NCBI GenBank assembly: GCA_944392815.1 | Contig: CALXXY010000001.1 | Location: 205,237 to 269,236, forward strand | Source of the DNA: an uncultured Alphaproteobacteria bacterium | GTDB lineage: Bacteria > Pseudomonadota > Alphaproteobacteria > Rs-D84 | DNA: 64,000 nt | Reading direction: 5' to 3' | Shown: one piece after another, positions 1-64,000 of the stretch | Numbering within the stretch: the first letter of the stretch is position 1 | How the letters are laid out: every line of letters begins with the position of its first letter | The notes under the pieces: generated by a model | What the model saw: only the letters and a program-made list of their open reading frames with translations | Told to the model about the DNA's origin: nothing | Databases searched by the model: none | Position numbers and translations under genes: made by a program

Positions 1-163
1 ATTCACCATAAAGACCCATATTACAGCCCTTTTTTATACCATCGGTATCTTTATAACTAATATTTTTATTTTTTATCGTGCTAACTATATTTTGTGCTAT
101 TGTTGCAAAACCTAATAAATCTTTTTCAACATTAACTGTTGGAACTTCTGCCAAATTATTCAT
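1..163 (-). CDS. KAP-family P-loop NTPase, N-terminal part (runs off the window edge)
   Basis: Manual translation from ATG at 163: MNNLAEVPTVNVEKDLLGFATIAQNIVSTIKNK...GCNMGLYGE. The 'DLLGF..IA..I' start and 'GLYGE(W)' lead-in to Walker A are typical of KAP NTPases. Not in the ORF track. Confidence 0.65.
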   Translation of the reverse strand, partial: MNNLAEVPTVNVEKDLLGFATIAQNIVSTIKNKNISYKDTDGIKKGCNMGLYGE

Positions 164-464
164 ACATATGCCCTTTCATTATAAAGAATTGTATTATAAT
201 AGTATAAAACTAAATTCCTAGCATTAGAATAATGCGCCTCTAAAAGGCTATTAAAATTATCATCATAAAAATATCAAAATTTGATGCATATTGACTACTT
301 TCACTTATTTAACATAATTATTACCAAGAGTACTTCATTATAACAACAATAAGGAACTCTTATTCATATGTTTTTGGACAATTTAAAGATCACCTATCGA
401 TTTAAACTTGCACTTAGATCATCATTAAAAGCTCAAGGAGTTTGTTGCCATATTAGCACACCCT

Positions 465-893
465 TCATCCCTTTATATACGAATCAAATTTTTCTATAAA
501 ACTGCGTGCATTTAAAAACAACAACCTTACCTGTTCCATATTTATATGATTAATATTTATCGATGCTGTATGCGCGCTACTCTGATTCCTTAGATTTTTA
601 ATTTGCTGAATTGACGAAATTTCCTCGAATAAAAATACATTCTGTCCATTAGCACCAAGAACCCCTCTACAGTGATCAAACACATCTTCCGGTTCTTTAG
701 CATTGCATTTTTCACGTATTAAAATCAAATTAGCTTGTACATACTCATCAATTTCTGCATTAATTTTTACGATATAATATTCTGCTAATATGGCATTCAA
801 AAGGCCATAATTATTCCCGATTTTGACACTATCAGGAATTTCTTGCAAAATATTATTTATCAACTGCAAAAGCTGTTCCGAACTATTAAGCAC
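465..893 (-). CDS. HEPN-domain protein (putative RNase)
   Basis: 142 aa, helical-looking, with an RX5H motif 'LRNQSSAH' near the C-terminus; 10 bp downstream of the DUF262 gene; GTG start. Confidence 0.65.
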   Translation of the reverse strand: MLNSSEQLLQLINNILQEIPDSVKIGNNYGLLNAILAEYYIVKINAEIDEYVQANLILIREKCNAKEPEDVFDHCRGVLGANGQNVFLFEEISSIQQIKNLRNQSSAHTASININHINMEQVRLLFLNARSFIEKFDSYIKG

Positions 894-903
894 TAGTAAA
901 ACC

Positions 904-1950
904 CTATTTCAGTATATTTCTAGCTATTTCTAGTCGGGTATCAACGAATTTTTTTGACGTTGTCCCATTACCCCTCAGAATAATTTCCATATACTCTGGG
1001 TTTTGCTTTAAAAGTTCAAATTTTTCGGGTAAATTTTCCACTTCCCCGTTGTGCATCAATGCCACTATTACCGAGTCAAGCAAAGTATAATTTGGAATAT
1101 GGCTTTTATTTATTGAAAAGGGATGTTCTGGTAATACATTATCAATTTGTTCCACTGCTTTTAAGAAAAGTTCTTGCACATCTGTCTTTTCGCTATTTTT
1201 GTTAGACTCCATATATTCATTTAGATAAGACTTCATTACCCCCGTATATTCCACTTCATAAAAAGCGAAACAACGAAGCACTAACTCCAAATCCAAGAAA
1301 CGCTTTCCCAGTCCTTGTACCCCCAATATATTTTGCCAATGCATATTTTTATTTGTCTCTTCTAAAACCATAAGAAATTTGCCGTATGCTATACTTCTTC
1401 GAATTTCCATATTATTCAAAGACACCCCTCCGGTATTTAATCTTTCAAAAATCTTATATAAAATAGACCTATCGTTAAAATTTGTTGGACGTATAACAGT
1501 CGCTGACAACACAACATTTTGCAATCTTCGTTGTTGCACTTGATCTAATTCACTAAACTTTTTATTACAATATGGGCTATTTTCATTTAACTTTTTTAAT
1601 TTGAATTCATCATTTAAAAAGGCCGCAATAGTACTTATACGCTGCAAACCATCAACAATAGAAAAACTTGCGCCATCTTTTGTAAACAAAAACACCGGAG
1701 GGACAGGCAACCCCATAAAAAAAGATTCTATTAAACGAGATTTACGAACATCATCCCACACGGGCCGACGTTGAAAATCAGGTACATTAAAAGTATGGTC
1801 TTTAAAATATTTAGAGTAATTTTCTAGCGTGTAAAAAGCGGGATATGTATTAATTTCATAATTTGTATTATCAGGCTCCATTTCGTCTTCTTCGATAATT
1901 TCTCTTTGTTTATCAATTTCTTCTAACCGCAATAAAACATCATCTGCCAT
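904..1950 (-). CDS. DUF262 (ParB/Srx-like) domain protein
   Basis: DUF262 motifs 'VPDFQRRPVW', 'SRLIES..MGLPVP', 'IVDGLQR', 'IFERLNTGG..L...EIR'. Confidence 0.9.
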   Translation of the reverse strand: MADDVLLRLEEIDKQREIIEEDEMEPDNTNYEINTYPAFYTLENYSKYFKDHTFNVPDFQRRPVWDDVRKSRLIESFFMGLPVPPVFLFTKDGASFSIVDGLQRISTIAAFLNDEFKLKKLNENSPYCNKKFSELDQVQQRRLQNVVLSATVIRPTNFNDRSILYKIFERLNTGGVSLNNMEIRRSIAYGKFLMVLEETNKNMHWQNILGVQGLGKRFLDLELVLRCFAFYEVEYTGVMKSYLNEYMESNKNSEKTDVQELFLKAVEQIDNVLPEHPFSINKSHIPNYTLLDSVIVALMHNGEVENLPEKFELLKQNPEYMEIILRGNGTTSKKFVDTRLEIARNILK

Positions 1951-2173
1951 GATTTTAACACCCCTATAAATAGTTAATTAGTGTATTTAGTATATAAAAA
2001 TATGTGTTTTTAAGCAAGAACTGTTATCAATAACATAAAAAATAATATACCCCCGATAACACTATACGTTCGAAACATTTTCTTTACAAGAAAGCATTCC
2101 AATATCCACAGCCTTTTTCATGGAGAAACAAATCATACTATTTGCAATAAATTGTACACACATCAAAAATTTA

Positions 2174-2201
2174 TTGACTTTACAGCATTTTATTTTACCA
2201 T
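2174..2201 (+). promoter_or_regulatory. Putative sigma70 promoter for the ProRS-like/AsnRS-like operon
   Basis: TTGACT (2174-2179), 16 nt spacer, TACCAT (2196-2201), about 30 nt before ATG 2231. Confidence 0.35.
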
Positions 2202-2230
2202 GCTTGTTATCAAAATAAAGGTTTATTAAC

Positions 2231-3427
2231 ATGCGGTTATCATCTATTCCGTACTCTGCGAGTATAAACTTACTTCAGTGCAATAAATCTGTTCCTTGTA
2301 ATCGTTTACTGGCCGACACAAACCTTATTCAACAAAATAGCCCTGGACATATTATATATACACCAATAGTTCAAAAAATAAAAAAGAACATTGAAAACAT
2401 CACATTGGAAAACGCTGAGAAATACGGTTTCAATGAAATGCTGTTTCCGGTTTTGATGGAAACCAAGCTTTTAGACGCATCAGGCAAAACTCAAGAATAT
2501 GCCGATGAATTTTATGCACCGTCCGATTCAAAAGGAAATTTGATTATCTCGCCAACCACGGAAGAAAGACTGATAGATTTTGTGGCACGCAGTGGCGTTT
2601 TATCCTATAAATCATTGCCTATGCGATTTTCACAGGTGTCTAATGTATACAGAAATTTGAAAAGAACTGAAGGATTGTATAAATCACGAGAAATTTCATG
2701 TGTTGTTTTGACTGCTATTGACAAAGATAATGCAACTTATTTACAAACAATGAAAGATTTCAGATTGTTATGTGAAGAATCATTCAAACAAATGGGCATC
2801 CCAAATTTTTATATCCAAGATAAAATGTCTGGCGCAGTTGAATTCTTTTATACAACAGAGTTAGCTGATAGACCGCTAAGCAAAAGTATTATCAACAACT
2901 TTGGAAACAAGAACAAGTTTGAAACCCAAGAATTGTTTGGTAGTTTATCCATGGGCTATCCTTTTAAACAGAGTGAAAATTTCAATTTATTTTACACGGA
3001 CAACAGAGGCACACGCAAGAAACCTGTAGTCAGCACATATGGTATCGGAACCCAACGTTGTATCCACACATTATTTGAACAAGCGAAAAACGGGCGTACA
3101 GATGCGTTTTCTCCAGCGGTACGTCCTTTTGACGTTGATATTATTGTATTATCCAAAGACACCCAACATGCTCAAATTAAGATATTGGCCGAACAATTGC
3201 AAAAAAATAAGATCCATTATTGTATCGACGATCGTAATAATAGCATGAAAGATAAAATGCGATTTTCGGAATTCTTTTCCATACCATGTCGTATTATTAT
3301 CGGTGACAAAGAAATTGCACAACAACAATATTCTGTAAAACCGTTGACGGTAAATGAGCCAATGTATGTTGATATAGCAAAAGCAATAGAACTTGTAAAA
3401 CAATTAACAATAGAGAGAGTGAGATGA
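2231..3427 (+). CDS. Divergent prolyl-tRNA synthetase paralog (class IIa aaRS core + anticodon-binding domain)
   Basis: Motif 1 region 'YTPIVQKIKKNIENI..FNEMLFPVL', 'SPTTEE', motif 2 'YRNLKRTEGLYKSREI', motif 3 'YGIGTQR', C-terminal 'IDDR..MKDKMRFSEFFSIPCRIIIGDKE'. Confidence 0.8.
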   Translation: MRLSSIPYSASINLLQCNKSVPCNRLLADTNLIQQNSPGHIIYTPIVQKIKKNIENITLENAEKYGFNEMLFPVLMETKLLDASGKTQEYADEFYAPSDSKGNLIISPTTEERLIDFVARSGVLSYKSLPMRFSQVSNVYRNLKRTEGLYKSREISCVVLTAIDKDNATYLQTMKDFRLLCEESFKQMGIPNFYIQDKMSGAVEFFYTTELADRPLSKSIINNFGNKNKFETQELFGSLSMGYPFKQSENFNLFYTDNRGTRKKPVVSTYGIGTQRCIHTLFEQAKNGRTDAFSPAVRPFDVDIIVLSKDTQHAQIKILAEQLQKNKIHYCIDDRNNSMKDKMRFSEFFSIPCRIIIGDKEIAQQQYSVKPLTVNEPMYVDIAKAIELVKQLTIERVR

Positions 3428-4428
3428 CCCGACCTGTATCTTCCTGGAACAACCCAAAGCAACACTTAGACAAACTGTTAACAACACCTTGGTATAGAGT
3501 CATTAACAAAATATTTTCTGAGATATTGGTACTTACTCACGATTTTTATAAAACTGAAAATATTGCACCCACAATTTTTCCAATTACTACTGGTTCTGTC
3601 AGTAGTCCTTTTGGGCTTGGGAGTGATTCTTTGCCAGTAAAAATCAAAATTAAGAATAATGACATATATTTGGCAGATTCTATGCAGTTTTCATTGGAAA
3701 TTGCATCTCGCTTGAACACCAATGGAGCATATTATATTATGCCGTCTTTTCGTGGCGAAGATATGGATGCCCGTCATCTTAACGAATTCGTTCATTCAGA
3801 GGTCGAAATAAAGGGCTCTCTGGACGATGTTATGGCGTTGGCCGAACGTTACATAAAATTTCTTATCAAGGGATTAAAGTTATCTTGCGCAACAGAAATT
3901 ACAGAAGTATGTGGCACAACGGAACACTTAGATACAGCTTTGGCACGTCCATTTCATAAAATTAGATTTGAAACCGCTATGCAAGAATTAGCCAGCGTCG
4001 AGGATGCATTTAAAAGGTTGGATGATAAATTATACGCTATTACATCTGCTGGAGAACATGCGTTGATTGACAAATATGGTGATTTTACATGGATAACAAA
4101 CATGCCTCACAAAGCAGTGCCTTTCTATCAAGCAGAAGAACCTGACACAGAATATTCTATGACAGGCGATTTACTGGCTGGAATTGGCGAAATATTAGGC
4201 TGTGGACAACGTGTATTCTCAGCTCAAGACGCAATTAATTCTTTAGATAATCACAATATTGACAAGACTGGTTATCAATGGTATATCCACATGCGTGAAA
4301 TAAATCCTCTACAAACATCAGGCTTTGGAATGGGGATAGAGCGGTTTATTTTATGGTTGTTAAAACACAACGACATCCGTGATTGCACTTTACTGATTCG
4401 CAACCACAAGGATGTCGTATTTCCTTAA
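3424..4428 (+). CDS. AsnRS/AspRS catalytic-domain-only paralog (archaeal asparagine synthetase A / AsnRS2-like amide ligase)
   Basis: 'YLADSMQF', motif 2 'SFRGEDMDARHLNEFVHSEVE', 'GEILGCGQR', motif 3 'TSGFGMGIERFILWL'. Only 334 aa, no N-terminal OB-fold. ATGA overlap with the upstream gene. Confidence 0.85.
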   Translation: MTRPVSSWNNPKQHLDKLLTTPWYRVINKIFSEILVLTHDFYKTENIAPTIFPITTGSVSSPFGLGSDSLPVKIKIKNNDIYLADSMQFSLEIASRLNTNGAYYIMPSFRGEDMDARHLNEFVHSEVEIKGSLDDVMALAERYIKFLIKGLKLSCATEITEVCGTTEHLDTALARPFHKIRFETAMQELASVEDAFKRLDDKLYAITSAGEHALIDKYGDFTWITNMPHKAVPFYQAEEPDTEYSMTGDLLAGIGEILGCGQRVFSAQDAINSLDNHNIDKTGYQWYIHMREINPLQTSGFGMGIERFILWLLKHNDIRDCTLLIRNHKDVVFP

Positions 4429-5393
4429 TGTTTAAGGATAGTTAAAGAATTATCAGAAATTTTTACCTGACCACCAATTGGTAAGGTTACCATTGGATAA
4501 GTGTGTCCAAAATCGATGTTGGCCAGCACAGGCATAGCCTTTAATTCTGGATGAATATTAAATATAGAGACAATATCTTCTTTAGATATTTCGTTTTTCT
4601 GTTCCATGCGTCCAAACAATATTCCACGAACATTTTTAAACCAGGGTTGATGTATTGTGGATTGCAAAATTCTATCCAATATGTACTTGTTACCACCCTC
4701 TATTTCCACCGCCAAAATCACATCTTCATCAATGGGCATATACTGTGTGCCATACAACAATTGGACAGTTGTGGCTTCGCCACCAATCAGGGTACCGGTA
4801 GCATTTCCATGGTTAATTACCCAAAAGCCGTCGTTTTCATGAAAAGTTCTATCTTCTTGGTTTATAAACCATTCAGGGTCGTCACTCCATTTTGTGCTGG
4901 CCACTAATGTCTTTTCAGAATTATCAAACAGTATGTGTTTCAAATAGTCCATAGAATAATCTGCGCCGTATTTCATTCCCAATGTAGAAAAATGTGGTCC
5001 ATAATATGAAACAATACCTGTTTTTGCCAGTATTGCGTTTTGTAATGCAGCAATGTCAGAATACCCGATTAACATCTTAGGATTTTGCCTTATCAAATCA
5101 TAATCTATTAAATCCAGCAACTGATTAGAATTAAAACCACCAATAACTGTGAATATAGCTTTTACATTACTGTCTTTATACGCATCGTGAATATCGTTCA
5201 GACGGGCCACCACAGGTGAAGAAACAAAGGCGTCTATAATGTCCAGATTTTTCCCAAAAGATACTTTCAACCCCATATCTTCCAATCTTTGTTGGGCCAA
5301 GGCTCTTACATCTTCGCCAATAATTTTATACGACATAGCCGGCGCAATAATACGTACTTCATCACCAGCTTTTAGTTTTTGTGGAAAAATCAT
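4425..5393 (-). CDS. mccF: MccF-like S66 serine peptidase (LD-carboxypeptidase family)
   Basis: 'P.KLKAGDEVRIIAPA', 'IGGFNSNQLL', 'GYSD' (catalytic Ser), 'DFGHT' (catalytic His), aromatic loop 'KWSDDPEWF'. Confidence 0.88.
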   Translation of the reverse strand: MIFPQKLKAGDEVRIIAPAMSYKIIGEDVRALAQQRLEDMGLKVSFGKNLDIIDAFVSSPVVARLNDIHDAYKDSNVKAIFTVIGGFNSNQLLDLIDYDLIRQNPKMLIGYSDIAALQNAILAKTGIVSYYGPHFSTLGMKYGADYSMDYLKHILFDNSEKTLVASTKWSDDPEWFINQEDRTFHENDGFWVINHGNATGTLIGGEATTVQLLYGTQYMPIDEDVILAVEIEGGNKYILDRILQSTIHQPWFKNVRGILFGRMEQKNEISKEDIVSIFNIHPELKAMPVLANIDFGHTYPMVTLPIGGQVKISDNSLTILKH

Positions 5394-5404
5394 CTCTCTC
5401 TCCT

Positions 5405-6229
5405 TTATTTATTTGTGCCAAATACAAATATATTATTACCACGAGCAGCCACATCATTGTTTTTGATATGCTCTTTTTCCATATCAAAAATCCGTTGAAA
5501 AATTTCTTTATTTTCTAGTATATCGGCTATTTCGCCAGTTTGTCCACGCAATTGGGTTTCTTGATACCCAGGATAAATCAGATTTGGAAAACCAGAACAA
5601 AAATCAACTGTTATATTATGCTTTTTCATCATATCCTTGATGCTGTTCGGCGAGAACATATTAATATATGGCATTTGATCTGTAAAACGACCACGTCCAG
5701 ACAGACATTTATTTGCCTCATCAATATTTCCCAGTTTTGTATTAAAGAATGCTGCGTGATACATATTTGGTGCCAATGTACAAATTATACCGCCTTTTTT
5801 TGTTACGGATTTTAACTGTTCAAAAAAATTATCAACATTTTCACCTACGAAACCGATAACATTATGAAAATTAAATACAAAATCAAACTGTTCGTCTACT
5901 TGTGACAAATCGTTCAAATCTTGTAACATAAAATCCCATCTTCCCTGATACGGAATTGACTTATGTTTAGCTACATCCAACATTTCTTTGGAAAAGTCTA
6001 TCGTAACACCAGAACACTCTGGAAATTCCTCTAATAATTTATGAGACCAACGACCTGTACCACCACCCGCATCACAAAACCTGAAATTCTTAGGTAATTT
6101 AGGAATAATATATGTTTTTATGGAATCCCACAACAGGGCATCTGATAACCGCCAATAACTTTGATTTTCTACCAAGTCATATTCTGATGCTTTCTCTGCA
6201 AAATATTTTAATACAGAATCTTTGTACAT
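5405..6229 (-). CDS. Class I SAM-dependent methyltransferase
   Basis: SAM-binding 'CDAGGGTGRWS', 'IDFSKEMLDVA', 'QFDFVF', 'KKGGII'. Confidence 0.9.
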   Translation of the reverse strand: MYKDSVLKYFAEKASEYDLVENQSYWRLSDALLWDSIKTYIIPKLPKNFRFCDAGGGTGRWSHKLLEEFPECSGVTIDFSKEMLDVAKHKSIPYQGRWDFMLQDLNDLSQVDEQFDFVFNFHNVIGFVGENVDNFFEQLKSVTKKGGIICTLAPNMYHAAFFNTKLGNIDEANKCLSGRGRFTDQMPYINMFSPNSIKDMMKKHNITVDFCSGFPNLIYPGYQETQLRGQTGEIADILENKEIFQRIFDMEKEHIKNNDVAARGNNIFVFGTNK

Positions 6230-6242
6230 AGAACCCTCCTCT

Positions 6243-7520
6243 TTATCTAAGTTTTGTCTGTTGTGTTAATCTTATTAAATCGTTAACTGACATCTGTGTA
6301 ACGTTACCATTTTTGCGATCTTTTACCTCGACATTGCCTGTATTAAAGAATGTTTTACCGATAATTATTCTATTTGGAATACCAATAAGGTCACTTTCTG
6401 CAAATTTAATACCTCCACGTACATCTTTGCGGTCGTCATATAAGACATCAAATTGTGCATTTAATAACTGTTGATATATATTGTCTACAACAGCTATTTC
6501 GTCATCTTTTACCGCCATTGAAATTAGATGCCATTCAAACGGCGCTATTTTAGCAGGCCATACCAATCCCCTGTCGTCACTTAAGCACTCTGCAACAGTA
6601 CCCATAACACGGCTTGGACCAATACCATAACACCCCATGATAATAGGTTTGCTTTGGCCCTTGTTATCAATAAAATTCGCATCAAACGGTGCTGTGAAAC
6701 GTGTACCAAGCTTAAATATGTTTCCAACTTCTACAGCGCGTTTTTGTTCAAATGTTTTTTCTATACCATCCGTATAGTTTGGAATAATATCGCGCAAAGC
6801 ACATTTATCTCCGATAATTTCACGATTGATAGCAATTTTTGTCCCTGGAATTATATAAATGGTATCTTCACCGGCATCGGTCAATGTTTGGAATTCATGA
6901 GAATATTTTGCAAACGCACCTCCACTGGCATATGTAAAATAAGTTTTATCACCAATACCACAATCCGTGTAGAACTCCATATACATTTGAGCAACTTTTT
7001 CATAATACATATCTAAATCTGCCTGACTTTCATGAAAAGAATACAAATCATTCATACGAAATTCTTTACACCGGAACAAGCCAGACTTTGAACGAGGTTC
7101 ATCTCTGAACTTGTTTTGAATCTGAAATACCGCCTTTGGCAAGTCTTTATAAGAAGAGATAAAATTAGTCACAAAAGGCGTAACAACCTCTTCGTTTGTT
7201 GGACTTAAGGCATATTCTTTATCTGCATGGCCATGAATCTTATATAAAACATCTATCTTATCCCAACGACCGGTTTGCTTCCAAACATCTGACGGCTGCA
7301 AAACAGGCATCATAACTTCTTGGCCGTTTACAGTTTGCATATACTGACGGATTAAATTCTCAATTTTGTTCAATGTTCTAAAGCCCAATGGCATATAAGA
7401 ATAAGCCCCCCCCATTAATTTATGAATAAAGCCTGCGCGTGTCAACAACTGGGCGTTTTTAGACATCTCTTGTACATTGGAGGCTTTTTGTGTTTTATAA
7501 AACAAGTTACTTTGGCGCAT
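6243..7520 (-). CDS. proS: Prolyl-tRNA synthetase, short bacterial type without INS editing domain (second, island-borne copy)
   Basis: 'LLTRAGFI', 'YSYMPLG', 'SPTNEE', 'FQIQNKFRDEPR', 'VEVGNIFKLG', 'MGCYGIGPSR', 'GLVWP..IAPF', 'LYDDR', 'DLIGIP'; 425 aa. Confidence 0.9.
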   Translation of the reverse strand: MRQSNLFYKTQKASNVQEMSKNAQLLTRAGFIHKLMGGAYSYMPLGFRTLNKIENLIRQYMQTVNGQEVMMPVLQPSDVWKQTGRWDKIDVLYKIHGHADKEYALSPTNEEVVTPFVTNFISSYKDLPKAVFQIQNKFRDEPRSKSGLFRCKEFRMNDLYSFHESQADLDMYYEKVAQMYMEFYTDCGIGDKTYFTYASGGAFAKYSHEFQTLTDAGEDTIYIIPGTKIAINREIIGDKCALRDIIPNYTDGIEKTFEQKRAVEVGNIFKLGTRFTAPFDANFIDNKGQSKPIIMGCYGIGPSRVMGTVAECLSDDRGLVWPAKIAPFEWHLISMAVKDDEIAVVDNIYQQLLNAQFDVLYDDRKDVRGGIKFAESDLIGIPNRIIIGKTFFNTGNVEVKDRKNGNVTQMSVNDLIRLTQQTKLR

Positions 7521-7647
7521 AACAAATACCTTTTGTGTTGCCTACATATACACTCTTCTGTGCTAAGAATACCGAAATCATAGGAAAAATCAAGAAGTTC
7601 TTGAATATAAAGCTATCAAAAAACAGCGTTTATAGTCCATATTAAAA

Positions 7648-8820
7648 TCATACACTGTTTATCATCCTATCCACGGCTTTTTGCATAGAGGCACGGACTG
7701 GATCGGCAGACAAACGGGCATAAATAGCAGTTGCAGCGGTTGATTTATGCCCCAAAGACCTGCCAATTACATTCATGCTTGCTCCTGTAATCGCTTGATA
7801 ACTTCCCATAGTTCTACGTAAATCATGTAGTCGTAGATTATCTATATTCGCTCGTCTTAGAAGACTTTTCCATGCACGTTTTGGCTCTTCCAGATGGCCA
7901 CTGGCACTTTGTTCACTTGGTAACACCCAAGAACTATTACTATTTTGTTTAATTTTTAATAATAATTCTCTTAACTGTTCGATAATCGGGACCTGCATAG
8001 GTTCACCATTTTTAGTATCTGATAAGTATATAAAGCCATTTACTAAGTCTATCTGAGACCAGCGCAGGCTCAATACATTACTTCTACGCTGTCCAGAATA
8101 TAGAGAAATCAGCACATAATTCTTAAACACATCATTGGGTTCGTTATTTAATGCGTCAAACAATCGTTTTAATTCGTCATCTCGTAAAAATCTATCCCGA
8201 CTTATTTCCCTGAACATTTTTATACCATCAGTTGGATTTTCAAAACGTTTCGGGAATCCGCATTCATAAGCTTTGTTATACATATGTCTGATAAGCGCCA
8301 GCATACGATTGGCGGTATACGAACTTACCGTTTGTCGCAAGAAGTTATGATGTCGCGCTACTTCATCACGGCTTATTGTTCGCATCTGACGATTATGAAA
8401 TACAGACAAATGATTTCTAAAAGTAGCATTATCGTTAATTTGCGTTTTCTGCTTTTTATGCGTTAAGGAATGCACAGGTAAATATACTTTTTCATAATAT
8501 TCTTTCAATGTCATATCATGCAATTCATCAAAGCGTTCTTGCGCTGGATCTTCGCCGCATATTGCCCTTTCACGCATTGTATGCGCTTTACGACGCGCAG
8601 TTTCCAATTCAACATGTCCGAACTTACCTATCTTTATACGTTTAGGCATCCCCTGATATTTCATATAGGCATAAAATGTTTTAGAGCCACCATAAGAAAC
8701 AATTAAACACAGACCATCTTTTGAGCCTGAATCATAATACACAACCTGGTTTTTTTCCTTGGTTGGAATAGGCAAAGAAGCTATTGCTTTTTTAGTAAAA
8801 TTTATGGTCTGTGTTTTCAT
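7648..8820 (-). CDS. int: Tyrosine recombinase/integrase (P4-like, N-terminal arm-binding domain)
   Basis: N-terminal 'DGLCLIVSYGGSKTF...RIKIGKF'; catalytic 'SGQRRSNV', 'DTKNG', 'LHDLRRT', 'LGH', 'TAIYAR'. Confidence 0.93.
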   Translation of the reverse strand: MKTQTINFTKKAIASLPIPTKEKNQVVYYDSGSKDGLCLIVSYGGSKTFYAYMKYQGMPKRIKIGKFGHVELETARRKAHTMRERAICGEDPAQERFDELHDMTLKEYYEKVYLPVHSLTHKKQKTQINDNATFRNHLSVFHNRQMRTISRDEVARHHNFLRQTVSSYTANRMLALIRHMYNKAYECGFPKRFENPTDGIKMFREISRDRFLRDDELKRLFDALNNEPNDVFKNYVLISLYSGQRRSNVLSLRWSQIDLVNGFIYLSDTKNGEPMQVPIIEQLRELLLKIKQNSNSSWVLPSEQSASGHLEEPKRAWKSLLRRANIDNLRLHDLRRTMGSYQAITGASMNVIGRSLGHKSTAATAIYARLSADPVRASMQKAVDRMINSV

Positions 8821-8825
8821 ATTTT

Positions 8826-8873
8826 TTTGCTACTTATTTGCTACTGATGGCATTTTTTGCTACCGTTTGCTAC
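8826..8873. repeat. Four TTTGCTAC direct repeats, probable integrase arm-type binding sites
   Basis: Copies at 8826-8833, 8837-8844, 8856-8863 and 8866-8873, between the integrase start and the att core. Confidence 0.7.
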
Positions 8874-8970
8874 CAATTTTGATTAAACTATAACAAACTT
8901 AGAAATCGTTGTAAAGCGCAGAATACTAAGAAAAATTTAACATTGTAAAACACCGTTAAACATACGACTT

Positions 8971-9020
8971 TCTGATTTGTAATCAGAGGGTCGTTGGTTC
9001 AAGTCCGACAACTGGCACCA
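8971..9020 (+). pseudogene. 3' half of tRNA-Thr(TGT); attachment site at the island boundary
   Basis: Anticodon arm TCTGA-TTTGTAA-TCAGA, T-arm GTTGG-TTCAAGT-CCGAC, acceptor AACTGGC-ACCA. No 5' acceptor strand (GCCAGTT) or D-arm upstream. Confidence 0.85.
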
Positions 9021-9024
9021 GATT

Positions 9025-9052
9025 TTCCCCGCTGGGTGGCGGGGATTTATTT
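9025..9052 (+). terminator. Intrinsic terminator after the tRNA fragment
   Basis: TCCCCGC...GCGGGGA hairpin followed by TTTATTT. Confidence 0.6.
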
Positions 9053-9077
9053 ATGATTTATATATCAACTGAAAACA

Positions 9078-9473
9078 TCAATATCCCGACACGACCAAAC
9101 TGTGTATTAAATCGTTAATTTGTTTGGCTATTGCTGTGGAATCAAAACGTTTTAAGCCATTGGTTGCGATATCTGACATTTGTTTGGCTTTTGCCGGGTG
9201 TTCAAAAACAAACTTCATGTTTTTTGCCAACGCGTTGGCATCGCCAGTTTCAAATAATAAACCGCCGCGTCCATTCAACAGTATTTCACGTGGTCCGTTT
9301 TTACACTTGGACGAAATGCAGGGAACACCCAATGCCACAGATTCAAGCAACACTGTCGGCAGCCCTTCGCTTTCGCTGGATAAAATATTTGCAATGGCGC
9401 CCCGCATAATGCCATATGGATTATTCAGGGCACCAGTAAACACAATGCGTTTTACGGACGGCAATTGGGGCAA
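9078..9473 (-). pseudogene. GT4-type glycosyltransferase, C-terminal fragment
   Basis: 'FTGALNNPY', 'LSSESEGLPTVLLESVALGVPCISS....GPREIL....GLLF'. N-terminal domain missing. Confidence 0.75.
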
Positions 9474-9908
9474 TTATTAAATGAACTGCAATCAAACGAT
9501 ATTTTAATTGCCGCCGAGATATCACGGCTGGGTCGATCTTTGCTGGAGGTCATGCATATACTGGAATACTGTTTGAATAAAAATTGCCAGGTGTGGACCA
9601 TCAAAGAAAATTACAGATTGGGCAACGATATTCAATCCAAAGTTATGGCGTTTGCGTTTGGATTATCGGCCGAAATAGAACGCAATTTAATATCGCAACG
9701 AACCAAGGCGTCATTGGAAAGCGTGCGGGCAACCGGCAAACGATTGGGGCGGCCTTTTTCGGCGCAATCAAAAAAATTGAAACTGTCCAGCAATACCAAA
9801 AAAGTAAAAAAATTGTTGGACATGGGGTTGACCAAGTATCGGATTGCCAAAATAATGCAGGTTAAACAATCAACTGTATCCAGATTTATTGTCCGAATGG
9901 GCTGGTGA
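9465..9908 (+). pseudogene. Serine recombinase/invertase (Mpi-like), lacking the catalytic N-terminus
   Basis: 'DILIAAEISRLGRS', 'FAFGLSAEIERNLISQRTKASL', 'GKRLGRP', C-terminal HTH. No 'Y.RVS' catalytic segment. Confidence 0.75.
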
Positions 9909-9952
9909 ATATTTCCCCCACCCCGCCGGCGGCGGGGGGGGTATGATGGTGA

Positions 9953-10471
9953 TTATTTTTTACGTTTTGTGGGTTTGGATTTTTTGTTTTTTGGGGTCAC
10001 GGAATCATCGTCGTACACAGCGTAATCGTATTCGTCATATTCTGTATCAATTTCGTTGGGCGCGACGTCCATGATTTCATTCAACACACGACGGGCGCGG
10101 GGATTGCGGTCTGAATATTTTTTCAGTCCAACAACCAATGCCGCTGTTATCATTTTTTCCATGTCTGCGCTGGACACATGTTCAGACACCCGGTCGCGGA
10201 TATTTTGCGCCATATGTTTGACTGCATGTTTGGCTTTGTACAGCAACGAATGTCTGCGACGAATTTTATCGATGATTTCCATAATCCACATGATTATCAA
10301 AAACGCCACCAATGGCACCGCCACACACCAGACAAAATATTTTAACACAGAATCACTGCAGAACGACAGACCGAACATAGCGTTGCAAGTGTTCGGACAA
10401 TGCAGCAGCATAACTGCAGCGATTTCGTACAGCGCCAAAATTGTTAACCCCAGTTTATATTTTAAAAACAT
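9953..10471 (-). CDS. Hypothetical membrane protein (2 N-terminal TM segments)
   Basis: 172 aa ORF with two hydrophobic stretches and an acidic then basic tail. Confidence 0.6.
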   Translation of the reverse strand: MFLKYKLGLTILALYEIAAVMLLHCPNTCNAMFGLSFCSDSVLKYFVWCVAVPLVAFLIIMWIMEIIDKIRRRHSLLYKAKHAVKHMAQNIRDRVSEHVSSADMEKMITAALVVGLKKYSDRNPRARRVLNEIMDVAPNEIDTEYDEYDYAVYDDDSVTPKNKKSKPTKRKK

Positions 10472-10505
10472 TTTATTTCTCCCTTGGTTTTATTTGATTA
10501 ATTGA

Positions 10506-11249
10506 TTAAAAATTCATAAAGCGGATACCCATCAGCACAGTCCAATCATTGCGCCGCCAATTCCCGCCCAGGCGATGTCCTGCACGAATCCAAACGCCTG
10601 TGGTTCTGTTCAGCATTGTACCCAATTCCAATTCGGCCAAAAATTCCTGGCGGCCGGTTTCGTAATTTACCCATACCTGGGGATCGGCCAGAACCCACCA
10701 ACCCTGGTTAGACGCATATCCCAGCAACATTCTGTATTGGCCCTGGTTTATATCTTGGGAAATGGCGGGGTCGGTGTTATGCAGCGAAATGAACTGTTTC
10801 GCGACCAGCGCGCCGAATATGTTATGCCCAAACGAATACACGTATCCCAAAATCGGGTCAAAAGTATATTGCTGGGCGCCCAGGGTATCTTCGGTTGCGG
10901 TGGGCAATAAAAATTCTGCTGCACCAATCAGGGTATGACGCCCCCAGGTATGCTGGGCACGGCCACGCAATGTTAAATCGCCAATGCCGTTGTCGGAACG
11001 ACCGTGGCCACTGTACCGCACCAGCGGCAATTCTGCATTAATACCGAACACGCGTTTAATTGCATGGTCGTATTTTAATGTCAACGATGTGATTGATGAA
11101 TCACCAAATGCACGCAACTGTGGCAACAGTTCCAGTTTGGTTAAATTGTCCGCTGGGTTAATACCACGTGCGGTGTCTGCGCTGTCCGCGGCCCATACGT
11201 TTGGTGCGGCCAGGATTACGGTCAAAACCGTCAGTATTGTTTTTTTCAT
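10506..11249 (-). CDS. Outer-membrane beta-barrel protein (MetA/phenol-pathway transporter-like)
   Basis: Signal peptide MKKTILTVLTVILAAPNVWA, 'GIGDLTLR', 'LPTATEDTLG', amphipathic strands, terminal Phe. Confidence 0.6.
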   Translation of the reverse strand: MKKTILTVLTVILAAPNVWAADSADTARGINPADNLTKLELLPQLRAFGDSSITSLTLKYDHAIKRVFGINAELPLVRYSGHGRSDNGIGDLTLRGRAQHTWGRHTLIGAAEFLLPTATEDTLGAQQYTFDPILGYVYSFGHNIFGALVAKQFISLHNTDPAISQDINQGQYRMLLGYASNQGWWVLADPQVWVNYETGRQEFLAELELGTMLNRTTGVWIRAGHRLGGNWRRNDWTVLMGIRFMNF

Positions 11250-11357
11250 TTTTGTTTCCCCCATCTGAAAACATTGTGACATGGTGTGACAAAAAAATCA
11301 CCAGGAACGAAAACCCACCGCAAATGCGGTGGGCGTACGTATAATTTATCAGACAAA

Positions 11358-12230
11358 TTAATCCGATGTGACCGGGGCGTCGGCACTGCCATACTGGGCG
11401 GCGGCGTCCGTGGTGCCAACATCATCGGCCGCGTTTTCCATTTCTGCGGTTGCCGCGGCGGTGGCATCTGTGGCGGATTGTGCGTCCGCGGCCGCAGCGT
11501 CCGCAGCGGCGCGTTCTTCCTCGGCACGGGCGGCGTTTTCAATTTGCAGCAATTGTTTTTCCAACGCGGAACGTTCGGACGTTTTGTATCCCGTTTCGGC
11601 ATCAGATTCGGTGGCCCCGTCGTCAGTGGACGTGCCGCGCATTGCATCAACCGCAGGATTAATCAGATTTTCAAATATTTCCTGGTTCGCCTGGGTTCCG
11701 GTCATGTCGCGCGCCAACAGTTTACTGCCGGGGCCGGGGAAAAACCATTCGTCCAATTTCATTGCTGTCAATTGCATGATTGGGCGTGTGCGGGCATTTT
11801 CGACCCACGGTGCGGGACGTGGCGCGTCCGAATAATACCACAGCGCACACCAGTATACTATGCCCATAATCACAATACCGCGGATTAAACCGAATATTAT
11901 CCCCAGGGTACGATCGGTCACCTTCATAATACTGTTTTGTATTTTTTCGCGCAGACGTTGATTGAAAAAACCAATCAACATTAATATTACGAAAAATACT
12001 ATGAAATATGACGCGACCAACGTACCAACAGTGGACGCAGTTAAATCAAACCAACCCTGTAATAATTTGTCCAGCAACGGCGATATGAAACGTGCCGCAA
12101 TTGCCGCGATTACCCACGACAGTGTTGCAACCGTTTCGAAAATACCACCACGAATGCTGGCCCATACTGTGGACGCCACCAGGACGCCCACATAAATCCA
12201 ATCCAAAGTAGTTAAATCAAACATCGGCAT
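11358..12230 (-). CDS. cvpA: CvpA family membrane protein with acidic Ala-rich tail
   Basis: 'LDWI...S...SIRGGIFE..ATLSWVIA', 'DRTLGIIFGLIRG'. Confidence 0.85.
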   Translation of the reverse strand: MPMFDLTTLDWIYVGVLVASTVWASIRGGIFETVATLSWVIAAIAARFISPLLDKLLQGWFDLTASTVGTLVASYFIVFFVILMLIGFFNQRLREKIQNSIMKVTDRTLGIIFGLIRGIVIMGIVYWCALWYYSDAPRPAPWVENARTRPIMQLTAMKLDEWFFPGPGSKLLARDMTGTQANQEIFENLINPAVDAMRGTSTDDGATESDAETGYKTSERSALEKQLLQIENAARAEEERAAADAAAADAQSATDATAAATAEMENAADDVGTTDAAAQYGSADAPVTSD

Positions 12231-12267
12231 AATCCAATTTTATTGTTATGGTTGTGGATAAATCTTT

Positions 12268-12867
12268 TTATTTTTTCTTTTTATCCTTGCGTACCAAAAC
12301 AAACGCCAATGCTGCGACCAAAACAATTAACAGGATATAGAAATACACCGGTGACGCGGGGCTATTTTTTTTTTCGTTTTGCGTTGCGTCGTCATTTGCG
12401 GCATTTTGTGCGGCCGCATTGTATTCTGTAATTTTGCCCTGGCGATTGGCGTGCGATTTTCTGAATTCATCAGCGTTATCGTCCAATGCCTTTTTATTTT
12501 CGGCGGCGGTATCTTTCTGGTCCTGGGACATGCCAACCTCGACCGCGTCACGCAATTCCTGTTGCATGAAATCGGCATAGCCCTGGAAACATTTGTCGCC
12601 AACAACGATAACCGGCACACCACCGCTGTCGTATTCGCATTTCTTTAACGCTTCCTGGAATGCGGGCAGATTTGCCCGGTCCATAACATTAATTTGAACA
12701 ATGCGCAAATCTGGATATTCGTATACTATTCTGCTGGTGAAAAAATCACGCGCATGATGGCAATGCGGGCATGACGGCGAATAATACAGTGTGATATCGG
12801 CCGCATTTGCCGCGCCCATGAATAAAAAACCAAATACTGCGAATAACGTTGATAATTTTTTCATCAT
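12268..12867 (-). CDS. Exported glutaredoxin/thioredoxin-like protein with C-terminal membrane anchor
   Basis: Signal peptide, 'YYSPSCPHCH', 'GVPVIVVGD', C-terminal TM helix + KDKKKK. Confidence 0.75.
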   Translation of the reverse strand: MMKKLSTLFAVFGFLFMGAANAADITLYYSPSCPHCHHARDFFTSRIVYEYPDLRIVQINVMDRANLPAFQEALKKCEYDSGGVPVIVVGDKCFQGYADFMQQELRDAVEVGMSQDQKDTAAENKKALDDNADEFRKSHANRQGKITEYNAAAQNAANDDATQNEKKNSPASPVYFYILLIVLVAALAFVLVRKDKKKK

Positions 12868-12926
12868 TTCTCCTTTGACTGATTGGTTGCATTATAGAAA
12901 TCCAGCGCACTGTGTGCAAGCCATTT

Positions 12927-14318
12927 TTATTTCACATATCTGTCATAAATAACAGGGGTTTTGTTTATGGTATAAATTCTGTCGTCTGAATCACGGTTGT
13001 ACCAGACATACAATATGTTTACCATATCGTTTTCCGCATACGGGTCAGCATATCCAACAACCTGGCGCTGGGTGTTATGGGGGAAAACAGCGTGAAAAGT
13101 ATTGTCAAACACCCGGGAATATTTATCGCGGAACGATTGGCTGGCCACCACGTTCATGATTAATATGCCGTCATGGGCAATATGCGATTTTACACGCTGC
13201 ATGAATTCGGCGGTGATAAAGCCCTCGGGTATCTGGAAAGAATTTGAATAAACGTCCACCAAAATCATATCGTATTTTTCAGTGCTGTTTTTCAAATACT
13301 GACTGGCGTCCTGGACCAGGAATTTTTTATTTTCAGGCAACGGACGGCCCAGAAAATATTTTTCGGAAATTTCCTGTAATGTATGTTCTATGTCCACAAA
13401 AGTGTAATCATTAAACGTATCGTTCAGGCCGGCTGTAAATCCGCCCGTCCCCAGCACCAATATTTTATGCCGTCTGTCGGTGGGCAAATTGTATATGAAA
13501 TGTGCGTTCAGGTAATCTATGTATTCCGCGTTCTGGCCAGTTGTTGGATTATGCACAGACATCGGCAACCCGTTCATGTACAGCACACGCGTATTGTCTG
13601 TGAACTGGGTCACTGAAATAGTAGAATTCGCATTGTTTACCAAAACACCAAAACGATTGTATTGCACGTAATCGCTGTTGATAATCATGGTTGGAATCAA
13701 AATGCACAATCCCAACAATATCGTCCACCAACGCGGGCGCGTGACCAAGGCCGCAAACAATGCCAATGTGATAATTAATATCACTGTGTAATTTACACCG
13801 ATAAACGGCATTAAAATCAGCGTGGTCAGTAATGACCCCATAACGGAACCAATCGTGTCCCACGCCATAATATTACCCGTATAGTTTGTATTATATTTAT
13901 GCAGGCAACGTGACAGCAACGTTGTGTTGAACCCAAACAAAAATGGGCCAATGGATAAAAATAAAAATGAAAATATAAACGTCTGTAATACGCTGGACGT
14001 AATGCCCCATTGATACAGGCGCATAAAATATTCCATAACCAATGGAAAACTGGCGGCGCACAGGGCAAATACAGCAATCACGATGAAACTGGCGGCCAAT
14101 ATTGTTCTGATTCGTTTGTGCGCAATGCGTTCAGATGACCCCAGGAAATATCCCAATGACATAAATCCCAAAAATATGCCCATTATAATACTGGTGATAA
14201 CCGCACTGGAACCGACCCAGAACGATAACTGGCGCAGTACGACCAATTCAAAAGATAAACTGACATACCCGTTCAGAAAAATTAAAAATATTAACCATAT
14301 GCGTAATTTGCGTGACAT
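12927..14318 (-). CDS. Fused membrane domain/spermidine synthase-like methyltransferase
   Basis: N-terminal TM bundle ('ELVVLRQLSFWVGSS', 'TIGSVMGS'), C-terminal 'ILVLGTGG', 'DASQYL', 'YDMILVDVY'. Confidence 0.85.
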   Translation of the reverse strand: MSRKLRIWLIFLIFLNGYVSLSFELVVLRQLSFWVGSSAVITSIIMGIFLGFMSLGYFLGSSERIAHKRIRTILAASFIVIAVFALCAASFPLVMEYFMRLYQWGITSSVLQTFIFSFLFLSIGPFLFGFNTTLLSRCLHKYNTNYTGNIMAWDTIGSVMGSLLTTLILMPFIGVNYTVILIITLALFAALVTRPRWWTILLGLCILIPTMIINSDYVQYNRFGVLVNNANSTISVTQFTDNTRVLYMNGLPMSVHNPTTGQNAEYIDYLNAHFIYNLPTDRRHKILVLGTGGFTAGLNDTFNDYTFVDIEHTLQEISEKYFLGRPLPENKKFLVQDASQYLKNSTEKYDMILVDVYSNSFQIPEGFITAEFMQRVKSHIAHDGILIMNVVASQSFRDKYSRVFDNTFHAVFPHNTQRQVVGYADPYAENDMVNILYVWYNRDSDDRIYTINKTPVIYDRYVK

Positions 14319-14397
14319 GAAAAATCCCCCTGACCTGATTATGTTAACGATGGCATACTACTGCAAAAACTGCATAGGATTCAAGTGGGAATTTATG

Positions 14398-14700
14398 TTA
14401 TCGCGTGTGCAAAAATCGCACATCGTCAAATTCTGAATATCTGCTGAACATAGCCGATGCAAATGGGCACATTGGAATAACTTTGCGGTGTTGTTTGCGC
14501 GCCAAATCCGCCGCACAACGAACCAGGTTTAACCCGACACTGGCGCGTCTGTATTTTTCTGCGACGGCGGTATAATCTATTATCATTTTATCCGCCCCCA
14601 CCCGTACAAAAGTTATTTCACCAACATGGTGGCCATTACAATTGGCATAAAAACCTGCGCCGTCTGGAAAAATATCATAAGTGATTTTTTCATCTGCCAT
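14398..14700 (-). CDS. GNAT N-acetyltransferase (YjdJ-like)
   Basis: 'MIIDYTAV...YRRASVG..LV', 'KVIPMCPFA'. Confidence 0.85.
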   Translation of the reverse strand: MADEKITYDIFPDGAGFYANCNGHHVGEITFVRVGADKMIIDYTAVAEKYRRASVGLNLVRCAADLARKQHRKVIPMCPFASAMFSRYSEFDDVRFLHTR

Positions 14701-14777
14701 ATTAAAACGCCCCCATGTTCGGATTATAGCATGGGGGCATTGACGTTTTAATCGGATTGTAATCGGATATAATTTGA

Positions 14778-15707
14778 CTATATCATATCGTAATTTTTAC
14801 GGATAATTTTGCCACTGCGACGCAGGGCTGCGGATTCAGCCGCCGACAATTTTGGACGCAATGTGGCAACAACGCCACCCGCCCCAACCAGACGCGGCAA
14901 AGACATTGCAACCATATCAGCCCCCGTGCCGGACACTGTGCTGACCGTCAAAATTCTGTGTTCGTCGTTTATTATACAACGCAGTAAATCCGCAGCGGCG
15001 GCACCTATGCCGTCCCAGGTTGCGCCACGACCACGAATGATTTCATATGCCGCGTTGCGCACACGGTGTGCGATTGTGTTGCGTGTCGTTTGTGGCATGG
15101 ATATTTTCATTTGCCGGCAAAATTCGTCCAACGACAGTGCACCGACTGTGGCAGATGTCCAATCCACAACACTGCTGTCGCCATGTTCGCCCAATACGTA
15201 CGCATTTATTGATTGGGTGGATACGCCCAAATGCCGTGCCAATATCGTGCGCAGACGTGCTGAATCCAACATGGTGCCCGTGCCAATCACACGCCCCGGG
15301 GCCAGACGCGATAATTTTTGCGCCAGCATAACCATAACGTCCAACGGATTTGTCAGAATTATTATTTTCACGTTTTTCGCATCTACGTTGGCCATGACGC
15401 GCGGAATAATGTCTGATATCACAGCGGCGTTTTTGGCCAATAAATCAGTGCGTGTTTCGCCGGGTTTTTGATTCGCACCGGCCGCAACGATAACTATATC
15501 ACTGCCGCGGATACCGCGATAATTACTGACCGCGGTTATTTTTACGTCAAATCCAAAACTGGCGGCATGACCCAAATCATCGGCCGCAGCGCGCGCACGC
15601 ACCCCGTCGCGATCAAATAAAACTATTTCGTGAACAAATCCTGTATTTTTAACCGCGGTTGCAACCGCAGAACCAACTGTACCAATACCTATAATTGCTA
15701 TTTTCAT
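14778..15707 (-). CDS. ldh: L-lactate dehydrogenase
   Basis: 'GIGTVG' Rossmann fold, 'AGANQKPGETRTDL' (Gln = lactate specificity), 'TNPLD', 'GTMLDSARLR', 'GEHGDS'. Confidence 0.88.
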   Translation of the reverse strand: MKIAIIGIGTVGSAVATAVKNTGFVHEIVLFDRDGVRARAAADDLGHAASFGFDVKITAVSNYRGIRGSDIVIVAAGANQKPGETRTDLLAKNAAVISDIIPRVMANVDAKNVKIIILTNPLDVMVMLAQKLSRLAPGRVIGTGTMLDSARLRTILARHLGVSTQSINAYVLGEHGDSSVVDWTSATVGALSLDEFCRQMKISMPQTTRNTIAHRVRNAAYEIIRGRGATWDGIGAAAADLLRCIINDEHRILTVSTVSGTGADMVAMSLPRLVGAGGVVATLRPKLSAAESAALRRSGKIIRKNYDMI

Positions 15708-15756
15708 ATGTGTGTCCTCTCCTGAGGAAATATTATATCATAAATTGCGGGAAATT

Positions 15757-15784
15757 AAAAATCCCGCGTATTGCGGGATTTTTT
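15757..15784. terminator. Bidirectional intrinsic terminator
   Basis: AAAATCCCGC-GTATT-GCGGGATTTT. Confidence 0.7.
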
Positions 15785-17219
15785 AATATGATTTTGCAAC
15801 ATATACGTATGTTGGGTCATTATCGTCCAGGCACCGGCGCGATATTTTGTATTTTTCCATCAATTCATCAAATTTTTCATTTGTTGTTAAATCGTATTTA
15901 ATACGGAAAAATCCAATTTTACCGGCCGCCAATGCTGATTCCAGTGCGTCAATATCCGCAACATCGTGAATCATAGTTTCATTGCGACGAACGACCGCGT
16001 CATACATATCGTGCTGGATTTGTTCCAACATATTTTTCACGTCGGCCACAAATGCGTCCGTGGACATAGTTTGTTTTGATGATTTACCCAAATCACGACG
16101 TGTGACCGTCACATTGTTTTCGTCCATTTCACGCGCGCCAATTTCCACACGCAGTGGCACGCCGCGCTTAATCCATTTCCACATTTTATCCGGCGCGCGC
16201 ATATCAGATGTATCAACCAACACACGCACGTCGATGTTTTCCAATTGTTCGCCCAATTTCTGTGCGAACGCGTTTAATGCGTCGGCCGTGTCGTCACGCG
16301 TGATTGGGATAATCACAACCTGGTACGGGGCGATGGCGGGCGGCAACACCAGCCCATCGTCGTCGGAATGCGTCATGAACAAACTGCCCATCATACGCGT
16401 GGATACGCCCCACGATGTTGTCCAGGCATGTTTTAACGCACCATCTGTATCCAAAAATTGAATACCGAATGATTTTGAAAAATGCTGGCCCAGGTCATGT
16501 GATGTTCCGGCCTGTAAAGCTTTGCCGTCCTGCATAATGTGTTCCAGTGTATATGTGTGATCGGCACCGGCAAATCGTTCCTCGGGCGTTTTTTCACCCA
16601 TGATTGACGGTATGGCCAAAATTTCGCGCATATAGTCACCATACACGCGGTGCATTTTACGCGCGTCTGCATTTGCCTCTTCATGTGTGGCGAATGCGTT
16701 GTGACCTTCCTGCCAATAAAATTCTGATGTGCGCAGGAACAGGCGTGGCCGCATTTCCCAACGCATAACATTTACCCACTGATTCAATTTCAGCGGCAAA
16801 TCGCGATACGATTGTACCCAACGCGACATTGCGTCACCGATAATTGTTTCAGACGTCGGACGAATAACATACGGTTCCGTTAATTTTGCGTCTGGGTCGG
16901 GCTGTAATGTGCCGTCAATCATTTTCAGACGATAATGCGTGACAACGGCGGCCTCTTTGGCAAAGCCGGCGACATGTTCGGCCTCGCGATTAAAAAAATT
17001 GATTGGTATCAGTAATGGGAACTGAGCATTTTGCGCGCCACATTTTTTTATGCGTTTGTCCAATGCATCACGCATCAATTCCCAAATGGCCCAACCATAC
17101 GGCTTTATCGTCATGCACCCACGCACAGGCGCATTTTCCGCCAAATCGGCCGCAGTTATCAGGTTTTGATACCATTCGCTGAAATTTTCCGAACGGGTCG
17201 GTGTAATTGCTGTTTTCAT
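15783..17219 (-). CDS. proS: Prolyl-tRNA synthetase, archaeal/eukaryotic type (housekeeping)
   Basis: 'FSEWY', 'PVRGCM', 'RPTSET', 'QWVNVMRWE', 'LFLRTSEFYWQEGH', 'LQAGTSHDLGQHF', 'SWGVSTR', C-terminal 'KSY'. Confidence 0.95.
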   Translation of the reverse strand: MKTAITPTRSENFSEWYQNLITAADLAENAPVRGCMTIKPYGWAIWELMRDALDKRIKKCGAQNAQFPLLIPINFFNREAEHVAGFAKEAAVVTHYRLKMIDGTLQPDPDAKLTEPYVIRPTSETIIGDAMSRWVQSYRDLPLKLNQWVNVMRWEMRPRLFLRTSEFYWQEGHNAFATHEEANADARKMHRVYGDYMREILAIPSIMGEKTPEERFAGADHTYTLEHIMQDGKALQAGTSHDLGQHFSKSFGIQFLDTDGALKHAWTTSWGVSTRMMGSLFMTHSDDDGLVLPPAIAPYQVVIIPITRDDTADALNAFAQKLGEQLENIDVRVLVDTSDMRAPDKMWKWIKRGVPLRVEIGAREMDENNVTVTRRDLGKSSKQTMSTDAFVADVKNMLEQIQHDMYDAVVRRNETMIHDVADIDALESALAAGKIGFFRIKYDLTTNEKFDELMEKYKISRRCLDDNDPTYVYVAKSY

Positions 17220-17237
17220 TGTTTTTAATCTCTTTTA

Positions 17238-18065
17238 TTATTTTGCATGTTTATTTTTTAATTCCATATATTTATCAGAAACTGTTTTGTGCAGCGTTTC
17301 TGCAATCTGCTTTCTGTCCATACCCGCCAGGGGCGGTGGTGGCAACACAGTCAATTCAACCATAAATCCACCCAACATCATGATGTGAAATACCTGGCCG
17401 AATGCGCTGCGTTCACGTGAACACGCGGGACCCATATCCTGGTTTGAATTATTAAAGTATGCAAAATGTTCCGCCATGTCCGCATCGGATATCGGACTGC
17501 CGTCGCGAAAACGATAATTCATGACCAGCGGTTGTACAACCACGTCCGAATTTTCAACAAAATTGAACAAAGTGCTTTTAAATGGTTTTACATACGCGCC
17601 GTTTGTTGTGGTACCTTCGGGAAATAAAAATACAGGATACGACACAGTGTTCAATGTATCGCGAACCTGGGCCAATGCGTCCAGCGCGTGCGATGGGCGA
17701 CGGTCAATAAACACCACACCAAATTTACGCGCAACCCAGCCAACCAATGGCCATGATTCCATTTCTTTTTTGGCAATAAAACTGCCGCCCAAGGCAACTG
17801 GGAACGTTGCGATTTCGAAAATAGATATGTGATTGGATATGACCAATAACGGCCTGTGCGATGAAATTTTTCCATGCACGCGGATTTTTATTCCAGCCAA
17901 CACCAACAATATCCGCATAAAAAATGACATATATTTCACCGACCATTTTGAACGCGGCAATACCAAAATTATTGGCAATTGGATTGCAACCATAATCCAA
18001 AACGCAGTGAATTTTAATACTGCACCAAACGTGTTAAAAATATTTTGCCGTCTGACGTGTGCCAT
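17238..18065 (-). CDS. olsA: Lysophospholipid/lyso-ornithine-lipid acyltransferase (OlsA-like)
   Basis: 'SNHIS', 'FIAKKEMESWP', 'FIDR', 'FPEGTTT'; directly downstream of the olsB-like gene. Confidence 0.75.
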   Translation of the reverse strand: MAHVRRQNIFNTFGAVLKFTAFWIMVAIQLPIILVLPRSKWSVKYMSFFMRILLVLAGIKIRVHGKISSHRPLLVISNHISIFEIATFPVALGGSFIAKKEMESWPLVGWVARKFGVVFIDRRPSHALDALAQVRDTLNTVSYPVFLFPEGTTTNGAYVKPFKSTLFNFVENSDVVVQPLVMNYRFRDGSPISDADMAEHFAYFNNSNQDMGPACSRERSAFGQVFHIMMLGGFMVELTVLPPPPLAGMDRKQIAETLHKTVSDKYMELKNKHAK

Positions 18066-19024
18066 TATTTTTCGTCCCCATCATCGTCATGTTCATCATC
18101 GATGTATTCAGCGTCGGCGGCATCTTCGCGCAGTAAAAATTCCAGAACCGAACGAACCATTTTAAACGACCCCGTCACAGGCAGCAGCATAATTTTGCCA
18201 ACTGTTTTTAACGGATTGTCGCGCACGTCCAGATTTTCCAGCGCATTTTCACGCCCCAGGAAATGTTTCTGGTATGCGGCATCAATTTTTTTGGTTTGCA
18301 CCATGACAAATACATCATACGAATTGAACGGTTTATCAATAAATACGCCGCGACCAAATGTCGCCCCCAAACGTAAATAGCCCTTTATCAACGGGGTCAT
18401 TTGACGGCGGGCGTCTGTTTCGTCAACAAATTCGCGCGGCAAAATATTCATGCGCGACAGTTTCGGATTAACGCCTTCGGCGAAATTTTCACTTAACACC
18501 GTGGCGCGCAATCCCAATGGCGACAAATGATTGTAATACAGGTATGAAATGGCCTGGGCAGATTCCACGGATTTTGTGCCAACCCATGACGCAACACCAA
18601 ACAAAATCGCAATTTTGCGGCGCATTACAAATTCACCCAGCCCCGCCCATAACATACGCATAACCAGCGCATTATCACGATATTCGCGTTTCACACATGC
18701 GCGCGACATTTCTGCGATATTGCCGTCGACCTTTTTAATTTTTGAAATATTAAATTCTGTTTCGGTATAAAAACTGCCCATTTTTTCGGCATTGTTGCGG
18801 TCAATTATACGATATGTGCCAACAATTTTTCCATTGTGAAACACCGCCAAATATTCGGCATAGCGGTCAAAATCATCATATTCTTCGCGCAGATTTTTTT
18901 GTTCTTCGGTGGCGGTGGCACCCTCTTCCTCGACAAAAACTTCATAGCGTAATTGACGCACCTGGCGACGTTCTTCTTTGTTTCTGGTTAAACGCACTTC
19001 GTAATCGCGAACCTTGATAGCCAT
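18065..19024 (-). CDS. olsB: Ornithine N-acyltransferase, GNAT (OlsB-like)
   Basis: 'LRYEVFVEE.GA', 'DDFD', 'VGTYR', 'FYTETEF', 'EMSRACV', 'PLIKGYLRLGA'. Confidence 0.8.
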   Translation of the reverse strand: MAIKVRDYEVRLTRNKEERRQVRQLRYEVFVEEEGATATEEQKNLREEYDDFDRYAEYLAVFHNGKIVGTYRIIDRNNAEKMGSFYTETEFNISKIKKVDGNIAEMSRACVKREYRDNALVMRMLWAGLGEFVMRRKIAILFGVASWVGTKSVESAQAISYLYYNHLSPLGLRATVLSENFAEGVNPKLSRMNILPREFVDETDARRQMTPLIKGYLRLGATFGRGVFIDKPFNSYDVFVMVQTKKIDAAYQKHFLGRENALENLDVRDNPLKTVGKIMLLPVTGSFKMVRSVLEFLLREDAADAEYIDDEHDDDGDEK

Positions 19025-19093
19025 AGATTTATACCTTTTTATATTTTCCTATGCTGTCAAGAATACCAAAGAAAACCGCCCTTTTCAATTATT

Positions 19094-20173
19094 TTATTGT
19101 TTTAATTCATCGGCCAGTGTCGCAATGGCAATTGCATACCAATTTGAACTGTTCCATTTTTTTATGCGGTAAAAGTTGGGATACGTCAAATACGCATAAA
19201 TCACGGGTTGTGGCGCGACATCCGTGTCAACCGCGTTGGGATCAGTGTTCGCCGTGGCCGACGCAATTGCCGCGGCACGCGCCGCATTTATTGCATTCAC
19301 ATCGGCAACCAAACCGGCCGTCATATCCGCCATGGGAATTGCCGTGCCGTCTGGATTCGTCACACCCATTGCTGCCCATTCTGGTAATGGCCTGCGTGTT
19401 TTGCCGTCCAACAAAGAAATATCAAAATTCCCCGGCAACATAACACGGCGAACTATGCGTTCGTTTGGGTTCCAGCCCAATTTATGCAGATAATTACCCG
19501 CGCTGAACATGGCGTCGCCAACACTGTGAATAATATCTATTTTGCCGTCGCCGTTGCCGTCCGCACCGTATTGTTGCAATGTTGTCGGAATAAATTGAAA
19601 ATGCCCCATGGCGCCCGCCCAACTGCCGTGAATGTCGTTTATATCCAGGCCGTTATCATCGGCTATTTTCATTAACGCCAATAATTGATTGCCGAAAAAA
19701 GTTTCACGACGCCCTTCGTACATTAACGTTAAAAATGCATCTGTTAATTTATGCGCCGCGCGATACGAACCGTAATTCGATTCCAATCCCCAAAAAGCCA
19801 ATATCACATGTGGTTGAACATCGTATTTTTGTTCCACACGCGATAACATTGTCGGATACGTCGCACGCATTTCGCGCCCGTTTTTTATACGACGGGAATT
19901 CACAGTGCGCGCCAAATAATCGTCCAGTGTTAATTTAAATTCCGCCTGATTTCGGTCACTTTTCACAATAGATGGAATAAACGCTGGATATTTCAACGTT
20001 GCGTTAATTGTATCGTCTGATATGCCATTTGACGTGGCACGCGTACGCACATTATCCAAAATATCATACCAGCGACCCACATCGAATGCACCGCGTTCTG
20101 CATGCGCCACAAATGGGAAAAACATCACCATCGCCACGCCCACCAGGCGTGCGATACAACTGCATTTCATCAT
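19094..20173 (-). CDS. mltB: Lytic murein transglycosylase (MltB family)
   Basis: 'AFWGLESNYG', 'GSWAGAMGHFQFIPT', 'DGNGDGKIDI', 'NF..IKKWNSS..YA'. Confidence 0.9.
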   Translation of the reverse strand: MMKCSCIARLVGVAMVMFFPFVAHAERGAFDVGRWYDILDNVRTRATSNGISDDTINATLKYPAFIPSIVKSDRNQAEFKLTLDDYLARTVNSRRIKNGREMRATYPTMLSRVEQKYDVQPHVILAFWGLESNYGSYRAAHKLTDAFLTLMYEGRRETFFGNQLLALMKIADDNGLDINDIHGSWAGAMGHFQFIPTTLQQYGADGNGDGKIDIIHSVGDAMFSAGNYLHKLGWNPNERIVRRVMLPGNFDISLLDGKTRRPLPEWAAMGVTNPDGTAIPMADMTAGLVADVNAINAARAAAIASATANTDPNAVDTDVAPQPVIYAYLTYPNFYRIKKWNSSNWYAIAIATLADELKQ

Positions 20174-20185
20174 ATTGCACCCCCA

Positions 20186-21661
20186 TTAAAACGAGTATTT
20201 CAATCCGACATGCAACCCAAACGATTGCCATATTGCATGATCCAACTGGTCGGAAATTTCCACTGTGCTGGCCGGGACAGTTTCCAAAATCGGCATACCA
20301 TTTTCGTCCAAAATGTAATATCCGTTTTCGTCCAACAGCCAACTGGTGTATTCGGCCAAATACAATTCACCGCCAATCGCGCCGATGTGGAAATAATCGG
20401 TGTCAACCTTGATAGACAACTGCATACGGTCAGAAATTTGATAGTTGTATTCCATTTCTGCGGCGTATGAATATGCACCATTGTCCCCCTCGTCCAGGAA
20501 ACTGGGGTTCTGTTGCCAATCAGTACGGTTTGGCCAGGTCCCCTCGGACGAATATTTGGGCAAACCGACCTGGAAATAAAAACGCAATTTATCCTTTAGC
20601 GTCATTTGTTTTTCCATTTCCAGCCCGATATAAAACCCGGACCATGTAGTATTATAAATGTGCGTTGTACCAGATACAATAATCGGCCCATCGCCACCAA
20701 TAATAACACATTCGCCAGAATCCACACCCCACGGCACGTATCCCATATCTGGGTTATAATCACCCGTCACCAGTGATGTGCCCAATCCCAATATACCGCC
20801 GGAATTCGTTGTTTGGACGAGTTTAATATCCTCGGGCGACATGCAGACCTGGTACCAATCGTCCTGGGGCGTCATGTTGATTGGCACAGAATAATAATTG
20901 CCGTCAACGTCGCCGTATACATAATCACCATTGCTGGTCATCAACGGCAGGTATATGCCCTGGTTCGGGTAATAATGGTCGGACATTTCCAGGTTATGAT
21001 TAAATATTTCATACCCGATTGATGGCGACAATTTCCACCCGCCAATATCCCAAACATGGTGGGCACCCAAACCTATTTTAAAATGATTGGTGCGTCCAGA
21101 TTGATCGCCAACCGATACTGTAAATATTCCGTTATACGGTTCAGACGCATCATACGGTTCCAAATCATAGTCCATGGACATGCCACCATGCGACATGGTT
21201 CCAAAACTGTATTCGCCGTATGCGAACATATCAAAATTGCGAATGCTGAAATTATGACGAATACCAACGCCAATTTCATTGAACACCATATCGTCCCATT
21301 CCAGCACAGAATTCACACCCGTTTTAAATTCAAAATCTGCAAATCTGCGCGTATATGTGGCGTATATAGACGTTCTGTCGTCCACAGGCATTGCAATGCC
21401 GTTTGCGGTCATTGTGCCGGCGGTTGTTGGCAGCGTTGGGCGCGGCACCTGGTACGAAGTGGTGCGCGAACCGACAACCTGTTTATTTCCGGATTGGCCA
21501 ACGTATTGGGTGTATCCCTGGTCAGCATAATTACCGTATGCGGCACGATTTACCGTTGTGGTATCGTTTGTTTGATAATACGAAGGCACCCCCTCGTTCG
21601 ACGCGACGGCCGCAACAGGTGCCAGAATTCCGCATAAAAATGATATTCTTCCTTTCTTCAT
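20186..21661 (-). CDS. Outer-membrane beta-barrel protein, omptin-like
   Basis: Signal peptide, 'SVLEWDDM', 'GGMSMDYD', 'W..RTD', terminal strand 'GLHVGLKYSF'. Confidence 0.55.
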   Translation of the reverse strand: MKKGRISFLCGILAPVAAVASNEGVPSYYQTNDTTTVNRAAYGNYADQGYTQYVGQSGNKQVVGSRTTSYQVPRPTLPTTAGTMTANGIAMPVDDRTSIYATYTRRFADFEFKTGVNSVLEWDDMVFNEIGVGIRHNFSIRNFDMFAYGEYSFGTMSHGGMSMDYDLEPYDASEPYNGIFTVSVGDQSGRTNHFKIGLGAHHVWDIGGWKLSPSIGYEIFNHNLEMSDHYYPNQGIYLPLMTSNGDYVYGDVDGNYYSVPINMTPQDDWYQVCMSPEDIKLVQTTNSGGILGLGTSLVTGDYNPDMGYVPWGVDSGECVIIGGDGPIIVSGTTHIYNTTWSGFYIGLEMEKQMTLKDKLRFYFQVGLPKYSSEGTWPNRTDWQQNPSFLDEGDNGAYSYAAEMEYNYQISDRMQLSIKVDTDYFHIGAIGGELYLAEYTSWLLDENGYYILDENGMPILETVPASTVEISDQLDHAIWQSFGLHVGLKYSF

Positions 21662-21772
21662 GCCTACATTGACAGATATATTCTAGCATAAAAAATATTT
21701 ATATGGAAAGTACTTTTTTTATTTCGCAAATCAAATACTGGATTTTCAATGTTTTTAATATAGAATGCAGGT

Positions 21773-22831
21773 ATGATTCCACCGCATAATATCTATATCC
21801 ATGTTCCGTTTTGCATTTCTAAATGCAATTATTGTGCGTTTTTTTCACGCGCGTGCGAAAATCCGGATTGGCATGAATACGAAAACAATATTTTGCGCGA
21901 AATTGCACACTGGGCGCAATTATTGGGGCGCGTGCATGTGCCGACTGTATTTTTTGGGGGGGGTACACCGTCGCTGATGCCGGTTAAAACATTTGAAAAC
22001 ATTATGTCGGCATTACGCAATTCGTTTTATGTTGATTCTGATTGCGAAATAACATTGGAATCAAATCCTGGCACAATTGACGATGAAAAAATGGCCGGGT
22101 TTATTGATGCGGGCATGAACAGATTATCTGTTGGCGTGCAATCATTAGACGATACAAAATTGCAATTTCTGGGGCGGCGACATAACGCGCGCACAGCGTT
22201 GAATTTATTAAATGCCGCTGTGGCACGAAACATTCGTGTGTCCGCAGATTTTATATACGGATTGCCCGGCGATACAGTGTCCGATGTAATAAAACTGTGC
22301 GGTGATATAAATTCGCTGGGACTGAATCATTGTTCCATGTATGAATTAACCCTGGAACCGGGCACACCATTTGCAAACATGCAATTGCAAATGCCGTCCA
22401 ATGACGAAATGGCCGATATGTATAATGCTGTTGGCGATAATTTATCCATTCCCAGGTACGAAGTTTCAAACTATGCCGCCCCAGGCAATGAATGCAAACA
22501 CAATATGAATGTGTGGGACGGCGCGCCATACGTGGGCATTGGACGTGGCGCGGCCGGGCGCGTTTTAATTGACGACGTGTGGTATGAACAATTGGGTGGT
22601 GGCGTGCGTTTTGAAAAACTGTCGCCCGGTGCGCGCGCGATTGAACGCGTGATTACTGGGCTGCGCATGGTGCGTGGCGTTGGCCTTGACAAAGATGTGA
22701 AAAAAATAATAAATATGGACTATGTTCACGCGCACGGTGATTTAATACGCACAACAGCAAATAACAGATTGGCGGCAACACCGCGTGGCATGTTGGTTTT
22801 GGACGATATAATACTGAATCTGGTGGGGTAA
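21773..22831 (+). CDS. hemW: Radical SAM heme chaperone HemW
   Basis: 'IYIHVPFCISKCNYCAF', 'FFGGGTPS', 'EITLESNP', 'RLSVGVQS', 'YEVSNYA'. Confidence 0.92.
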   Translation: MIPPHNIYIHVPFCISKCNYCAFFSRACENPDWHEYENNILREIAHWAQLLGRVHVPTVFFGGGTPSLMPVKTFENIMSALRNSFYVDSDCEITLESNPGTIDDEKMAGFIDAGMNRLSVGVQSLDDTKLQFLGRRHNARTALNLLNAAVARNIRVSADFIYGLPGDTVSDVIKLCGDINSLGLNHCSMYELTLEPGTPFANMQLQMPSNDEMADMYNAVGDNLSIPRYEVSNYAAPGNECKHNMNVWDGAPYVGIGRGAAGRVLIDDVWYEQLGGGVRFEKLSPGARAIERVITGLRMVRGVGLDKDVKKIINMDYVHAHGDLIRTTANNRLAATPRGMLVLDDIILNLVG

Positions 22832-22832
22832 A

Positions 22833-24830
22833 ATGCAACATAAATTTTTAAACTTAATTGGTATAGTGGCAGTTGTAATCGCTGTCGCAGTGGCATATAT
22901 TATTACACAACCAAAGGGGGAAATTGTTATGAATTCCGGTATTAAAACTGAAAATATGGATTTATCTGTACGGCCTGGCGATGATTTTTATGATTATGCC
23001 ACACGGGGGTGGCGCGCTGCGCATACGATTCCTGCGGACTATACACGATATGGCGCATTTGAAATATTACATGACACAAATTTAAACCGCGTGCGCGAAA
23101 TCGCTGAAAAAGACAACGGGAAAATCGGCACACTGTATAAAATCGCAATGGACGCCGATAAATTAAACGCCGATGGTGTTGAACCAGTCGCACCGTATTT
23201 GTCTGAAATTGATAATATTAAATCAGTGGCGGATTTGCCCGCATACCTGGGGAAAATGCAAAAATTTACGTCTGCATTCTGGGGCGATGGGGTTGGCCTG
23301 GACGAAAAAGACAGCGAATATTATTTATACAATATTGGCCAGGGTGGCATTGGTCTGTCGCGTGATTATTATTTTGACGATGATGAAAAATCTGTGGAAA
23401 TTCGTACTAAATATCGCGAATTTATTGCCAAACAATTGAAAAATTTTGGCATAAATGCCGACGCAAATAAAATCTATGAAACAGAAGAACGCATGGCGCG
23501 CGCATTTTATCCAAAAGAAAAACTGCGCGACCCGGCCGCCAATTATCATAAAATGACTGTCGATGAAGTAAAACAACAATTTCCGAATTTTGATTGGGAC
23601 ACATACCTGGCCGCGCGTGGCGCCACCGCCGCAACGCACATCAATATCAATCAGCCCGAGGCCATCGCTGAATCCATTGCCATCATGAATGATACTGATA
23701 TTGGACTGTTGCGCGATTATTTAAAATACCGCGTTATCAGCGCAGCAGATACTTTGTTGGACGACGATACGTATGAAATATCATTTGATTTTTACAATCG
23801 TACTATGGCCGGACAAATTGAACAAAAACCGCGCTGGAAACGTGCCGTGTCATTACTGGACGGAACATTGGGCGAAGAAATCGGCCGACTGTATGTTCAA
23901 AAATATTTTTCGCCGGCCGCCAAAGAACGCATGCAGGATTTGGTGAAAAATCTGCAACGCGCGTTGGGTATGCGAATTGAAAATCTGACATGGATGTCAA
24001 ATGATACAAAACAGCAGGCGTTGGAAAAATTAAACGCGTTCAAAGCAAAAATCGGATATCCAGATAAATGGCGCGACTATTCCGAATTGGAAATCAGTGC
24101 AGATGCGTCACTGTGGGAAAATATCGTACGCGTGTCTGAATTCGAAGACGCGTTCTGGATTGCCAAAATCGGCCAGAAAAAAGATCCGACCATTTGGTAC
24201 ATGAACGCGCACGAGGTAAACGCTTATTACGACCCCAGCAACAACGAAGTGTGTTTCCCGGCCGGAATTTTGCAGTATCCGTTTTTCGATATGGACGCAG
24301 ACGACGCGTTTAACTATGGCGCAATTGGCAGTGTCATTGGCCACGAAATGACACATGGTTTTGATGATTCAGGGCGTCAATTTGACGCAAATGGTAATAT
24401 GCGCGATTGGTGGACGACCGATGACGCAGATGGATTTGTCACACGCGCCAATGTTATGCGCGACCATTTCAATAAAATCCAGGTTGCACCAAACGTTTAT
24501 GCCAATGGCGAATTTACGTTGGGTGAAAATTTGGCGGACTATGGTGGTGTGACGGTGTCGTATACCGCATATTCCAATTTCGGCACACCGGGCACGGTGA
24601 TTGACGGACTGACACCGTCCATGCGATTTTTCATTGCGTATGCAGGCGTATGGGCCCAGAATATCCGCGATGCCGAAGCGCTGCGTTTAACCAAAATGGA
24701 CGAACATTCATTGGGTCGGTGGCGCGTGAATGGAATATTGCCGCATATAAATGCATGGTATGACGCGTTTGGTGTTGCCCCAGCCGATAAATTATACATT
24801 GCCCCCGAAAACCGCGTGACATTGTGGTAG
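22833..24830 (+). CDS. pepO: M13 zinc metalloendopeptidase (PepO/neprilysin-like)
   Basis: 'PGDDFYDY', 'VNAYY', 'FPAGILQ', 'GHEMTHGFDD', 'GENLAD'; N-terminal anchor. Confidence 0.93.
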   Translation: MQHKFLNLIGIVAVVIAVAVAYIITQPKGEIVMNSGIKTENMDLSVRPGDDFYDYATRGWRAAHTIPADYTRYGAFEILHDTNLNRVREIAEKDNGKIGTLYKIAMDADKLNADGVEPVAPYLSEIDNIKSVADLPAYLGKMQKFTSAFWGDGVGLDEKDSEYYLYNIGQGGIGLSRDYYFDDDEKSVEIRTKYREFIAKQLKNFGINADANKIYETEERMARAFYPKEKLRDPAANYHKMTVDEVKQQFPNFDWDTYLAARGATAATHININQPEAIAESIAIMNDTDIGLLRDYLKYRVISAADTLLDDDTYEISFDFYNRTMAGQIEQKPRWKRAVSLLDGTLGEEIGRLYVQKYFSPAAKERMQDLVKNLQRALGMRIENLTWMSNDTKQQALEKLNAFKAKIGYPDKWRDYSELEISADASLWENIVRVSEFEDAFWIAKIGQKKDPTIWYMNAHEVNAYYDPSNNEVCFPAGILQYPFFDMDADDAFNYGAIGSVIGHEMTHGFDDSGRQFDANGNMRDWWTTDDADGFVTRANVMRDHFNKIQVAPNVYANGEFTLGENLADYGGVTVSYTAYSNFGTPGTVIDGLTPSMRFFIAYAGVWAQNIRDAEALRLTKMDEHSLGRWRVNGILPHINAWYDAFGVAPADKLYIAPENRVTLW

Positions 24831-24914
24831 AGCCACTGCAAAGGGGTACAAACGTTGCCACACTTTGCCCGCGATGACAGTGTGGGGGGATAAGTGGATA
24901 ATCGCGCATTCTCT

Positions 24915-25390
24915 GACCACCCCGGCACTACGTGCCACCCCTCCGCAGAGGGGAACTTTAACCTTCGTCCTGTCGCGCGGGGCCCCCGCAAACACAAATG
25001 TGTTTGTGGGGTGGACAAGGCGGGAATAGGGTCTATAAAAAATTCATATCGCGGTTTTTGTGATAATAAAAATACAACACGGAATTATTCCCCAAATTAA
25101 ATAACTAACAACAACCACAGCCCTATTCCCGCCTGCGCGGGAATGACAAGTTAAGGGAGTAAGTGTTTTTTCTTGAACTCTCTAACCACCCCGCCCTAGC
25201 CACCCACGCGACACGTCGCGCGGGGCCCGGTGTTCGGGCACCCCTCCAATGGAGGAGAACTGGCTGCGCGACGGGACGAAGACCAAGTTCCCCTCTGCGG
25301 AGGGGTGGGCGAAGCCCGGGGTGGTCATTGTACCCCGCGCGTATGCGCGGACATTATCTACACTCTATACTCTACACTCTTCACTCTAAT
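24915..25390. repeat. Cluster of nested REP-like palindromic repeats plus heptamer tandem repeat
   Basis: GACCACCCC..CCCCTCCGCAGAGGGGAACTT (24915-24958) with an inverted copy (25285-25326) and a variant (25184-25261); GGCGGGAATAGGG/CCCTATTCCCGCC inverted pair; GTCGCGCGGGGCCC twice; CT(A/T)(C/T)ACT x4 at about 25358-25387. Confidence 0.75.
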
Positions 25391-25417
25391 AAAAAACGGG
25401 GCGATGCCCCGTTTTTT
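25391..25417. terminator. Bidirectional intrinsic terminator
   Basis: AAAAAACGGGGC-GAT-GCCCCGTTTTT. Confidence 0.7.
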
Positions 25418-25418
25418 A

Positions 25419-27674
25419 TTATTGACCACCGGATTCGGTACCTGTATCGTCGGCGCCTGAACTGGTTGTGCAGTTATCGCCACCCATAATCTCGCAAATC
25501 CATTCGTTTGCACTTTGGACATCAGAAGTTGGGTCGCCTGTCACACCGTTCACACTTTGACATGTTGTAATCATGGACAGACATGCACGTACAGCGATTT
25601 TATTACCCGTGTTGTTGGCACCTTCGTCTGGATCATAGTTGTTTTGCGCCAAACATGATGCGATGTCGGTTATACATTCTTCGGCATAATCGGACAAGAT
25701 TGTATCCTGGGCGGATTTAATCTGGACCAATGTGCGATTCAGGTATTCTTTGACAACCGGATTATCAAACTTGTACGACGTATTTTGACCCGTTCCTTCG
25801 TATGTTAAATCCTGGCACTGGTTCAAAACGGATATGCACATACCGTAATTTTTGCCATCAGAATCATCGTGATATCCGATTTTGTTTTGCAGGAATTCCG
25901 CTATATTAGTTGACGCAGTGGTTTCCGTAGTGCTGGGTTTGTTGGTCCACAATTCGGAATCAATAAAATTACCCAATGTACCGCCCGCACCCCAGGCATT
26001 TAATGAATCGCTGTAATCCCACATGCTGTATATGCTGTCACTCGTATCCGTTGGAATTTGTCCCGGTTCGCCAGGTTTGCTGCCGACAACAATTTCGCCA
26101 TTGACGATGTATTTACCGCTGGGGTCCAGACAGTTTTCATAATCATCGCCGCATACGAAATCGTCCTGCATACATGTATCCAGTGCATTCACGCACCCAC
26201 GCAGGTCATATTGATTCTTTTGCTGGGCAACCATTAAACGTGCACGTTGCAGAACACTTTTCGCGTTACGCACAGTTGCCGACATTTGTTCATTCGAATC
26301 CGTCAGCGCACGTTCGTATTGGATACAGGCCTTGTCAATTTCCAGGTCGTATGAATTGGTGATAATGGTTGTATCAACACCCTGGGCCGCGCAACTGTTC
26401 AGAACAGCGGCCTTGCACCGGGCGGCGGCGGTTTCATACAACTGTTCGCCACGCTGGTTGCTGATACTGTCGTTATTACCACTCATAGATCCCAACAGTG
26501 ACGACAAATCAAATCCAGAACTGTCGATTGTGAAATCCAACAGGCCAGACAAATCAAAACTTAATCCACTGGACGATGATGTTGACGGCGACCCAGATTT
26601 GACGTCGACAATCATATTTTTAATTTTGTCCAAATCGTTTTTCAATTGGCTGTTATCACTGGACGATTGCATTTCCAGTTCGGCCTCGGTCTGGGTGAAC
26701 AGGGTTTCAACCTGGTCCGCGGTCAGGCCAATGTATTGAATTTGCAATGCAACTTCCTGTAAATCTTCGGTTGCTTGTTTTAATGCGGCCTCGGTCTCGG
26801 CATAATTATCCAGATTGGCACTGCAACTGCAACGACCCTGGTTATCGTCCAGAACATTACAGAAATTATCCATACACGCAACATATTGCGATTTACAATA
26901 ATCGGTTAATTGCGCCAATTCGTCAATAGATGTCGTGGATGTCGACACCGCTTCGGACGCGGCGACCGATGATGTCGCGCCGGCCGTCGCAGAACCAACA
27001 CGAATTGTCGGAACGCGCGTTGACACGTTTGCTGTATTTGCCACACCAACACGACCACTGATATACAATGGTGTGTTTACCGTATCCGTTTGAACAATAG
27101 ACGCACGTGCAGTATTTGCATTTGTTTTCACACTGTCACGTGTTGTGACGCCCGGCGTTTTTGTTGCCGCGACATTGCCCGTGGAACGCACAGTCACCGA
27201 CGGACGATTTGAAACTGTATTTGTTGCGGTTGCGCGCGCAGTTGACGCACGTGATTGCGATGTGCGCGACGCAGTTGTTGTTGCCGCACGGGACGTGGTC
27301 GCATTTGTTGTACGCGATGTCGCCGTTGGACGCGCAGATACCGTGCGCGCAGTTGTTGCGCCGGTCACATTACGCGTTGCCACATTACGGGCAGATGTTG
27401 TTGTATTGGAAACAATCGCACGTGATGCCGCAGAACGCCCACTGGTATTGCGCGGGCTGACCGCTGTGGGCACAGACGGGGTCACGGGTTTTGTGGCCGC
27501 AGGTTCATCAGTTTCCTGTTCGGATTCCTGGTCAATTTCGTCGGTGACGAATTCCGCACCCGGCATTTCGTCCGCATACTGCGCCATCAATTCAGCGTAG
27601 TAATATTCGGGCGCAACCTCGGCAAATGCGGGCAAAACCAGCAAACTACTTAATACGGCAATCAATCTTTTCAT
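25419..27674 (-). CDS. Large exported protein: Thr/Ala/Arg-rich linker followed by Cys-rich helical domain
   Basis: Signal peptide MKRLIAVLSSLLVLPAFA; low-complexity region; motifs 'CKSQYVACMDNFC', 'GRCSCS', 'CVNALDTCMQDDFVCGDDYENCLDP'. Confidence 0.75.
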   Translation of the reverse strand: MKRLIAVLSSLLVLPAFAEVAPEYYYAELMAQYADEMPGAEFVTDEIDQESEQETDEPAATKPVTPSVPTAVSPRNTSGRSAASRAIVSNTTTSARNVATRNVTGATTARTVSARPTATSRTTNATTSRAATTTASRTSQSRASTARATATNTVSNRPSVTVRSTGNVAATKTPGVTTRDSVKTNANTARASIVQTDTVNTPLYISGRVGVANTANVSTRVPTIRVGSATAGATSSVAASEAVSTSTTSIDELAQLTDYCKSQYVACMDNFCNVLDDNQGRCSCSANLDNYAETEAALKQATEDLQEVALQIQYIGLTADQVETLFTQTEAELEMQSSSDNSQLKNDLDKIKNMIVDVKSGSPSTSSSSGLSFDLSGLLDFTIDSSGFDLSSLLGSMSGNNDSISNQRGEQLYETAAARCKAAVLNSCAAQGVDTTIITNSYDLEIDKACIQYERALTDSNEQMSATVRNAKSVLQRARLMVAQQKNQYDLRGCVNALDTCMQDDFVCGDDYENCLDPSGKYIVNGEIVVGSKPGEPGQIPTDTSDSIYSMWDYSDSLNAWGAGGTLGNFIDSELWTNKPSTTETTASTNIAEFLQNKIGYHDDSDGKNYGMCISVLNQCQDLTYEGTGQNTSYKFDNPVVKEYLNRTLVQIKSAQDTILSDYAEECITDIASCLAQNNYDPDEGANNTGNKIAVRACLSMITTCQSVNGVTGDPTSDVQSANEWICEIMGGDNCTTSSGADDTGTESGGQ

Positions 27675-27866
27675 GCGAAAACTTCCCTTCTATTACATAT
27701 GATTTTATCATATTGTGCAATTTCGTGCAAATAAAAAAGTCATTTGTCAAACGCTATTTTTTCAACAAATGCAATTATTCCCAATTTATTAAATTATTTA
27801 ATGAATTTGACATTTGACCTGTTTATGGTTATATTGTTATCCTGGACAAATACCAAGGGTGCAAAA

Positions 27867-29456
27867 TTGGCATTTTTAAAAAAAGTTTCTTTGTTTATCT
27901 TTACCCTGCCGTTTATGGGGTGCACGACCATTCCCACAACGACAAATGATGAACGTTTGGCTGATTACACCCCGAAAATTACTGCGGCTGATTTTAATTA
28001 CGATCCCATGCAGACGCCAATTGCGCAATGTTATGCAACAGAATTGTCGCGCGACGATGAAATCAGCGGCGCAACGTTAATCGAAGATGGATTGTCGGCG
28101 TTTGTTATCCGGGCCGCATTTGCGCGCATGGCAACAAAAACTATCGATTTACAGACATACATTTACAGCAACGATTTTTCGTCCAAGGTTTTAATCGGCG
28201 AATTAAAAAACGCCGCCGATCGTGGGGTAAAAATCCGCATTTTGCTGGACGATTATGGAACAAAATCCGACATTGTTGATGTCATGCTGTTGAATCAGCA
28301 CCCGAATATAGAGGTCAAGGTTTTCAATCCTGTTGCAAATCGGTCGCGGTTGTTATATTACCCGCAATTTTTGTTGGATTTTAATCGGCTGAATTCGCGC
28401 ATGCACAATAAACTGTTTATTGTCGACAACGTCGCGTATATAACAGGTGGCCGCAACGTGGGCAGCAATTATTTTTATCCTGAAACAGCGTCGAATTTTT
28501 CTGATACTGACGTGTTGTTCATCGGTGATATGACCAAATACGCAACCGCCAGTTTTGATGAATATTGGAATTACCATCTGTCGATTCCGGCGTCTGTATT
28601 TCCGAACGCAACATCAGAACGTGCAACACGCAAACTGGAACGCAAATTTGACGAAATAGAACGCAAAAGTGCCGATGCTATTCGTGAATACAACAAAATT
28701 ATTTCACTGGCGCAACGCGAATATAAAGATAAAAAATTTGATTTCAGTTGGGGGCACGGAAAATTCCTGGCCGATCCACCGTCCAAGGTTGAAATGTCCA
28801 TGGACGAAAAGGAAAAATATCGTGGTGATATTATCCAGGAATTACAAAAATTGTGGACCCAGACAAATGATTCTGTGTATATGTCTGCGGCGTATTTTGT
28901 TCCCGGCCAGGGCGGTTTGGAACACATGTTGAACGAGGAAAAATCCGGCGTTCACATGACCGTTGTGACGAATTCGTTGGCGTCAACAAATGCGCCAACC
29001 GTGTATGCAAAATGGGAAAAATACCGCAAACAATTAATTGAATCTGGGGCGGACGTGTATGAATTTATGCTGTCGGCGGAAAATCTGCGCGGCCAGCAAC
29101 ACGACCGTGAACGCCACCAATCCAGTTTTTCCGTTATGCACAGCAAAACTATTGTGTTCGACGACGATATTTCGTGGATAGGCAGTTTTAACCTGGATCC
29201 GCGCAGCGCATATTACAACACTGAAAACGTTGCTATTTTTGAAAGTCGTGATTTTGCGGATAAACTGCGCGAAATGATTTTACGAGATACAAAAACATCG
29301 TGGCGCGTGACGTTGGACGCAGATGGCGATCCTGTTTGGACCGGCAGCCGCCCGGGCGATGCGCAACCACGCGTGTATCACCACAGTCCTGATACATCAA
29401 TATTCCGCCGAATATGGAAATGTTTGACCAATTTGGTGCCTGAAAAATTTGTATAA
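27867..29456 (+). CDS. Phospholipase D-family protein (cardiolipin synthase ClsC-like), probable lipoprotein
   Basis: Two HKD motifs 'RMHNKLFIVD' and 'MHSKTIVFD', 'GGRN', 'GSFNLDPRS'. Probable TTG start at 27867 with lipobox-like 'FMGC'. Confidence 0.88.
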   Translation: MAFLKKVSLFIFTLPFMGCTTIPTTTNDERLADYTPKITAADFNYDPMQTPIAQCYATELSRDDEISGATLIEDGLSAFVIRAAFARMATKTIDLQTYIYSNDFSSKVLIGELKNAADRGVKIRILLDDYGTKSDIVDVMLLNQHPNIEVKVFNPVANRSRLLYYPQFLLDFNRLNSRMHNKLFIVDNVAYITGGRNVGSNYFYPETASNFSDTDVLFIGDMTKYATASFDEYWNYHLSIPASVFPNATSERATRKLERKFDEIERKSADAIREYNKIISLAQREYKDKKFDFSWGHGKFLADPPSKVEMSMDEKEKYRGDIIQELQKLWTQTNDSVYMSAAYFVPGQGGLEHMLNEEKSGVHMTVVTNSLASTNAPTVYAKWEKYRKQLIESGADVYEFMLSAENLRGQQHDRERHQSSFSVMHSKTIVFDDDISWIGSFNLDPRSAYYNTENVAIFESRDFADKLREMILRDTKTSWRVTLDADGDPVWTGSRPGDAQPRVYHHSPDTSIFRRIWKCLTNLVPEKFV

Positions 29457-29486
29457 AAATACCGGTATTTACCGGTGTTTTTTTAT

Positions 29487-29648
29487 TCATACAAATCCAC
29501 GATCGGTGCGTTTGGTGCGGCGCTGTTGTCGCGCCAATTCCGCCAAAACAATCGGGGTAATTCTGTCCAGCAATGTTCGCAATTGGCAATACGCATTTAA
29601 TAATTCGTCAAAAATTTCTGATTTAGTTTTCTGTTTTTTCGCCACCAT
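29487..29648 (-). CDS. Small basic hypothetical protein (53 aa)
   Basis: ATG at 29648 preceded by GGGGGAAAT; MVAKKQKTKSEIFDELLNAYCQLRTLLDRITPIVLAELARQQRRTKRTDRGFV. Confidence 0.5.
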   Translation of the reverse strand: MVAKKQKTKSEIFDELLNAYCQLRTLLDRITPIVLAELARQQRRTKRTDRGFV

Positions 29649-29664
29649 ATTTCCCCCAGCCCAT

Positions 29665-29835
29665 AACAAAAAACCACCAGAAAAATCGGGTGGTTGGAGG
29701 TTCGTAGCAATTACCAAGAATTGTGACTTTATTCAATATATTCAAGTCGCCTCCAACCATTAGTTGGAGAGATTTCGTCCCAATGGACGCTTGGCAAGGG
29801 CTACGAATCCCACAATGGCAATACACCATTGCAGT
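29665..29835 (-). ncRNA. Structured leader RNA (multi-stem + terminator) upstream of the small ORF
   Basis: Outer stem 29699-29718 with 29790-29810 encloses three hairpins; terminator-like hairpin AACCACC..GGTGGTT + U-tract at about 29668-29696. Confidence 0.55.
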
Positions 29836-29838
29836 GTT

Positions 29839-29866
29839 ATTATACCACACCAATCGCAGATTGCAA
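29839..29866 (-). promoter_or_regulatory. sigma70 promoter with extended -10
   Basis: Minus strand TTGCAA-16 nt-TATAAT, with TG-n-TATAAT. Confidence 0.6.
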
Positions 29867-29903
29867 ATAGGTAAAAAACACCGGCAAATGCCGGCGAGTG
29901 CTG

Positions 29904-30191
29904 TTATTTTTTCGCAACACGTTTTCTGAATTCATTACTGGGGCGGAACGAAACCACACGACGTGCAGTAATTATTGCCGGCGCACCAGTTTTTGGATTG
30001 CGTCCCATACGCTGGGGTTTGGTTAAAATCTTGAAACTGCCAAAGCCGGCGAACTTAACCTCTTCGCCGTGAATCAAAGATTCGCGAATTTCATCGAATA
30101 CTATGTCAACCAATTTAAACGCGTCAGCAGTAGTAAATCCGTACTGTTCACGCAAACGATTTGCAAAATCACTTCTGGTTATTGTTGCCAT
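29904..30191 (-). CDS. ihfA: Integration host factor alpha subunit
   Basis: 'TITRSD', 'VKFAGFGSF', 'RMGRNPKTG', 'RRVVSFRPS'; follows fabH. Confidence 0.88.
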   Translation of the reverse strand: MATITRSDFANRLREQYGFTTADAFKLVDIVFDEIRESLIHGEEVKFAGFGSFKILTKPQRMGRNPKTGAPAIITARRVVSFRPSNEFRKRVAKK

Positions 30192-30194
30192 TTT

Positions 30195-31133
30195 TTATAC
30201 CCTGATTAATGCCGCACCCCATGTCAGGCCACTGCCAAACGCGGGATACAGAACAAGTTGACCGTGTTTTATTATATTATTATCAAATGCGTACGCCAAT
30301 GCAAGTACACCCGATGCACCACTGGTGTTGGCGTGTTTGTCCACCGTCACCAATATTTTTTCCAACGGAAATCCCAGACGCTGGGCGCCACTTTGGATAA
30401 TACGAATGTTTGCCTGATGCGGTACAATCCAATCCACATTGTCCGCAGTAATGCCGGCGTGTTCCATAATATAACTGGCGGCATCAGGCATTAATGTGAC
30501 GGCCTTTTTATACGTTTCCGGGCCGTTCATCATTATGCGATGGTCGGGCGTGCCATACAGCATGTCCATTTCGCGGCCGTCTGACATAACGACTGTATCA
30601 ATTATGCCAGAATAACTGGACGTGGAATGTTCAAATATTAATGCGCCAGCGCCGTCGCCAAACAGCACCGCTGTGCTGCGGTCATTCCAATCGATAAAGC
30701 GTGACATTTTTTCCGCACCGATAACCATTATACGTTTGTGCATACCGGCTGAAAAAAACGCACGTGCGCAATGCAACGCATAAATGTATCCTGTGCACGC
30801 GCCACGTACATCAAATGCAGGCGCATTATTCGTTGCATTTAAACGACCCAAAACCTGGACCCCGACAGACGGAAAATCCAATTCAGCCGATGTCGTGGCA
30901 ACAATTACCATATCTATGTCATTAATGGTGATTTTCGCATTGTCCAACGCGCGTCTGGCCGCATGCACAGCCATATCGACAACCGTTTCATCGTCGCGCG
31001 CAAAATGACGTTCACGCATACCAGTGCGCTGGACAATCCATTCATCGGACGTATCAACCATTTTTTCCAAATCGAAATTGGTGACAACGCGTTCCGGCAG
31101 GTACGATCCATATCCTATTAATCTGCTTCCCAT
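30195..31133 (-). CDS. fabH: 3-oxoacyl-ACP synthase III
   Basis: 'DTSDEWIVQRTG', 'GACTGY', 'LFGDGAGA', 'PHQANIRI', 'NTSGAS', 'GLTWGA'. Confidence 0.95.
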   Translation of the reverse strand: MGSRLIGYGSYLPERVVTNFDLEKMVDTSDEWIVQRTGMRERHFARDDETVVDMAVHAARRALDNAKITINDIDMVIVATTSAELDFPSVGVQVLGRLNATNNAPAFDVRGACTGYIYALHCARAFFSAGMHKRIMVIGAEKMSRFIDWNDRSTAVLFGDGAGALIFEHSTSSYSGIIDTVVMSDGREMDMLYGTPDHRIMMNGPETYKKAVTLMPDAASYIMEHAGITADNVDWIVPHQANIRIIQSGAQRLGFPLEKILVTVDKHANTSGASGVLALAYAFDNNIIKHGQLVLYPAFGSGLTWGAALIRV

Positions 31134-31229
31134 ACTACCTTTCCCTTTTGTAATTCATAATCCGGGGTATTATACAGGTCGTGAATACAACTTGCAATAT
31201 TAAAATCTGTGAATAAAATATAGTGCGTT

Positions 31230-31305
31230 GTCCCCATAGTTCAACTGGATAGAACGAGGGTTTCCTAAACCCTTGATACAGGTTCGATTCCTGTTGGGGA
31301 TACCA
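31230..31305 (+). tRNA. tRNA-Arg(CCT)
   Basis: GTCCCCA...TGGGGAT-ACCA cloverleaf, anticodon loop TTCCTAA, T-loop GGTTCGATTCC. Confidence 0.92.
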
Positions 31306-31326
31306 TAATTAAACGGAAATAACAAA

Positions 31327-31659
31327 ATGAAAAACAAAGCCATTAAAATCGGAATTATCGCGAGCATTTTGCCACACTTGTTTTGCTGTGTGTTGCCAAT
31401 TGTGCTGTCGATTATCAGTTTGTTTGCGCCTGAATTCGCGCATGCGGAATTTATTCCGCATTGGTTTGAACCGTGGCTGTTTGTGTTTTCTGGGTTAATG
31501 TTGGCATTGTCGTGGTTTTTGGTTGTGCGCGATTGCCATTGCGATTGCGACCATTGTCACGGCAATCACAGTCATCGCACGCAAAAAATTATTCTGGGGG
31601 TTATTACCGCCATATTTATAATCAGCATTGTGCTGCATTTAATGGCGCACCACGGATAA
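31327..31659 (+). CDS. Small 3-TM Cys/His-rich membrane protein (MerC/MerT-like, possible metal handling)
   Basis: 'HLFCCVLP', three hydrophobic helices, loop 'CHCDCDHCHGNHSH'. Confidence 0.6.
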   Translation: MKNKAIKIGIIASILPHLFCCVLPIVLSIISLFAPEFAHAEFIPHWFEPWLFVFSGLMLALSWFLVVRDCHCDCDHCHGNHSHRTQKIILGVITAIFIISIVLHLMAHHG

Positions 31660-31689
31660 AAAAACACCGGCAAATGCCGGTATTTTTTA

Positions 31690-32139
31690 TTATTCTGAAA
31701 TGACCAAATTCGGGCGAACCGAACGCAGGTTGTTCAGGGATTTTTCCTGGGCTGCGCGGAATGCAGATGGATTCCAAATTTGAAAACTGTTGCCACGACC
31801 AACAAAAATGGCGGTGTCTGTTATGCCGGCATGTTTTAATAAATCGGCCGGGATAACTATGCGTCCAGTCACATCAAACGCCAACGGGCGCGCGTCTGCG
31901 AACAGCATGGCGGACAAATCGTCCAAATCACTGTCGAATACGCCCATTTTATCAGTGGCCGACGCCATTTGTTCCATGCGCGACATGGATAATCCCTCGA
32001 TACAATTATGGGTGAATGAACGATATAAAACAACGCCGGGAAATTTTTCATTTGCAACCGAAGCCCGAAAAGAGGCCGGTACAGATATGCGCCCCTTGGT
32101 ATCCAAACGATTTTCATAAGATGAGAGAAACAATGACAT
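31690..32139 (-). CDS. mraZ: Transcriptional regulator MraZ
   Basis: 'LDTKGRISVPASFR', 'DVTGRIVIP', 'FVGRGNSFQIW'; start set at MSLFLSS (32139). Confidence 0.9.
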   Translation of the reverse strand: MSLFLSSYENRLDTKGRISVPASFRASVANEKFPGVVLYRSFTHNCIEGLSMSRMEQMASATDKMGVFDSDLDDLSAMLFADARPLAFDVTGRIVIPADLLKHAGITDTAIFVGRGNSFQIWNPSAFRAAQEKSLNNLRSVRPNLVISE

Positions 32140-32520
32140 TTTCGGTCCTTGTTTTGGGCTGCTGCCCGTGTCCCCTTTCCTTGGCTTCGTTTTGAAATCT
32201 AGCACGCCGTTTTATGGTTGTCAATGACATTTTATAATTATTTTATGGGATTTTATGGTTTTATAAATAAAATCAAAAAAATTTAAAATAAAATGAAAAT
32301 ATTTTATTTTGTGCTTGACCTGCGATTCGTTTTTGTTCTAAGATGTTTGTATAGACAAGGAGAAAAGATTTAAAAGCCCCGGAATTCTGCTAAAAACACG
32401 GATTTCAGGCAAAAATAAAAGTTTAACCGAAAATTCAAATCTGATTTTTGTAAATACACGTTGTACATACAAAAATTGATTGTTTTTTCATTAACCACAC
32501 CCGAAAGGAGGGACCGCACA

Positions 32521-32856
32521 ATGCCAAAATCAATCAAAGAAATCATGATCGCCCTGAATCAAGTTTTAACAACAACAGTTTGGGTGAACGAAGACAGACA
32601 AATCATTTCGTTGGCCGACGAATTGCAAATCGGTCACAATAATGCACCACGTTCTATCGAAGATTTGCCACGCGCATCTTTGGTTGGTGCGTATGTATCA
32701 TTACAGATTCGTACAGATAATTTCGACATTGCGGCAGAATCGTTGGAAACAAAAACACTGGCATTGCGCGTCAAAGAAATGGTTTTTGCCGAAGCCAAAA
32801 AAATCATGGACGTGGCCGATGGCGCAGATACTGCCCGTACACGTCGCGCCGCATAA
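32521..32856 (+). CDS. Hypothetical protein
   Basis: ATG at 32521 with strong RBS AAAGGAGG; 111 aa. Confidence 0.65.
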   Translation: MPKSIKEIMIALNQVLTTTVWVNEDRQIISLADELQIGHNNAPRSIEDLPRASLVGAYVSLQIRTDNFDIAAESLETKTLALRVKEMVFAEAKKIMDVADGADTARTRRAA

Positions 32857-32959
32857 TTTTCGCACATAATATTGTGCGGTTATGGGCGACATAACAGTTT
32901 CTGGGTAACCAGAAGGAAGGGAGGAATCACCGGCAAGCAATTGCCGGTGGTTTTTTATC

Positions 32960-35599
32960 CTAGAAATTCAATCTGCCGCCGATGCGGAATGTATAATTAA
33001 CATAACCATCGCGCAATTCTGCACCAGCACCAAAGTTTAATTCTGTGTCGGGGTTAAATATAACGCGTGCATTTAATGCCGAATTCAATGCCCAGCGGGG
33101 CAATATTTCTGCGTTTATTTGATACAATGTGTCGTTTACAAATACTGTTGCGTTGTCTGCGTCCGAATGCATGTCGTATGATGCGCCAATCGTTATATTT
33201 GGCACAATCTGAACCGCACTGATTGTCCAATTATCACGCGCGACAGAAACATTTGCATACAGACGCGCAAAGTGCAAATCTGGGCTGTCTGTTTTTTGAC
33301 CGGCCGAATCTGTGGCGCTGCTGCGATGCGTTAATGTGTATTGCGCCCCCAGACGTGGCGTTGTGCGCCAATTGGTTGCAACAAATTCATATCCTATATC
33401 ACCAAACACGTCATATGTATACAGGTCTGAATTATTTGATACATGCAGGGTGGAAACATTTTTAACCTCGTCCCAATTGGTATAGAAAACATTTGCCGCC
33501 GAACGCAATATAACTGGTGAATTTTTATATACTGCATACAGTCCGCCACCATGCGTTGGCGTGTGTATTGTGCGCGCCCAACTGGTTAATTTGTCGCGCT
33601 GATACGTATACATTGCGCCGATGGTTAAATTATTATTTGTGTATTGTGCCCCCAGTGCCAGTCCCGCACCGGTAATATCAAAATCTGCGTATTCATGGGC
33701 CGCGGTCAAACGTCCCGCACCCGCCAATCCTGTTGCCCATAATGCGCCCCGCCCCGCTATATCATCGGTTAACGTGGACGCAACACGTGACGACAATGTC
33801 GCAGACAGTATCTGGGTTAATGGCGCGGTTGATGGCGCCAGCGCGCTTAACGCACGGATATATTCTTTGGCATTTGTTTGAACCAACGCATTCATTTGCA
33901 AATATATGGCATGTTTCAATTGCGACACAGGATCGGTGGTTGTTTGCCACGCAGCGGCGGTACGCACATTGTTTTCTGTGCCGCCATTATCGGTTATGAC
34001 GTCTGCGAAACTGTCTCCTGTTGGACTGATTTCATACCAGCCATTTCCCAATTTTAAAAATTCATACAGGTTATTATTTATTGTTGGCGTAAATTCGTCA
34101 GCAATTTCATTGGTGCTGTGCAATAATTGCAAAGTTAATGTATCGCGCCCGTCCATTGCTGTTGACGATAATACCGCACTGATGATGGCGTTTTGTGATA
34201 TATTAAACGTGTTCGCTGTTAATGTGCCATATGTATTTGCGTCTGTGATGGTCAATTGCAATGTCGCGCCAGGGGCAAAAGTGGCATTATCAACCACCAC
34301 AGATGACGCAGATAAATCCAAAGTGCCGTCGTATACGGTTAAATTGCCGGCAAAATTTGTAATGTCTGTATTTATAACCACTGTGCCACCGGTTGGAACA
34401 TTTTGCACGTCGTATATGTATGGGCGATTTATGATTATTTCGCCACTGCCTGTGATAGCATCGTTAAACACTATGGAATTGCCAACCGCAGCGTTCATGT
34501 TGACAGTTCCCGTGGAATGAATCGCGTTGGATATGCCTGCGGCCGTGTTGCCGCTGAATGTCATGTTTTTGTTGTTGGATATTAAATATAATTCAGCCAA
34601 ATTGAATATCGCACCACCGCTGTCTGTGGCTGTATTATTTTGAAAATCGCTGTCGACGATGTATATGTCGTCCCAATTGTAAACTGCGCCACCGTATTCC
34701 GATGTGTTCGATGTAAATGTGGAATCTGTGACAATAGAATACAGTGTGTCACCAATTACGCCATAGTTTCCAATTGCACCGCCTGTGGCGCCTGAATTAT
34801 TTTCAAATGTACCGTTTGTTAATCGCATGGTGCCGGTGGTATAAATTGCGCCCGCGCTGTCGGGGGATTTGTTTTGCACAAACCGCACGTCTGTTAAATT
34901 CATAGTATTTGAATTATACAAAGCACCACCGCCGCCGCTGGCGCTGTTTGAAACAAATGACGCATTTGAAATATTTAACGTGCCGTCATTAAACGCCACA
35001 CCGCCATATCCATTGGACGCAGAATTATTTTGAAATATCACGCCATCAAATGTTGCGGTTGTTTCATATTCATTATACACAACACCACCGTCGCCACGCG
35101 TGACAGCGTTGGAATTAAATACTGAATTTGTTATGTTTGCGACACCAGATGAATTTTGATACAAAACTGTTCCACCATACATTGACGTATTACCAGAAAA
35201 CGCGGCGTTATTTACCGTGACCGTACCACCCAAATTTGCAAATACTGCACCCTGGGGACGATTAAAATTATTATACGATTTTGTAATGGTGGCACTGTCC
35301 CCAGATGTACTGAATGTACCGGCATTTTCCAACGATATTGTATATCCGTTCAATACAGTAAAACCATTAAATGCGCCGCCATTGAACGCAAATCCGCCCC
35401 CATTAATATTTGTCGTGGTGGCCCCTGGCGCAGTCACCAATCGCGTTGCGGTGATGTCGGCCGTGATGTCAATGTCATTCTGTGACCCGGCCGTTTTGTA
35501 TAAACCATAGAACGTTGAAAAATCCGACGCGTCCGCAGCAATTGCGGGGCCAGATAAACATGCGCCAAACGCTGTTAATAAATATAATTTATTTTGCAT
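32960..35599 (-). CDS. Autotransporter with polymorphic-membrane-protein (GGAI/FxxN) repeats
   Basis: Repeated 'F..N.A..GGA(I/V/L)YN' passenger; C-terminal barrel ending 'RIGGRLNF'; signal peptide from MQNK. Confidence 0.85.
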   Translation of the reverse strand: MQNKLYLLTAFGACLSGPAIAADASDFSTFYGLYKTAGSQNDIDITADITATRLVTAPGATTTNINGGGFAFNGGAFNGFTVLNGYTISLENAGTFSTSGDSATITKSYNNFNRPQGAVFANLGGTVTVNNAAFSGNTSMYGGTVLYQNSSGVANITNSVFNSNAVTRGDGGVVYNEYETTATFDGVIFQNNSASNGYGGVAFNDGTLNISNASFVSNSASGGGGALYNSNTMNLTDVRFVQNKSPDSAGAIYTTGTMRLTNGTFENNSGATGGAIGNYGVIGDTLYSIVTDSTFTSNTSEYGGAVYNWDDIYIVDSDFQNNTATDSGGAIFNLAELYLISNNKNMTFSGNTAAGISNAIHSTGTVNMNAAVGNSIVFNDAITGSGEIIINRPYIYDVQNVPTGGTVVINTDITNFAGNLTVYDGTLDLSASSVVVDNATFAPGATLQLTITDANTYGTLTANTFNISQNAIISAVLSSTAMDGRDTLTLQLLHSTNEIADEFTPTINNNLYEFLKLGNGWYEISPTGDSFADVITDNGGTENNVRTAAAWQTTTDPVSQLKHAIYLQMNALVQTNAKEYIRALSALAPSTAPLTQILSATLSSRVASTLTDDIAGRGALWATGLAGAGRLTAAHEYADFDITGAGLALGAQYTNNNLTIGAMYTYQRDKLTSWARTIHTPTHGGGLYAVYKNSPVILRSAANVFYTNWDEVKNVSTLHVSNNSDLYTYDVFGDIGYEFVATNWRTTPRLGAQYTLTHRSSATDSAGQKTDSPDLHFARLYANVSVARDNWTISAVQIVPNITIGASYDMHSDADNATVFVNDTLYQINAEILPRWALNSALNARVIFNPDTELNFGAGAELRDGYVNYTFRIGGRLNF

Positions 35600-35672
35600 T
35601 TTAAAACCCTGTGTTTTTTTACACAGGGTCATAAAAATTAAATACTAATTCAACGCGTATGTATTCCCAATA

Positions 35673-36737
35673 CTATTCATTGGCAATTATTTCATCGCGC
35701 ACACGTGATACAGACGCCGCACGTGCCGCAATAACATCATTTAAATTTGCACCGGTTAAATCAGCCGCATATTTTATCGAATTTGCGAACGCCAATGCGT
35801 CACTGTTGCCGTGCGTTTTTACGGCGAATCCCTTTAGCCCCAGGAACGTTGCGCCGGCATATGAACGCGGGTCAATTTTATTTTTTAACCGTTTGAACAC
35901 ATGCACCAGGAAAAACGCGCCAATAATCGCCAAAATCGATTTTTTCAGGTTGTCCACCAACACACGTTTAATCAGTTTTGCTGTGCCCTCGACAGTTTTC
36001 AGCACTATATTTCCGGTAAAACCATCGGTCACGACGACCTGGACATTACCGCCGCCGATATCGTTGCCTTCGACAAAACCGATGTATTCGTACGGCAATT
36101 CATCTTTGTGTTCGGTTAATACCTTGTTCAATTTTTGCAGAACTTCGTTGCCCTTGGTTTCTTCGGATCCGATGTTTAATACGCCAACCTTGGGCCGGGG
36201 CATATGACCGATAACCTCGGCATAGACGCTGCCCAAAATAGCAAAATCAAACAGGTCACGTTCATCACACTGAACATTTGCACCCAAATCCAACACAACC
36301 ACACGGGAATCACCACCCCCAGACGGCAACATAGTCGTAATGGCCGGGCGGGAAATCCCATCAATTGTTTTTAATGCCAATTTTGATAAAGACATCAAAA
36401 TCCCAGTGTTCCCAGCACTGACGACGGCGGAGGAATTACCCTCGCGGACGTCTTTGATGGCCATGTACATGGACGTATCCTGGGAATGGCGAATAACATC
36501 GCGCACCTTATCAGTGCCACGAATAACGCCGGGGGCATCAATAACCTCGCAATTGCGGGCGACACGCGGATATTTGGCCAACAACGGCCCCAATTGTTTT
36601 GTTTGACCAAACAGACGGAAAAATACTTTATCTTCGCCGTTTTGGTACAAAAATTGGTTCATACCGCCCAGCACGGCGTTGGGACCTTTGTCCCCGCCCA
36701 TTGCGTCAATTGCTATGATTTTTTTTGCTGCTGACAT
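35673..36737 (-). CDS. plsX: Phosphate acyltransferase PlsX
   Basis: 'IAIDAMGGD', 'SAGNTG', 'LDLGAN', 'LNIGSEETKG', 'DGFTGN', 'KTHG'. Confidence 0.95.
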   Translation of the reverse strand: MSAAKKIIAIDAMGGDKGPNAVLGGMNQFLYQNGEDKVFFRLFGQTKQLGPLLAKYPRVARNCEVIDAPGVIRGTDKVRDVIRHSQDTSMYMAIKDVREGNSSAVVSAGNTGILMSLSKLALKTIDGISRPAITTMLPSGGGDSRVVVLDLGANVQCDERDLFDFAILGSVYAEVIGHMPRPKVGVLNIGSEETKGNEVLQKLNKVLTEHKDELPYEYIGFVEGNDIGGGNVQVVVTDGFTGNIVLKTVEGTAKLIKRVLVDNLKKSILAIIGAFFLVHVFKRLKNKIDPRSYAGATFLGLKGFAVKTHGNSDALAFANSIKYAADLTGANLNDVIAARAASVSRVRDEIIANE

Positions 36738-36815
36738 AATATTCCATTAAAAAAGCAGAACGGGCACAATGCAAACACGCGCCAAATTCTGCCGTTTTTT
36801 TATTATTTCGGTTTA

Positions 36816-36965
36816 TTATTTAGCACCACACGCCGGACATACATGATGTGGGCGTTTTTTTTCACCACAGGTTTTGCACACTGTGCACGGCATTACAGAC
36901 AGTGCATCGTGTGAACGACGCTGTGCGGAACGTGCTTTGCTTGTTTTACTTTTTGGCGTTGCCAT
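36816..36965 (-). CDS. rpmF: 50S ribosomal protein L32
   Basis: Manual translation MATPKSKTSKARSAQRRSHDALSVMPCTVCKTCGEKKRPHHVCPACGAK (49 aa); upstream of plsX. Confidence 0.92.
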   Translation of the reverse strand: MATPKSKTSKARSAQRRSHDALSVMPCTVCKTCGEKKRPHHVCPACGAK

Positions 36966-37031
36966 TTTATTATCCTTTTTATTTACAGTTAAACTATTCT
37001 ATTAAAATCTGACGCATTTGCAAGGAAAACT

Positions 37032-37436
37032 TTATTCAGATATAACCCGCGCCACAAACATGCCATGATTATGTAATAATCCGATAACGGCACTGTGATC
37101 GTCCAATCCGAAATAAAATTTATATCCCTGCTTTTCCAATTCGGTGACCGTTGCCAATTTGTATTCTGCGGTTGTGCCCGGATAATCGTGCGGTTTACAG
37201 AACACGCGTTTTTTTATGTTTGGCAACATGCTGTGTATGTGTTGTTCAACACGCTGCTGACCAATTGCCCAACGCCCAGTGATAAATACGATTGTAAAAT
37301 CGCGCCCCAATGTTTCCAACACGCGTATCATGTTTTCGTTTGGTTCGCCAAATCTGTCATAGTTTGCAATTGCAAACTTTTTATTTACAACACCGTCAAT
37401 ATCACAGAAAATTGCGGGGATTTCAGTCATGAACAC
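37032..37436 (-). CDS. HAD-superfamily phosphatase (polynucleotide kinase phosphatase-like)
   Basis: 'FCDIDGV', 'FITGR', 'YK', 'LDDH'. Confidence 0.75.
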   Translation of the reverse strand: MFMTEIPAIFCDIDGVVNKKFAIANYDRFGEPNENMIRVLETLGRDFTIVFITGRWAIGQQRVEQHIHSMLPNIKKRVFCKPHDYPGTTAEYKLATVTELEKQGYKFYFGLDDHSAVIGLLHNHGMFVARVISE

Positions 37437-37478
37437 ACCTGCGCCCGGGGCGTGGCCCCGGGCGTGTTTGTATGTGGA

Positions 37479-41609
<4,131 letters not shown>

Positions 41610-41655
41610 CAGATGTCGGTGTCACCCCAGCTGACGCCGGGGCGACACAGATGTC

Positions 41656-44600
41656 TTAATCAATTTTCTTTGGTGTTAACGCCAATCCCAAACCGCGCAG
41701 TTCGCGCACGAATACATTAAATGCTTCGGGCGTGCCAGTTTGGAAATCGTTGCTGCCTGATATAATCGCTTCGTACATTTTGGTACGGCCAACTATATCG
41801 TCCGATTTCACAGTCAACATTTCGCGCAGCAGGTGGGCGGCACCGTGTGCCTCGAGTGCCCAAACCTCCATTTCACCCAAACGCTGACCACCCATGTGGG
41901 CTTTACCGGACAACGGCTGTTGTGTGACCAAAGAATAATTTCCAATTGAACGTGCGTGAATCTTTTCATCAACCAAGTGATGCAGTTTCAGCATGTACAT
42001 AACACCAACGGTGACCGGACGTGCGAATTTTTCACCCGTCATACCATCGTACAATGTGAATTGACCTGTTTCTGGTAATTTAGCCATTTTCAACATACGT
42101 GCAATGTCTTCGGACGTGGCACCGTCGAACGTCGGCGTGGCCATCGGCACACCGTCACGCAACAGGGCGGCTTCGGCACGAATGTCTGTATCGGTCATTT
42201 TGTCCAGTTTTTCAGACCATTCTTTGCCATACACTTTGCCCATGACTGTGCGCAAATCGTCGGTGACAGCACGTTTTTGTTTCACTTCGTCCAACACCGC
42301 GCCAATTTGCTGACCCAGTGTGCGTGCCGCCATACCCAGGTGCGTTTCCAAAATCTGGCCCAGGTTCATACGTGACGGCACACCCAACGGATTCAGAACC
42401 AGGTCAACTGGGGTTCCATCTTCCATATACGGCATGTCTTCGATCGGGACAACTTTGGACACAATACCTTTGTTTCCGTGACGACCGGCCATTTTATCAC
42501 CGGGCTGCAGTTTCATTTTGTGCGCGATGTAAACTTTGACCTCTTTCAGAACGCCGGCACCCAAAGAATTTGTTTCGGTTGCCTTGGCGACTTCGGCGTC
42601 GGCCTTTTCATTCAGTGCCTTTAACTTGGCAACATGGACATCACGCAGTTCTTCGATTTTCGCCTGGACTTCTTTGTTGCGAACAACCAATTTTTTCACG
42701 TCGGTGGGTTTGATACCTTCGAACACTTCCTGGGTCAGTTTTTTGCCGATAAACGGTTTTAAACTGCCTGTGCCACCGTCGATAACCAGGCCCTCGGCCA
42801 GTTGGAAAATCTGGTCGGCAAAGCCACGTTCCATGATGTTTGTTTCTTCTTCGCGGTCGCGGTTAATCTTTTCGATTTTCTGCAATTCAATCATCTGGGT
42901 GCGTTCGTCTTTTTTAACGCCGTGACGTGTCAAAACGTTCACACCGATGACGGTACCTTCTTCGTTGGGACCAACGCGCAGCGATGTATCTTTGACGTTT
43001 AATGCCTTTTCACCAAAGATGTTGCGCAGCAGCGCTTCTTCTGGTGTCAGCAACGTTTCGGATTTCGGTGATACACGGCCGACCAAAATATCGCCCTGTT
43101 TCACGCGTGCACCAACGTAAATAATACCGGATTCGTCCAGATTCTTTAACGCTTCTTCGCTGACGTTCGGAATGTCGCGGGTCAAACTTTCTGGGCCCAA
43201 TTGGGTATCTTTGACCTTGAATTCTTTTTCCACGATTTTAACAGATGTGAAAACGTCATCGCGCGAAATACGTTCGGAAATCACGATTGAATCTTCGTAA
43301 TTATATCCGCGCCATGGAACGAACGCCACCAACACGTTGCGACCCAATGCCAATTCACCATAGTTCATCGAAGAACCGTCGGCAATGATGTCGCCCGCAG
43401 ATACACGGTCGCCAACCTTGACCAATGGTTTTTGGTGAATCAATGTTTCGCTGTTGCTGCGTTCAAATTTTTCCAGGTTGTAAATATCCACACCCGTCAC
43501 GACGTTGCGGCTGTTCATACATTTCACCACAATACGGTTCGCGTCGACAGATTCAACAACACCGCTGTGTTTGGCGGCAACGCCTGTGCGGGAATCACGG
43601 GCAACCTCGCGTTCAATGCCGGTGCCGACCAATGGGGCCTGGACACGCAGCAATGGAATCGCCTGGCGCTGCATGTTGGATCCCATCAATGCACGGTTCG
43701 CGTCGTCGTTTTCAACGAACGGAATTAATCCTGTGGCGATTGATACCACCTGGCGTGGTTCAACGTCGATTAAATCAATTTCTTCCTTGGGCACCATGGT
43801 AAATTCGCCATCAACACGCGCAGTCACCATATCTTCGGCCAAAACGCCGGCGGCTGTGGTTGGGGTATTACCCTGGGCGATTTTATGACCCAATTCTTCG
43901 TCTGCGGTCAAATACACCATTTTGTCGGTGATTTTGCTGTTTTCAACAACATAGTATGGCGTTTCAATAAATCCATATGGATTCACACGCGCATATGTCG
44001 CCAAATGGTTAATCAGACCGATGTTTGCACCCTCGGGCGTGTTAATTGGACACAGACGACCATAGTGCGTTGGGTGAACGTCGCGGACGTCGATACCCGC
44101 ACGGTCACGGTTCAAACCGCCCGGCCCCAATGCAGAAATACGACGTTTGTGTTCCAATTCAGACAGCGGATTATACGCGTCCATAAACTGGGACAATTGG
44201 GACGTGCCCAAAAATTCATTTACCAAAGACATCAATGGTTTGACATTGATAACGTCCTGGGGCTGCATATTGGCGATGTTCGGGGACGACAAACTTTCGC
44301 GAACCAGGCGTTCAATGCGAACCATACCTGTGCGGAAATTCTGTTCCAGCAATTCACCAACTGTGCGCACACGACGGTTGGACAGATTATCAATATCATC
44401 AACCGTATCTTTGTGATCAATAATATTTGTCAGTGTTTTTAACACAGCCAAGAAATCAGATTTCGTCAGCAAACGTTCATCTTCGGGCTTTTTACCAGAA
44501 TCAATTTTCAAACGTTTGTTCATTTTGAAACGACCCACAGCCGACAAATCATAGTATGATGCGTCAAAGCCCTGGCGCATGAACAGGTTGATGGCGGCCT

Positions 44601-45804
44601 CCAACGTCGGACGTTCGCCCGGACGAATGATGTTATAGATTTCGATTAACGCTTCTTCGCGGTTGACTGTTTTATCGGCAATCAATGTATTGCGCATATG
44701 CGCCGTGATTGTCGTGTTATCAATGGCAATCAGCGAAATTTCGCCAACATTCATTTTTTCCAAATCCGCCATGACGTCCGGTGTGATTTCTGTACCGGCA
44801 CGATATACAACGTTGCCTTCGGCGTCCAAAATTGGATCGAACAGATATTCGCCAATCATAGCGTCTGGCATAATGCCGAATTCTTTGGACGCGTCAACCA
44901 CGCGTTTCAGGCGTTTGGCGTTCATACGGTCGCCCTTGGACGCCAAAGGTTTTTTATCGCGCGGATTAATCAAATCATAATTCAGACGATATTTATCCAA
45001 TCCGTCAAACGCATTTGTTTGACCAATCCACATATTACCGTCAAATTTTAATGGAATCCGTTTGTAAAACACACCCAAAATTTCTGTGTCGTCCATGCCA
45101 CGAATTGTCGGTTTACGTGGATCAGATTGCCATTTCTTTTCATCTTCGGCAGATGGCAGGCAACGCAACAAAACTGTTGCCGGGATTTTACGACGACGGT
45201 CAATACGGACATAGATGACGCCCTTGGATTCTTCGAAATCAATCCAGGAACCATGTTCAGGAATAATACGCGCAGTATATGTTATCGGGTTGCCGGCGAT
45301 TTTGGCCTCTTTGGTGGTGGCGAACACAACACCCTGGGCACGGTGCATTTGCGACACGATAACACGTTCAACACCGGCGGCAATAAAACTGCCGCGGTTG
45401 GTCATTAATGGCACGTCGCCCATGAAAATTTCTTGTTCTTTGATATCGCGTAATGTTTTTTTGCCGTCTTCGGCGATATCCCACAAAATCAATCTCAGCT
45501 TCAATTTCAATTTGCTGGAATATGTCAAATTGCGCAACATGCATTCTTTGACATTATACACCGGTTTATCCAGTGTATATTCAACAAATTCCAAATCGGC
45601 AACGCCCGCATAGTCCCGAATTGGGAACATGGACGCAAAAACATTTTGCAGCCCAATATTTTTTCTGTTCTGCGGTTCTACATCTGCCTGCAGGAAATCT
45701 TTGTATGAATTATATTGAATTTCAACCAGATCGGGAAGCGGAGTTTGCAAAAAACTTTTTCCAAAAGATTTTCTGAATTTCTGGATAACTGCCATTGGTA
45801 TCAA
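41656..45804 (-). CDS. rpoB: RNA polymerase beta subunit
   Basis: 'GDKMAGRHGNKG', 'LSQFMD', 'MGSNMQRQA', 'GGQRLGEMEVWALEA'. Confidence 0.99.
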   Translation of the reverse strand: MIPMAVIQKFRKSFGKSFLQTPLPDLVEIQYNSYKDFLQADVEPQNRKNIGLQNVFASMFPIRDYAGVADLEFVEYTLDKPVYNVKECMLRNLTYSSKLKLKLRLILWDIAEDGKKTLRDIKEQEIFMGDVPLMTNRGSFIAAGVERVIVSQMHRAQGVVFATTKEAKIAGNPITYTARIIPEHGSWIDFEESKGVIYVRIDRRRKIPATVLLRCLPSAEDEKKWQSDPRKPTIRGMDDTEILGVFYKRIPLKFDGNMWIGQTNAFDGLDKYRLNYDLINPRDKKPLASKGDRMNAKRLKRVVDASKEFGIMPDAMIGEYLFDPILDAEGNVVYRAGTEITPDVMADLEKMNVGEISLIAIDNTTITAHMRNTLIADKTVNREEALIEIYNIIRPGERPTLEAAINLFMRQGFDASYYDLSAVGRFKMNKRLKIDSGKKPEDERLLTKSDFLAVLKTLTNIIDHKDTVDDIDNLSNRRVRTVGELLEQNFRTGMVRIERLVRESLSSPNIANMQPQDVINVKPLMSLVNEFLGTSQLSQFMDAYNPLSELEHKRRISALGPGGLNRDRAGIDVRDVHPTHYGRLCPINTPEGANIGLINHLATYARVNPYGFIETPYYVVENSKITDKMVYLTADEELGHKIAQGNTPTTAAGVLAEDMVTARVDGEFTMVPKEEIDLIDVEPRQVVSIATGLIPFVENDDANRALMGSNMQRQAIPLLRVQAPLVGTGIEREVARDSRTGVAAKHSGVVESVDANRIVVKCMNSRNVVTGVDIYNLEKFERSNSETLIHQKPLVKVGDRVSAGDIIADGSSMNYGELALGRNVLVAFVPWRGYNYEDSIVISERISRDDVFTSVKIVEKEFKVKDTQLGPESLTRDIPNVSEEALKNLDESGIIYVGARVKQGDILVGRVSPKSETLLTPEEALLRNIFGEKALNVKDTSLRVGPNEEGTVIGVNVLTRHGVKKDERTQMIELQKIEKINRDREEETNIMERGFADQIFQLAEGLVIDGGTGSLKPFIGKKLTQEVFEGIKPTDVKKLVVRNKEVQAKIEELRDVHVAKLKALNEKADAEVAKATETNSLGAGVLKEVKVYIAHKMKLQPGDKMAGRHGNKGIVSKVVPIEDMPYMEDGTPVDLVLNPLGVPSRMNLGQILETHLGMAARTLGQQIGAVLDEVKQKRAVTDDLRTVMGKVYGKEWSEKLDKMTDTDIRAEAALLRDGVPMATPTFDGATSEDIARMLKMAKLPETGQFTLYDGMTGEKFARPVTVGVMYMLKLHHLVDEKIHARSIGNYSLVTQQPLSGKAHMGGQRLGEMEVWALEAHGAAHLLREMLTVKSDDIVGRTKMYEAIISGSNDFQTGTPEAFNVFVRELRGLGLALTPKKID

Positions 45805-45956
45805 TCCTTTATTTTATGCGTTTTGCAAACGAAACTGTGTTCAGTATATTTATACGCCTTTGTGCCCACCTGGGGATTTTTCCCCAGATGGGCGGCGTGT
45901 GCGCGGCATTTGCCGCGTCTTTTTTTTATTTTGCACCGTAATCGGTGCGGGGTGAA

Positions 45957-46322
45957 TTATTTCAATTCAACCTTGGCACCGGCTGCCTCCAGTGTCGCCT
46001 TCATTTTTTCGGCTTCATCTTTGGCAACAGATTCTTTCACTGTCTTGGGTGCGGATTCGACCAATGCTTTGGCTTCGCCCAGGCCCAGACCTGTGATATC
46101 TTTGACTGCTTTGATAACAGCCAATTTGTTTGCACCAACATCGGACAAAACAACATCGAATTCCGATTTTTCTTCGGCGGCGGCTGCTGCTGGGCCGGCT
46201 GCTACTGCAACGGCGGCGGCGGCACTGACGCCCCATGTTTCTTCCAATGCTTTGGACAGTTCGACTGCTTCCATCACAGTCAGTTTTGACAATTCTTCAA
46301 CTAATTTTTGAATGTCTGCCAT
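45957..46322 (-). CDS. rplL: 50S ribosomal protein L7/L12
   Basis: '[10 protein letters not shown]', '[12 protein letters not shown]', 'AGAKVELK'. Confidence 0.97.
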
Positions 46323-46366
46323 TTTTTTGCTCCTATATAATCAGAACACGCATGTTCTGGTTTGTT

Positions 46367-46843
46367 TTAATTCTTTTTTCCATACTCTGCGGAAACACGG
46401 GCCAGGCGCGATGCAGGTTCGACCAAAATACGCGCGATTTTGCCACGGATTTCCAACAGGGACGGCAGTTTGGATAATTGCAAAATATCGTCTTTGCTTA
46501 ATACACCCGCGTCCATTTTACCGCCGATGATTGTCAAATTTGGGTGTTCGTCCGCAAATTTGGCCAACACTTTGGTGACCGCCAGGCCGTCAGTCGCAAC
46601 AGCAACCGCAGTCGGACGTTTCATCATGTCTGATACGGGTTCGAAATCGGTGTCTTTTAACGCCAATTTCATCAAACGGTTTTTGACAACTTTGAATACA
46701 GAAACCAACGGACGTAATTCATTACGCAGTGTTTCCAATTCTTTTACTGTCAAACCATGGTTTTCAACAACGAAAACACCGTTTGCTTCTTTCAAGGACG
46801 ATTGCAACGCTGAAATCAAATCTGATTTTTCTTCGCGTCTCAT
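46367..46843 (-). CDS. rplJ: 50S ribosomal protein L10
   Basis: 'GLTVKELETLR', 'KVVKNRLMKLA', 'LSKLPS'; start MRREEK at 46843. Confidence 0.93.
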   Translation of the reverse strand: MRREEKSDLISALQSSLKEANGVFVVENHGLTVKELETLRNELRPLVSVFKVVKNRLMKLALKDTDFEPVSDMMKRPTAVAVATDGLAVTKVLAKFADEHPNLTIIGGKMDAGVLSKDDILQLSKLPSLLEIRGKIARILVEPASRLARVSAEYGKKN

Positions 46844-46849
46844 GTCTTT

Positions 46850-47050
46850 ACCCTTGTCTGCAAGATTTCTGGGGCACGCCCCCGAAATCCCTGTTTTTGT
46901 TAAACTTTCCATCTGGTGCTGGCACCAGGTGGGGCCTTTGTTCCTGCCCCAAAGAATTTTTTCTTTGTCTATGATGGCAATTAAGTCCGATATCGGGCAC
47001 CATCAGTCACGGACAGAAATCTGTACGCGGGCGCGGGAAAAATCCCACGC
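46850..47050 (-). promoter_or_regulatory. Probable L10 leader (autoregulatory RNA)
   Basis: About 200 nt structured rplA-rplJ spacer containing 'TAGAC' and several hairpins; position matches the known L10 leader. Confidence 0.5.
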
Positions 47051-47059
47051 CGCGATTTA

Positions 47060-47734
47060 TTATTTTATATCAACCTTTAATCCAGGGCCCTGGGTTGTGG
47101 CAATGGCCGCACCCAAAATATACTGGCCTTTGACGGACGCAGGTTTAACCTTTTTCAATTGATCGACCAACGCGTTAACGTTTTCAACCAATTTGTCTGT
47201 TGCGAATGACATTTTGCCAACGCCAGCGTGGATAATACCGTTCTTTTCCGCACGATATTCAATCTGACCCGCTTTGGCTGTGGCAACAGCGTCTGCAACA
47301 TTATTTGTGACCGTACCCAATTTCGGGTTGGGCATTAAACCCTTGGGTCCCAAAATACGGGCAACTTTGGACATTTTCGGCATCATATCAGGTGTTGCGA
47401 TAACACGGTCGAAATTGATTTCACCGGCGGCAACACGTTCAATCAAATCGTCGCCACCAACGACATCTGCACCGGCCTTTTTCGCTTCGTCCGCGGCGTT
47501 TACAGTGAACACTGCGACACGAACTGTTTTACCTGTGCCGTTTGGCAAAGACACCATGCCACGGATATTTTGATCCGCTTTGGTGACATCAACACCCAAA
47601 CGAACAGCCAATTCCAATGTTTCGTCGAATTTTTTTGACGCATATTCGCGCAAAGTTTCAATGGCGTCCGCCACAGAATAAACTTTTTCCTGGTCCAATT
47701 TAGCCCAAGTTTGCTGTCTTTTTGTCGTTTTCAT
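47060..47734 (-). CDS. rplA: 50S ribosomal protein L1
   Basis: 'KFDET', 'LPNGTGK', 'ILGPKGLMPNPK'. Confidence 0.97.
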   Translation of the reverse strand: MKTTKRQQTWAKLDQEKVYSVADAIETLREYASKKFDETLELAVRLGVDVTKADQNIRGMVSLPNGTGKTVRVAVFTVNAADEAKKAGADVVGGDDLIERVAAGEINFDRVIATPDMMPKMSKVARILGPKGLMPNPKLGTVTNNVADAVATAKAGQIEYRAEKNGIIHAGVGKMSFATDKLVENVNALVDQLKKVKPASVKGQYILGAAIATTQGPGLKVDIK

Positions 47735-47737
47735 ATC

Positions 47738-48172
47738 TTATTCCTCCACCTTGACGCCCATTGAACGGCATTGACCCGCAACGATATTCATTGCAGATTC
47801 AATGGTAGAGCAATTCAAATCCGGCATTTTATTTTCAGCAATTTCACGAATTTGTGCCTGGGTAATAGTACCGACAAAATCGCGACCCGGTTTGTGCGAA
47901 CCGATTTTCAGTTTCAGTGCCTTTTTAATATAATAAGACACCGGCGGCAGTTTCATAATAAATTCAAAACTGCGGTCCGTGTACACCGTGATAATGCACG
48001 GAATCGGCATACCCGGTTCTTTGTCTGCGGTTTTATCGTTAAACTGTTTGCAGAATTCTGCGATATTAACACCAGCCGCACCCAACGCCGGCCCAATCGG
48101 TGGCGCAGGATTCGCCTGTTTCGCGGGAACGACCAGTTTGACCACTCCCTTGACTTCTTTTTTTGCTGCCAT
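47738..48172 (-). CDS. rplK: 50S ribosomal protein L11
   Basis: 'ANPAPPIGPALG', 'FCKQFN', 'KMPDLN'. Confidence 0.97.
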   Translation of the reverse strand: MAAKKEVKGVVKLVVPAKQANPAPPIGPALGAAGVNIAEFCKQFNDKTADKEPGMPIPCIITVYTDRSFEFIMKLPPVSYYIKKALKLKIGSHKPGRDFVGTITQAQIREIAENKMPDLNCSTIESAMNIVAGQCRSMGVKVEE

Positions 48173-48454
48173 TTTATCACTCCATTGTTTTGGTTAGTGT
48201 CGTGGTACGATGTGGCGCATCTACCACGGGCGGATTTTTATTGGCACATGCCACAAAAATCCAAAAACTTTTATTTGCGTCGCGGACCGTATTCGGCCAC
48301 CAATTTATCAATCCATTGACACCGTTCAGCATTTAATTTGGCAATCAACTGTTTCGTTTCGGATTTTTCACGCCAGTTTTGCAACAAATCCATTAATTCA
48401 TCACGTGATATCACAACCCGAATTTTGCCAGTTAAATCCCTGTACAATGCCAAT

Positions 48455-48988
48455 TTATACCCTCTCGACCTGTTCGAAATCCAATTCGACACTGGTTTCA
48501 CGACCGAACACCAAAATTGTCGCGGTCATTTTTTGTTTTACATTGTCAACTTCGGCCACAACACCATTGAACCCAGAAAACGGCCCGTCGATAACGTGCA
48601 CTTCCTGGCCAACTTCGTATGTGACATCTTCGGTGACGACGCTGCCCTCTTCGACCTGTTTCAACAGGCGACGGGCTTCTTCCTCGCTTACTGCGATTGG
48701 TTTATTTTTCGCGCCCAGGAACATGACAACCTGGGGCATTAATTTCACCAAAGAAAACGTTTCGTTGTTCATAACCATTTGAACAACAATGTATCCCGGA
48801 AAGAATTTCTTTTCAGTTTTGACGCGTTTGCCGGCCTTGACCTCGGTAATTTCGCGGGTCGGAACCAAAATTTCGCCGAAATACGCATTCAAACGACGTT
48901 TATCAATTTGTTCGCGCAAACCACGCGCCACTTTATCCTCGCACCCGGTATGAACGTTCACAACGAACCATTGCATTTTATCTTCCAT
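48455..48988 (-). CDS. nusG: Transcription elongation factor NusG
   Basis: 'WFVV', 'FFPGY', KOW 'DGPFSGFNG', 'VFGRETSVEL'. Confidence 0.96.
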   Translation of the reverse strand: MEDKMQWFVVNVHTGCEDKVARGLREQIDKRRLNAYFGEILVPTREITEVKAGKRVKTEKKFFPGYIVVQMVMNNETFSLVKLMPQVVMFLGAKNKPIAVSEEEARRLLKQVEEGSVVTEDVTYEVGQEVHVIDGPFSGFNGVVAEVDNVKQKMTATILVFGRETSVELDFEQVERV

Positions 48989-49009
48989 AATATAAATCCC
49001 CCTGTCCGT

Positions 49010-49189
49010 TTAGAAAATCCAACCAACCAGCGCGTTCAAAATACTGTCAACCACGAAAAAGAACAACGCCGCCAATCCTGAAAACACCAGAATCATAATT
49101 GTGGCACGAATAACAGTGTCGCGCGATGGCCATACTATTTTAAACCATTCGCTGCGAACAGATTTGATATAATCCAGTATTTTCTTCAT
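49010..49189 (-). CDS. secE: Preprotein translocase SecE
   Basis: 'VRSEWFKIVWPSR' + one TM helix; upstream of nusG; ATG at 49189. Confidence 0.9.
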   Translation of the reverse strand: MKKILDYIKSVRSEWFKIVWPSRDTVIRATIMILVFSGLAALFFFVVDSILNALVGWIF

Positions 49190-49286
49190 ATAAATAATCC
49201 CAAATATCTCGCGGTTGCCCGCCTTCGCGAAACGCTTCGGTGGGCACTGAAATTTCCTAATTGGCGTTGCCAATAATGAAATTTCG

Positions 49287-49304
49287 TGGCAGGGGCAGAA
49301 GGAA
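49287..49304 (-). repeat. 18-bp duplicate of the tRNA-Trp 3' end
   Basis: TGGCAGGGGCAGAAGGAA is identical to 49468-49485. Confidence 0.85.
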
Positions 49305-49467
49305 AGTTCGGCGTTGCCTCACCACTCGTACGGATTTCGCTGCGCTGGGCTTGCAAAATCCAACTCGTATGCGAACCCACCATTTTATGTATTCGGGTTC
49401 GCTTCCTTTACCCGCACCATGACTTAAAATTCCCCAAAATATGGCAAGCATATTTTGGTGAATTTTG

Positions 49468-49541
49468 TGGCAGGGGCAGAAGGAATCGAACCCTCATCCG
49501 CGGTTTTGGAGACCGATATTCTACCGTTGAACTATGCCCCT
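49468..49541 (-). tRNA. tRNA-Trp(CCA)
   Basis: AGGGGCA...CGGTCTCCAAAACCG...GGTTCGATTCC..TGCCCCTGCCA; canonical position upstream of secE. Confidence 0.93.
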
Positions 49542-49800
49542 GTGGCCTGTAAACTACCTGTTTCCTGTGCCGCACCACCCCGCAGTCCGGGTAAAGATAG
49601 CACAAAGATACAGAAAATCAAGCGGAAATTATTATACGTTTTTAAATTTCCCACTGCAAGCAAAAAGTTAATTGGCATTCGCACCCCGCCCCACCCCAGC
49701 GACAACAAACTGCATATAACGGCGCACACGATTAACTTTTTACTTGCGTATGTGTCTGATTTTTTTCTACAATCTGGTTAATAAGAAGGAGAGGAACACT

Positions 49801-50478
49801 TTGCAAACACGCGTAGAACCGCCGATTTTGCTGTCCAGATTGATGTTATTTGTGTTCGCCGCAATGGTTGTTGTGCTGGGCGTGCTGGTGGTGACGCTGT
49901 ACAATATGTATCCATTAAATCGGCCCCAGGTGTTCTTTTTAATGACTGCGCCGAAAAACGATGTGGAAATTGTATTGGCCGAAATGGTGCCAAATGCCGA
50001 TAACAATCTGGATAATTTCAAACGTTCGTTTATTCGCGAATATATTCGGGCGCGCAACGAAATCGTTCCAAACGCCCGCGAAATGCGTGCCAAATGGAAC
50101 AACGATATTGATGGCGTTGTGTATGCGTGGTCTACGCCCGCGGTGTACAGCGATTTTACCAAAACAAACATGTGGAACGCGTGGATGAGTGGCGTGCCCG
50201 ATTTCGAATTTTCGTGTTCTGTGGAATTTGAAAATGGCGCAATTGAACCGCGCGATCGTGCCGGCACTGAATATTCTGTTAATTTCAGGTATTTTTGTTC
50301 AGATAGTAATAGACAGATGGATAAAAAAGATTATAAAATAAGAGTGAAATTGGATATGGCGGACGGGACAACCATGAAATGGTCTGACCGGCTGAATAAT
50401 CCATTGGGCGTGCGCGTGTCGGAATACGTAATTGAATCTGGCAATGGCGATCCGCTGGATACGGGATATTTGTTATAA
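49801..50478 (+). CDS. virB8: VirB8-like type IV secretion protein
   Basis: N-terminal TM + 'YPL', 'FIREYIRARNE', 'VYAWSTPAVYSDF', 'NPLGVRVSEY'; TTG start after AGGAGAGG. Confidence 0.8.
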   Translation: MQTRVEPPILLSRLMLFVFAAMVVVLGVLVVTLYNMYPLNRPQVFFLMTAPKNDVEIVLAEMVPNADNNLDNFKRSFIREYIRARNEIVPNAREMRAKWNNDIDGVVYAWSTPAVYSDFTKTNMWNAWMSGVPDFEFSCSVEFENGAIEPRDRAGTEYSVNFRYFCSDSNRQMDKKDYKIRVKLDMADGTTMKWSDRLNNPLGVRVSEYVIESGNGDPLDTGYLL

Positions 50479-50503
50479 CAGAAACGGAAGGGAAAAAACA
50501 GTC

Positions 50504-52036
50504 ATGACTTTTGCAAAGGTATTGAAATTAAATGTGTCCGTATTATGCCTGGCGTTGCTGTGTGGGAACGCAATGGCCACTGTGTACGGCGTGCAAAGTG
50601 CGTGGGATAATCCAACCGCAAACATGGCCGACGGCAGTTTGAAACCAGGATACGCACAATTAACCTGGTCCAAGGGCAGCGTTTTACCCGTAAAACTGCG
50701 CAATGGTATGACGACGTTAATTACCCTGCCGAACGGTGAAAAAATTTCCGATGCAGTTGTCGGAAACAGCGGGCTGTTTACAATTGACGCGACCCAGGGC
50801 GGCAGCACTATGTTCATAACACCCGCGGCGTCCAACCAGGGTTCGGATACAAATTTAATCGTGACCGGGGAATCTGGGAACGTGTACACGTTTTATCTGC
50901 GCAGTGAACCATCGAATTCCAGCGAAATCACATATTCCCAGGTTGACGTGACGTTGGACGGAAATTCGCTGTTGCCGAATGCTGCGGGCGCGACCAATGC
51001 CACCGCGGGGGCATCGTCTATATTTAAAAAGGTATCGAATGCCAGCAGCACAGTTGGCGTCGATGGCGAAGATTACGGTTGGATTAAATCCATGAAAATA
51101 GATCCGTCTGAATTCCGTTTCGATTTGGACATATTCGTCCCGAATCCAGACGATTACGTAATTGCGCCTGAACGCGTGTGGCGCGACCAGATATTTACAT
51201 ACATTGATTTCGGGGACAAGGTTATTTCCATGACCCAACGCCCGGTTGTTTCGTTATTAATCGAGGGCGGTGAATCCCCCGTCGGTTTCCGCACAGATGG
51301 CGAAGATGGACGTTTGTTAATAGTAGAGGCCGTTGGCGATATGGTTCTGCGCAGTGGGCAACGCATTGTTTGCATTAAAAAGCGCGAAAAACCGTTCCTG
51401 ATTGCGGATACGGCGTCTGTTATGGCTTTGGCCGAGGCCAACGTTGCACAATCCATTATGTCTGGGCAATCATTGAACAACATTGCGTATACTGCGGACG
51501 TGAACGCAATCAATGCGTCCGCGAACGGTTATACAACGACGCCGATGATGGTTGGCAATATGCAAATGGGTACAACGGCTGGATATTATGCACCGGCGGG
51601 CGTTGCGATGCCGACAACAATGTACGGCACAACCACGGGCGGCGGCACATCGGGTCTGAATATGATTCCGACAGAACGCCTGACCGCGGGGTCATTCCTG
51701 CCGCAGACAAATATTCCGCTGATTACCAGCAATCAATCCGGCGTGGCGGTTGAATTAAAATCAGACACATCGGTCAAGGCATTGGACGATTACTGGGCAA
51801 ATTTATTGGCGAAATTCAGTGGCGATGATGGTCAGGGTATTTTAACCCCGTACAAGGATATGGTATTCTTTGCCGTGGACGAACAGGGTGTTGGTGATTT
51901 GGGTTCTGATTCATCGGCGGCACGTCTGTATCGCCTGCGTATCGGGCCATTGGCTGATGTCATCACAGCCCAGGAATTATGCAATAAATTATTGGAATTC
52001 AGCGGCACCAGTTGCAGTGTTGTCAGGATCCAATAA
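50504..52036 (+). CDS. virB9: VirB9/TrbG-like protein with C-terminal SPOR-like domain
   Basis: 'TTLITLPNGEKI..AVVG', 'TNLIVT...VYTFYL', 'IAPERVWRD..FTYIDF'; C-terminal 'YRLRIGPLADVITAQELCNKL....SCSVV'. Confidence 0.8.
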   Translation: MTFAKVLKLNVSVLCLALLCGNAMATVYGVQSAWDNPTANMADGSLKPGYAQLTWSKGSVLPVKLRNGMTTLITLPNGEKISDAVVGNSGLFTIDATQGGSTMFITPAASNQGSDTNLIVTGESGNVYTFYLRSEPSNSSEITYSQVDVTLDGNSLLPNAAGATNATAGASSIFKKVSNASSTVGVDGEDYGWIKSMKIDPSEFRFDLDIFVPNPDDYVIAPERVWRDQIFTYIDFGDKVISMTQRPVVSLLIEGGESPVGFRTDGEDGRLLIVEAVGDMVLRSGQRIVCIKKREKPFLIADTASVMALAEANVAQSIMSGQSLNNIAYTADVNAINASANGYTTTPMMVGNMQMGTTAGYYAPAGVAMPTTMYGTTTGGGTSGLNMIPTERLTAGSFLPQTNIPLITSNQSGVAVELKSDTSVKALDDYWANLLAKFSGDDGQGILTPYKDMVFFAVDEQGVGDLGSDSSAARLYRLRIGPLADVITAQELCNKLLEFSGTSCSVVRIQ

Positions 52037-52057
52037 AAAACACGATTGCGGACAAAT

Positions 52058-54529
52058 ATGAACAAGTTAAAAAAGCAATTTTCTGATTTGCGGAAAAATA
52101 CGCCCAAACATATCCAGTGGTTGTTGCTGGCGGCGGCATTTGTTGTTGTGCTGATTTTGCTGACGCTGTTGCTGACCCACAGCGAAGAAGAAAAACTGGA
52201 AAACGCGGACGAAATAAAAATCAACCTGAACATAACGCCCGACACAATTGATTGGGCAAATGTGATTGTTGGGGAATCTGAATCCGACACAATTAAGATT
52301 TCCGCCAGTGCGCCCGTTAAAATCATGGAAATTCGCCGGGACGATGATGTGCCGGGACTGGCCGCGCCCCAGGAAACATGCACCAGTTTAAGCCAGGTCG
52401 ATTCCGATATTTCATGTTCTGTGGTGTTGAATTATGCGCCAACCGCGGCGGCCGACGCCCAGGCAACTGAACTGTACATTGATTGGCGCGGTGTTAATGA
52501 GCCAGATATTATGAAAAACACCAGCAAAATCGTGTTGGTGTTGGGTGCGAAAAATCCTGAATTACCAGAACCGGAACCTGTTGTGATTCCCGAACCGGAA
52601 CCCGAACCCATGCCGGAACCGGCCCCCGCGCCTGTGGTCGAACCCACAACATATCAACAGGAAATTAAAAACGATTTGGACGCAATTGCACCGGCGGACG
52701 ATTTTCTGTTTTACGATGATGTGGAACCTGAACCCGTGATAACAACCACAGTGGACGAACCCGATTATGTTCGCCCGCCCGAGGCATGTTCTGATTTCGC
52801 AATGCCGGCGTATAATCTGTCGGGGGTGCAAAGTGGTTGGATTCGCCCCAGTGGTGGTGCGTATTATTTCCACCCGTTTTCTGATACCACATGCAGCAAC
52901 CCGACCGGTACATACAACCCGGACAATGGGATTATTACCGATATCAATAATCCTGGGCAGAAAATTGGTACAGACGCGGAACATATTGGATATACAACCA
53001 TACAAAATGGCACACTGCCGCAGTTGTCGAACCCGGCATCTGTTGGCACATCGTCTGGTGGGCGTGCACGTCAGGCAACAGATGAAGAATTGGGATTGGG
53101 CGGAACCATTTCCCCTATTCCACAAGATGACAAGGAAGTTGGACTGTATCTGACCCCGGCGCCGGCACCCGATGTACTTGTTGGCACAAGCAGTTCCACA
53201 GCGGTATATTCATCAGATCCATTCGACAGAAAATTTGTGTTGCGCCAGTATAAACCTATTCCGGCAACAATCGTATCCGAGGTTCGTGCCGACCCATCAT
53301 TATATAACTGCAATGGTAATACCTGTAATAATAAAACTCTGCCCGTGCGTGCAACTGTTGATCGCAACGTTTATGCCGACGATGGCCGTACTGTTGTAAT
53401 ACCAACCGGAACCTTGATGTTGGGGTATGTGACGGGTGAATTACCGGGCCCGTATCAAACAGTGGGACGTATGAATATTGAATGGTATCAGTTTATATTG
53501 CCCAGTGGCGTTGAATTTAATTTCCATGGCGAGGCACCATTTTCAGCCGATTCCCAGGGACGCGTGGGCGTGCCAGGGCACGGCAGCACCGATTATGTTG
53601 AACAATTGGTTATGCCTATGTTGACCGCGATTGTTCCGGCGGCGGTTAATATGATTGCACCAATTGCCGACACATTTGTTAATCAAATTGATTTGGATAA
53701 TAACACAGTTGTGCAAAGTGGAACTGTGCGGTCGTCTGAGTTGGCAAAACAGGAACTTATTACTGCATGGAATCAGGTTGCGCAAAAATTGCTGGTTGAC
53801 GCAATGGATAATACTGTTCCACCGTTTTCCATCGCCGCCGGCACACGTATAACTGTGTATTCGCCAAGCGATTTGGTTATTACATGCGGCAACGATAACA
53901 GCAAAGAGTGTTCAGTGCAAAATGTACAAAAGGCATCAAATACCGAGGATCCACGCAACCAAAGAAACGAAGGGTGGCGCGATAGACCATTGACAGTGGA
54001 TTATGCTGATCCGTCATGGGTTGGCCAGGTACGCTCGTTTGATTTAAGTGACTTTTGCACCAATCAAACAGACGATGGTTTATGGGATATTGATGAAAAT
54101 CAGCTGAATAAGATTATGCAATCGGGGTATGATTACAGAACTGTGTTGGCATATTGTCAATCAATGAATTACCAGGCAATCAGCAATGCACAACAGGATG
54201 CACTGTATCAAGACCAGCAAAAACAGTTCCAGGCCAATTATGGTACAGTCAATTCCAATGCGGGTGGTATAACAGGCATAAGTGGAAATCAGGCGTATAA
54301 CGAAGATATCCTGGGGCTTACATATGATGACAGTGGCGCGATTCAAAATCCATTTGAAAGCACCACGTCCACCGAGACTGCACCAGTCGAAAATGTTATC
54401 ACATGCGAAGGTGGCGCGTTGCCCGACGAATACGGTTGCTGTCCGGGTGAAATTTACACCGATATGGGTGAACAAGGTTTCAACTGTTGCCCCGAGGGCG
54501 GCGGTGACTGTTTCCCACCGATACAGTAA
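52058..54529 (+). CDS. virB10: VirB10/TrbI-like protein with extra N-terminal and Cys-rich C-terminal domains
   Basis: TM anchor, Pro/Glu linker, TrbI core 'IPATIVSEV', 'VRATVDRNVY..DGRTVVIPTGT', 'DSQGRVGVPG', 'PPFSIAAGTRITV'. Confidence 0.82.
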   Translation: MNKLKKQFSDLRKNTPKHIQWLLLAAAFVVVLILLTLLLTHSEEEKLENADEIKINLNITPDTIDWANVIVGESESDTIKISASAPVKIMEIRRDDDVPGLAAPQETCTSLSQVDSDISCSVVLNYAPTAAADAQATELYIDWRGVNEPDIMKNTSKIVLVLGAKNPELPEPEPVVIPEPEPEPMPEPAPAPVVEPTTYQQEIKNDLDAIAPADDFLFYDDVEPEPVITTTVDEPDYVRPPEACSDFAMPAYNLSGVQSGWIRPSGGAYYFHPFSDTTCSNPTGTYNPDNGIITDINNPGQKIGTDAEHIGYTTIQNGTLPQLSNPASVGTSSGGRARQATDEELGLGGTISPIPQDDKEVGLYLTPAPAPDVLVGTSSSTAVYSSDPFDRKFVLRQYKPIPATIVSEVRADPSLYNCNGNTCNNKTLPVRATVDRNVYADDGRTVVIPTGTLMLGYVTGELPGPYQTVGRMNIEWYQFILPSGVEFNFHGEAPFSADSQGRVGVPGHGSTDYVEQLVMPMLTAIVPAAVNMIAPIADTFVNQIDLDNNTVVQSGTVRSSELAKQELITAWNQVAQKLLVDAMDNTVPPFSIAAGTRITVYSPSDLVITCGNDNSKECSVQNVQKASNTEDPRNQRNEGWRDRPLTVDYADPSWVGQVRSFDLSDFCTNQTDDGLWDIDENQLNKIMQSGYDYRTVLAYCQSMNYQAISNAQQDALYQDQQKQFQANYGTVNSNAGGITGISGNQAYNEDILGLTYDDSGAIQNPFESTTSTETAPVENVITCEGGALPDEYGCCPGEIYTDMGEQGFNCCPEGGGDCFPPIQ

Positions 54530-54537
54530 TTTATGAT

Positions 54538-54563
54538 TTGCCCCCGCGTTGCGGGGGCTTTTA
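54538..54563 (+). terminator. Intrinsic terminator after virB10
   Basis: GCCCCCGC-GTT-GCGGGGGC followed by TTTT. Confidence 0.7.
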
Positions 54564-54825
54564 ATTATGCCATTGGGTTGAAATAATGGGGGTGTGCACT
54601 ATAAATAAAATTGATATTACAATTATGCGCGCATTGGCGCGCTGTTTTTTTGTTATGTGGCGACATTTTTACATTTTGTCGATTCGCATGACAAAGAAAG
54701 AATTCCTGCGACGAATCGAATTTCCGATTCGACATTCAACCAAGGGTTGTAATGTTTTACAGGGTCAAATAATTTTTCTATACATATTATCACAAAACAA
54801 TTTGATATAAACCAAGGAGGGAAAA

Positions 54826-55179
54826 ATGACAAAACAAAACATTCAAACAGTCACTTCTAATGTTGAAAAATTTCAAAATGCCGAACAATTATGGTTCTGG
54901 TTTTTGTATTCTAAATCCGTGCAAAATGGTTTTGCGCATAACCGCGGAATTTCCGCGCGTCGTGTGTGCGAAGTGTTGGACGTGGAAACATTAATTACCA
55001 AACTGTATTTATCGGGCAAATTGACCGACGCGCAGTTGGCTGTGATGAAAAAATTCGGCGACCGTCGCCGCGCCCCACATCAGTATATTTGGGCTGAAAA
55101 TCGCGCTGCGGCGTTATGGCGCAGTGCCATGGACGTCATTGCCACTGCGGCCAATGCCAACGGTTGGATAGAACAATAA
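54826..55179 (+). CDS. Hypothetical protein
   Basis: RBS AAGGAGG; 117 aa with 'FQNAEQLWFWF'. Confidence 0.65.
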   Translation: MTKQNIQTVTSNVEKFQNAEQLWFWFLYSKSVQNGFAHNRGISARRVCEVLDVETLITKLYLSGKLTDAQLAVMKKFGDRRRAPHQYIWAENRAAALWRSAMDVIATAANANGWIEQ

Positions 55180-55263
55180 TCGGGCAACGCCGTAATTATT
55201 GTCCGCGCGCCTGTGCGGATTTTTTATTTGCGAATTATCATACGTAAAACTGTGGGGGATTTC

Positions 55264-55623
55264 ATGATTATTGGATTTTCACCAAATTCATCGCGGATTA
55301 TTCCGCGAATTTTTTGCAGACATATACGGCACTGCGCGCCAATTATACGTGTTGCGCCCGGACGATACATTATGTATCAATTCATTCACAGGCACCACAT
55401 TGCGTTGATATATTTAACCCCGCATGCGATTGGATTGCTGCGTGGTGGGGGCTGGCGTTTTATAGACGTGCCCTGTGCGTTCCCGCGTGATTTTATGCGC
55501 GGGGCGCGCGCATGTTTATCGTGTGTGGAATTCAGCAAACACGCCATTGGACTGCGTGCGTGGTATATAATTACGCCGTGGGCATTGTATAAAAAAGCGC
55601 GCCGTTTGGCGCGCCGGGTTTAA
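55264..55623 (+). CDS. Hypothetical protein
   Basis: ATG at 55264 after GGGGGA; 'IRHCAP', 'SCVEFSKHAIG', 'TPWALYK'. Confidence 0.5.
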   Translation: MIIGFSPNSSRIIPRIFCRHIRHCAPIIRVAPGRYIMYQFIHRHHIALIYLTPHAIGLLRGGGWRFIDVPCAFPRDFMRGARACLSCVEFSKHAIGLRAWYIITPWALYKKARRLARRV

Positions 55624-57194
55624 GAATTGCGGGTGATTCTTTTTATATAATACATTTGACCCAGTCCGAATATATTTGACACAGTCCAATACAAAACCAA
55701 TCCGGCCGGCATCCACGCAAACATAACCGTGAACAACAGCGGCATCCATTTCATCATTTTTTGCGTTTGTGCCACTGCGTCATTTGTTTGCGGGCCATTG
55801 GCGGCCGTTTGCATGTGCTGTTGCAACCACATTGTCACACCCATTAATATCGGCAATATAAAATATGGATCCATTGATGCCAAATCAGATATCCACAGAA
55901 AATGTGCGCTGCGCATTTGAACCGATATCAATAACGCTTTGTATAATGCAAAGAAAATCGGAATCTGAATCAACATAGGCAGGCACCCGGACATGGGCGA
56001 CGTTTTGTTCGTCTGATACAGGCGCATGATTTCCATTTGCATGCGGGCCTTGTCATTGGCGTACAGTTTTTGAATGCGCGCCATTTCCGGCTGCATTTTC
56101 TGCATGGCCATCATTGATACGTACGATTTGCGGGTCAATGGCCACATTGCCAAACGCAGCAACAATGTCATTACTATTATCGCCACGCCATAATTCATAA
56201 CAAATGAATTCAGCACATGCAGCAACCACAAAATCGGGCGAACAAAGAACCAAAACCAACCATAATCAACCGTTTCGTCCAGTCCCGTAATTTGTTGCGA
56301 TGCCGCGTCCAATATGCGGTGGTCGCGCGGACCCATATACAAATGTGTTGTGATGGTGGTGGCGGCGCCCGCGGCAATCTGGACAGGGGCGGCGGCGCTG
56401 TCCGCCTGGTACAAATCGCCAACAGATTTCACGCGCATTGTTTGATCTGGACTGGTCAGGGATAATACCGTTTCCCAATACTGATCAACAAATCCAACAA
56501 ATCCATTTTCTGTTGAATATGCAAATGATTTTTTAGCCAGGCGGGGCCAATCTTCGTGTTCCAAATCAGCGTTCACGTATGCGACCGAACCGCTGTATAC
56601 GCCGGCCGATGATTCCATATCGTTCGCGCGCTGAATTTCCGCATACGGTGCAATGGATATCGCGTTTTTGGTATTATTTTTAATTGTGTCGGCCACAGAT
56701 ATAACATATCCATCAACCGTGATTGTACGGTTAAATTCCACGCCATCAGAATTGCGCCATGTGTATGTATTATCGTTCTGTTTCCACACAGTTGTCTGCG
56801 TTGGGACATCTGTGCCATTTGCAATCATACCAACCAACGCGTATGCATTATCCGACCCCAGCAATACAACCGGACCCGATTCATCATCTGATGCGTCGGC
56901 GGCATATTTTAACAGTTTTACATCGGATATACGCAGGCCCTGGACCGTGGCAGTTAAATTTTCAGAAGAAATTTCAGATGTTGGCACGGCCGATATATCA
57001 ACCAATTCCTGGGTTGGTTCTGTGTTTGCTGTTTGTGTGTTTTGCGGCGCAATCCACCATGACATTAACCACCACGCGGCCAAAAACAATATAAACCACC
57101 ACAATATCCCGCCCAGGCGTGATTTTTTATTTTTCGCGTCACGCGCAGCGTTCCACTGCTGAAAACCAGAATTATTATTTATATATTTTACCAT
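55620..57194 (-). CDS. yidC: Membrane protein insertase YidC
   Basis: 'VDYGWFWF', 'NYGVAII', 'GCLPMLIQIPIFFALY', 'WISDL..DPYFILP', 'PAGLVLYW'. Confidence 0.96.
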   Translation of the reverse strand: MVKYINNNSGFQQWNAARDAKNKKSRLGGILWWFILFLAAWWLMSWWIAPQNTQTANTEPTQELVDISAVPTSEISSENLTATVQGLRISDVKLLKYAADASDDESGPVVLLGSDNAYALVGMIANGTDVPTQTTVWKQNDNTYTWRNSDGVEFNRTITVDGYVISVADTIKNNTKNAISIAPYAEIQRANDMESSAGVYSGSVAYVNADLEHEDWPRLAKKSFAYSTENGFVGFVDQYWETVLSLTSPDQTMRVKSVGDLYQADSAAAPVQIAAGAATTITTHLYMGPRDHRILDAASQQITGLDETVDYGWFWFFVRPILWLLHVLNSFVMNYGVAIIVMTLLLRLAMWPLTRKSYVSMMAMQKMQPEMARIQKLYANDKARMQMEIMRLYQTNKTSPMSGCLPMLIQIPIFFALYKALLISVQMRSAHFLWISDLASMDPYFILPILMGVTMWLQQHMQTAANGPQTNDAVAQTQKMMKWMPLLFTVMFAWMPAGLVLYWTVSNIFGLGQMYYIKRITRNS

Positions 57195-57196
57195 GA

Positions 57197-57742
57197 TTAT
57201 TTTCCATTTTTATTTGATTCAACCGAACGAACACAACGACGACGCGCAATAATAACACTGATAATCAACCATGCCACGCCGATTACTATGCACATGTCCG
57301 CCACATTAAACGCGGGCCAATGCCACCCACCCACATGAAAATCCAGAAAATCTATGACCGCACCGAACCGAATTCTGTCGATAACATTGCCAATCGCGCC
57401 GCCCACTATCAGTGCCAACGGGGCACGTTCGTATTTTGGCGCACGCGCAAACAGGTAATATGTGATGAATCCAATTATGAATCCAGTCGCAATTATAATC
57501 ACCAATGGCGCAGATTCGCCCAGCGCACGCAACATAGAAAACGATGCGCCCGGATTCCACGTAAACACCACATTGAATATATCACAAACATATGCCATTA
57601 AATATGGTACCGGCACCAAATCCCATGCCGCGCCGTATAACGGAACTGTGCCCGTGATTAAATACAGCAATGTGCCCTTGGTCAATTGGTCGACAAAAAT
57701 AGCCGCCAAAATAATCGCGATATATTTCCAAATTTTTTTCAT
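57197..57742 (-). CDS. lspA: Lipoprotein signal peptidase
   Basis: 'DQLTK', 'NPGASFS', 'GGAIGNVIDR', 'VIDF', 'FNVAD'. Confidence 0.95.
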   Translation of the reverse strand: MKKIWKYIAIILAAIFVDQLTKGTLLYLITGTVPLYGAAWDLVPVPYLMAYVCDIFNVVFTWNPGASFSMLRALGESAPLVIIIATGFIIGFITYYLFARAPKYERAPLALIVGGAIGNVIDRIRFGAVIDFLDFHVGGWHWPAFNVADMCIVIGVAWLIISVIIARRRCVRSVESNKNGK

Positions 57743-57796
57743 TATAACAGTCCTGTTTTGTGAAATATAACAGTACGCGCATATAAAATCAAATAT

Positions 57797-59503
57797 TTAG
57801 TTTTTGTCGGCAATTGTTTTGCCAACGCCCGCATAGTTATCTGCGCGCAAATCTGATAACAAATTATTTATCTTATGTTCGGAAATCCCCAAATGCGTCA
57901 ATAATCCCGAAGCCAGCATAAACGATGATTCTATGGTTTCAGGCAATGCCTGGGTCACGCCATGTTTTAACAATTCGCGCGTGTCGGCCAAATTACGTGC
58001 CCGGGCAAATATTTTCACACGTGGGGCAATATTGCGCACCGTTAATATCGTATCACGCGCCGTTGATACATTGTCCAAAGCAATCACAACCGCACGTGTG
58101 CGCCGCGGCGACAGCCCAAATTCACGCATCACAGAATCATTTGATGTGTTTCCATACACTACATTAAATCCACGTTCACGCCCCAGCATGACCGCATTTA
58201 CGTCCAAATCTATGGCTATATAAGGAATATTTTCCGCTGTCAGCATTTCCGCAATAATTTGCCCCACACGGCCAAAGCCGCATATCACAACCGCAGGTTT
58301 TGCGTTGCTGTGTTTATCTGCCATCGACTGCATGGGATATTTCGATAAAATTTTGCCGCGTCTGCGTAATACATCAAATACAGCCAATAATATAGGCGTC
58401 ATCATAATCGATACGATTATGATTGCGGTTAAAATTTCCTGGTGCGCCTGGGGCAGCGCGTCCATGCCGGCGGATTTCATGGTTTGCAACATCAGCAACC
58501 CAAATTCCCCGCCCTGGGCCAATATCAGCGCAATCATTGACGCGTCCGGCACAGATACATGGCGCACGCGCGCAACCATGAATATCGCCCAGAATTTCAC
58601 AACTATTAATCCAATCACACCGGCCAAAATAATATACCAATTTTGACCCAATAACGGCAGATTTAATCCCATACCCAATGTTATGAAAAAGAATGCCAAA
58701 AACAGCATCGAATACGGCGAAATTTCTGCGCTGACCTGGTGCCGATATATTGTTTCAGACAACAACATACCCGCCAAAAACGCGCCCAAACCGGCCGGCA
58801 ATCCAATCAATTCCATGCCAACTGCGCCAATCGTTATCATCAACAAAATAGTCAACAGGAACGCTTCGCGGGATTTCAAACGCGCGACCAGGCGCATTAT
58901 CGGATTTAATAAAAATCTGCCTATGACAACGACGCCCAGTATCAATGCGATTGACAGCACCAAAATATCAATTGCGGTTGCGCCCAGATTAAAACTTTTC
59001 CCGGCAAATACCGGCAACATGGCCAGCAATGGAATGGACAGTAAATCCTGGAACAACAAAATTGAAAATGTTTGACGGCCCATGTTGGTGTTTAACTGGT
59101 TTCTGTCGGTTAATAATTGCATGTCCGCAGATGTACTGGACATCGCCAGCAACAGCGCAACCATTATGCACCCCAGCATTGACCATGGGATCACGCCCGC
59201 CAATATCGGAAACAACATAACCGCAACCATTAATACCTGGGCCGCACCAAAACCGAATATAGTGTGGCGCATTTCCCACAGGCGGTGCATATTTATCCCC
59301 AACCCCAAATTAAACCATAAAAATAATATGCCCAAATTCCCCAGAAACGACCATGTGTCAGATAACTGAAATAAATTCAACACATACGGTCCGGAAATAA
59401 TGCCCGCAAATAAAAATGCAACCAGTGCACCTATGCGGGCGGCGCGCAGCATGCACACCAATACAAACAATATTGCCAAAAATATTAATATTGCTGGGGT
59501 CAT
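57797..59503 (-). CDS. Kef-type K+/H+ antiporter (CPA2) with TrkA-N domain
   Basis: 'ILLFQDL', 'LGAFLAG', 'LAQGGEF', 'ICGFGRVGQ'. Confidence 0.9.
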   Translation of the reverse strand: MTPAILIFLAILFVLVCMLRAARIGALVAFLFAGIISGPYVLNLFQLSDTWSFLGNLGILFLWFNLGLGINMHRLWEMRHTIFGFGAAQVLMVAVMLFPILAGVIPWSMLGCIMVALLLAMSSTSADMQLLTDRNQLNTNMGRQTFSILLFQDLLSIPLLAMLPVFAGKSFNLGATAIDILVLSIALILGVVVIGRFLLNPIMRLVARLKSREAFLLTILLMITIGAVGMELIGLPAGLGAFLAGMLLSETIYRHQVSAEISPYSMLFLAFFFITLGMGLNLPLLGQNWYIILAGVIGLIVVKFWAIFMVARVRHVSVPDASMIALILAQGGEFGLLMLQTMKSAGMDALPQAHQEILTAIIIVSIMMTPILLAVFDVLRRRGKILSKYPMQSMADKHSNAKPAVVICGFGRVGQIIAEMLTAENIPYIAIDLDVNAVMLGRERGFNVVYGNTSNDSVMREFGLSPRRTRAVVIALDNVSTARDTILTVRNIAPRVKIFARARNLADTRELLKHGVTQALPETIESSFMLASGLLTHLGISEHKINNLLSDLRADNYAGVGKTIADKN

Positions 59504-59533
59504 TCTCTCTGTCCGGTTTGTATCACAGTTATA

Positions 59534-60367
59534 TTATATCAAATCGCGTGCCAATTGTGCAAATGTTTCCGGTGATAATTCTTCGGCGCGCTGGGTACCA
59601 GTTAAATTATATTTTGCCCAATCAACGTTTGGAATTATTCCGCGTATCATTTTACGGCGATGTCCAAACAATAACGCTGTGATTTTTTCAATATTTTCCA
59701 CGTTGTGCAGTTTGGCAATTTTTTGCGCGTTTGGAATAATTTGCACCACAGCACTTTGCACACGTGGGCGCGGAACAAACGCAGTATTTGGGACATCAAA
59801 CAAAATTCGCGCATCGGCAATCAATGATGTCAGCACCGCCAGGCGACCATAATGTTCGTCACGCGGGCGCGCTGTGATACGGAACGCAACCTCGCGCTGG
59901 AACATTAATGTCATGGACGTAATTTTTTCGCCGTGCGCAATGCGCAACAACCAACGAATTAATAATTCAGTCCCAACATTATACGGCAAATTTGCACATA
60001 TGGCATATTCATCAATCCCCAGCGCACGAAAATCCACGTTCAATGCGTCATCATAAATAACAGTTAATCGGCCGTCTGCAGCGGATACAATTTCGTCCAA
60101 AATCGGCGCGGTGGTCGTATCTTTTTCCACGGCAATCACACGGCGGGCACCCGCCATTAACAACGCACGCGTCAGGCCGCCTGGGCCGGGGCCAACCTCG
60201 ATAACAGTGCTGTGGGAAATGTTGGGAACACTGCGGGCAATGCGACCAGTCAGGTTTAAATCAAACAAAAAATTTTGGCCGAATTGTTTTTTTGCAGTCA
60301 TGCCGGCGGCACGCATCATTTCTGATACTGGTGGCAAAGATTGTATTTTGTCGTGTTCGTGTATCAT
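59534..60367 (-). CDS. rsmA: 16S rRNA dimethyladenosine transferase
   Basis: 'FGQNFL', 'EVGPGPGGLT', 'ANLPYNV', 'MFQREVA'. Confidence 0.96.
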   Translation of the reverse strand: MIHEHDKIQSLPPVSEMMRAAGMTAKKQFGQNFLFDLNLTGRIARSVPNISHSTVIEVGPGPGGLTRALLMAGARRVIAVEKDTTTAPILDEIVSAADGRLTVIYDDALNVDFRALGIDEYAICANLPYNVGTELLIRWLLRIAHGEKITSMTLMFQREVAFRITARPRDEHYGRLAVLTSLIADARILFDVPNTAFVPRPRVQSAVVQIIPNAQKIAKLHNVENIEKITALLFGHRRKMIRGIIPNVDWAKYNLTGTQRAEELSPETFAQLARDLI

Positions 60368-60960
60368 AACTCGCGCCGGCCCCCAAATGCCAAAGATAAT
60401 GTCCCGTCGTCCAAATAATCCAAATCGCCGCCCAATGGAACGCCCGATGCCAATTCCGAAAATTTTACGTCCTGGGTGGTGCCGATTATGGACATAACAT
60501 AGTGCTGGGTGGTTTTGCCCTCGACCGTGTTGGGTAATGCAAAAATGATTTCTGTGATATGTTCATCGCGTATGCGATCCGACAAATTTGCAATATGTAA
60601 ATCGTCCGGTGTGGTGCCCGCCACCCCAGACAGCAATCCGCCCAAAATGTGATAGCGTCCATGAAATATCGCAGATTTTTCCAACGTCCACACATCAGCC
60701 AAATCACGCACCAGACACAATTGCCCATTCGCACGCGACGCGTCACGGCAAAATTCACACGTGGTGGTGGCGTCCGTCAACACGCCGCACGTCGGGCACG
60801 GACGAATTGTTGCCGCAGCGTCCAGCAACGCATTGGCCAGGTTTTCCGCACGACCCGATTTATCCTGCAGCAACGATAAAACTATACGTCCCGCGGCACG
60901 CGACCCCAGTCGCGGCAGACGTGCGAATTGTTTAATTAAACGGTCTATTTTCGGATTCAT
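60364..60960 (-). CDS. recR: Recombination mediator RecR
   Basis: 'LPRLGSRAA', C4 Zn finger, 'YHILGG', 'GVPLGGDLDYLD'. Confidence 0.95.
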   Translation of the reverse strand: MNPKIDRLIKQFARLPRLGSRAAGRIVLSLLQDKSGRAENLANALLDAAATIRPCPTCGVLTDATTTCEFCRDASRANGQLCLVRDLADVWTLEKSAIFHGRYHILGGLLSGVAGTTPDDLHIANLSDRIRDEHITEIIFALPNTVEGKTTQHYVMSIIGTTQDVKFSELASGVPLGGDLDYLDDGTLSLAFGGRREL

Positions 60961-60984
60961 TGTTTAATTTTGCCCCAATCCCCA

Positions 60985-62178
60985 TTAATGAAAAACATAA
61001 CAATCAATACCTGCATTTTGTGCACGTGTGCGAATATTCTGGGCGGCGGATTCAGACAAATTATTTGCACGCACACGGAACATGCCGTTTGGCGCAGTTT
61101 CTATGACCGCAGTCACTCCCAAAGTATTTTTAACATTATTAACCTGGGTCATGGCGGCATCGCGTGATGAAAATGCCCCAAACTGGACCCCTGCATTACC
61201 GGGCGCGTTGTTTGATACATCTGCGCGTGGCGCGGGTTGCGCGGTTGCAGCGTTGTATGCCGCGGCAAATGTTGTTGGTGCACCGGCCGGCGCACTGTAT
61301 GTGGCCACAGGTTGCGGCGCGGGTGCAGGTGCGGGCTGAGGCACAGGTGCGTAATATGTTGTGGCCGTGGTTGTTGGTGTGTTATTTTTTACCATATCAA
61401 AACCGCGATTCAACATATTTGTCGCAACATTGGCACGAACATCTTTGCTTTCTGCGCCCAGTACAACCGCGATTAAATGATGTCCGTCGCGGTTGGCGGT
61501 TGCAACCAACGAATACCGCGATTTACGTGTGTATCCAGTTTTCATACCGTCACAGCCGGGATATGTACCCAACAATCTGTTCCCGTTGGTATACGTTTTG
61601 CCGTTATAAGTCCATGTTTTAATTCCGAAATATTTCCAGTATTGTGGGAAATGTTTATATACCGCCATCGACAGCAACGCTATGTCCCGCGCGGTCGACA
61701 TATGATCGTCATTCGGCAATCCAGATGAATTTTCAAAATTAGTCCCCGACAATCCAATTTCCCTGGCGACGCGTGTCATTAAATCGGCAAAGGTTCCCTC
61801 GCGTCCACCCTTTAGATTTTCGGCCAAAACGCGCGCGACATCATTTGCACTTAACACCGTCAGGGCGCGTATTGCATCTTCGACCCGGATTTTACTGCCC
61901 GCGGCCAGACCCAATTTTACAGGTTCTGCGGCAGCCGCTGATTTAGACACGATTAAATAATCGTCCAAATGCAACCGCCCATGTTCCAGTGCATCAAACG
62001 TTAAATATAACGTCATGATTTTTGTTAAACTGGCGGGATAATTGGGGACAGTGGCGTTTTCCTGATATAATACGCGGCCGCTGTCCATATCGGCCACCAG
62101 CACCGCACGATACGGCGCCGCCACCGCCGCGGTGACAGACATAATACATGCAAAAATTGTGGTTAAAAATCCCTTCAT
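60985..62178 (-). CDS. D-alanyl-D-alanine carboxypeptidase (S11) with C-terminal SPOR domain
   Basis: 'PASLTKIMT', 'SAND', 'GMKTG'; tail 'VQFGAFSSRDAA...FRVR'. Confidence 0.9.
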   Translation of the reverse strand: MKGFLTTIFACIMSVTAAVAAPYRAVLVADMDSGRVLYQENATVPNYPASLTKIMTLYLTFDALEHGRLHLDDYLIVSKSAAAAEPVKLGLAAGSKIRVEDAIRALTVLSANDVARVLAENLKGGREGTFADLMTRVAREIGLSGTNFENSSGLPNDDHMSTARDIALLSMAVYKHFPQYWKYFGIKTWTYNGKTYTNGNRLLGTYPGCDGMKTGYTRKSRYSLVATANRDGHHLIAVVLGAESKDVRANVATNMLNRGFDMVKNNTPTTTATTYYAPVPQPAPAPAPQPVATYSAPAGAPTTFAAAYNAATAQPAPRADVSNNAPGNAGVQFGAFSSRDAAMTQVNNVKNTLGVTAVIETAPNGMFRVRANNLSESAAQNIRTRAQNAGIDCYVFH

Positions 62179-62233
62179 TTCGAAAAATATTCTAGTAAAA
62201 AAATACGGTGCGGGTCAACAGATTAAAAACACC

Positions 62234-62499
62234 TTGAAAAGATTTAATGTCTGGTATAGCATTGTGGTGAGTATTGATGGATACGATATTCAGGGACATA
62301 AGCAATCCCATAAACACAACGGCGCTATGCGCTTGTAATCCGTCAATATATGACTTGGGTCATGTATTGTCTCCTCGTCCTGATATGGTCGGGGAGCTGT
62401 CGGTTATAAAACAGGCAAACGCCAAAGGCCGACAGGGTCATTTTGTGTTATGATTTGCTTAACTCCCCGACCGTCAATAATTTGACGGTTTGTTTTTTT
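62234..62499 (+). ncRNA. Promoter + structured leader (c4/CI antisense-RNA-like architecture) with terminator, upstream of licD
   Basis: TTGAAA-17-TAGCAT promoter; stem 62272-62282/62338-62348; stem 62387-62396/62463-62472; terminator 62470-62499. Confidence 0.55.
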
Positions 62500-62523
62500 A
62501 AAAAACAAAAAAGGACAAAAGCA

Positions 62524-63507
62524 ATGAAAAGAACACTGTTCAGAATTTTGGCATTTCCATTACCAACACGAAATATGCGCAACTATGTACGGCGATTGGG
62601 CGGTCCAAAAATCATTCCACCCGCAAAACACATTACTGATGTACTGTACGCATCGATTGATATTGCCGGCGTACCGCGGGCACGGGGATTCATGCGCTAT
62701 GTACAACAGGCCAATCTGCGATTACTGTGGGCTTTTGATAAATTCGCCACAGAAAATCACCTGGAATATTTTATGATTGGCGGAGCAATTGCAGGACTTA
62801 TCAGATACAGCGCATGTGTACCATGGGACGATGACATAGATGTTGGCATGACCGCGGAAAACTATACTAAATTTTTACAGTTGATACGTAAAACTTTACC
62901 CAACAACGAATACAGTTTAATGCTGACCAGTAATGTGTTTCGCATTGTACACAATAAAACGAAAGCATTTTTAGATATATTGCGCTATGGCGTACAGAAA
63001 ACACCTGATTGTTATAAGCAGGACGGCGCGACAAAAATTTCACACGCCCAAAATATATTTAATAAAACTACCCAAAATAAACCGTTTTTAAAATTTTATG
63101 CAACAGCCGAAATGTCCGCGTCCGAAATATCGCAAATATACGCAAAATTATACAACCAACATACTGACGCATTGCAAACACAAAATGCAACGTTTGCAAA
63201 TATAGGCGGCACCAATAAAACAATTATTCCGTTGTATACAGATTGCAAACCAAGCGAATTTTACAGTTTTAATACGATATTCCCTGTATCGCGTAAAAAA
63301 TTTGATAAATATGAATTATATTTTCCAAACGACCCTGAATTATATGCGACAAAATGTTGGGGTGACATATGGAAGTTCCCGCCAGATTTATTTAGAACAC
63401 ACGAATACACAAAAGATTTATCACCACAAAAATTGATTGAATTGCGCAAATATCTGGCAATGTCGGACGACGAAATTTACAACGGATTTACAGGGGGTAC
63501 AAAATGA
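62524..63507 (+). CDS. licD: LicD-family phosphotransferase
   Basis: 'YFMIGGAIAGLIRY...PWDDDIDVGM', 'FLDI', 'IFP', 'WGD'; ATG at 62524 after AAGGA. Confidence 0.85.
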   Translation: MKRTLFRILAFPLPTRNMRNYVRRLGGPKIIPPAKHITDVLYASIDIAGVPRARGFMRYVQQANLRLLWAFDKFATENHLEYFMIGGAIAGLIRYSACVPWDDDIDVGMTAENYTKFLQLIRKTLPNNEYSLMLTSNVFRIVHNKTKAFLDILRYGVQKTPDCYKQDGATKISHAQNIFNKTTQNKPFLKFYATAEMSASEISQIYAKLYNQHTDALQTQNATFANIGGTNKTIIPLYTDCKPSEFYSFNTIFPVSRKKFDKYELYFPNDPELYATKCWGDIWKFPPDLFRTHEYTKDLSPQKLIELRKYLAMSDDEIYNGFTGGTK

Positions 63508-63926
63508 AAACGGGTATAATATGCGGTTCGTTTGATTTATTACATCAAGGTCATATCAATTTAATTAAACGCGCCCGTCGACGTTGCGACGTGTTGCTGG
63601 TCGGTGTCAACAGTGACAAATACATTCAATCGCACAAAGGCCATAATCCTGTATTACCGGAAAATGTACGTCGTGATATAGTTGCTGAATTACGCGATGT
63701 GACAAATGCCTATGTCATAGAAAATGGAATCGCATTTGTTCAACAATTATTAAATTCCGGCGTTAATATTACTGAATATTATCGTGGTGATGATGCACGT
63801 GGAACAACCGCACAAAACATCGAAAATAAATTTTTATGCGATCATAATATTAAGCCCGTATATTTCAAATATACACAAAATATTTCATCAACCAAAATCA
63901 GAAACAATATAAAACGGGGCGCGTGA
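63504..63926 (+). CDS. Cytidylyltransferase (TagD/glycerol-3-phosphate-type)
   Basis: 'GSFDLLHQGHINL', 'VGVNSD', 'RGDD', 'YTQNISSTKIR'; ATGA overlap with licD. Confidence 0.88.
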   Translation: MKTGIICGSFDLLHQGHINLIKRARRRCDVLLVGVNSDKYIQSHKGHNPVLPENVRRDIVAELRDVTNAYVIENGIAFVQQLLNSGVNITEYYRGDDARGTTAQNIENKFLCDHNIKPVYFKYTQNISSTKIRNNIKRGA

Positions 63927-63941
63927 TTGCGCCCCGTGCGA

Positions 63942-64000
63942 TTAATCCAATGTGCGTAAACTGATTTTATCATCGTCGACGATAACCAGTTTCCCAGATG
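63942..64000 (-). CDS. 3' end of an unidentified gene running in from the window edge
   Basis: Minus-strand frame ...SGKLVIVDDDKISLRTLD*, ending at a shared hairpin (63911-63937). Confidence 0.35.
   Translation of the reverse strand, partial: SGKLVIVDDDKISLRTLD

Follow-up and report, generated by a model that had tools for sequence, protein, structure and literature searches.

The window, a 64,000-nucleotide stretch of DNA from an uncultured alphaproteobacterium, carries near its start a block of five intact, tightly packed genes on an integrative island of low GC content (Table 1). The two plus-strand genes, encoding a divergent ProRS-like enzyme (ProRSx) and an AgnA-like enzyme, are joined by an ATGA overlap at 3424-3427 and are predicted to be translationally coupled. 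The three minus-strand genes, encoding an MccF-like S66 peptidase, a methyltransferase and a second ProRS (ProRS2), are separated by gaps of 11 and 13 bp calculated from the ORF coordinates, and the convergent stop codons of the AgnA-like and S66 genes overlap as TTAA at 4425-4428. A preliminary description of this DNA had given the same reading frames, overlaps and spacing, had assigned the genes to these enzyme families, with the AgnA-like gene described as AsnRS-like, and had placed an integrase beside them and a housekeeping ProRS elsewhere; the sequence and coordinates bear out the layout, Pfam and TIGR profiles and PDB matches agree with the families, the integrase is of the tyrosine type, and the housekeeping ProRS is of the archaeal/eukaryote-like (E) type and passes TIGR00408 (454.9 bits, cut-off 437).

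Table 1 Features of the cassette, its island and the host ProRS in the window.
Feature	Position	Strand	Basis
ProRSx, divergent ProRS-like class IIa enzyme, 398 aa	2231..3427	+	PF00587 + PF03129
AgnA-like enzyme, class IIb aaRS core, 334 aa	3424..4428	+	PF00152; without anticodon domain
MccF-like S66 serine peptidase, 322 aa	4425..5393	-	PF02016 + PF17676
Class I SAM-dependent methyltransferase, 274 aa	5405..6229	-	PF13649 + PF08241
ProRS2, bacterial-type ProRS without INS editing domain, 425 aa	6243..7520	-	TIGR00409
Tyrosine integrase of the cassette-bearing island	7648..8820	-	PF00589 + PF13356
attR, 52-bp perfect direct repeat of the tRNA-Thr(UGU) 3' part	8971..9022	.	blastn 52/52
Low-GC integrative island, in-window part	1..8970	.	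GC; bounded by the 52-bp repeats
Host housekeeping ProRS, archaeal/eukaryote-like (E) type, context only	15783..17219	-	TIGR00408

The GC content is 0.30-0.38 in the block and island versus 0.43-0.52 outside. The island measures 14,345 bp between its repeats, and the part that precedes the window spans G000:C1:199862-205236. A full tRNA-Thr gene (attL; L022:14485-14560) lies 5.4 kb ahead of the window start, and the 52-bp repeat at L022:14511-14562 is identical to attR at all 52 positions by blastn. When nine close loci were compared, all five genes were found in the same order in seven, and the other two end at contig edges. The flanks of the cassette are unrelated and its cargo differs between loci, as do the tRNA sites (tRNA-Thr here; near tRNA-Ser in L006 and L008); in L008, an integrase 53% identical to that of the window adjoins the cassette. 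The dN/dS ratios across all five genes range from 0.02 to 0.10, far under 1 and thus unlike the neutral decay of the paralogues that the preliminary description had raised. The five genes travel as one mobile cassette under purifying selection. They are rare accessories: ProRSx was found in none of the 60 relatives searched, and a search of 400 further genomes of the class for the AgnA-like protein gave no match at E<=1e-30. The holder genomes are tiny (~0.9-1.0 Mb; ~0.93 Mb for the window host) and come from dense gut communities. The same island also holds an NsnA/PD-T4-2_A-like gene and a KAP NTPase, and in L013 a DUF262 gene adjoins the cassette. An earlier suggestion of a link to adjacent defence genes found no support in PADLOC, where none of the five proteins had a specific match and the methyltransferase had a generic one only.

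ProRSx consists of a class IIa core and an HGTP anticodon domain, with the INS domain absent. Its score lies far under every ProRS cut-off (145 bits versus a cut-off of 558), and it is 23% identical to ProRS2. Its close family comprises 29 members at 46-100% identity, and in the tree its clade (28 of 59 rows; SH-aLRT 96) stands apart from canonical ProRS and also includes proteins from Streptomyces, Xenorhabdus and the metagenome locus L015 that adjoin AgnA-like genes. The motif-2 Arg, the T-x-E loop, the motif-3 Arg and the anticodon domain are retained, and the motif-2 Glu is lost or replaced across the clade. Once described as degenerate, the gene is better called divergent, being stop-free in eight of eight copies with a dN/dS of 0.05-0.10. 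We propose that ProRSx is the supplier or transferase of a prolyl group.

ProRS2 is an otherwise complete bacterial-type ProRS (TIGR00409, 407 bits; cut-off 306.7) that lacks ~180 residues of the INS domain; it aligns to residues 1-223 and 403-558 of S. aureus ProRS, with motifs 2 and 3 intact. It belongs to a 12-row clade (SH-aLRT 100) inside canonical ProRS, has a dN/dS of 0.02-0.04, and is an extra copy alongside the host E-type enzyme. Four of the five other holder genomes also carry ProRS2, each with at least one further ProRS-type match. We propose that ProRS2 is a resistant target copy, a dedicated charger of tRNA-Pro, or both, with the host E-type ProRS as the presumed sensitive target.

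The AgnA-like protein aligns over 100% of its length, with 43.8% identity (E 4e-88), to agnA of pAgK84, annotated as 'Agrocin84-synthetase'. Several of its relatives bear the NCBI name 'asparagine synthetase A', and it passes none of the asparagine synthetase A models (240 bits versus 389). Motif 2 (SFRGE..HL.EF.H.E.E) and motif 3 (GFGxGxER) do not vary among the five aligned members, all ATP motifs are retained, and the dN/dS is 0.03-0.05. No second match to this protein was found in the host genome, so that the host may be without an AsnRS or AsnA of its own.

In the PDB, the S66 peptidase is far closer to MccF-like chains, matching 4e5s at E 4e-91 and MccF of B. anthracis and E. coli at 1e-41 and 2e-30, than to those of the LdcA type, at 4e-15. 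It is 29% identical to AgnC5, an 'MccF-like protein' (E 1e-39), and 42% identical to the product of the S66 gene adjoining the B. elkanii AgnA-like gene, and five of five sequences keep the Ser of G-[YF]-SD, a Glu and the His of H-[TA]-x-P. Its proposed role is that of a self-immunity hydrolase cleaving the aminoacyl-nucleotide. Conservation across the five genes is highest for the methyltransferase (68-90% identity; dN/dS 0.035-0.083); its best named relatives are the acid O-methyltransferases BchM, CmoM, BioC and LahSB, all far under cut-off, and we propose that it performs a tailoring step, perhaps O-methylation of an acid group.

Beyond the window family, AgnA-like, ProRSx-like, S66 and methyltransferase genes occur together in four places, so the co-occurrence asked about in the preliminary description extends, for four of the five families, to unrelated taxa. 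They stand together on a Streptomyces plasmid, with an extra leuS on a Xenorhabdus megaplasmid, and with a RimL-type GNAT and an ABC exporter at L015. There is also an alanine version of this five-family logic: on a Peribacillus plasmid, AlaRS and an AlaRS-related protein accompany a methyltransferase, an AgnA-like gene and S66, and Exiguobacterium has a similar pairing of AlaRS and an AlaRS-like protein with the AgnA-like core. With proline, leucine and alanine versions found, the accompanying aaRS therefore changes while the AgnA-like core stays; and since the ProRSx-like enzyme of Xenorhabdus is accompanied by a LeuRS, the amino acid cannot be read from the fold of the paralogue alone. Among ten inspected plasmid loci with an AgnA-like gene, five have no extra aaRS or aaRS-like partner (L020, L021, L024, L025 and L026) and only five have an S66 gene, so the AgnA family does not belong to a single pathway.

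These observations establish what the genes are, that they include homologues of AgnA and AgnC5, that the module recurs, and that it is mobile and under selection. We infer from comparison a product, an order of steps, a target and immunity roles: the five genes would form a self-contained, mobile cassette of the agrocin 84 type that makes a non-hydrolysable prolyl-adenylate mimic and protects its producer, a reading to which we assign a probability of about 0.6. The ATP-using AgnA-like class IIb enzyme would form a phosphoramidate or carboxamide nitrogen link; ProRSx would deliver the prolyl group, acting as an adenylating ligase or, in the manner of AcmF of the ascamycin pathway, taking it from Pro-tRNA charged by ProRS2; and the methyltransferase would tailor the product, most likely, by analogy, an N-prolyl nucleoside 5'-phosphoramidate, possibly carrying a methyl group. 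Such a compound would block the enzyme that loads proline onto tRNA. The MccF-like peptidase would cleave product accumulating inside the producer, and ProRS2 would keep tRNA-Pro charged while the host E-type ProRS is inhibited, although on the AcmD/AcmF model the extra ProRS is as likely to be a biosynthetic tRNA charger as to serve immunity purely. The preliminary description had put first the biosynthesis, with self-immunity, of an aminoacyl-nucleotide aimed at ProRS, and the 44% identity to AgnA and the homology to AgnC5 support this, by comparison, as the best reading. Counting against it are that no exporter lies within the 14.3-kb island or adjoins the cassette in annotated loci, a methyltransferase with no significant match to the AgnB1 type found alongside AgnA-like genes elsewhere, profile comparisons of ProRSx with AgnC1 that detect no relation (probability 0.2% and 0.8%), and a possible frameshift in L012, where the AgnA-like gene matches as two pieces.

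A cassette conferring resistance only, in which ProRS2 and the MccF-like hydrolase guard against a prolyl-adenylate mimic from other gut microbes and the remaining three genes are unrelated or accessory, would suit the absence of an exporter, the tiny genomes in dense gut communities, and the standing of S66/MccF-like and spare aaRS genes as known resistance determinants (excerpts of the review PMC8323819; MccF matches). We consider it unlikely, because the AgnA-like gene is homologous to a biosynthetic gene, the apparently coupled ProRSx and AgnA-like genes stay together with S66 across four types of cluster, and purifying selection is equally strong on all five genes. Intracellular use of the same inhibitor, for island addiction (post-segregational killing) or abortive infection with S66 and ProRS2 as antidotes, would account for the missing exporter and for the defence genes on the island and beside the L013 cassette. 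It is rather improbable given the absence of specific PADLOC matches, the varying cargo, and the MFS or ABC pumps carried by the agn, Xenorhabdus, Peribacillus and L015 relatives, as in secreted antibiotic systems.

Truncated aaRS paralogues such as EpmA and GluQRS have established roles in tRNA or protein modification, and both ProRS-type proteins of the cassette retain an anticodon-binding domain; ProRSx and ProRS2 might accordingly charge or modify tRNA-Pro or a protein non-canonically, with the AgnA-like enzyme and methyltransferase completing the modification. This would leave the MccF-like hydrolase without a role and would sit poorly with an AgnA homology that points to a nucleotide antibiotic and with a rare, mobile accessory found in none of the 60 relatives, and we regard it as quite improbable. 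Least probable is that the AgnA-like gene simply encodes a normal asparagine synthetase A, as the NCBI labels and the possible lack of AsnRS or AsnA in the host would have it, that ProRS2 is a spare housekeeping enzyme, and that the rest are chance neighbours: the AgnA-like score is under every AsnA cut-off, the gene was found in none of the 400 genomes of the class, the five-gene order is fixed in seven of nine loci despite unrelated flanks, and in other phyla the family again appears together with S66 and aaRS genes.

Among known systems, microcin C resembles the proposed agrocin-84-type cassette in that an MccF-family hydrolase confers immunity to an aminoacyl-nucleotide containing a P-N bond, and in the RimL/MccE-type GNAT at L015. 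The cassette differs in showing no MccB/ThiF-like enzyme, peptide precursor or MccC pump, and in its proposed target (ProRS versus AspRS); Pfam scans of the larger ORFs of the island found no ThiF/MccB-like protein, in keeping with the preliminary view that this is not microcin C. The nucleotide antibiotic phosmidosine of Streptomyces bears an O-methyl group, which would fit a methyltransferase, and an 8-oxoadenine. A purine oxidase is encoded in the Streptomyces sp. NBC_01707 cluster but not in the window cassette. Excerpts of three papers describe phosmidosine as a natural nucleoside N-prolyl phosphoramidate that 'resembles proline-AMP' (PMC11229370, PMC6429109, PMC12203594), the same kind of product as proposed here, the link being one of chemistry only; among the 12 papers that a literature search listed under this name, none deals with its biosynthesis. 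In ascamycin biosynthesis, as described in excerpts of PMC12945691, AcmD loads alanine onto tRNA-Ala, and the AlaRS-like AcmF transfers Ala to a nucleoside sulfamate NH2. The likeness, by description, is that a canonical-type aaRS is paired with a divergent member of its own family among genes for an aminoacyl-nucleoside inhibitor of an aaRS, and that the paralogue has lost residues for normal adenylation (AcmF; the motif-2 Glu loss in ProRSx). The ascamycin linkage is a sulfamate, however, the family is AlaRS, and AcmF is truncated, whereas ProRSx retains the anticodon domain and most ATP-site residues.

The closest comparison is with agn, a genetically defined antibiotic cluster on pAgK84 in Rhizobium rhizogenes K84. 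Excerpts of the review PMC8323819 propose that AgnA joins the acyl moiety to AMP via a phosphoramide bond, describe AgnC1 as ProRS-like by HHpred and AgnB2 as a resistant LeuRS, and call the agrocin 84 pathway 'unknown', so that homology to AgnA gives a kind of product and not a reaction. The agn cluster combines an AgnA homologue (44% over full length), an adjacent SAM methyltransferase, the MccF-like AgnC5 (29%), the ProRS-like AgnC1 and, as an extra aaRS indicative of the target, AgnB2, and the earlier statement that no described system has this gene set is mistaken. The differences are that the extra aaRS is a ProRS rather than a LeuRS; that the cassette has five genes versus 17, without those for the modified pentanamide, the 3'-deoxy sugar, the opine-like carrier and a pump; that its methyltransferase is not AgnB1-type and ProRSx is not detectably related to AgnC1; and that it resides on a tRNA-Thr island in a ~0.93 Mb gut bacterium rather than on a conjugative plasmid. 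Among agrocin-84-type clusters the cassette would be a minimal, proline-directed form, one that is new and whose chemistry we infer.

The five open reading frames that the preliminary description had placed between window positions 2231 and 7520 were confirmed at exactly those positions, as was their tight packing: the two plus-strand genes share an ATGA start/stop overlap (3424-3427), the convergent stop codons overlap as TTAA (4425-4428), and gaps of 11 and 13 bp separate the minus-strand genes. The first gene encodes ProRSx, a divergent ProRS-like protein whose best ProRS equivalog model in NCBIfam gives 145 bits against a cut-off of 558, so that it fails as a canonical ProRS. The close ProRSx family comprises 29 proteins of 46-100% identity, and the next matches are canonical ProRS and ThrRS at 24% or less. 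The second gene product, called AsnRS-like in the preliminary description and AgnA-like here, is matched by AsnRS chains at E 1e-23 in a PDB search. Its identification as a housekeeping asparagine synthetase A was rejected, as it scores below the AsnA equivalog cut-offs (NF005055, its best match, 239.7 bits vs 389; NF005053, 231 vs 322) and a search of 400 further genomes from the host's class did not recover it at E<=1e-30. Used as a query against the host genome, it recovered no further class IIb sequence at E<=0.001, and the host may be without an AsnRS and form Asn-tRNA by the amidotransferase route. The functions of the class II synthetase motifs are well established; since motif 2 (FRGE...HL.EF) and motif 3 (GFGxGxER) are invariant in all five aligned members, the AgnA-like family should bind ATP and form an adenylate.

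Features of the cassette and its surroundings, positioned in the window or in L022, the host DNA just upstream of it
Feature	Location	Strand	Length	Assignment or match
Repeat inside left island end	L022:14624-14651		28 bp	imperfect direct repeat (27/28)
Family-less ORF	L022:14664-15269
Family-less ORF	L022:15247-15759
ORF	L022:16165-16698			weak Rep-like match, E 7e-4
Family-less ORF	L022:16860-17222
KAP-family P-loop NTPase	L022:17884-19908	-	674 aa	inside island, just upstream of window
Gene downstream of DUF262 gene	window 465-893	-	142 aa	no family
DUF262/GmrSD_N protein	window 904-1950	-		PADLOC NsnA E 9e-63, PD-T4-2_A E 6e-50
ProRSx	window 2231-3427	+	398 aa	class IIa synthetase-like + HGTP anticodon domain (Pfam/NCBIfam)
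AgnA-like protein	window 3424-4428	+	334 aa	class IIb core without anticodon domain (Pfam/NCBIfam)
S66 peptidase	window 4425-5393	-		PF02016 + PF17676 (two-domain fold)
Methyltransferase	window 5405-6229	-		class I SAM-dependent (Pfam/NCBIfam)
ProRS2	window 6243-7520	-	425 aa	passes TIGR00409, 407.3 bits vs cut-off 306.7
Repeat inside right island end	window 8820-8847		28 bp	imperfect direct repeat (27/28)
Further partial repeat copies	window 8853-8879
Repeat of tRNA-Thr(UGU) end	window 8971-9022		52 bp	perfect repeat
ORF past attR	window 9078-9473	-	131 aa	C-terminal part of group 1 glycosyltransferase domain
Housekeeping ProRS	window 15783-17219	-		archaeal/eukaryote-like type

On the minus strand, the assignment of the S66 peptidase to the MccF type was upheld by comparison with solved structures, in which MccF-like and MccF chains match at E 4e-91 to 2e-30 and LdcA-type chains at 4e-15; its Ser, Glu and His motifs are conserved, and we take these residues to be the Ser-His-Glu triad of the family. 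For the methyltransferase, the AlphaFold2 model is poor (mean pLDDT 62.7) and a structure-atlas look-up returned generic methyltransferase clusters only. Azetidine-2-carboxylate synthase was considered for this protein and dropped, none of the 15 matched PDB chains being such an enzyme. ProRS2 has lost only the INS editing domain, because its alignment to Staphylococcus aureus ProRS (5znj) spans residues 1-223 and 403-558 and preserves both motif 2 (FRDE...REF) and motif 3 (GCYGIG.SR); the anticodon domain is intact as well. The cassette holds a complete extra ProRS, predicted to serve as an inhibitor-insensitive copy of the target, beside the other host ProRS, whose presence was likewise confirmed.

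Scans of species genomes and metagenome contigs located nine close loci, seven of which contain all five genes in identical order and orientation, while the other two end at a contig edge within the block. Identity to the window ranges across these loci from 60-71% for ProRSx, at the low end, to 68-90% for the methyltransferase, at the high end, and the genomes carrying them are Alphaproteobacteria MAGs or Candidatus Enterousia. Flanks are mostly unrelated from one locus to another and the neighbouring genes vary; in two loci the cassette lies 2-3 kb from a tRNA-Ser and not at a tRNA-Thr. ProRSx was not found in 60 relatives, 36 of them in the same genus. Pairwise dN/dS, restricted to pairs with dS <1, was 0.05-0.10 for ProRSx, 0.03-0.05 for the AgnA-like gene, 0.05-0.10 for the peptidase, 0.035-0.083 for the methyltransferase and 0.02-0.04 for ProRS2, and the analyzed copies are free of internal stops (8/8 for four genes, 7/7 for the AgnA-like gene). 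Given this co-occurrence and the low dN/dS values, the cassette is neither a set of genes that never recur together nor a group of paralogs in neutral decay, two of the outcomes against which the preliminary description had staked its proposal. The AgnA-like match in one relative (L012:11194-12194) falls into two overlapping pieces, residues 1-239 and 235-334, which suggests a frameshift or an assembly error; this copy was excluded from the dN/dS set.

The host assembly measures 927 kb and is 96.8% complete. GC content is 0.30-0.38 in cassette DNA and 0.43-0.52 outside. The window is preceded, at a distance of 5.4 kb, by a complete tRNA-Thr(UGU), and its last 52 bases are perfectly repeated just past the integrase gene, delimiting an island of 14,345 bp between the 52-bp repeats, which also holds the integrase that had been noted beside the cassette. 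Other island content comprises a KAP-family NTPase, a DUF262 protein and several family-less ORFs, and neither a transporter nor sugar/opine carrier (Trojan-horse) genes were found among the scanned island ORFs. Near-identical DNA occurs in chicken gut metagenome runs from several studies, and the sequencing runs listed as holding it include none of RNA. Within the first 9200 nt of the window, no Rfam family was matched at E<0.5. Promoter-like sites (26 vs 24.3 in shuffles) and terminator-like sites (3 vs 3.5) show no excess. An imperfect direct repeat of 28 bp occurs just inside both island ends; more copies, all partial, are found at the right end, and these repeats may be arm-type sites of the integrase. 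Some 55 bp past attR, a 131-aa ORF retains only the C-terminal part of a glycosyltransferase domain; this gene at the island junction may have been truncated or assigned a wrong start.

The DUF262 gene and the 142-aa gene downstream of it are probably a two-gene defence system that shares the island, judging from the PADLOC matches of the former; a defence role for the cassette itself was set aside, none of its five proteins giving a specific PADLOC match. The earlier conclusion that the cassette is not a microcin C cluster also held: no ThiF-family (MccB-like) Pfam match was obtained in 8 window ORFs and 6 upstream ORFs (5 in the island), and no short MccA precursor was seen when the intergenic stretches 1951-2230 and 7521-7647 were read by eye.

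AgnA-like genes recur beside other synthetases on plasmids. A tblastn search of plasmids with ProRSx identified two full-length relatives, in Streptomyces sp. NBC_01707 and in Xenorhabdus bovienii CS03, a cultured symbiont of an insect pathogen. The Streptomyces locus (L016; plasmid NZ_CP109191.1, record 269178-277320) reads AgnA-like, AgnB1-type methyltransferase, FAD subunit, Fer2/Moco subunit, ProRSx-like and S66, with the last two genes overlapping and the two subunits forming a xanthine-dehydrogenase-type oxidase. Phosmidosine is an O-methylated prolyl-phosphoramidate with 8-oxoadenine as its base. Such a compound would be well matched by a gene pair of purine oxidase and ProRS-like enzyme, and L016 is a candidate phosmidosine gene cluster; our literature search, mostly outside subscription journals, found no phosmidosine biosynthesis paper or gene cluster. 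The Xenorhabdus locus (L017; megaplasmid NZ_FO818638.1, record 8493-20675) contains AgnA-like, AgnB1-type methyltransferase, S66, nucleoside phosphorylase, VOC and GloA genes together with an extra LeuRS (leuS), a ProRSx-like gene, an MFS pump and two reductases, and probably encodes a pathway to a leucyl-adenylate mimic. On Peribacillus psychrosaccharolyticus plasmid NZ_CP068052.1 (L027), an AlaRS (595 aa) and an AlaRS-related protein (386 aa) face methyltransferase, AgnA-like and S66 genes; the layout on Exiguobacterium sp. Helios plasmid NZ_CP053558.1 (L019) is similar, with S66 in the Peribacillus locus only and ATP-grasp and MFS genes also in these clusters. In a metagenome locus, L015, an ABC exporter is followed by AgnA-like (28%) and ProRSx-like (28%) genes, an AgnB1-type methyltransferase, S66, a GNAT of the RimL type and another methyltransferase, with each gene overlapping or touching the next. 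Upstream of its AgnA-like gene, in the stretch L015:8799-9012, a 51-codon ORF lies in the same frame with one TAG between, and the tblastn match begins at 8958, ahead of the TTG start at 9012; this may reflect a start-site problem, a broken N-terminus or read-through.

Ten of the 79 plasmid records matching the AgnA-like protein were inspected, and these go against a single rule for AgnA-like clusters: five have no extra synthetase or synthetase-like partner, and only five have an S66 gene. Non-conforming contexts include a Pantoea GNAT fusion, a B. pseudomycoides locus with ATP-grasp neighbours and a different Streptomyces with NRPS genes. The Pantoea agglomerans fusion (L020; plasmid NZ_CP141611.1, record 70565-73076) joins an AgnA-like domain to GNAT in 427 aa and is followed only by an MFS pump, a two-gene arrangement present on six Pantoea plasmids among the matches listed.

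At E<=1e-30, a profile search of 1.84 billion representatives returned 70 proteins, of which about 40 are full-length (roughly 400 aa) with scores above those for canonical ProRS. A quick tree was built from 59 rows chosen by hand, with two ThrRS as the root, and drew two long-branch warnings; in it, a ProRSx clade of 28 rows (SH-aLRT 96) united the window family, L015, Streptomyces, Xenorhabdus and 20 metagenomic representatives. The remaining 29 rows are canonical ProRS, within which ProRS2 groups with 11 relatives at a support of 100; 5 of the 26 distant rows chosen as ProRSx-like fell on the canonical side. Every member of the ProRSx clade with visible context occurs together with an AgnA-like gene. 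Contigs of matching length (two pairs, of 29,797 and 13,386 bp) hint at a similar pairing of ProRSx and ProRS2 among their more distant relatives.

Our best model, which is inferred, predicts a compound of the agrocin or phosmidosine kind that carries a prolyl group: the AgnA-like enzyme would provide the P-N or amide chemistry, ProRSx would bring in proline, the methyltransferase would tailor the product, and the S66 peptidase and ProRS2 would give protection. Against this model stand the missing exporter, a methyltransferase of another family and the failure of profile comparison to detect any ProRSx-AgnC1 link. A more specific proposal, which we consider rather unlikely at about one chance in four, is that the five genes (5.3 kb) are the smallest natural route to an N-acyl phosphoramidate nucleotide and follow a so far undescribed mechanism. 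In this scheme, the AgnA-like enzyme would make a nucleoside 5'-phosphoramidate, ProRSx would be a ProRS-derived, Pro-tRNA-dependent transferase that prolylates its nitrogen, and ProRS2 would serve it as a dedicated charger insensitive to the inhibitor; uncultured gut bacteria with genomes of ~0.9 Mb would then make a phosmidosine-like mimic of Pro-AMP. If this were true, aaRS-inhibitor biosynthesis would follow a general rule, an AgnA-like core with a cognate pair of aaRS and aaRS-like protein, that could be programmed for Pro, Leu, Ala and others. The gene content of the cassette hints that gut bacteria with very small genomes are a source of a natural ProRS inhibitor, and it suggests a mining rule by which the aaRS accompanying an AgnA-like gene names the target; in cultured strains this rule picks Leu (Xenorhabdus), Ala (Peribacillus/Exiguobacterium) and Pro (Streptomyces) versions.

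Phosmidosine is described as a phosphoramidate nucleotide that "resembles proline-AMP", and its chemical route acylates the free phosphoramidate with activated proline (PMC11229370, PMC6429109, PMC12203594). For ascamycin, AcmD is described as charging tRNA-Ala and AcmF as an AlaRS-like protein without ATP-site residues that moves alanine to the nucleoside sulfamate NH2 (PMC12945691). This scheme would map well, by analogy, onto ProRS2 and ProRSx and onto the AlaRS and AlaRS-related pairs of L027 and L019, two clusters that recall AcmD/AcmF and form an alanine counterpart of the window cassette. Leu, Ile or Arg takes the place of the motif-2 Glu in every aligned member of the ProRSx clade, but the T-x-E loop and the Arg residues of motifs 2 and 3 are retained.

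The closest known cluster is agn, which directs agrocin 84 synthesis. In a tblastn search against plasmids, the AgnA-like protein aligned with pAgK84 agnA ('Agrocin84-synthetase') at 43.8% identity and 100% coverage (E 4e-88). The annotated agn region comprises agnA, the SAM methyltransferase AgnB1, agnB2 ('agrocin 84-resistant leucyl-tRNA synthetase'), agnC1, further tailoring genes and agnC5 ('MccF-like protein'), the last of which the window peptidase resembles at 29% identity (E 1e-39). Passages of a 2021 review (PMC8323819) give AgnA an aaRS-type adenylation domain proposed to join the acyl group to AMP via a phosphoramide bond, AgnC1 a remote, HHpred-detected likeness to ProRS, and AgnB2 the role of conferring immunity; they state that the biosynthetic pathway and the P-N bond-forming enzyme are unknown, and that actinobacterial agn-like clusters have a MetRS instead, which may mark another target. 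Unlike agn, the cassette carries a different class I methyltransferase in place of the AgnB1 type: its match to AgnB1 (E 0.003) is limited to 113 residues in the SAM-binding part, and it shows no match to the AgnB1-type enzymes of Streptomyces, Xenorhabdus and L015. ProRSx profiles aligned with AgnC1 at probabilities of 0.2% and 0.8% in two hhalign comparisons, over short motif-like stretches only, and neither an export pump (AgnG) nor carrier-moiety genes are present among the scanned island ORFs. No paper describing a ProRS-linked AgnA-type cassette was found in the literature covered, mostly outside subscription journals. With the agn homologs and the roles in the review taken together, each of the five window families corresponds, through homology or role, to a member of a known antibiotic cluster, so the view that no described system has this gene set no longer stands. 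Rather than a new kind of system, the cassette is a new variant of the agrocin-84-type clusters, minimal and, as judged by sequence comparison, proline-directed, on a tRNA-Thr island. It keeps only the shared core, which reduces the unsolved agrocin 84 pathway to five genes and would make the P-N question testable in vitro.
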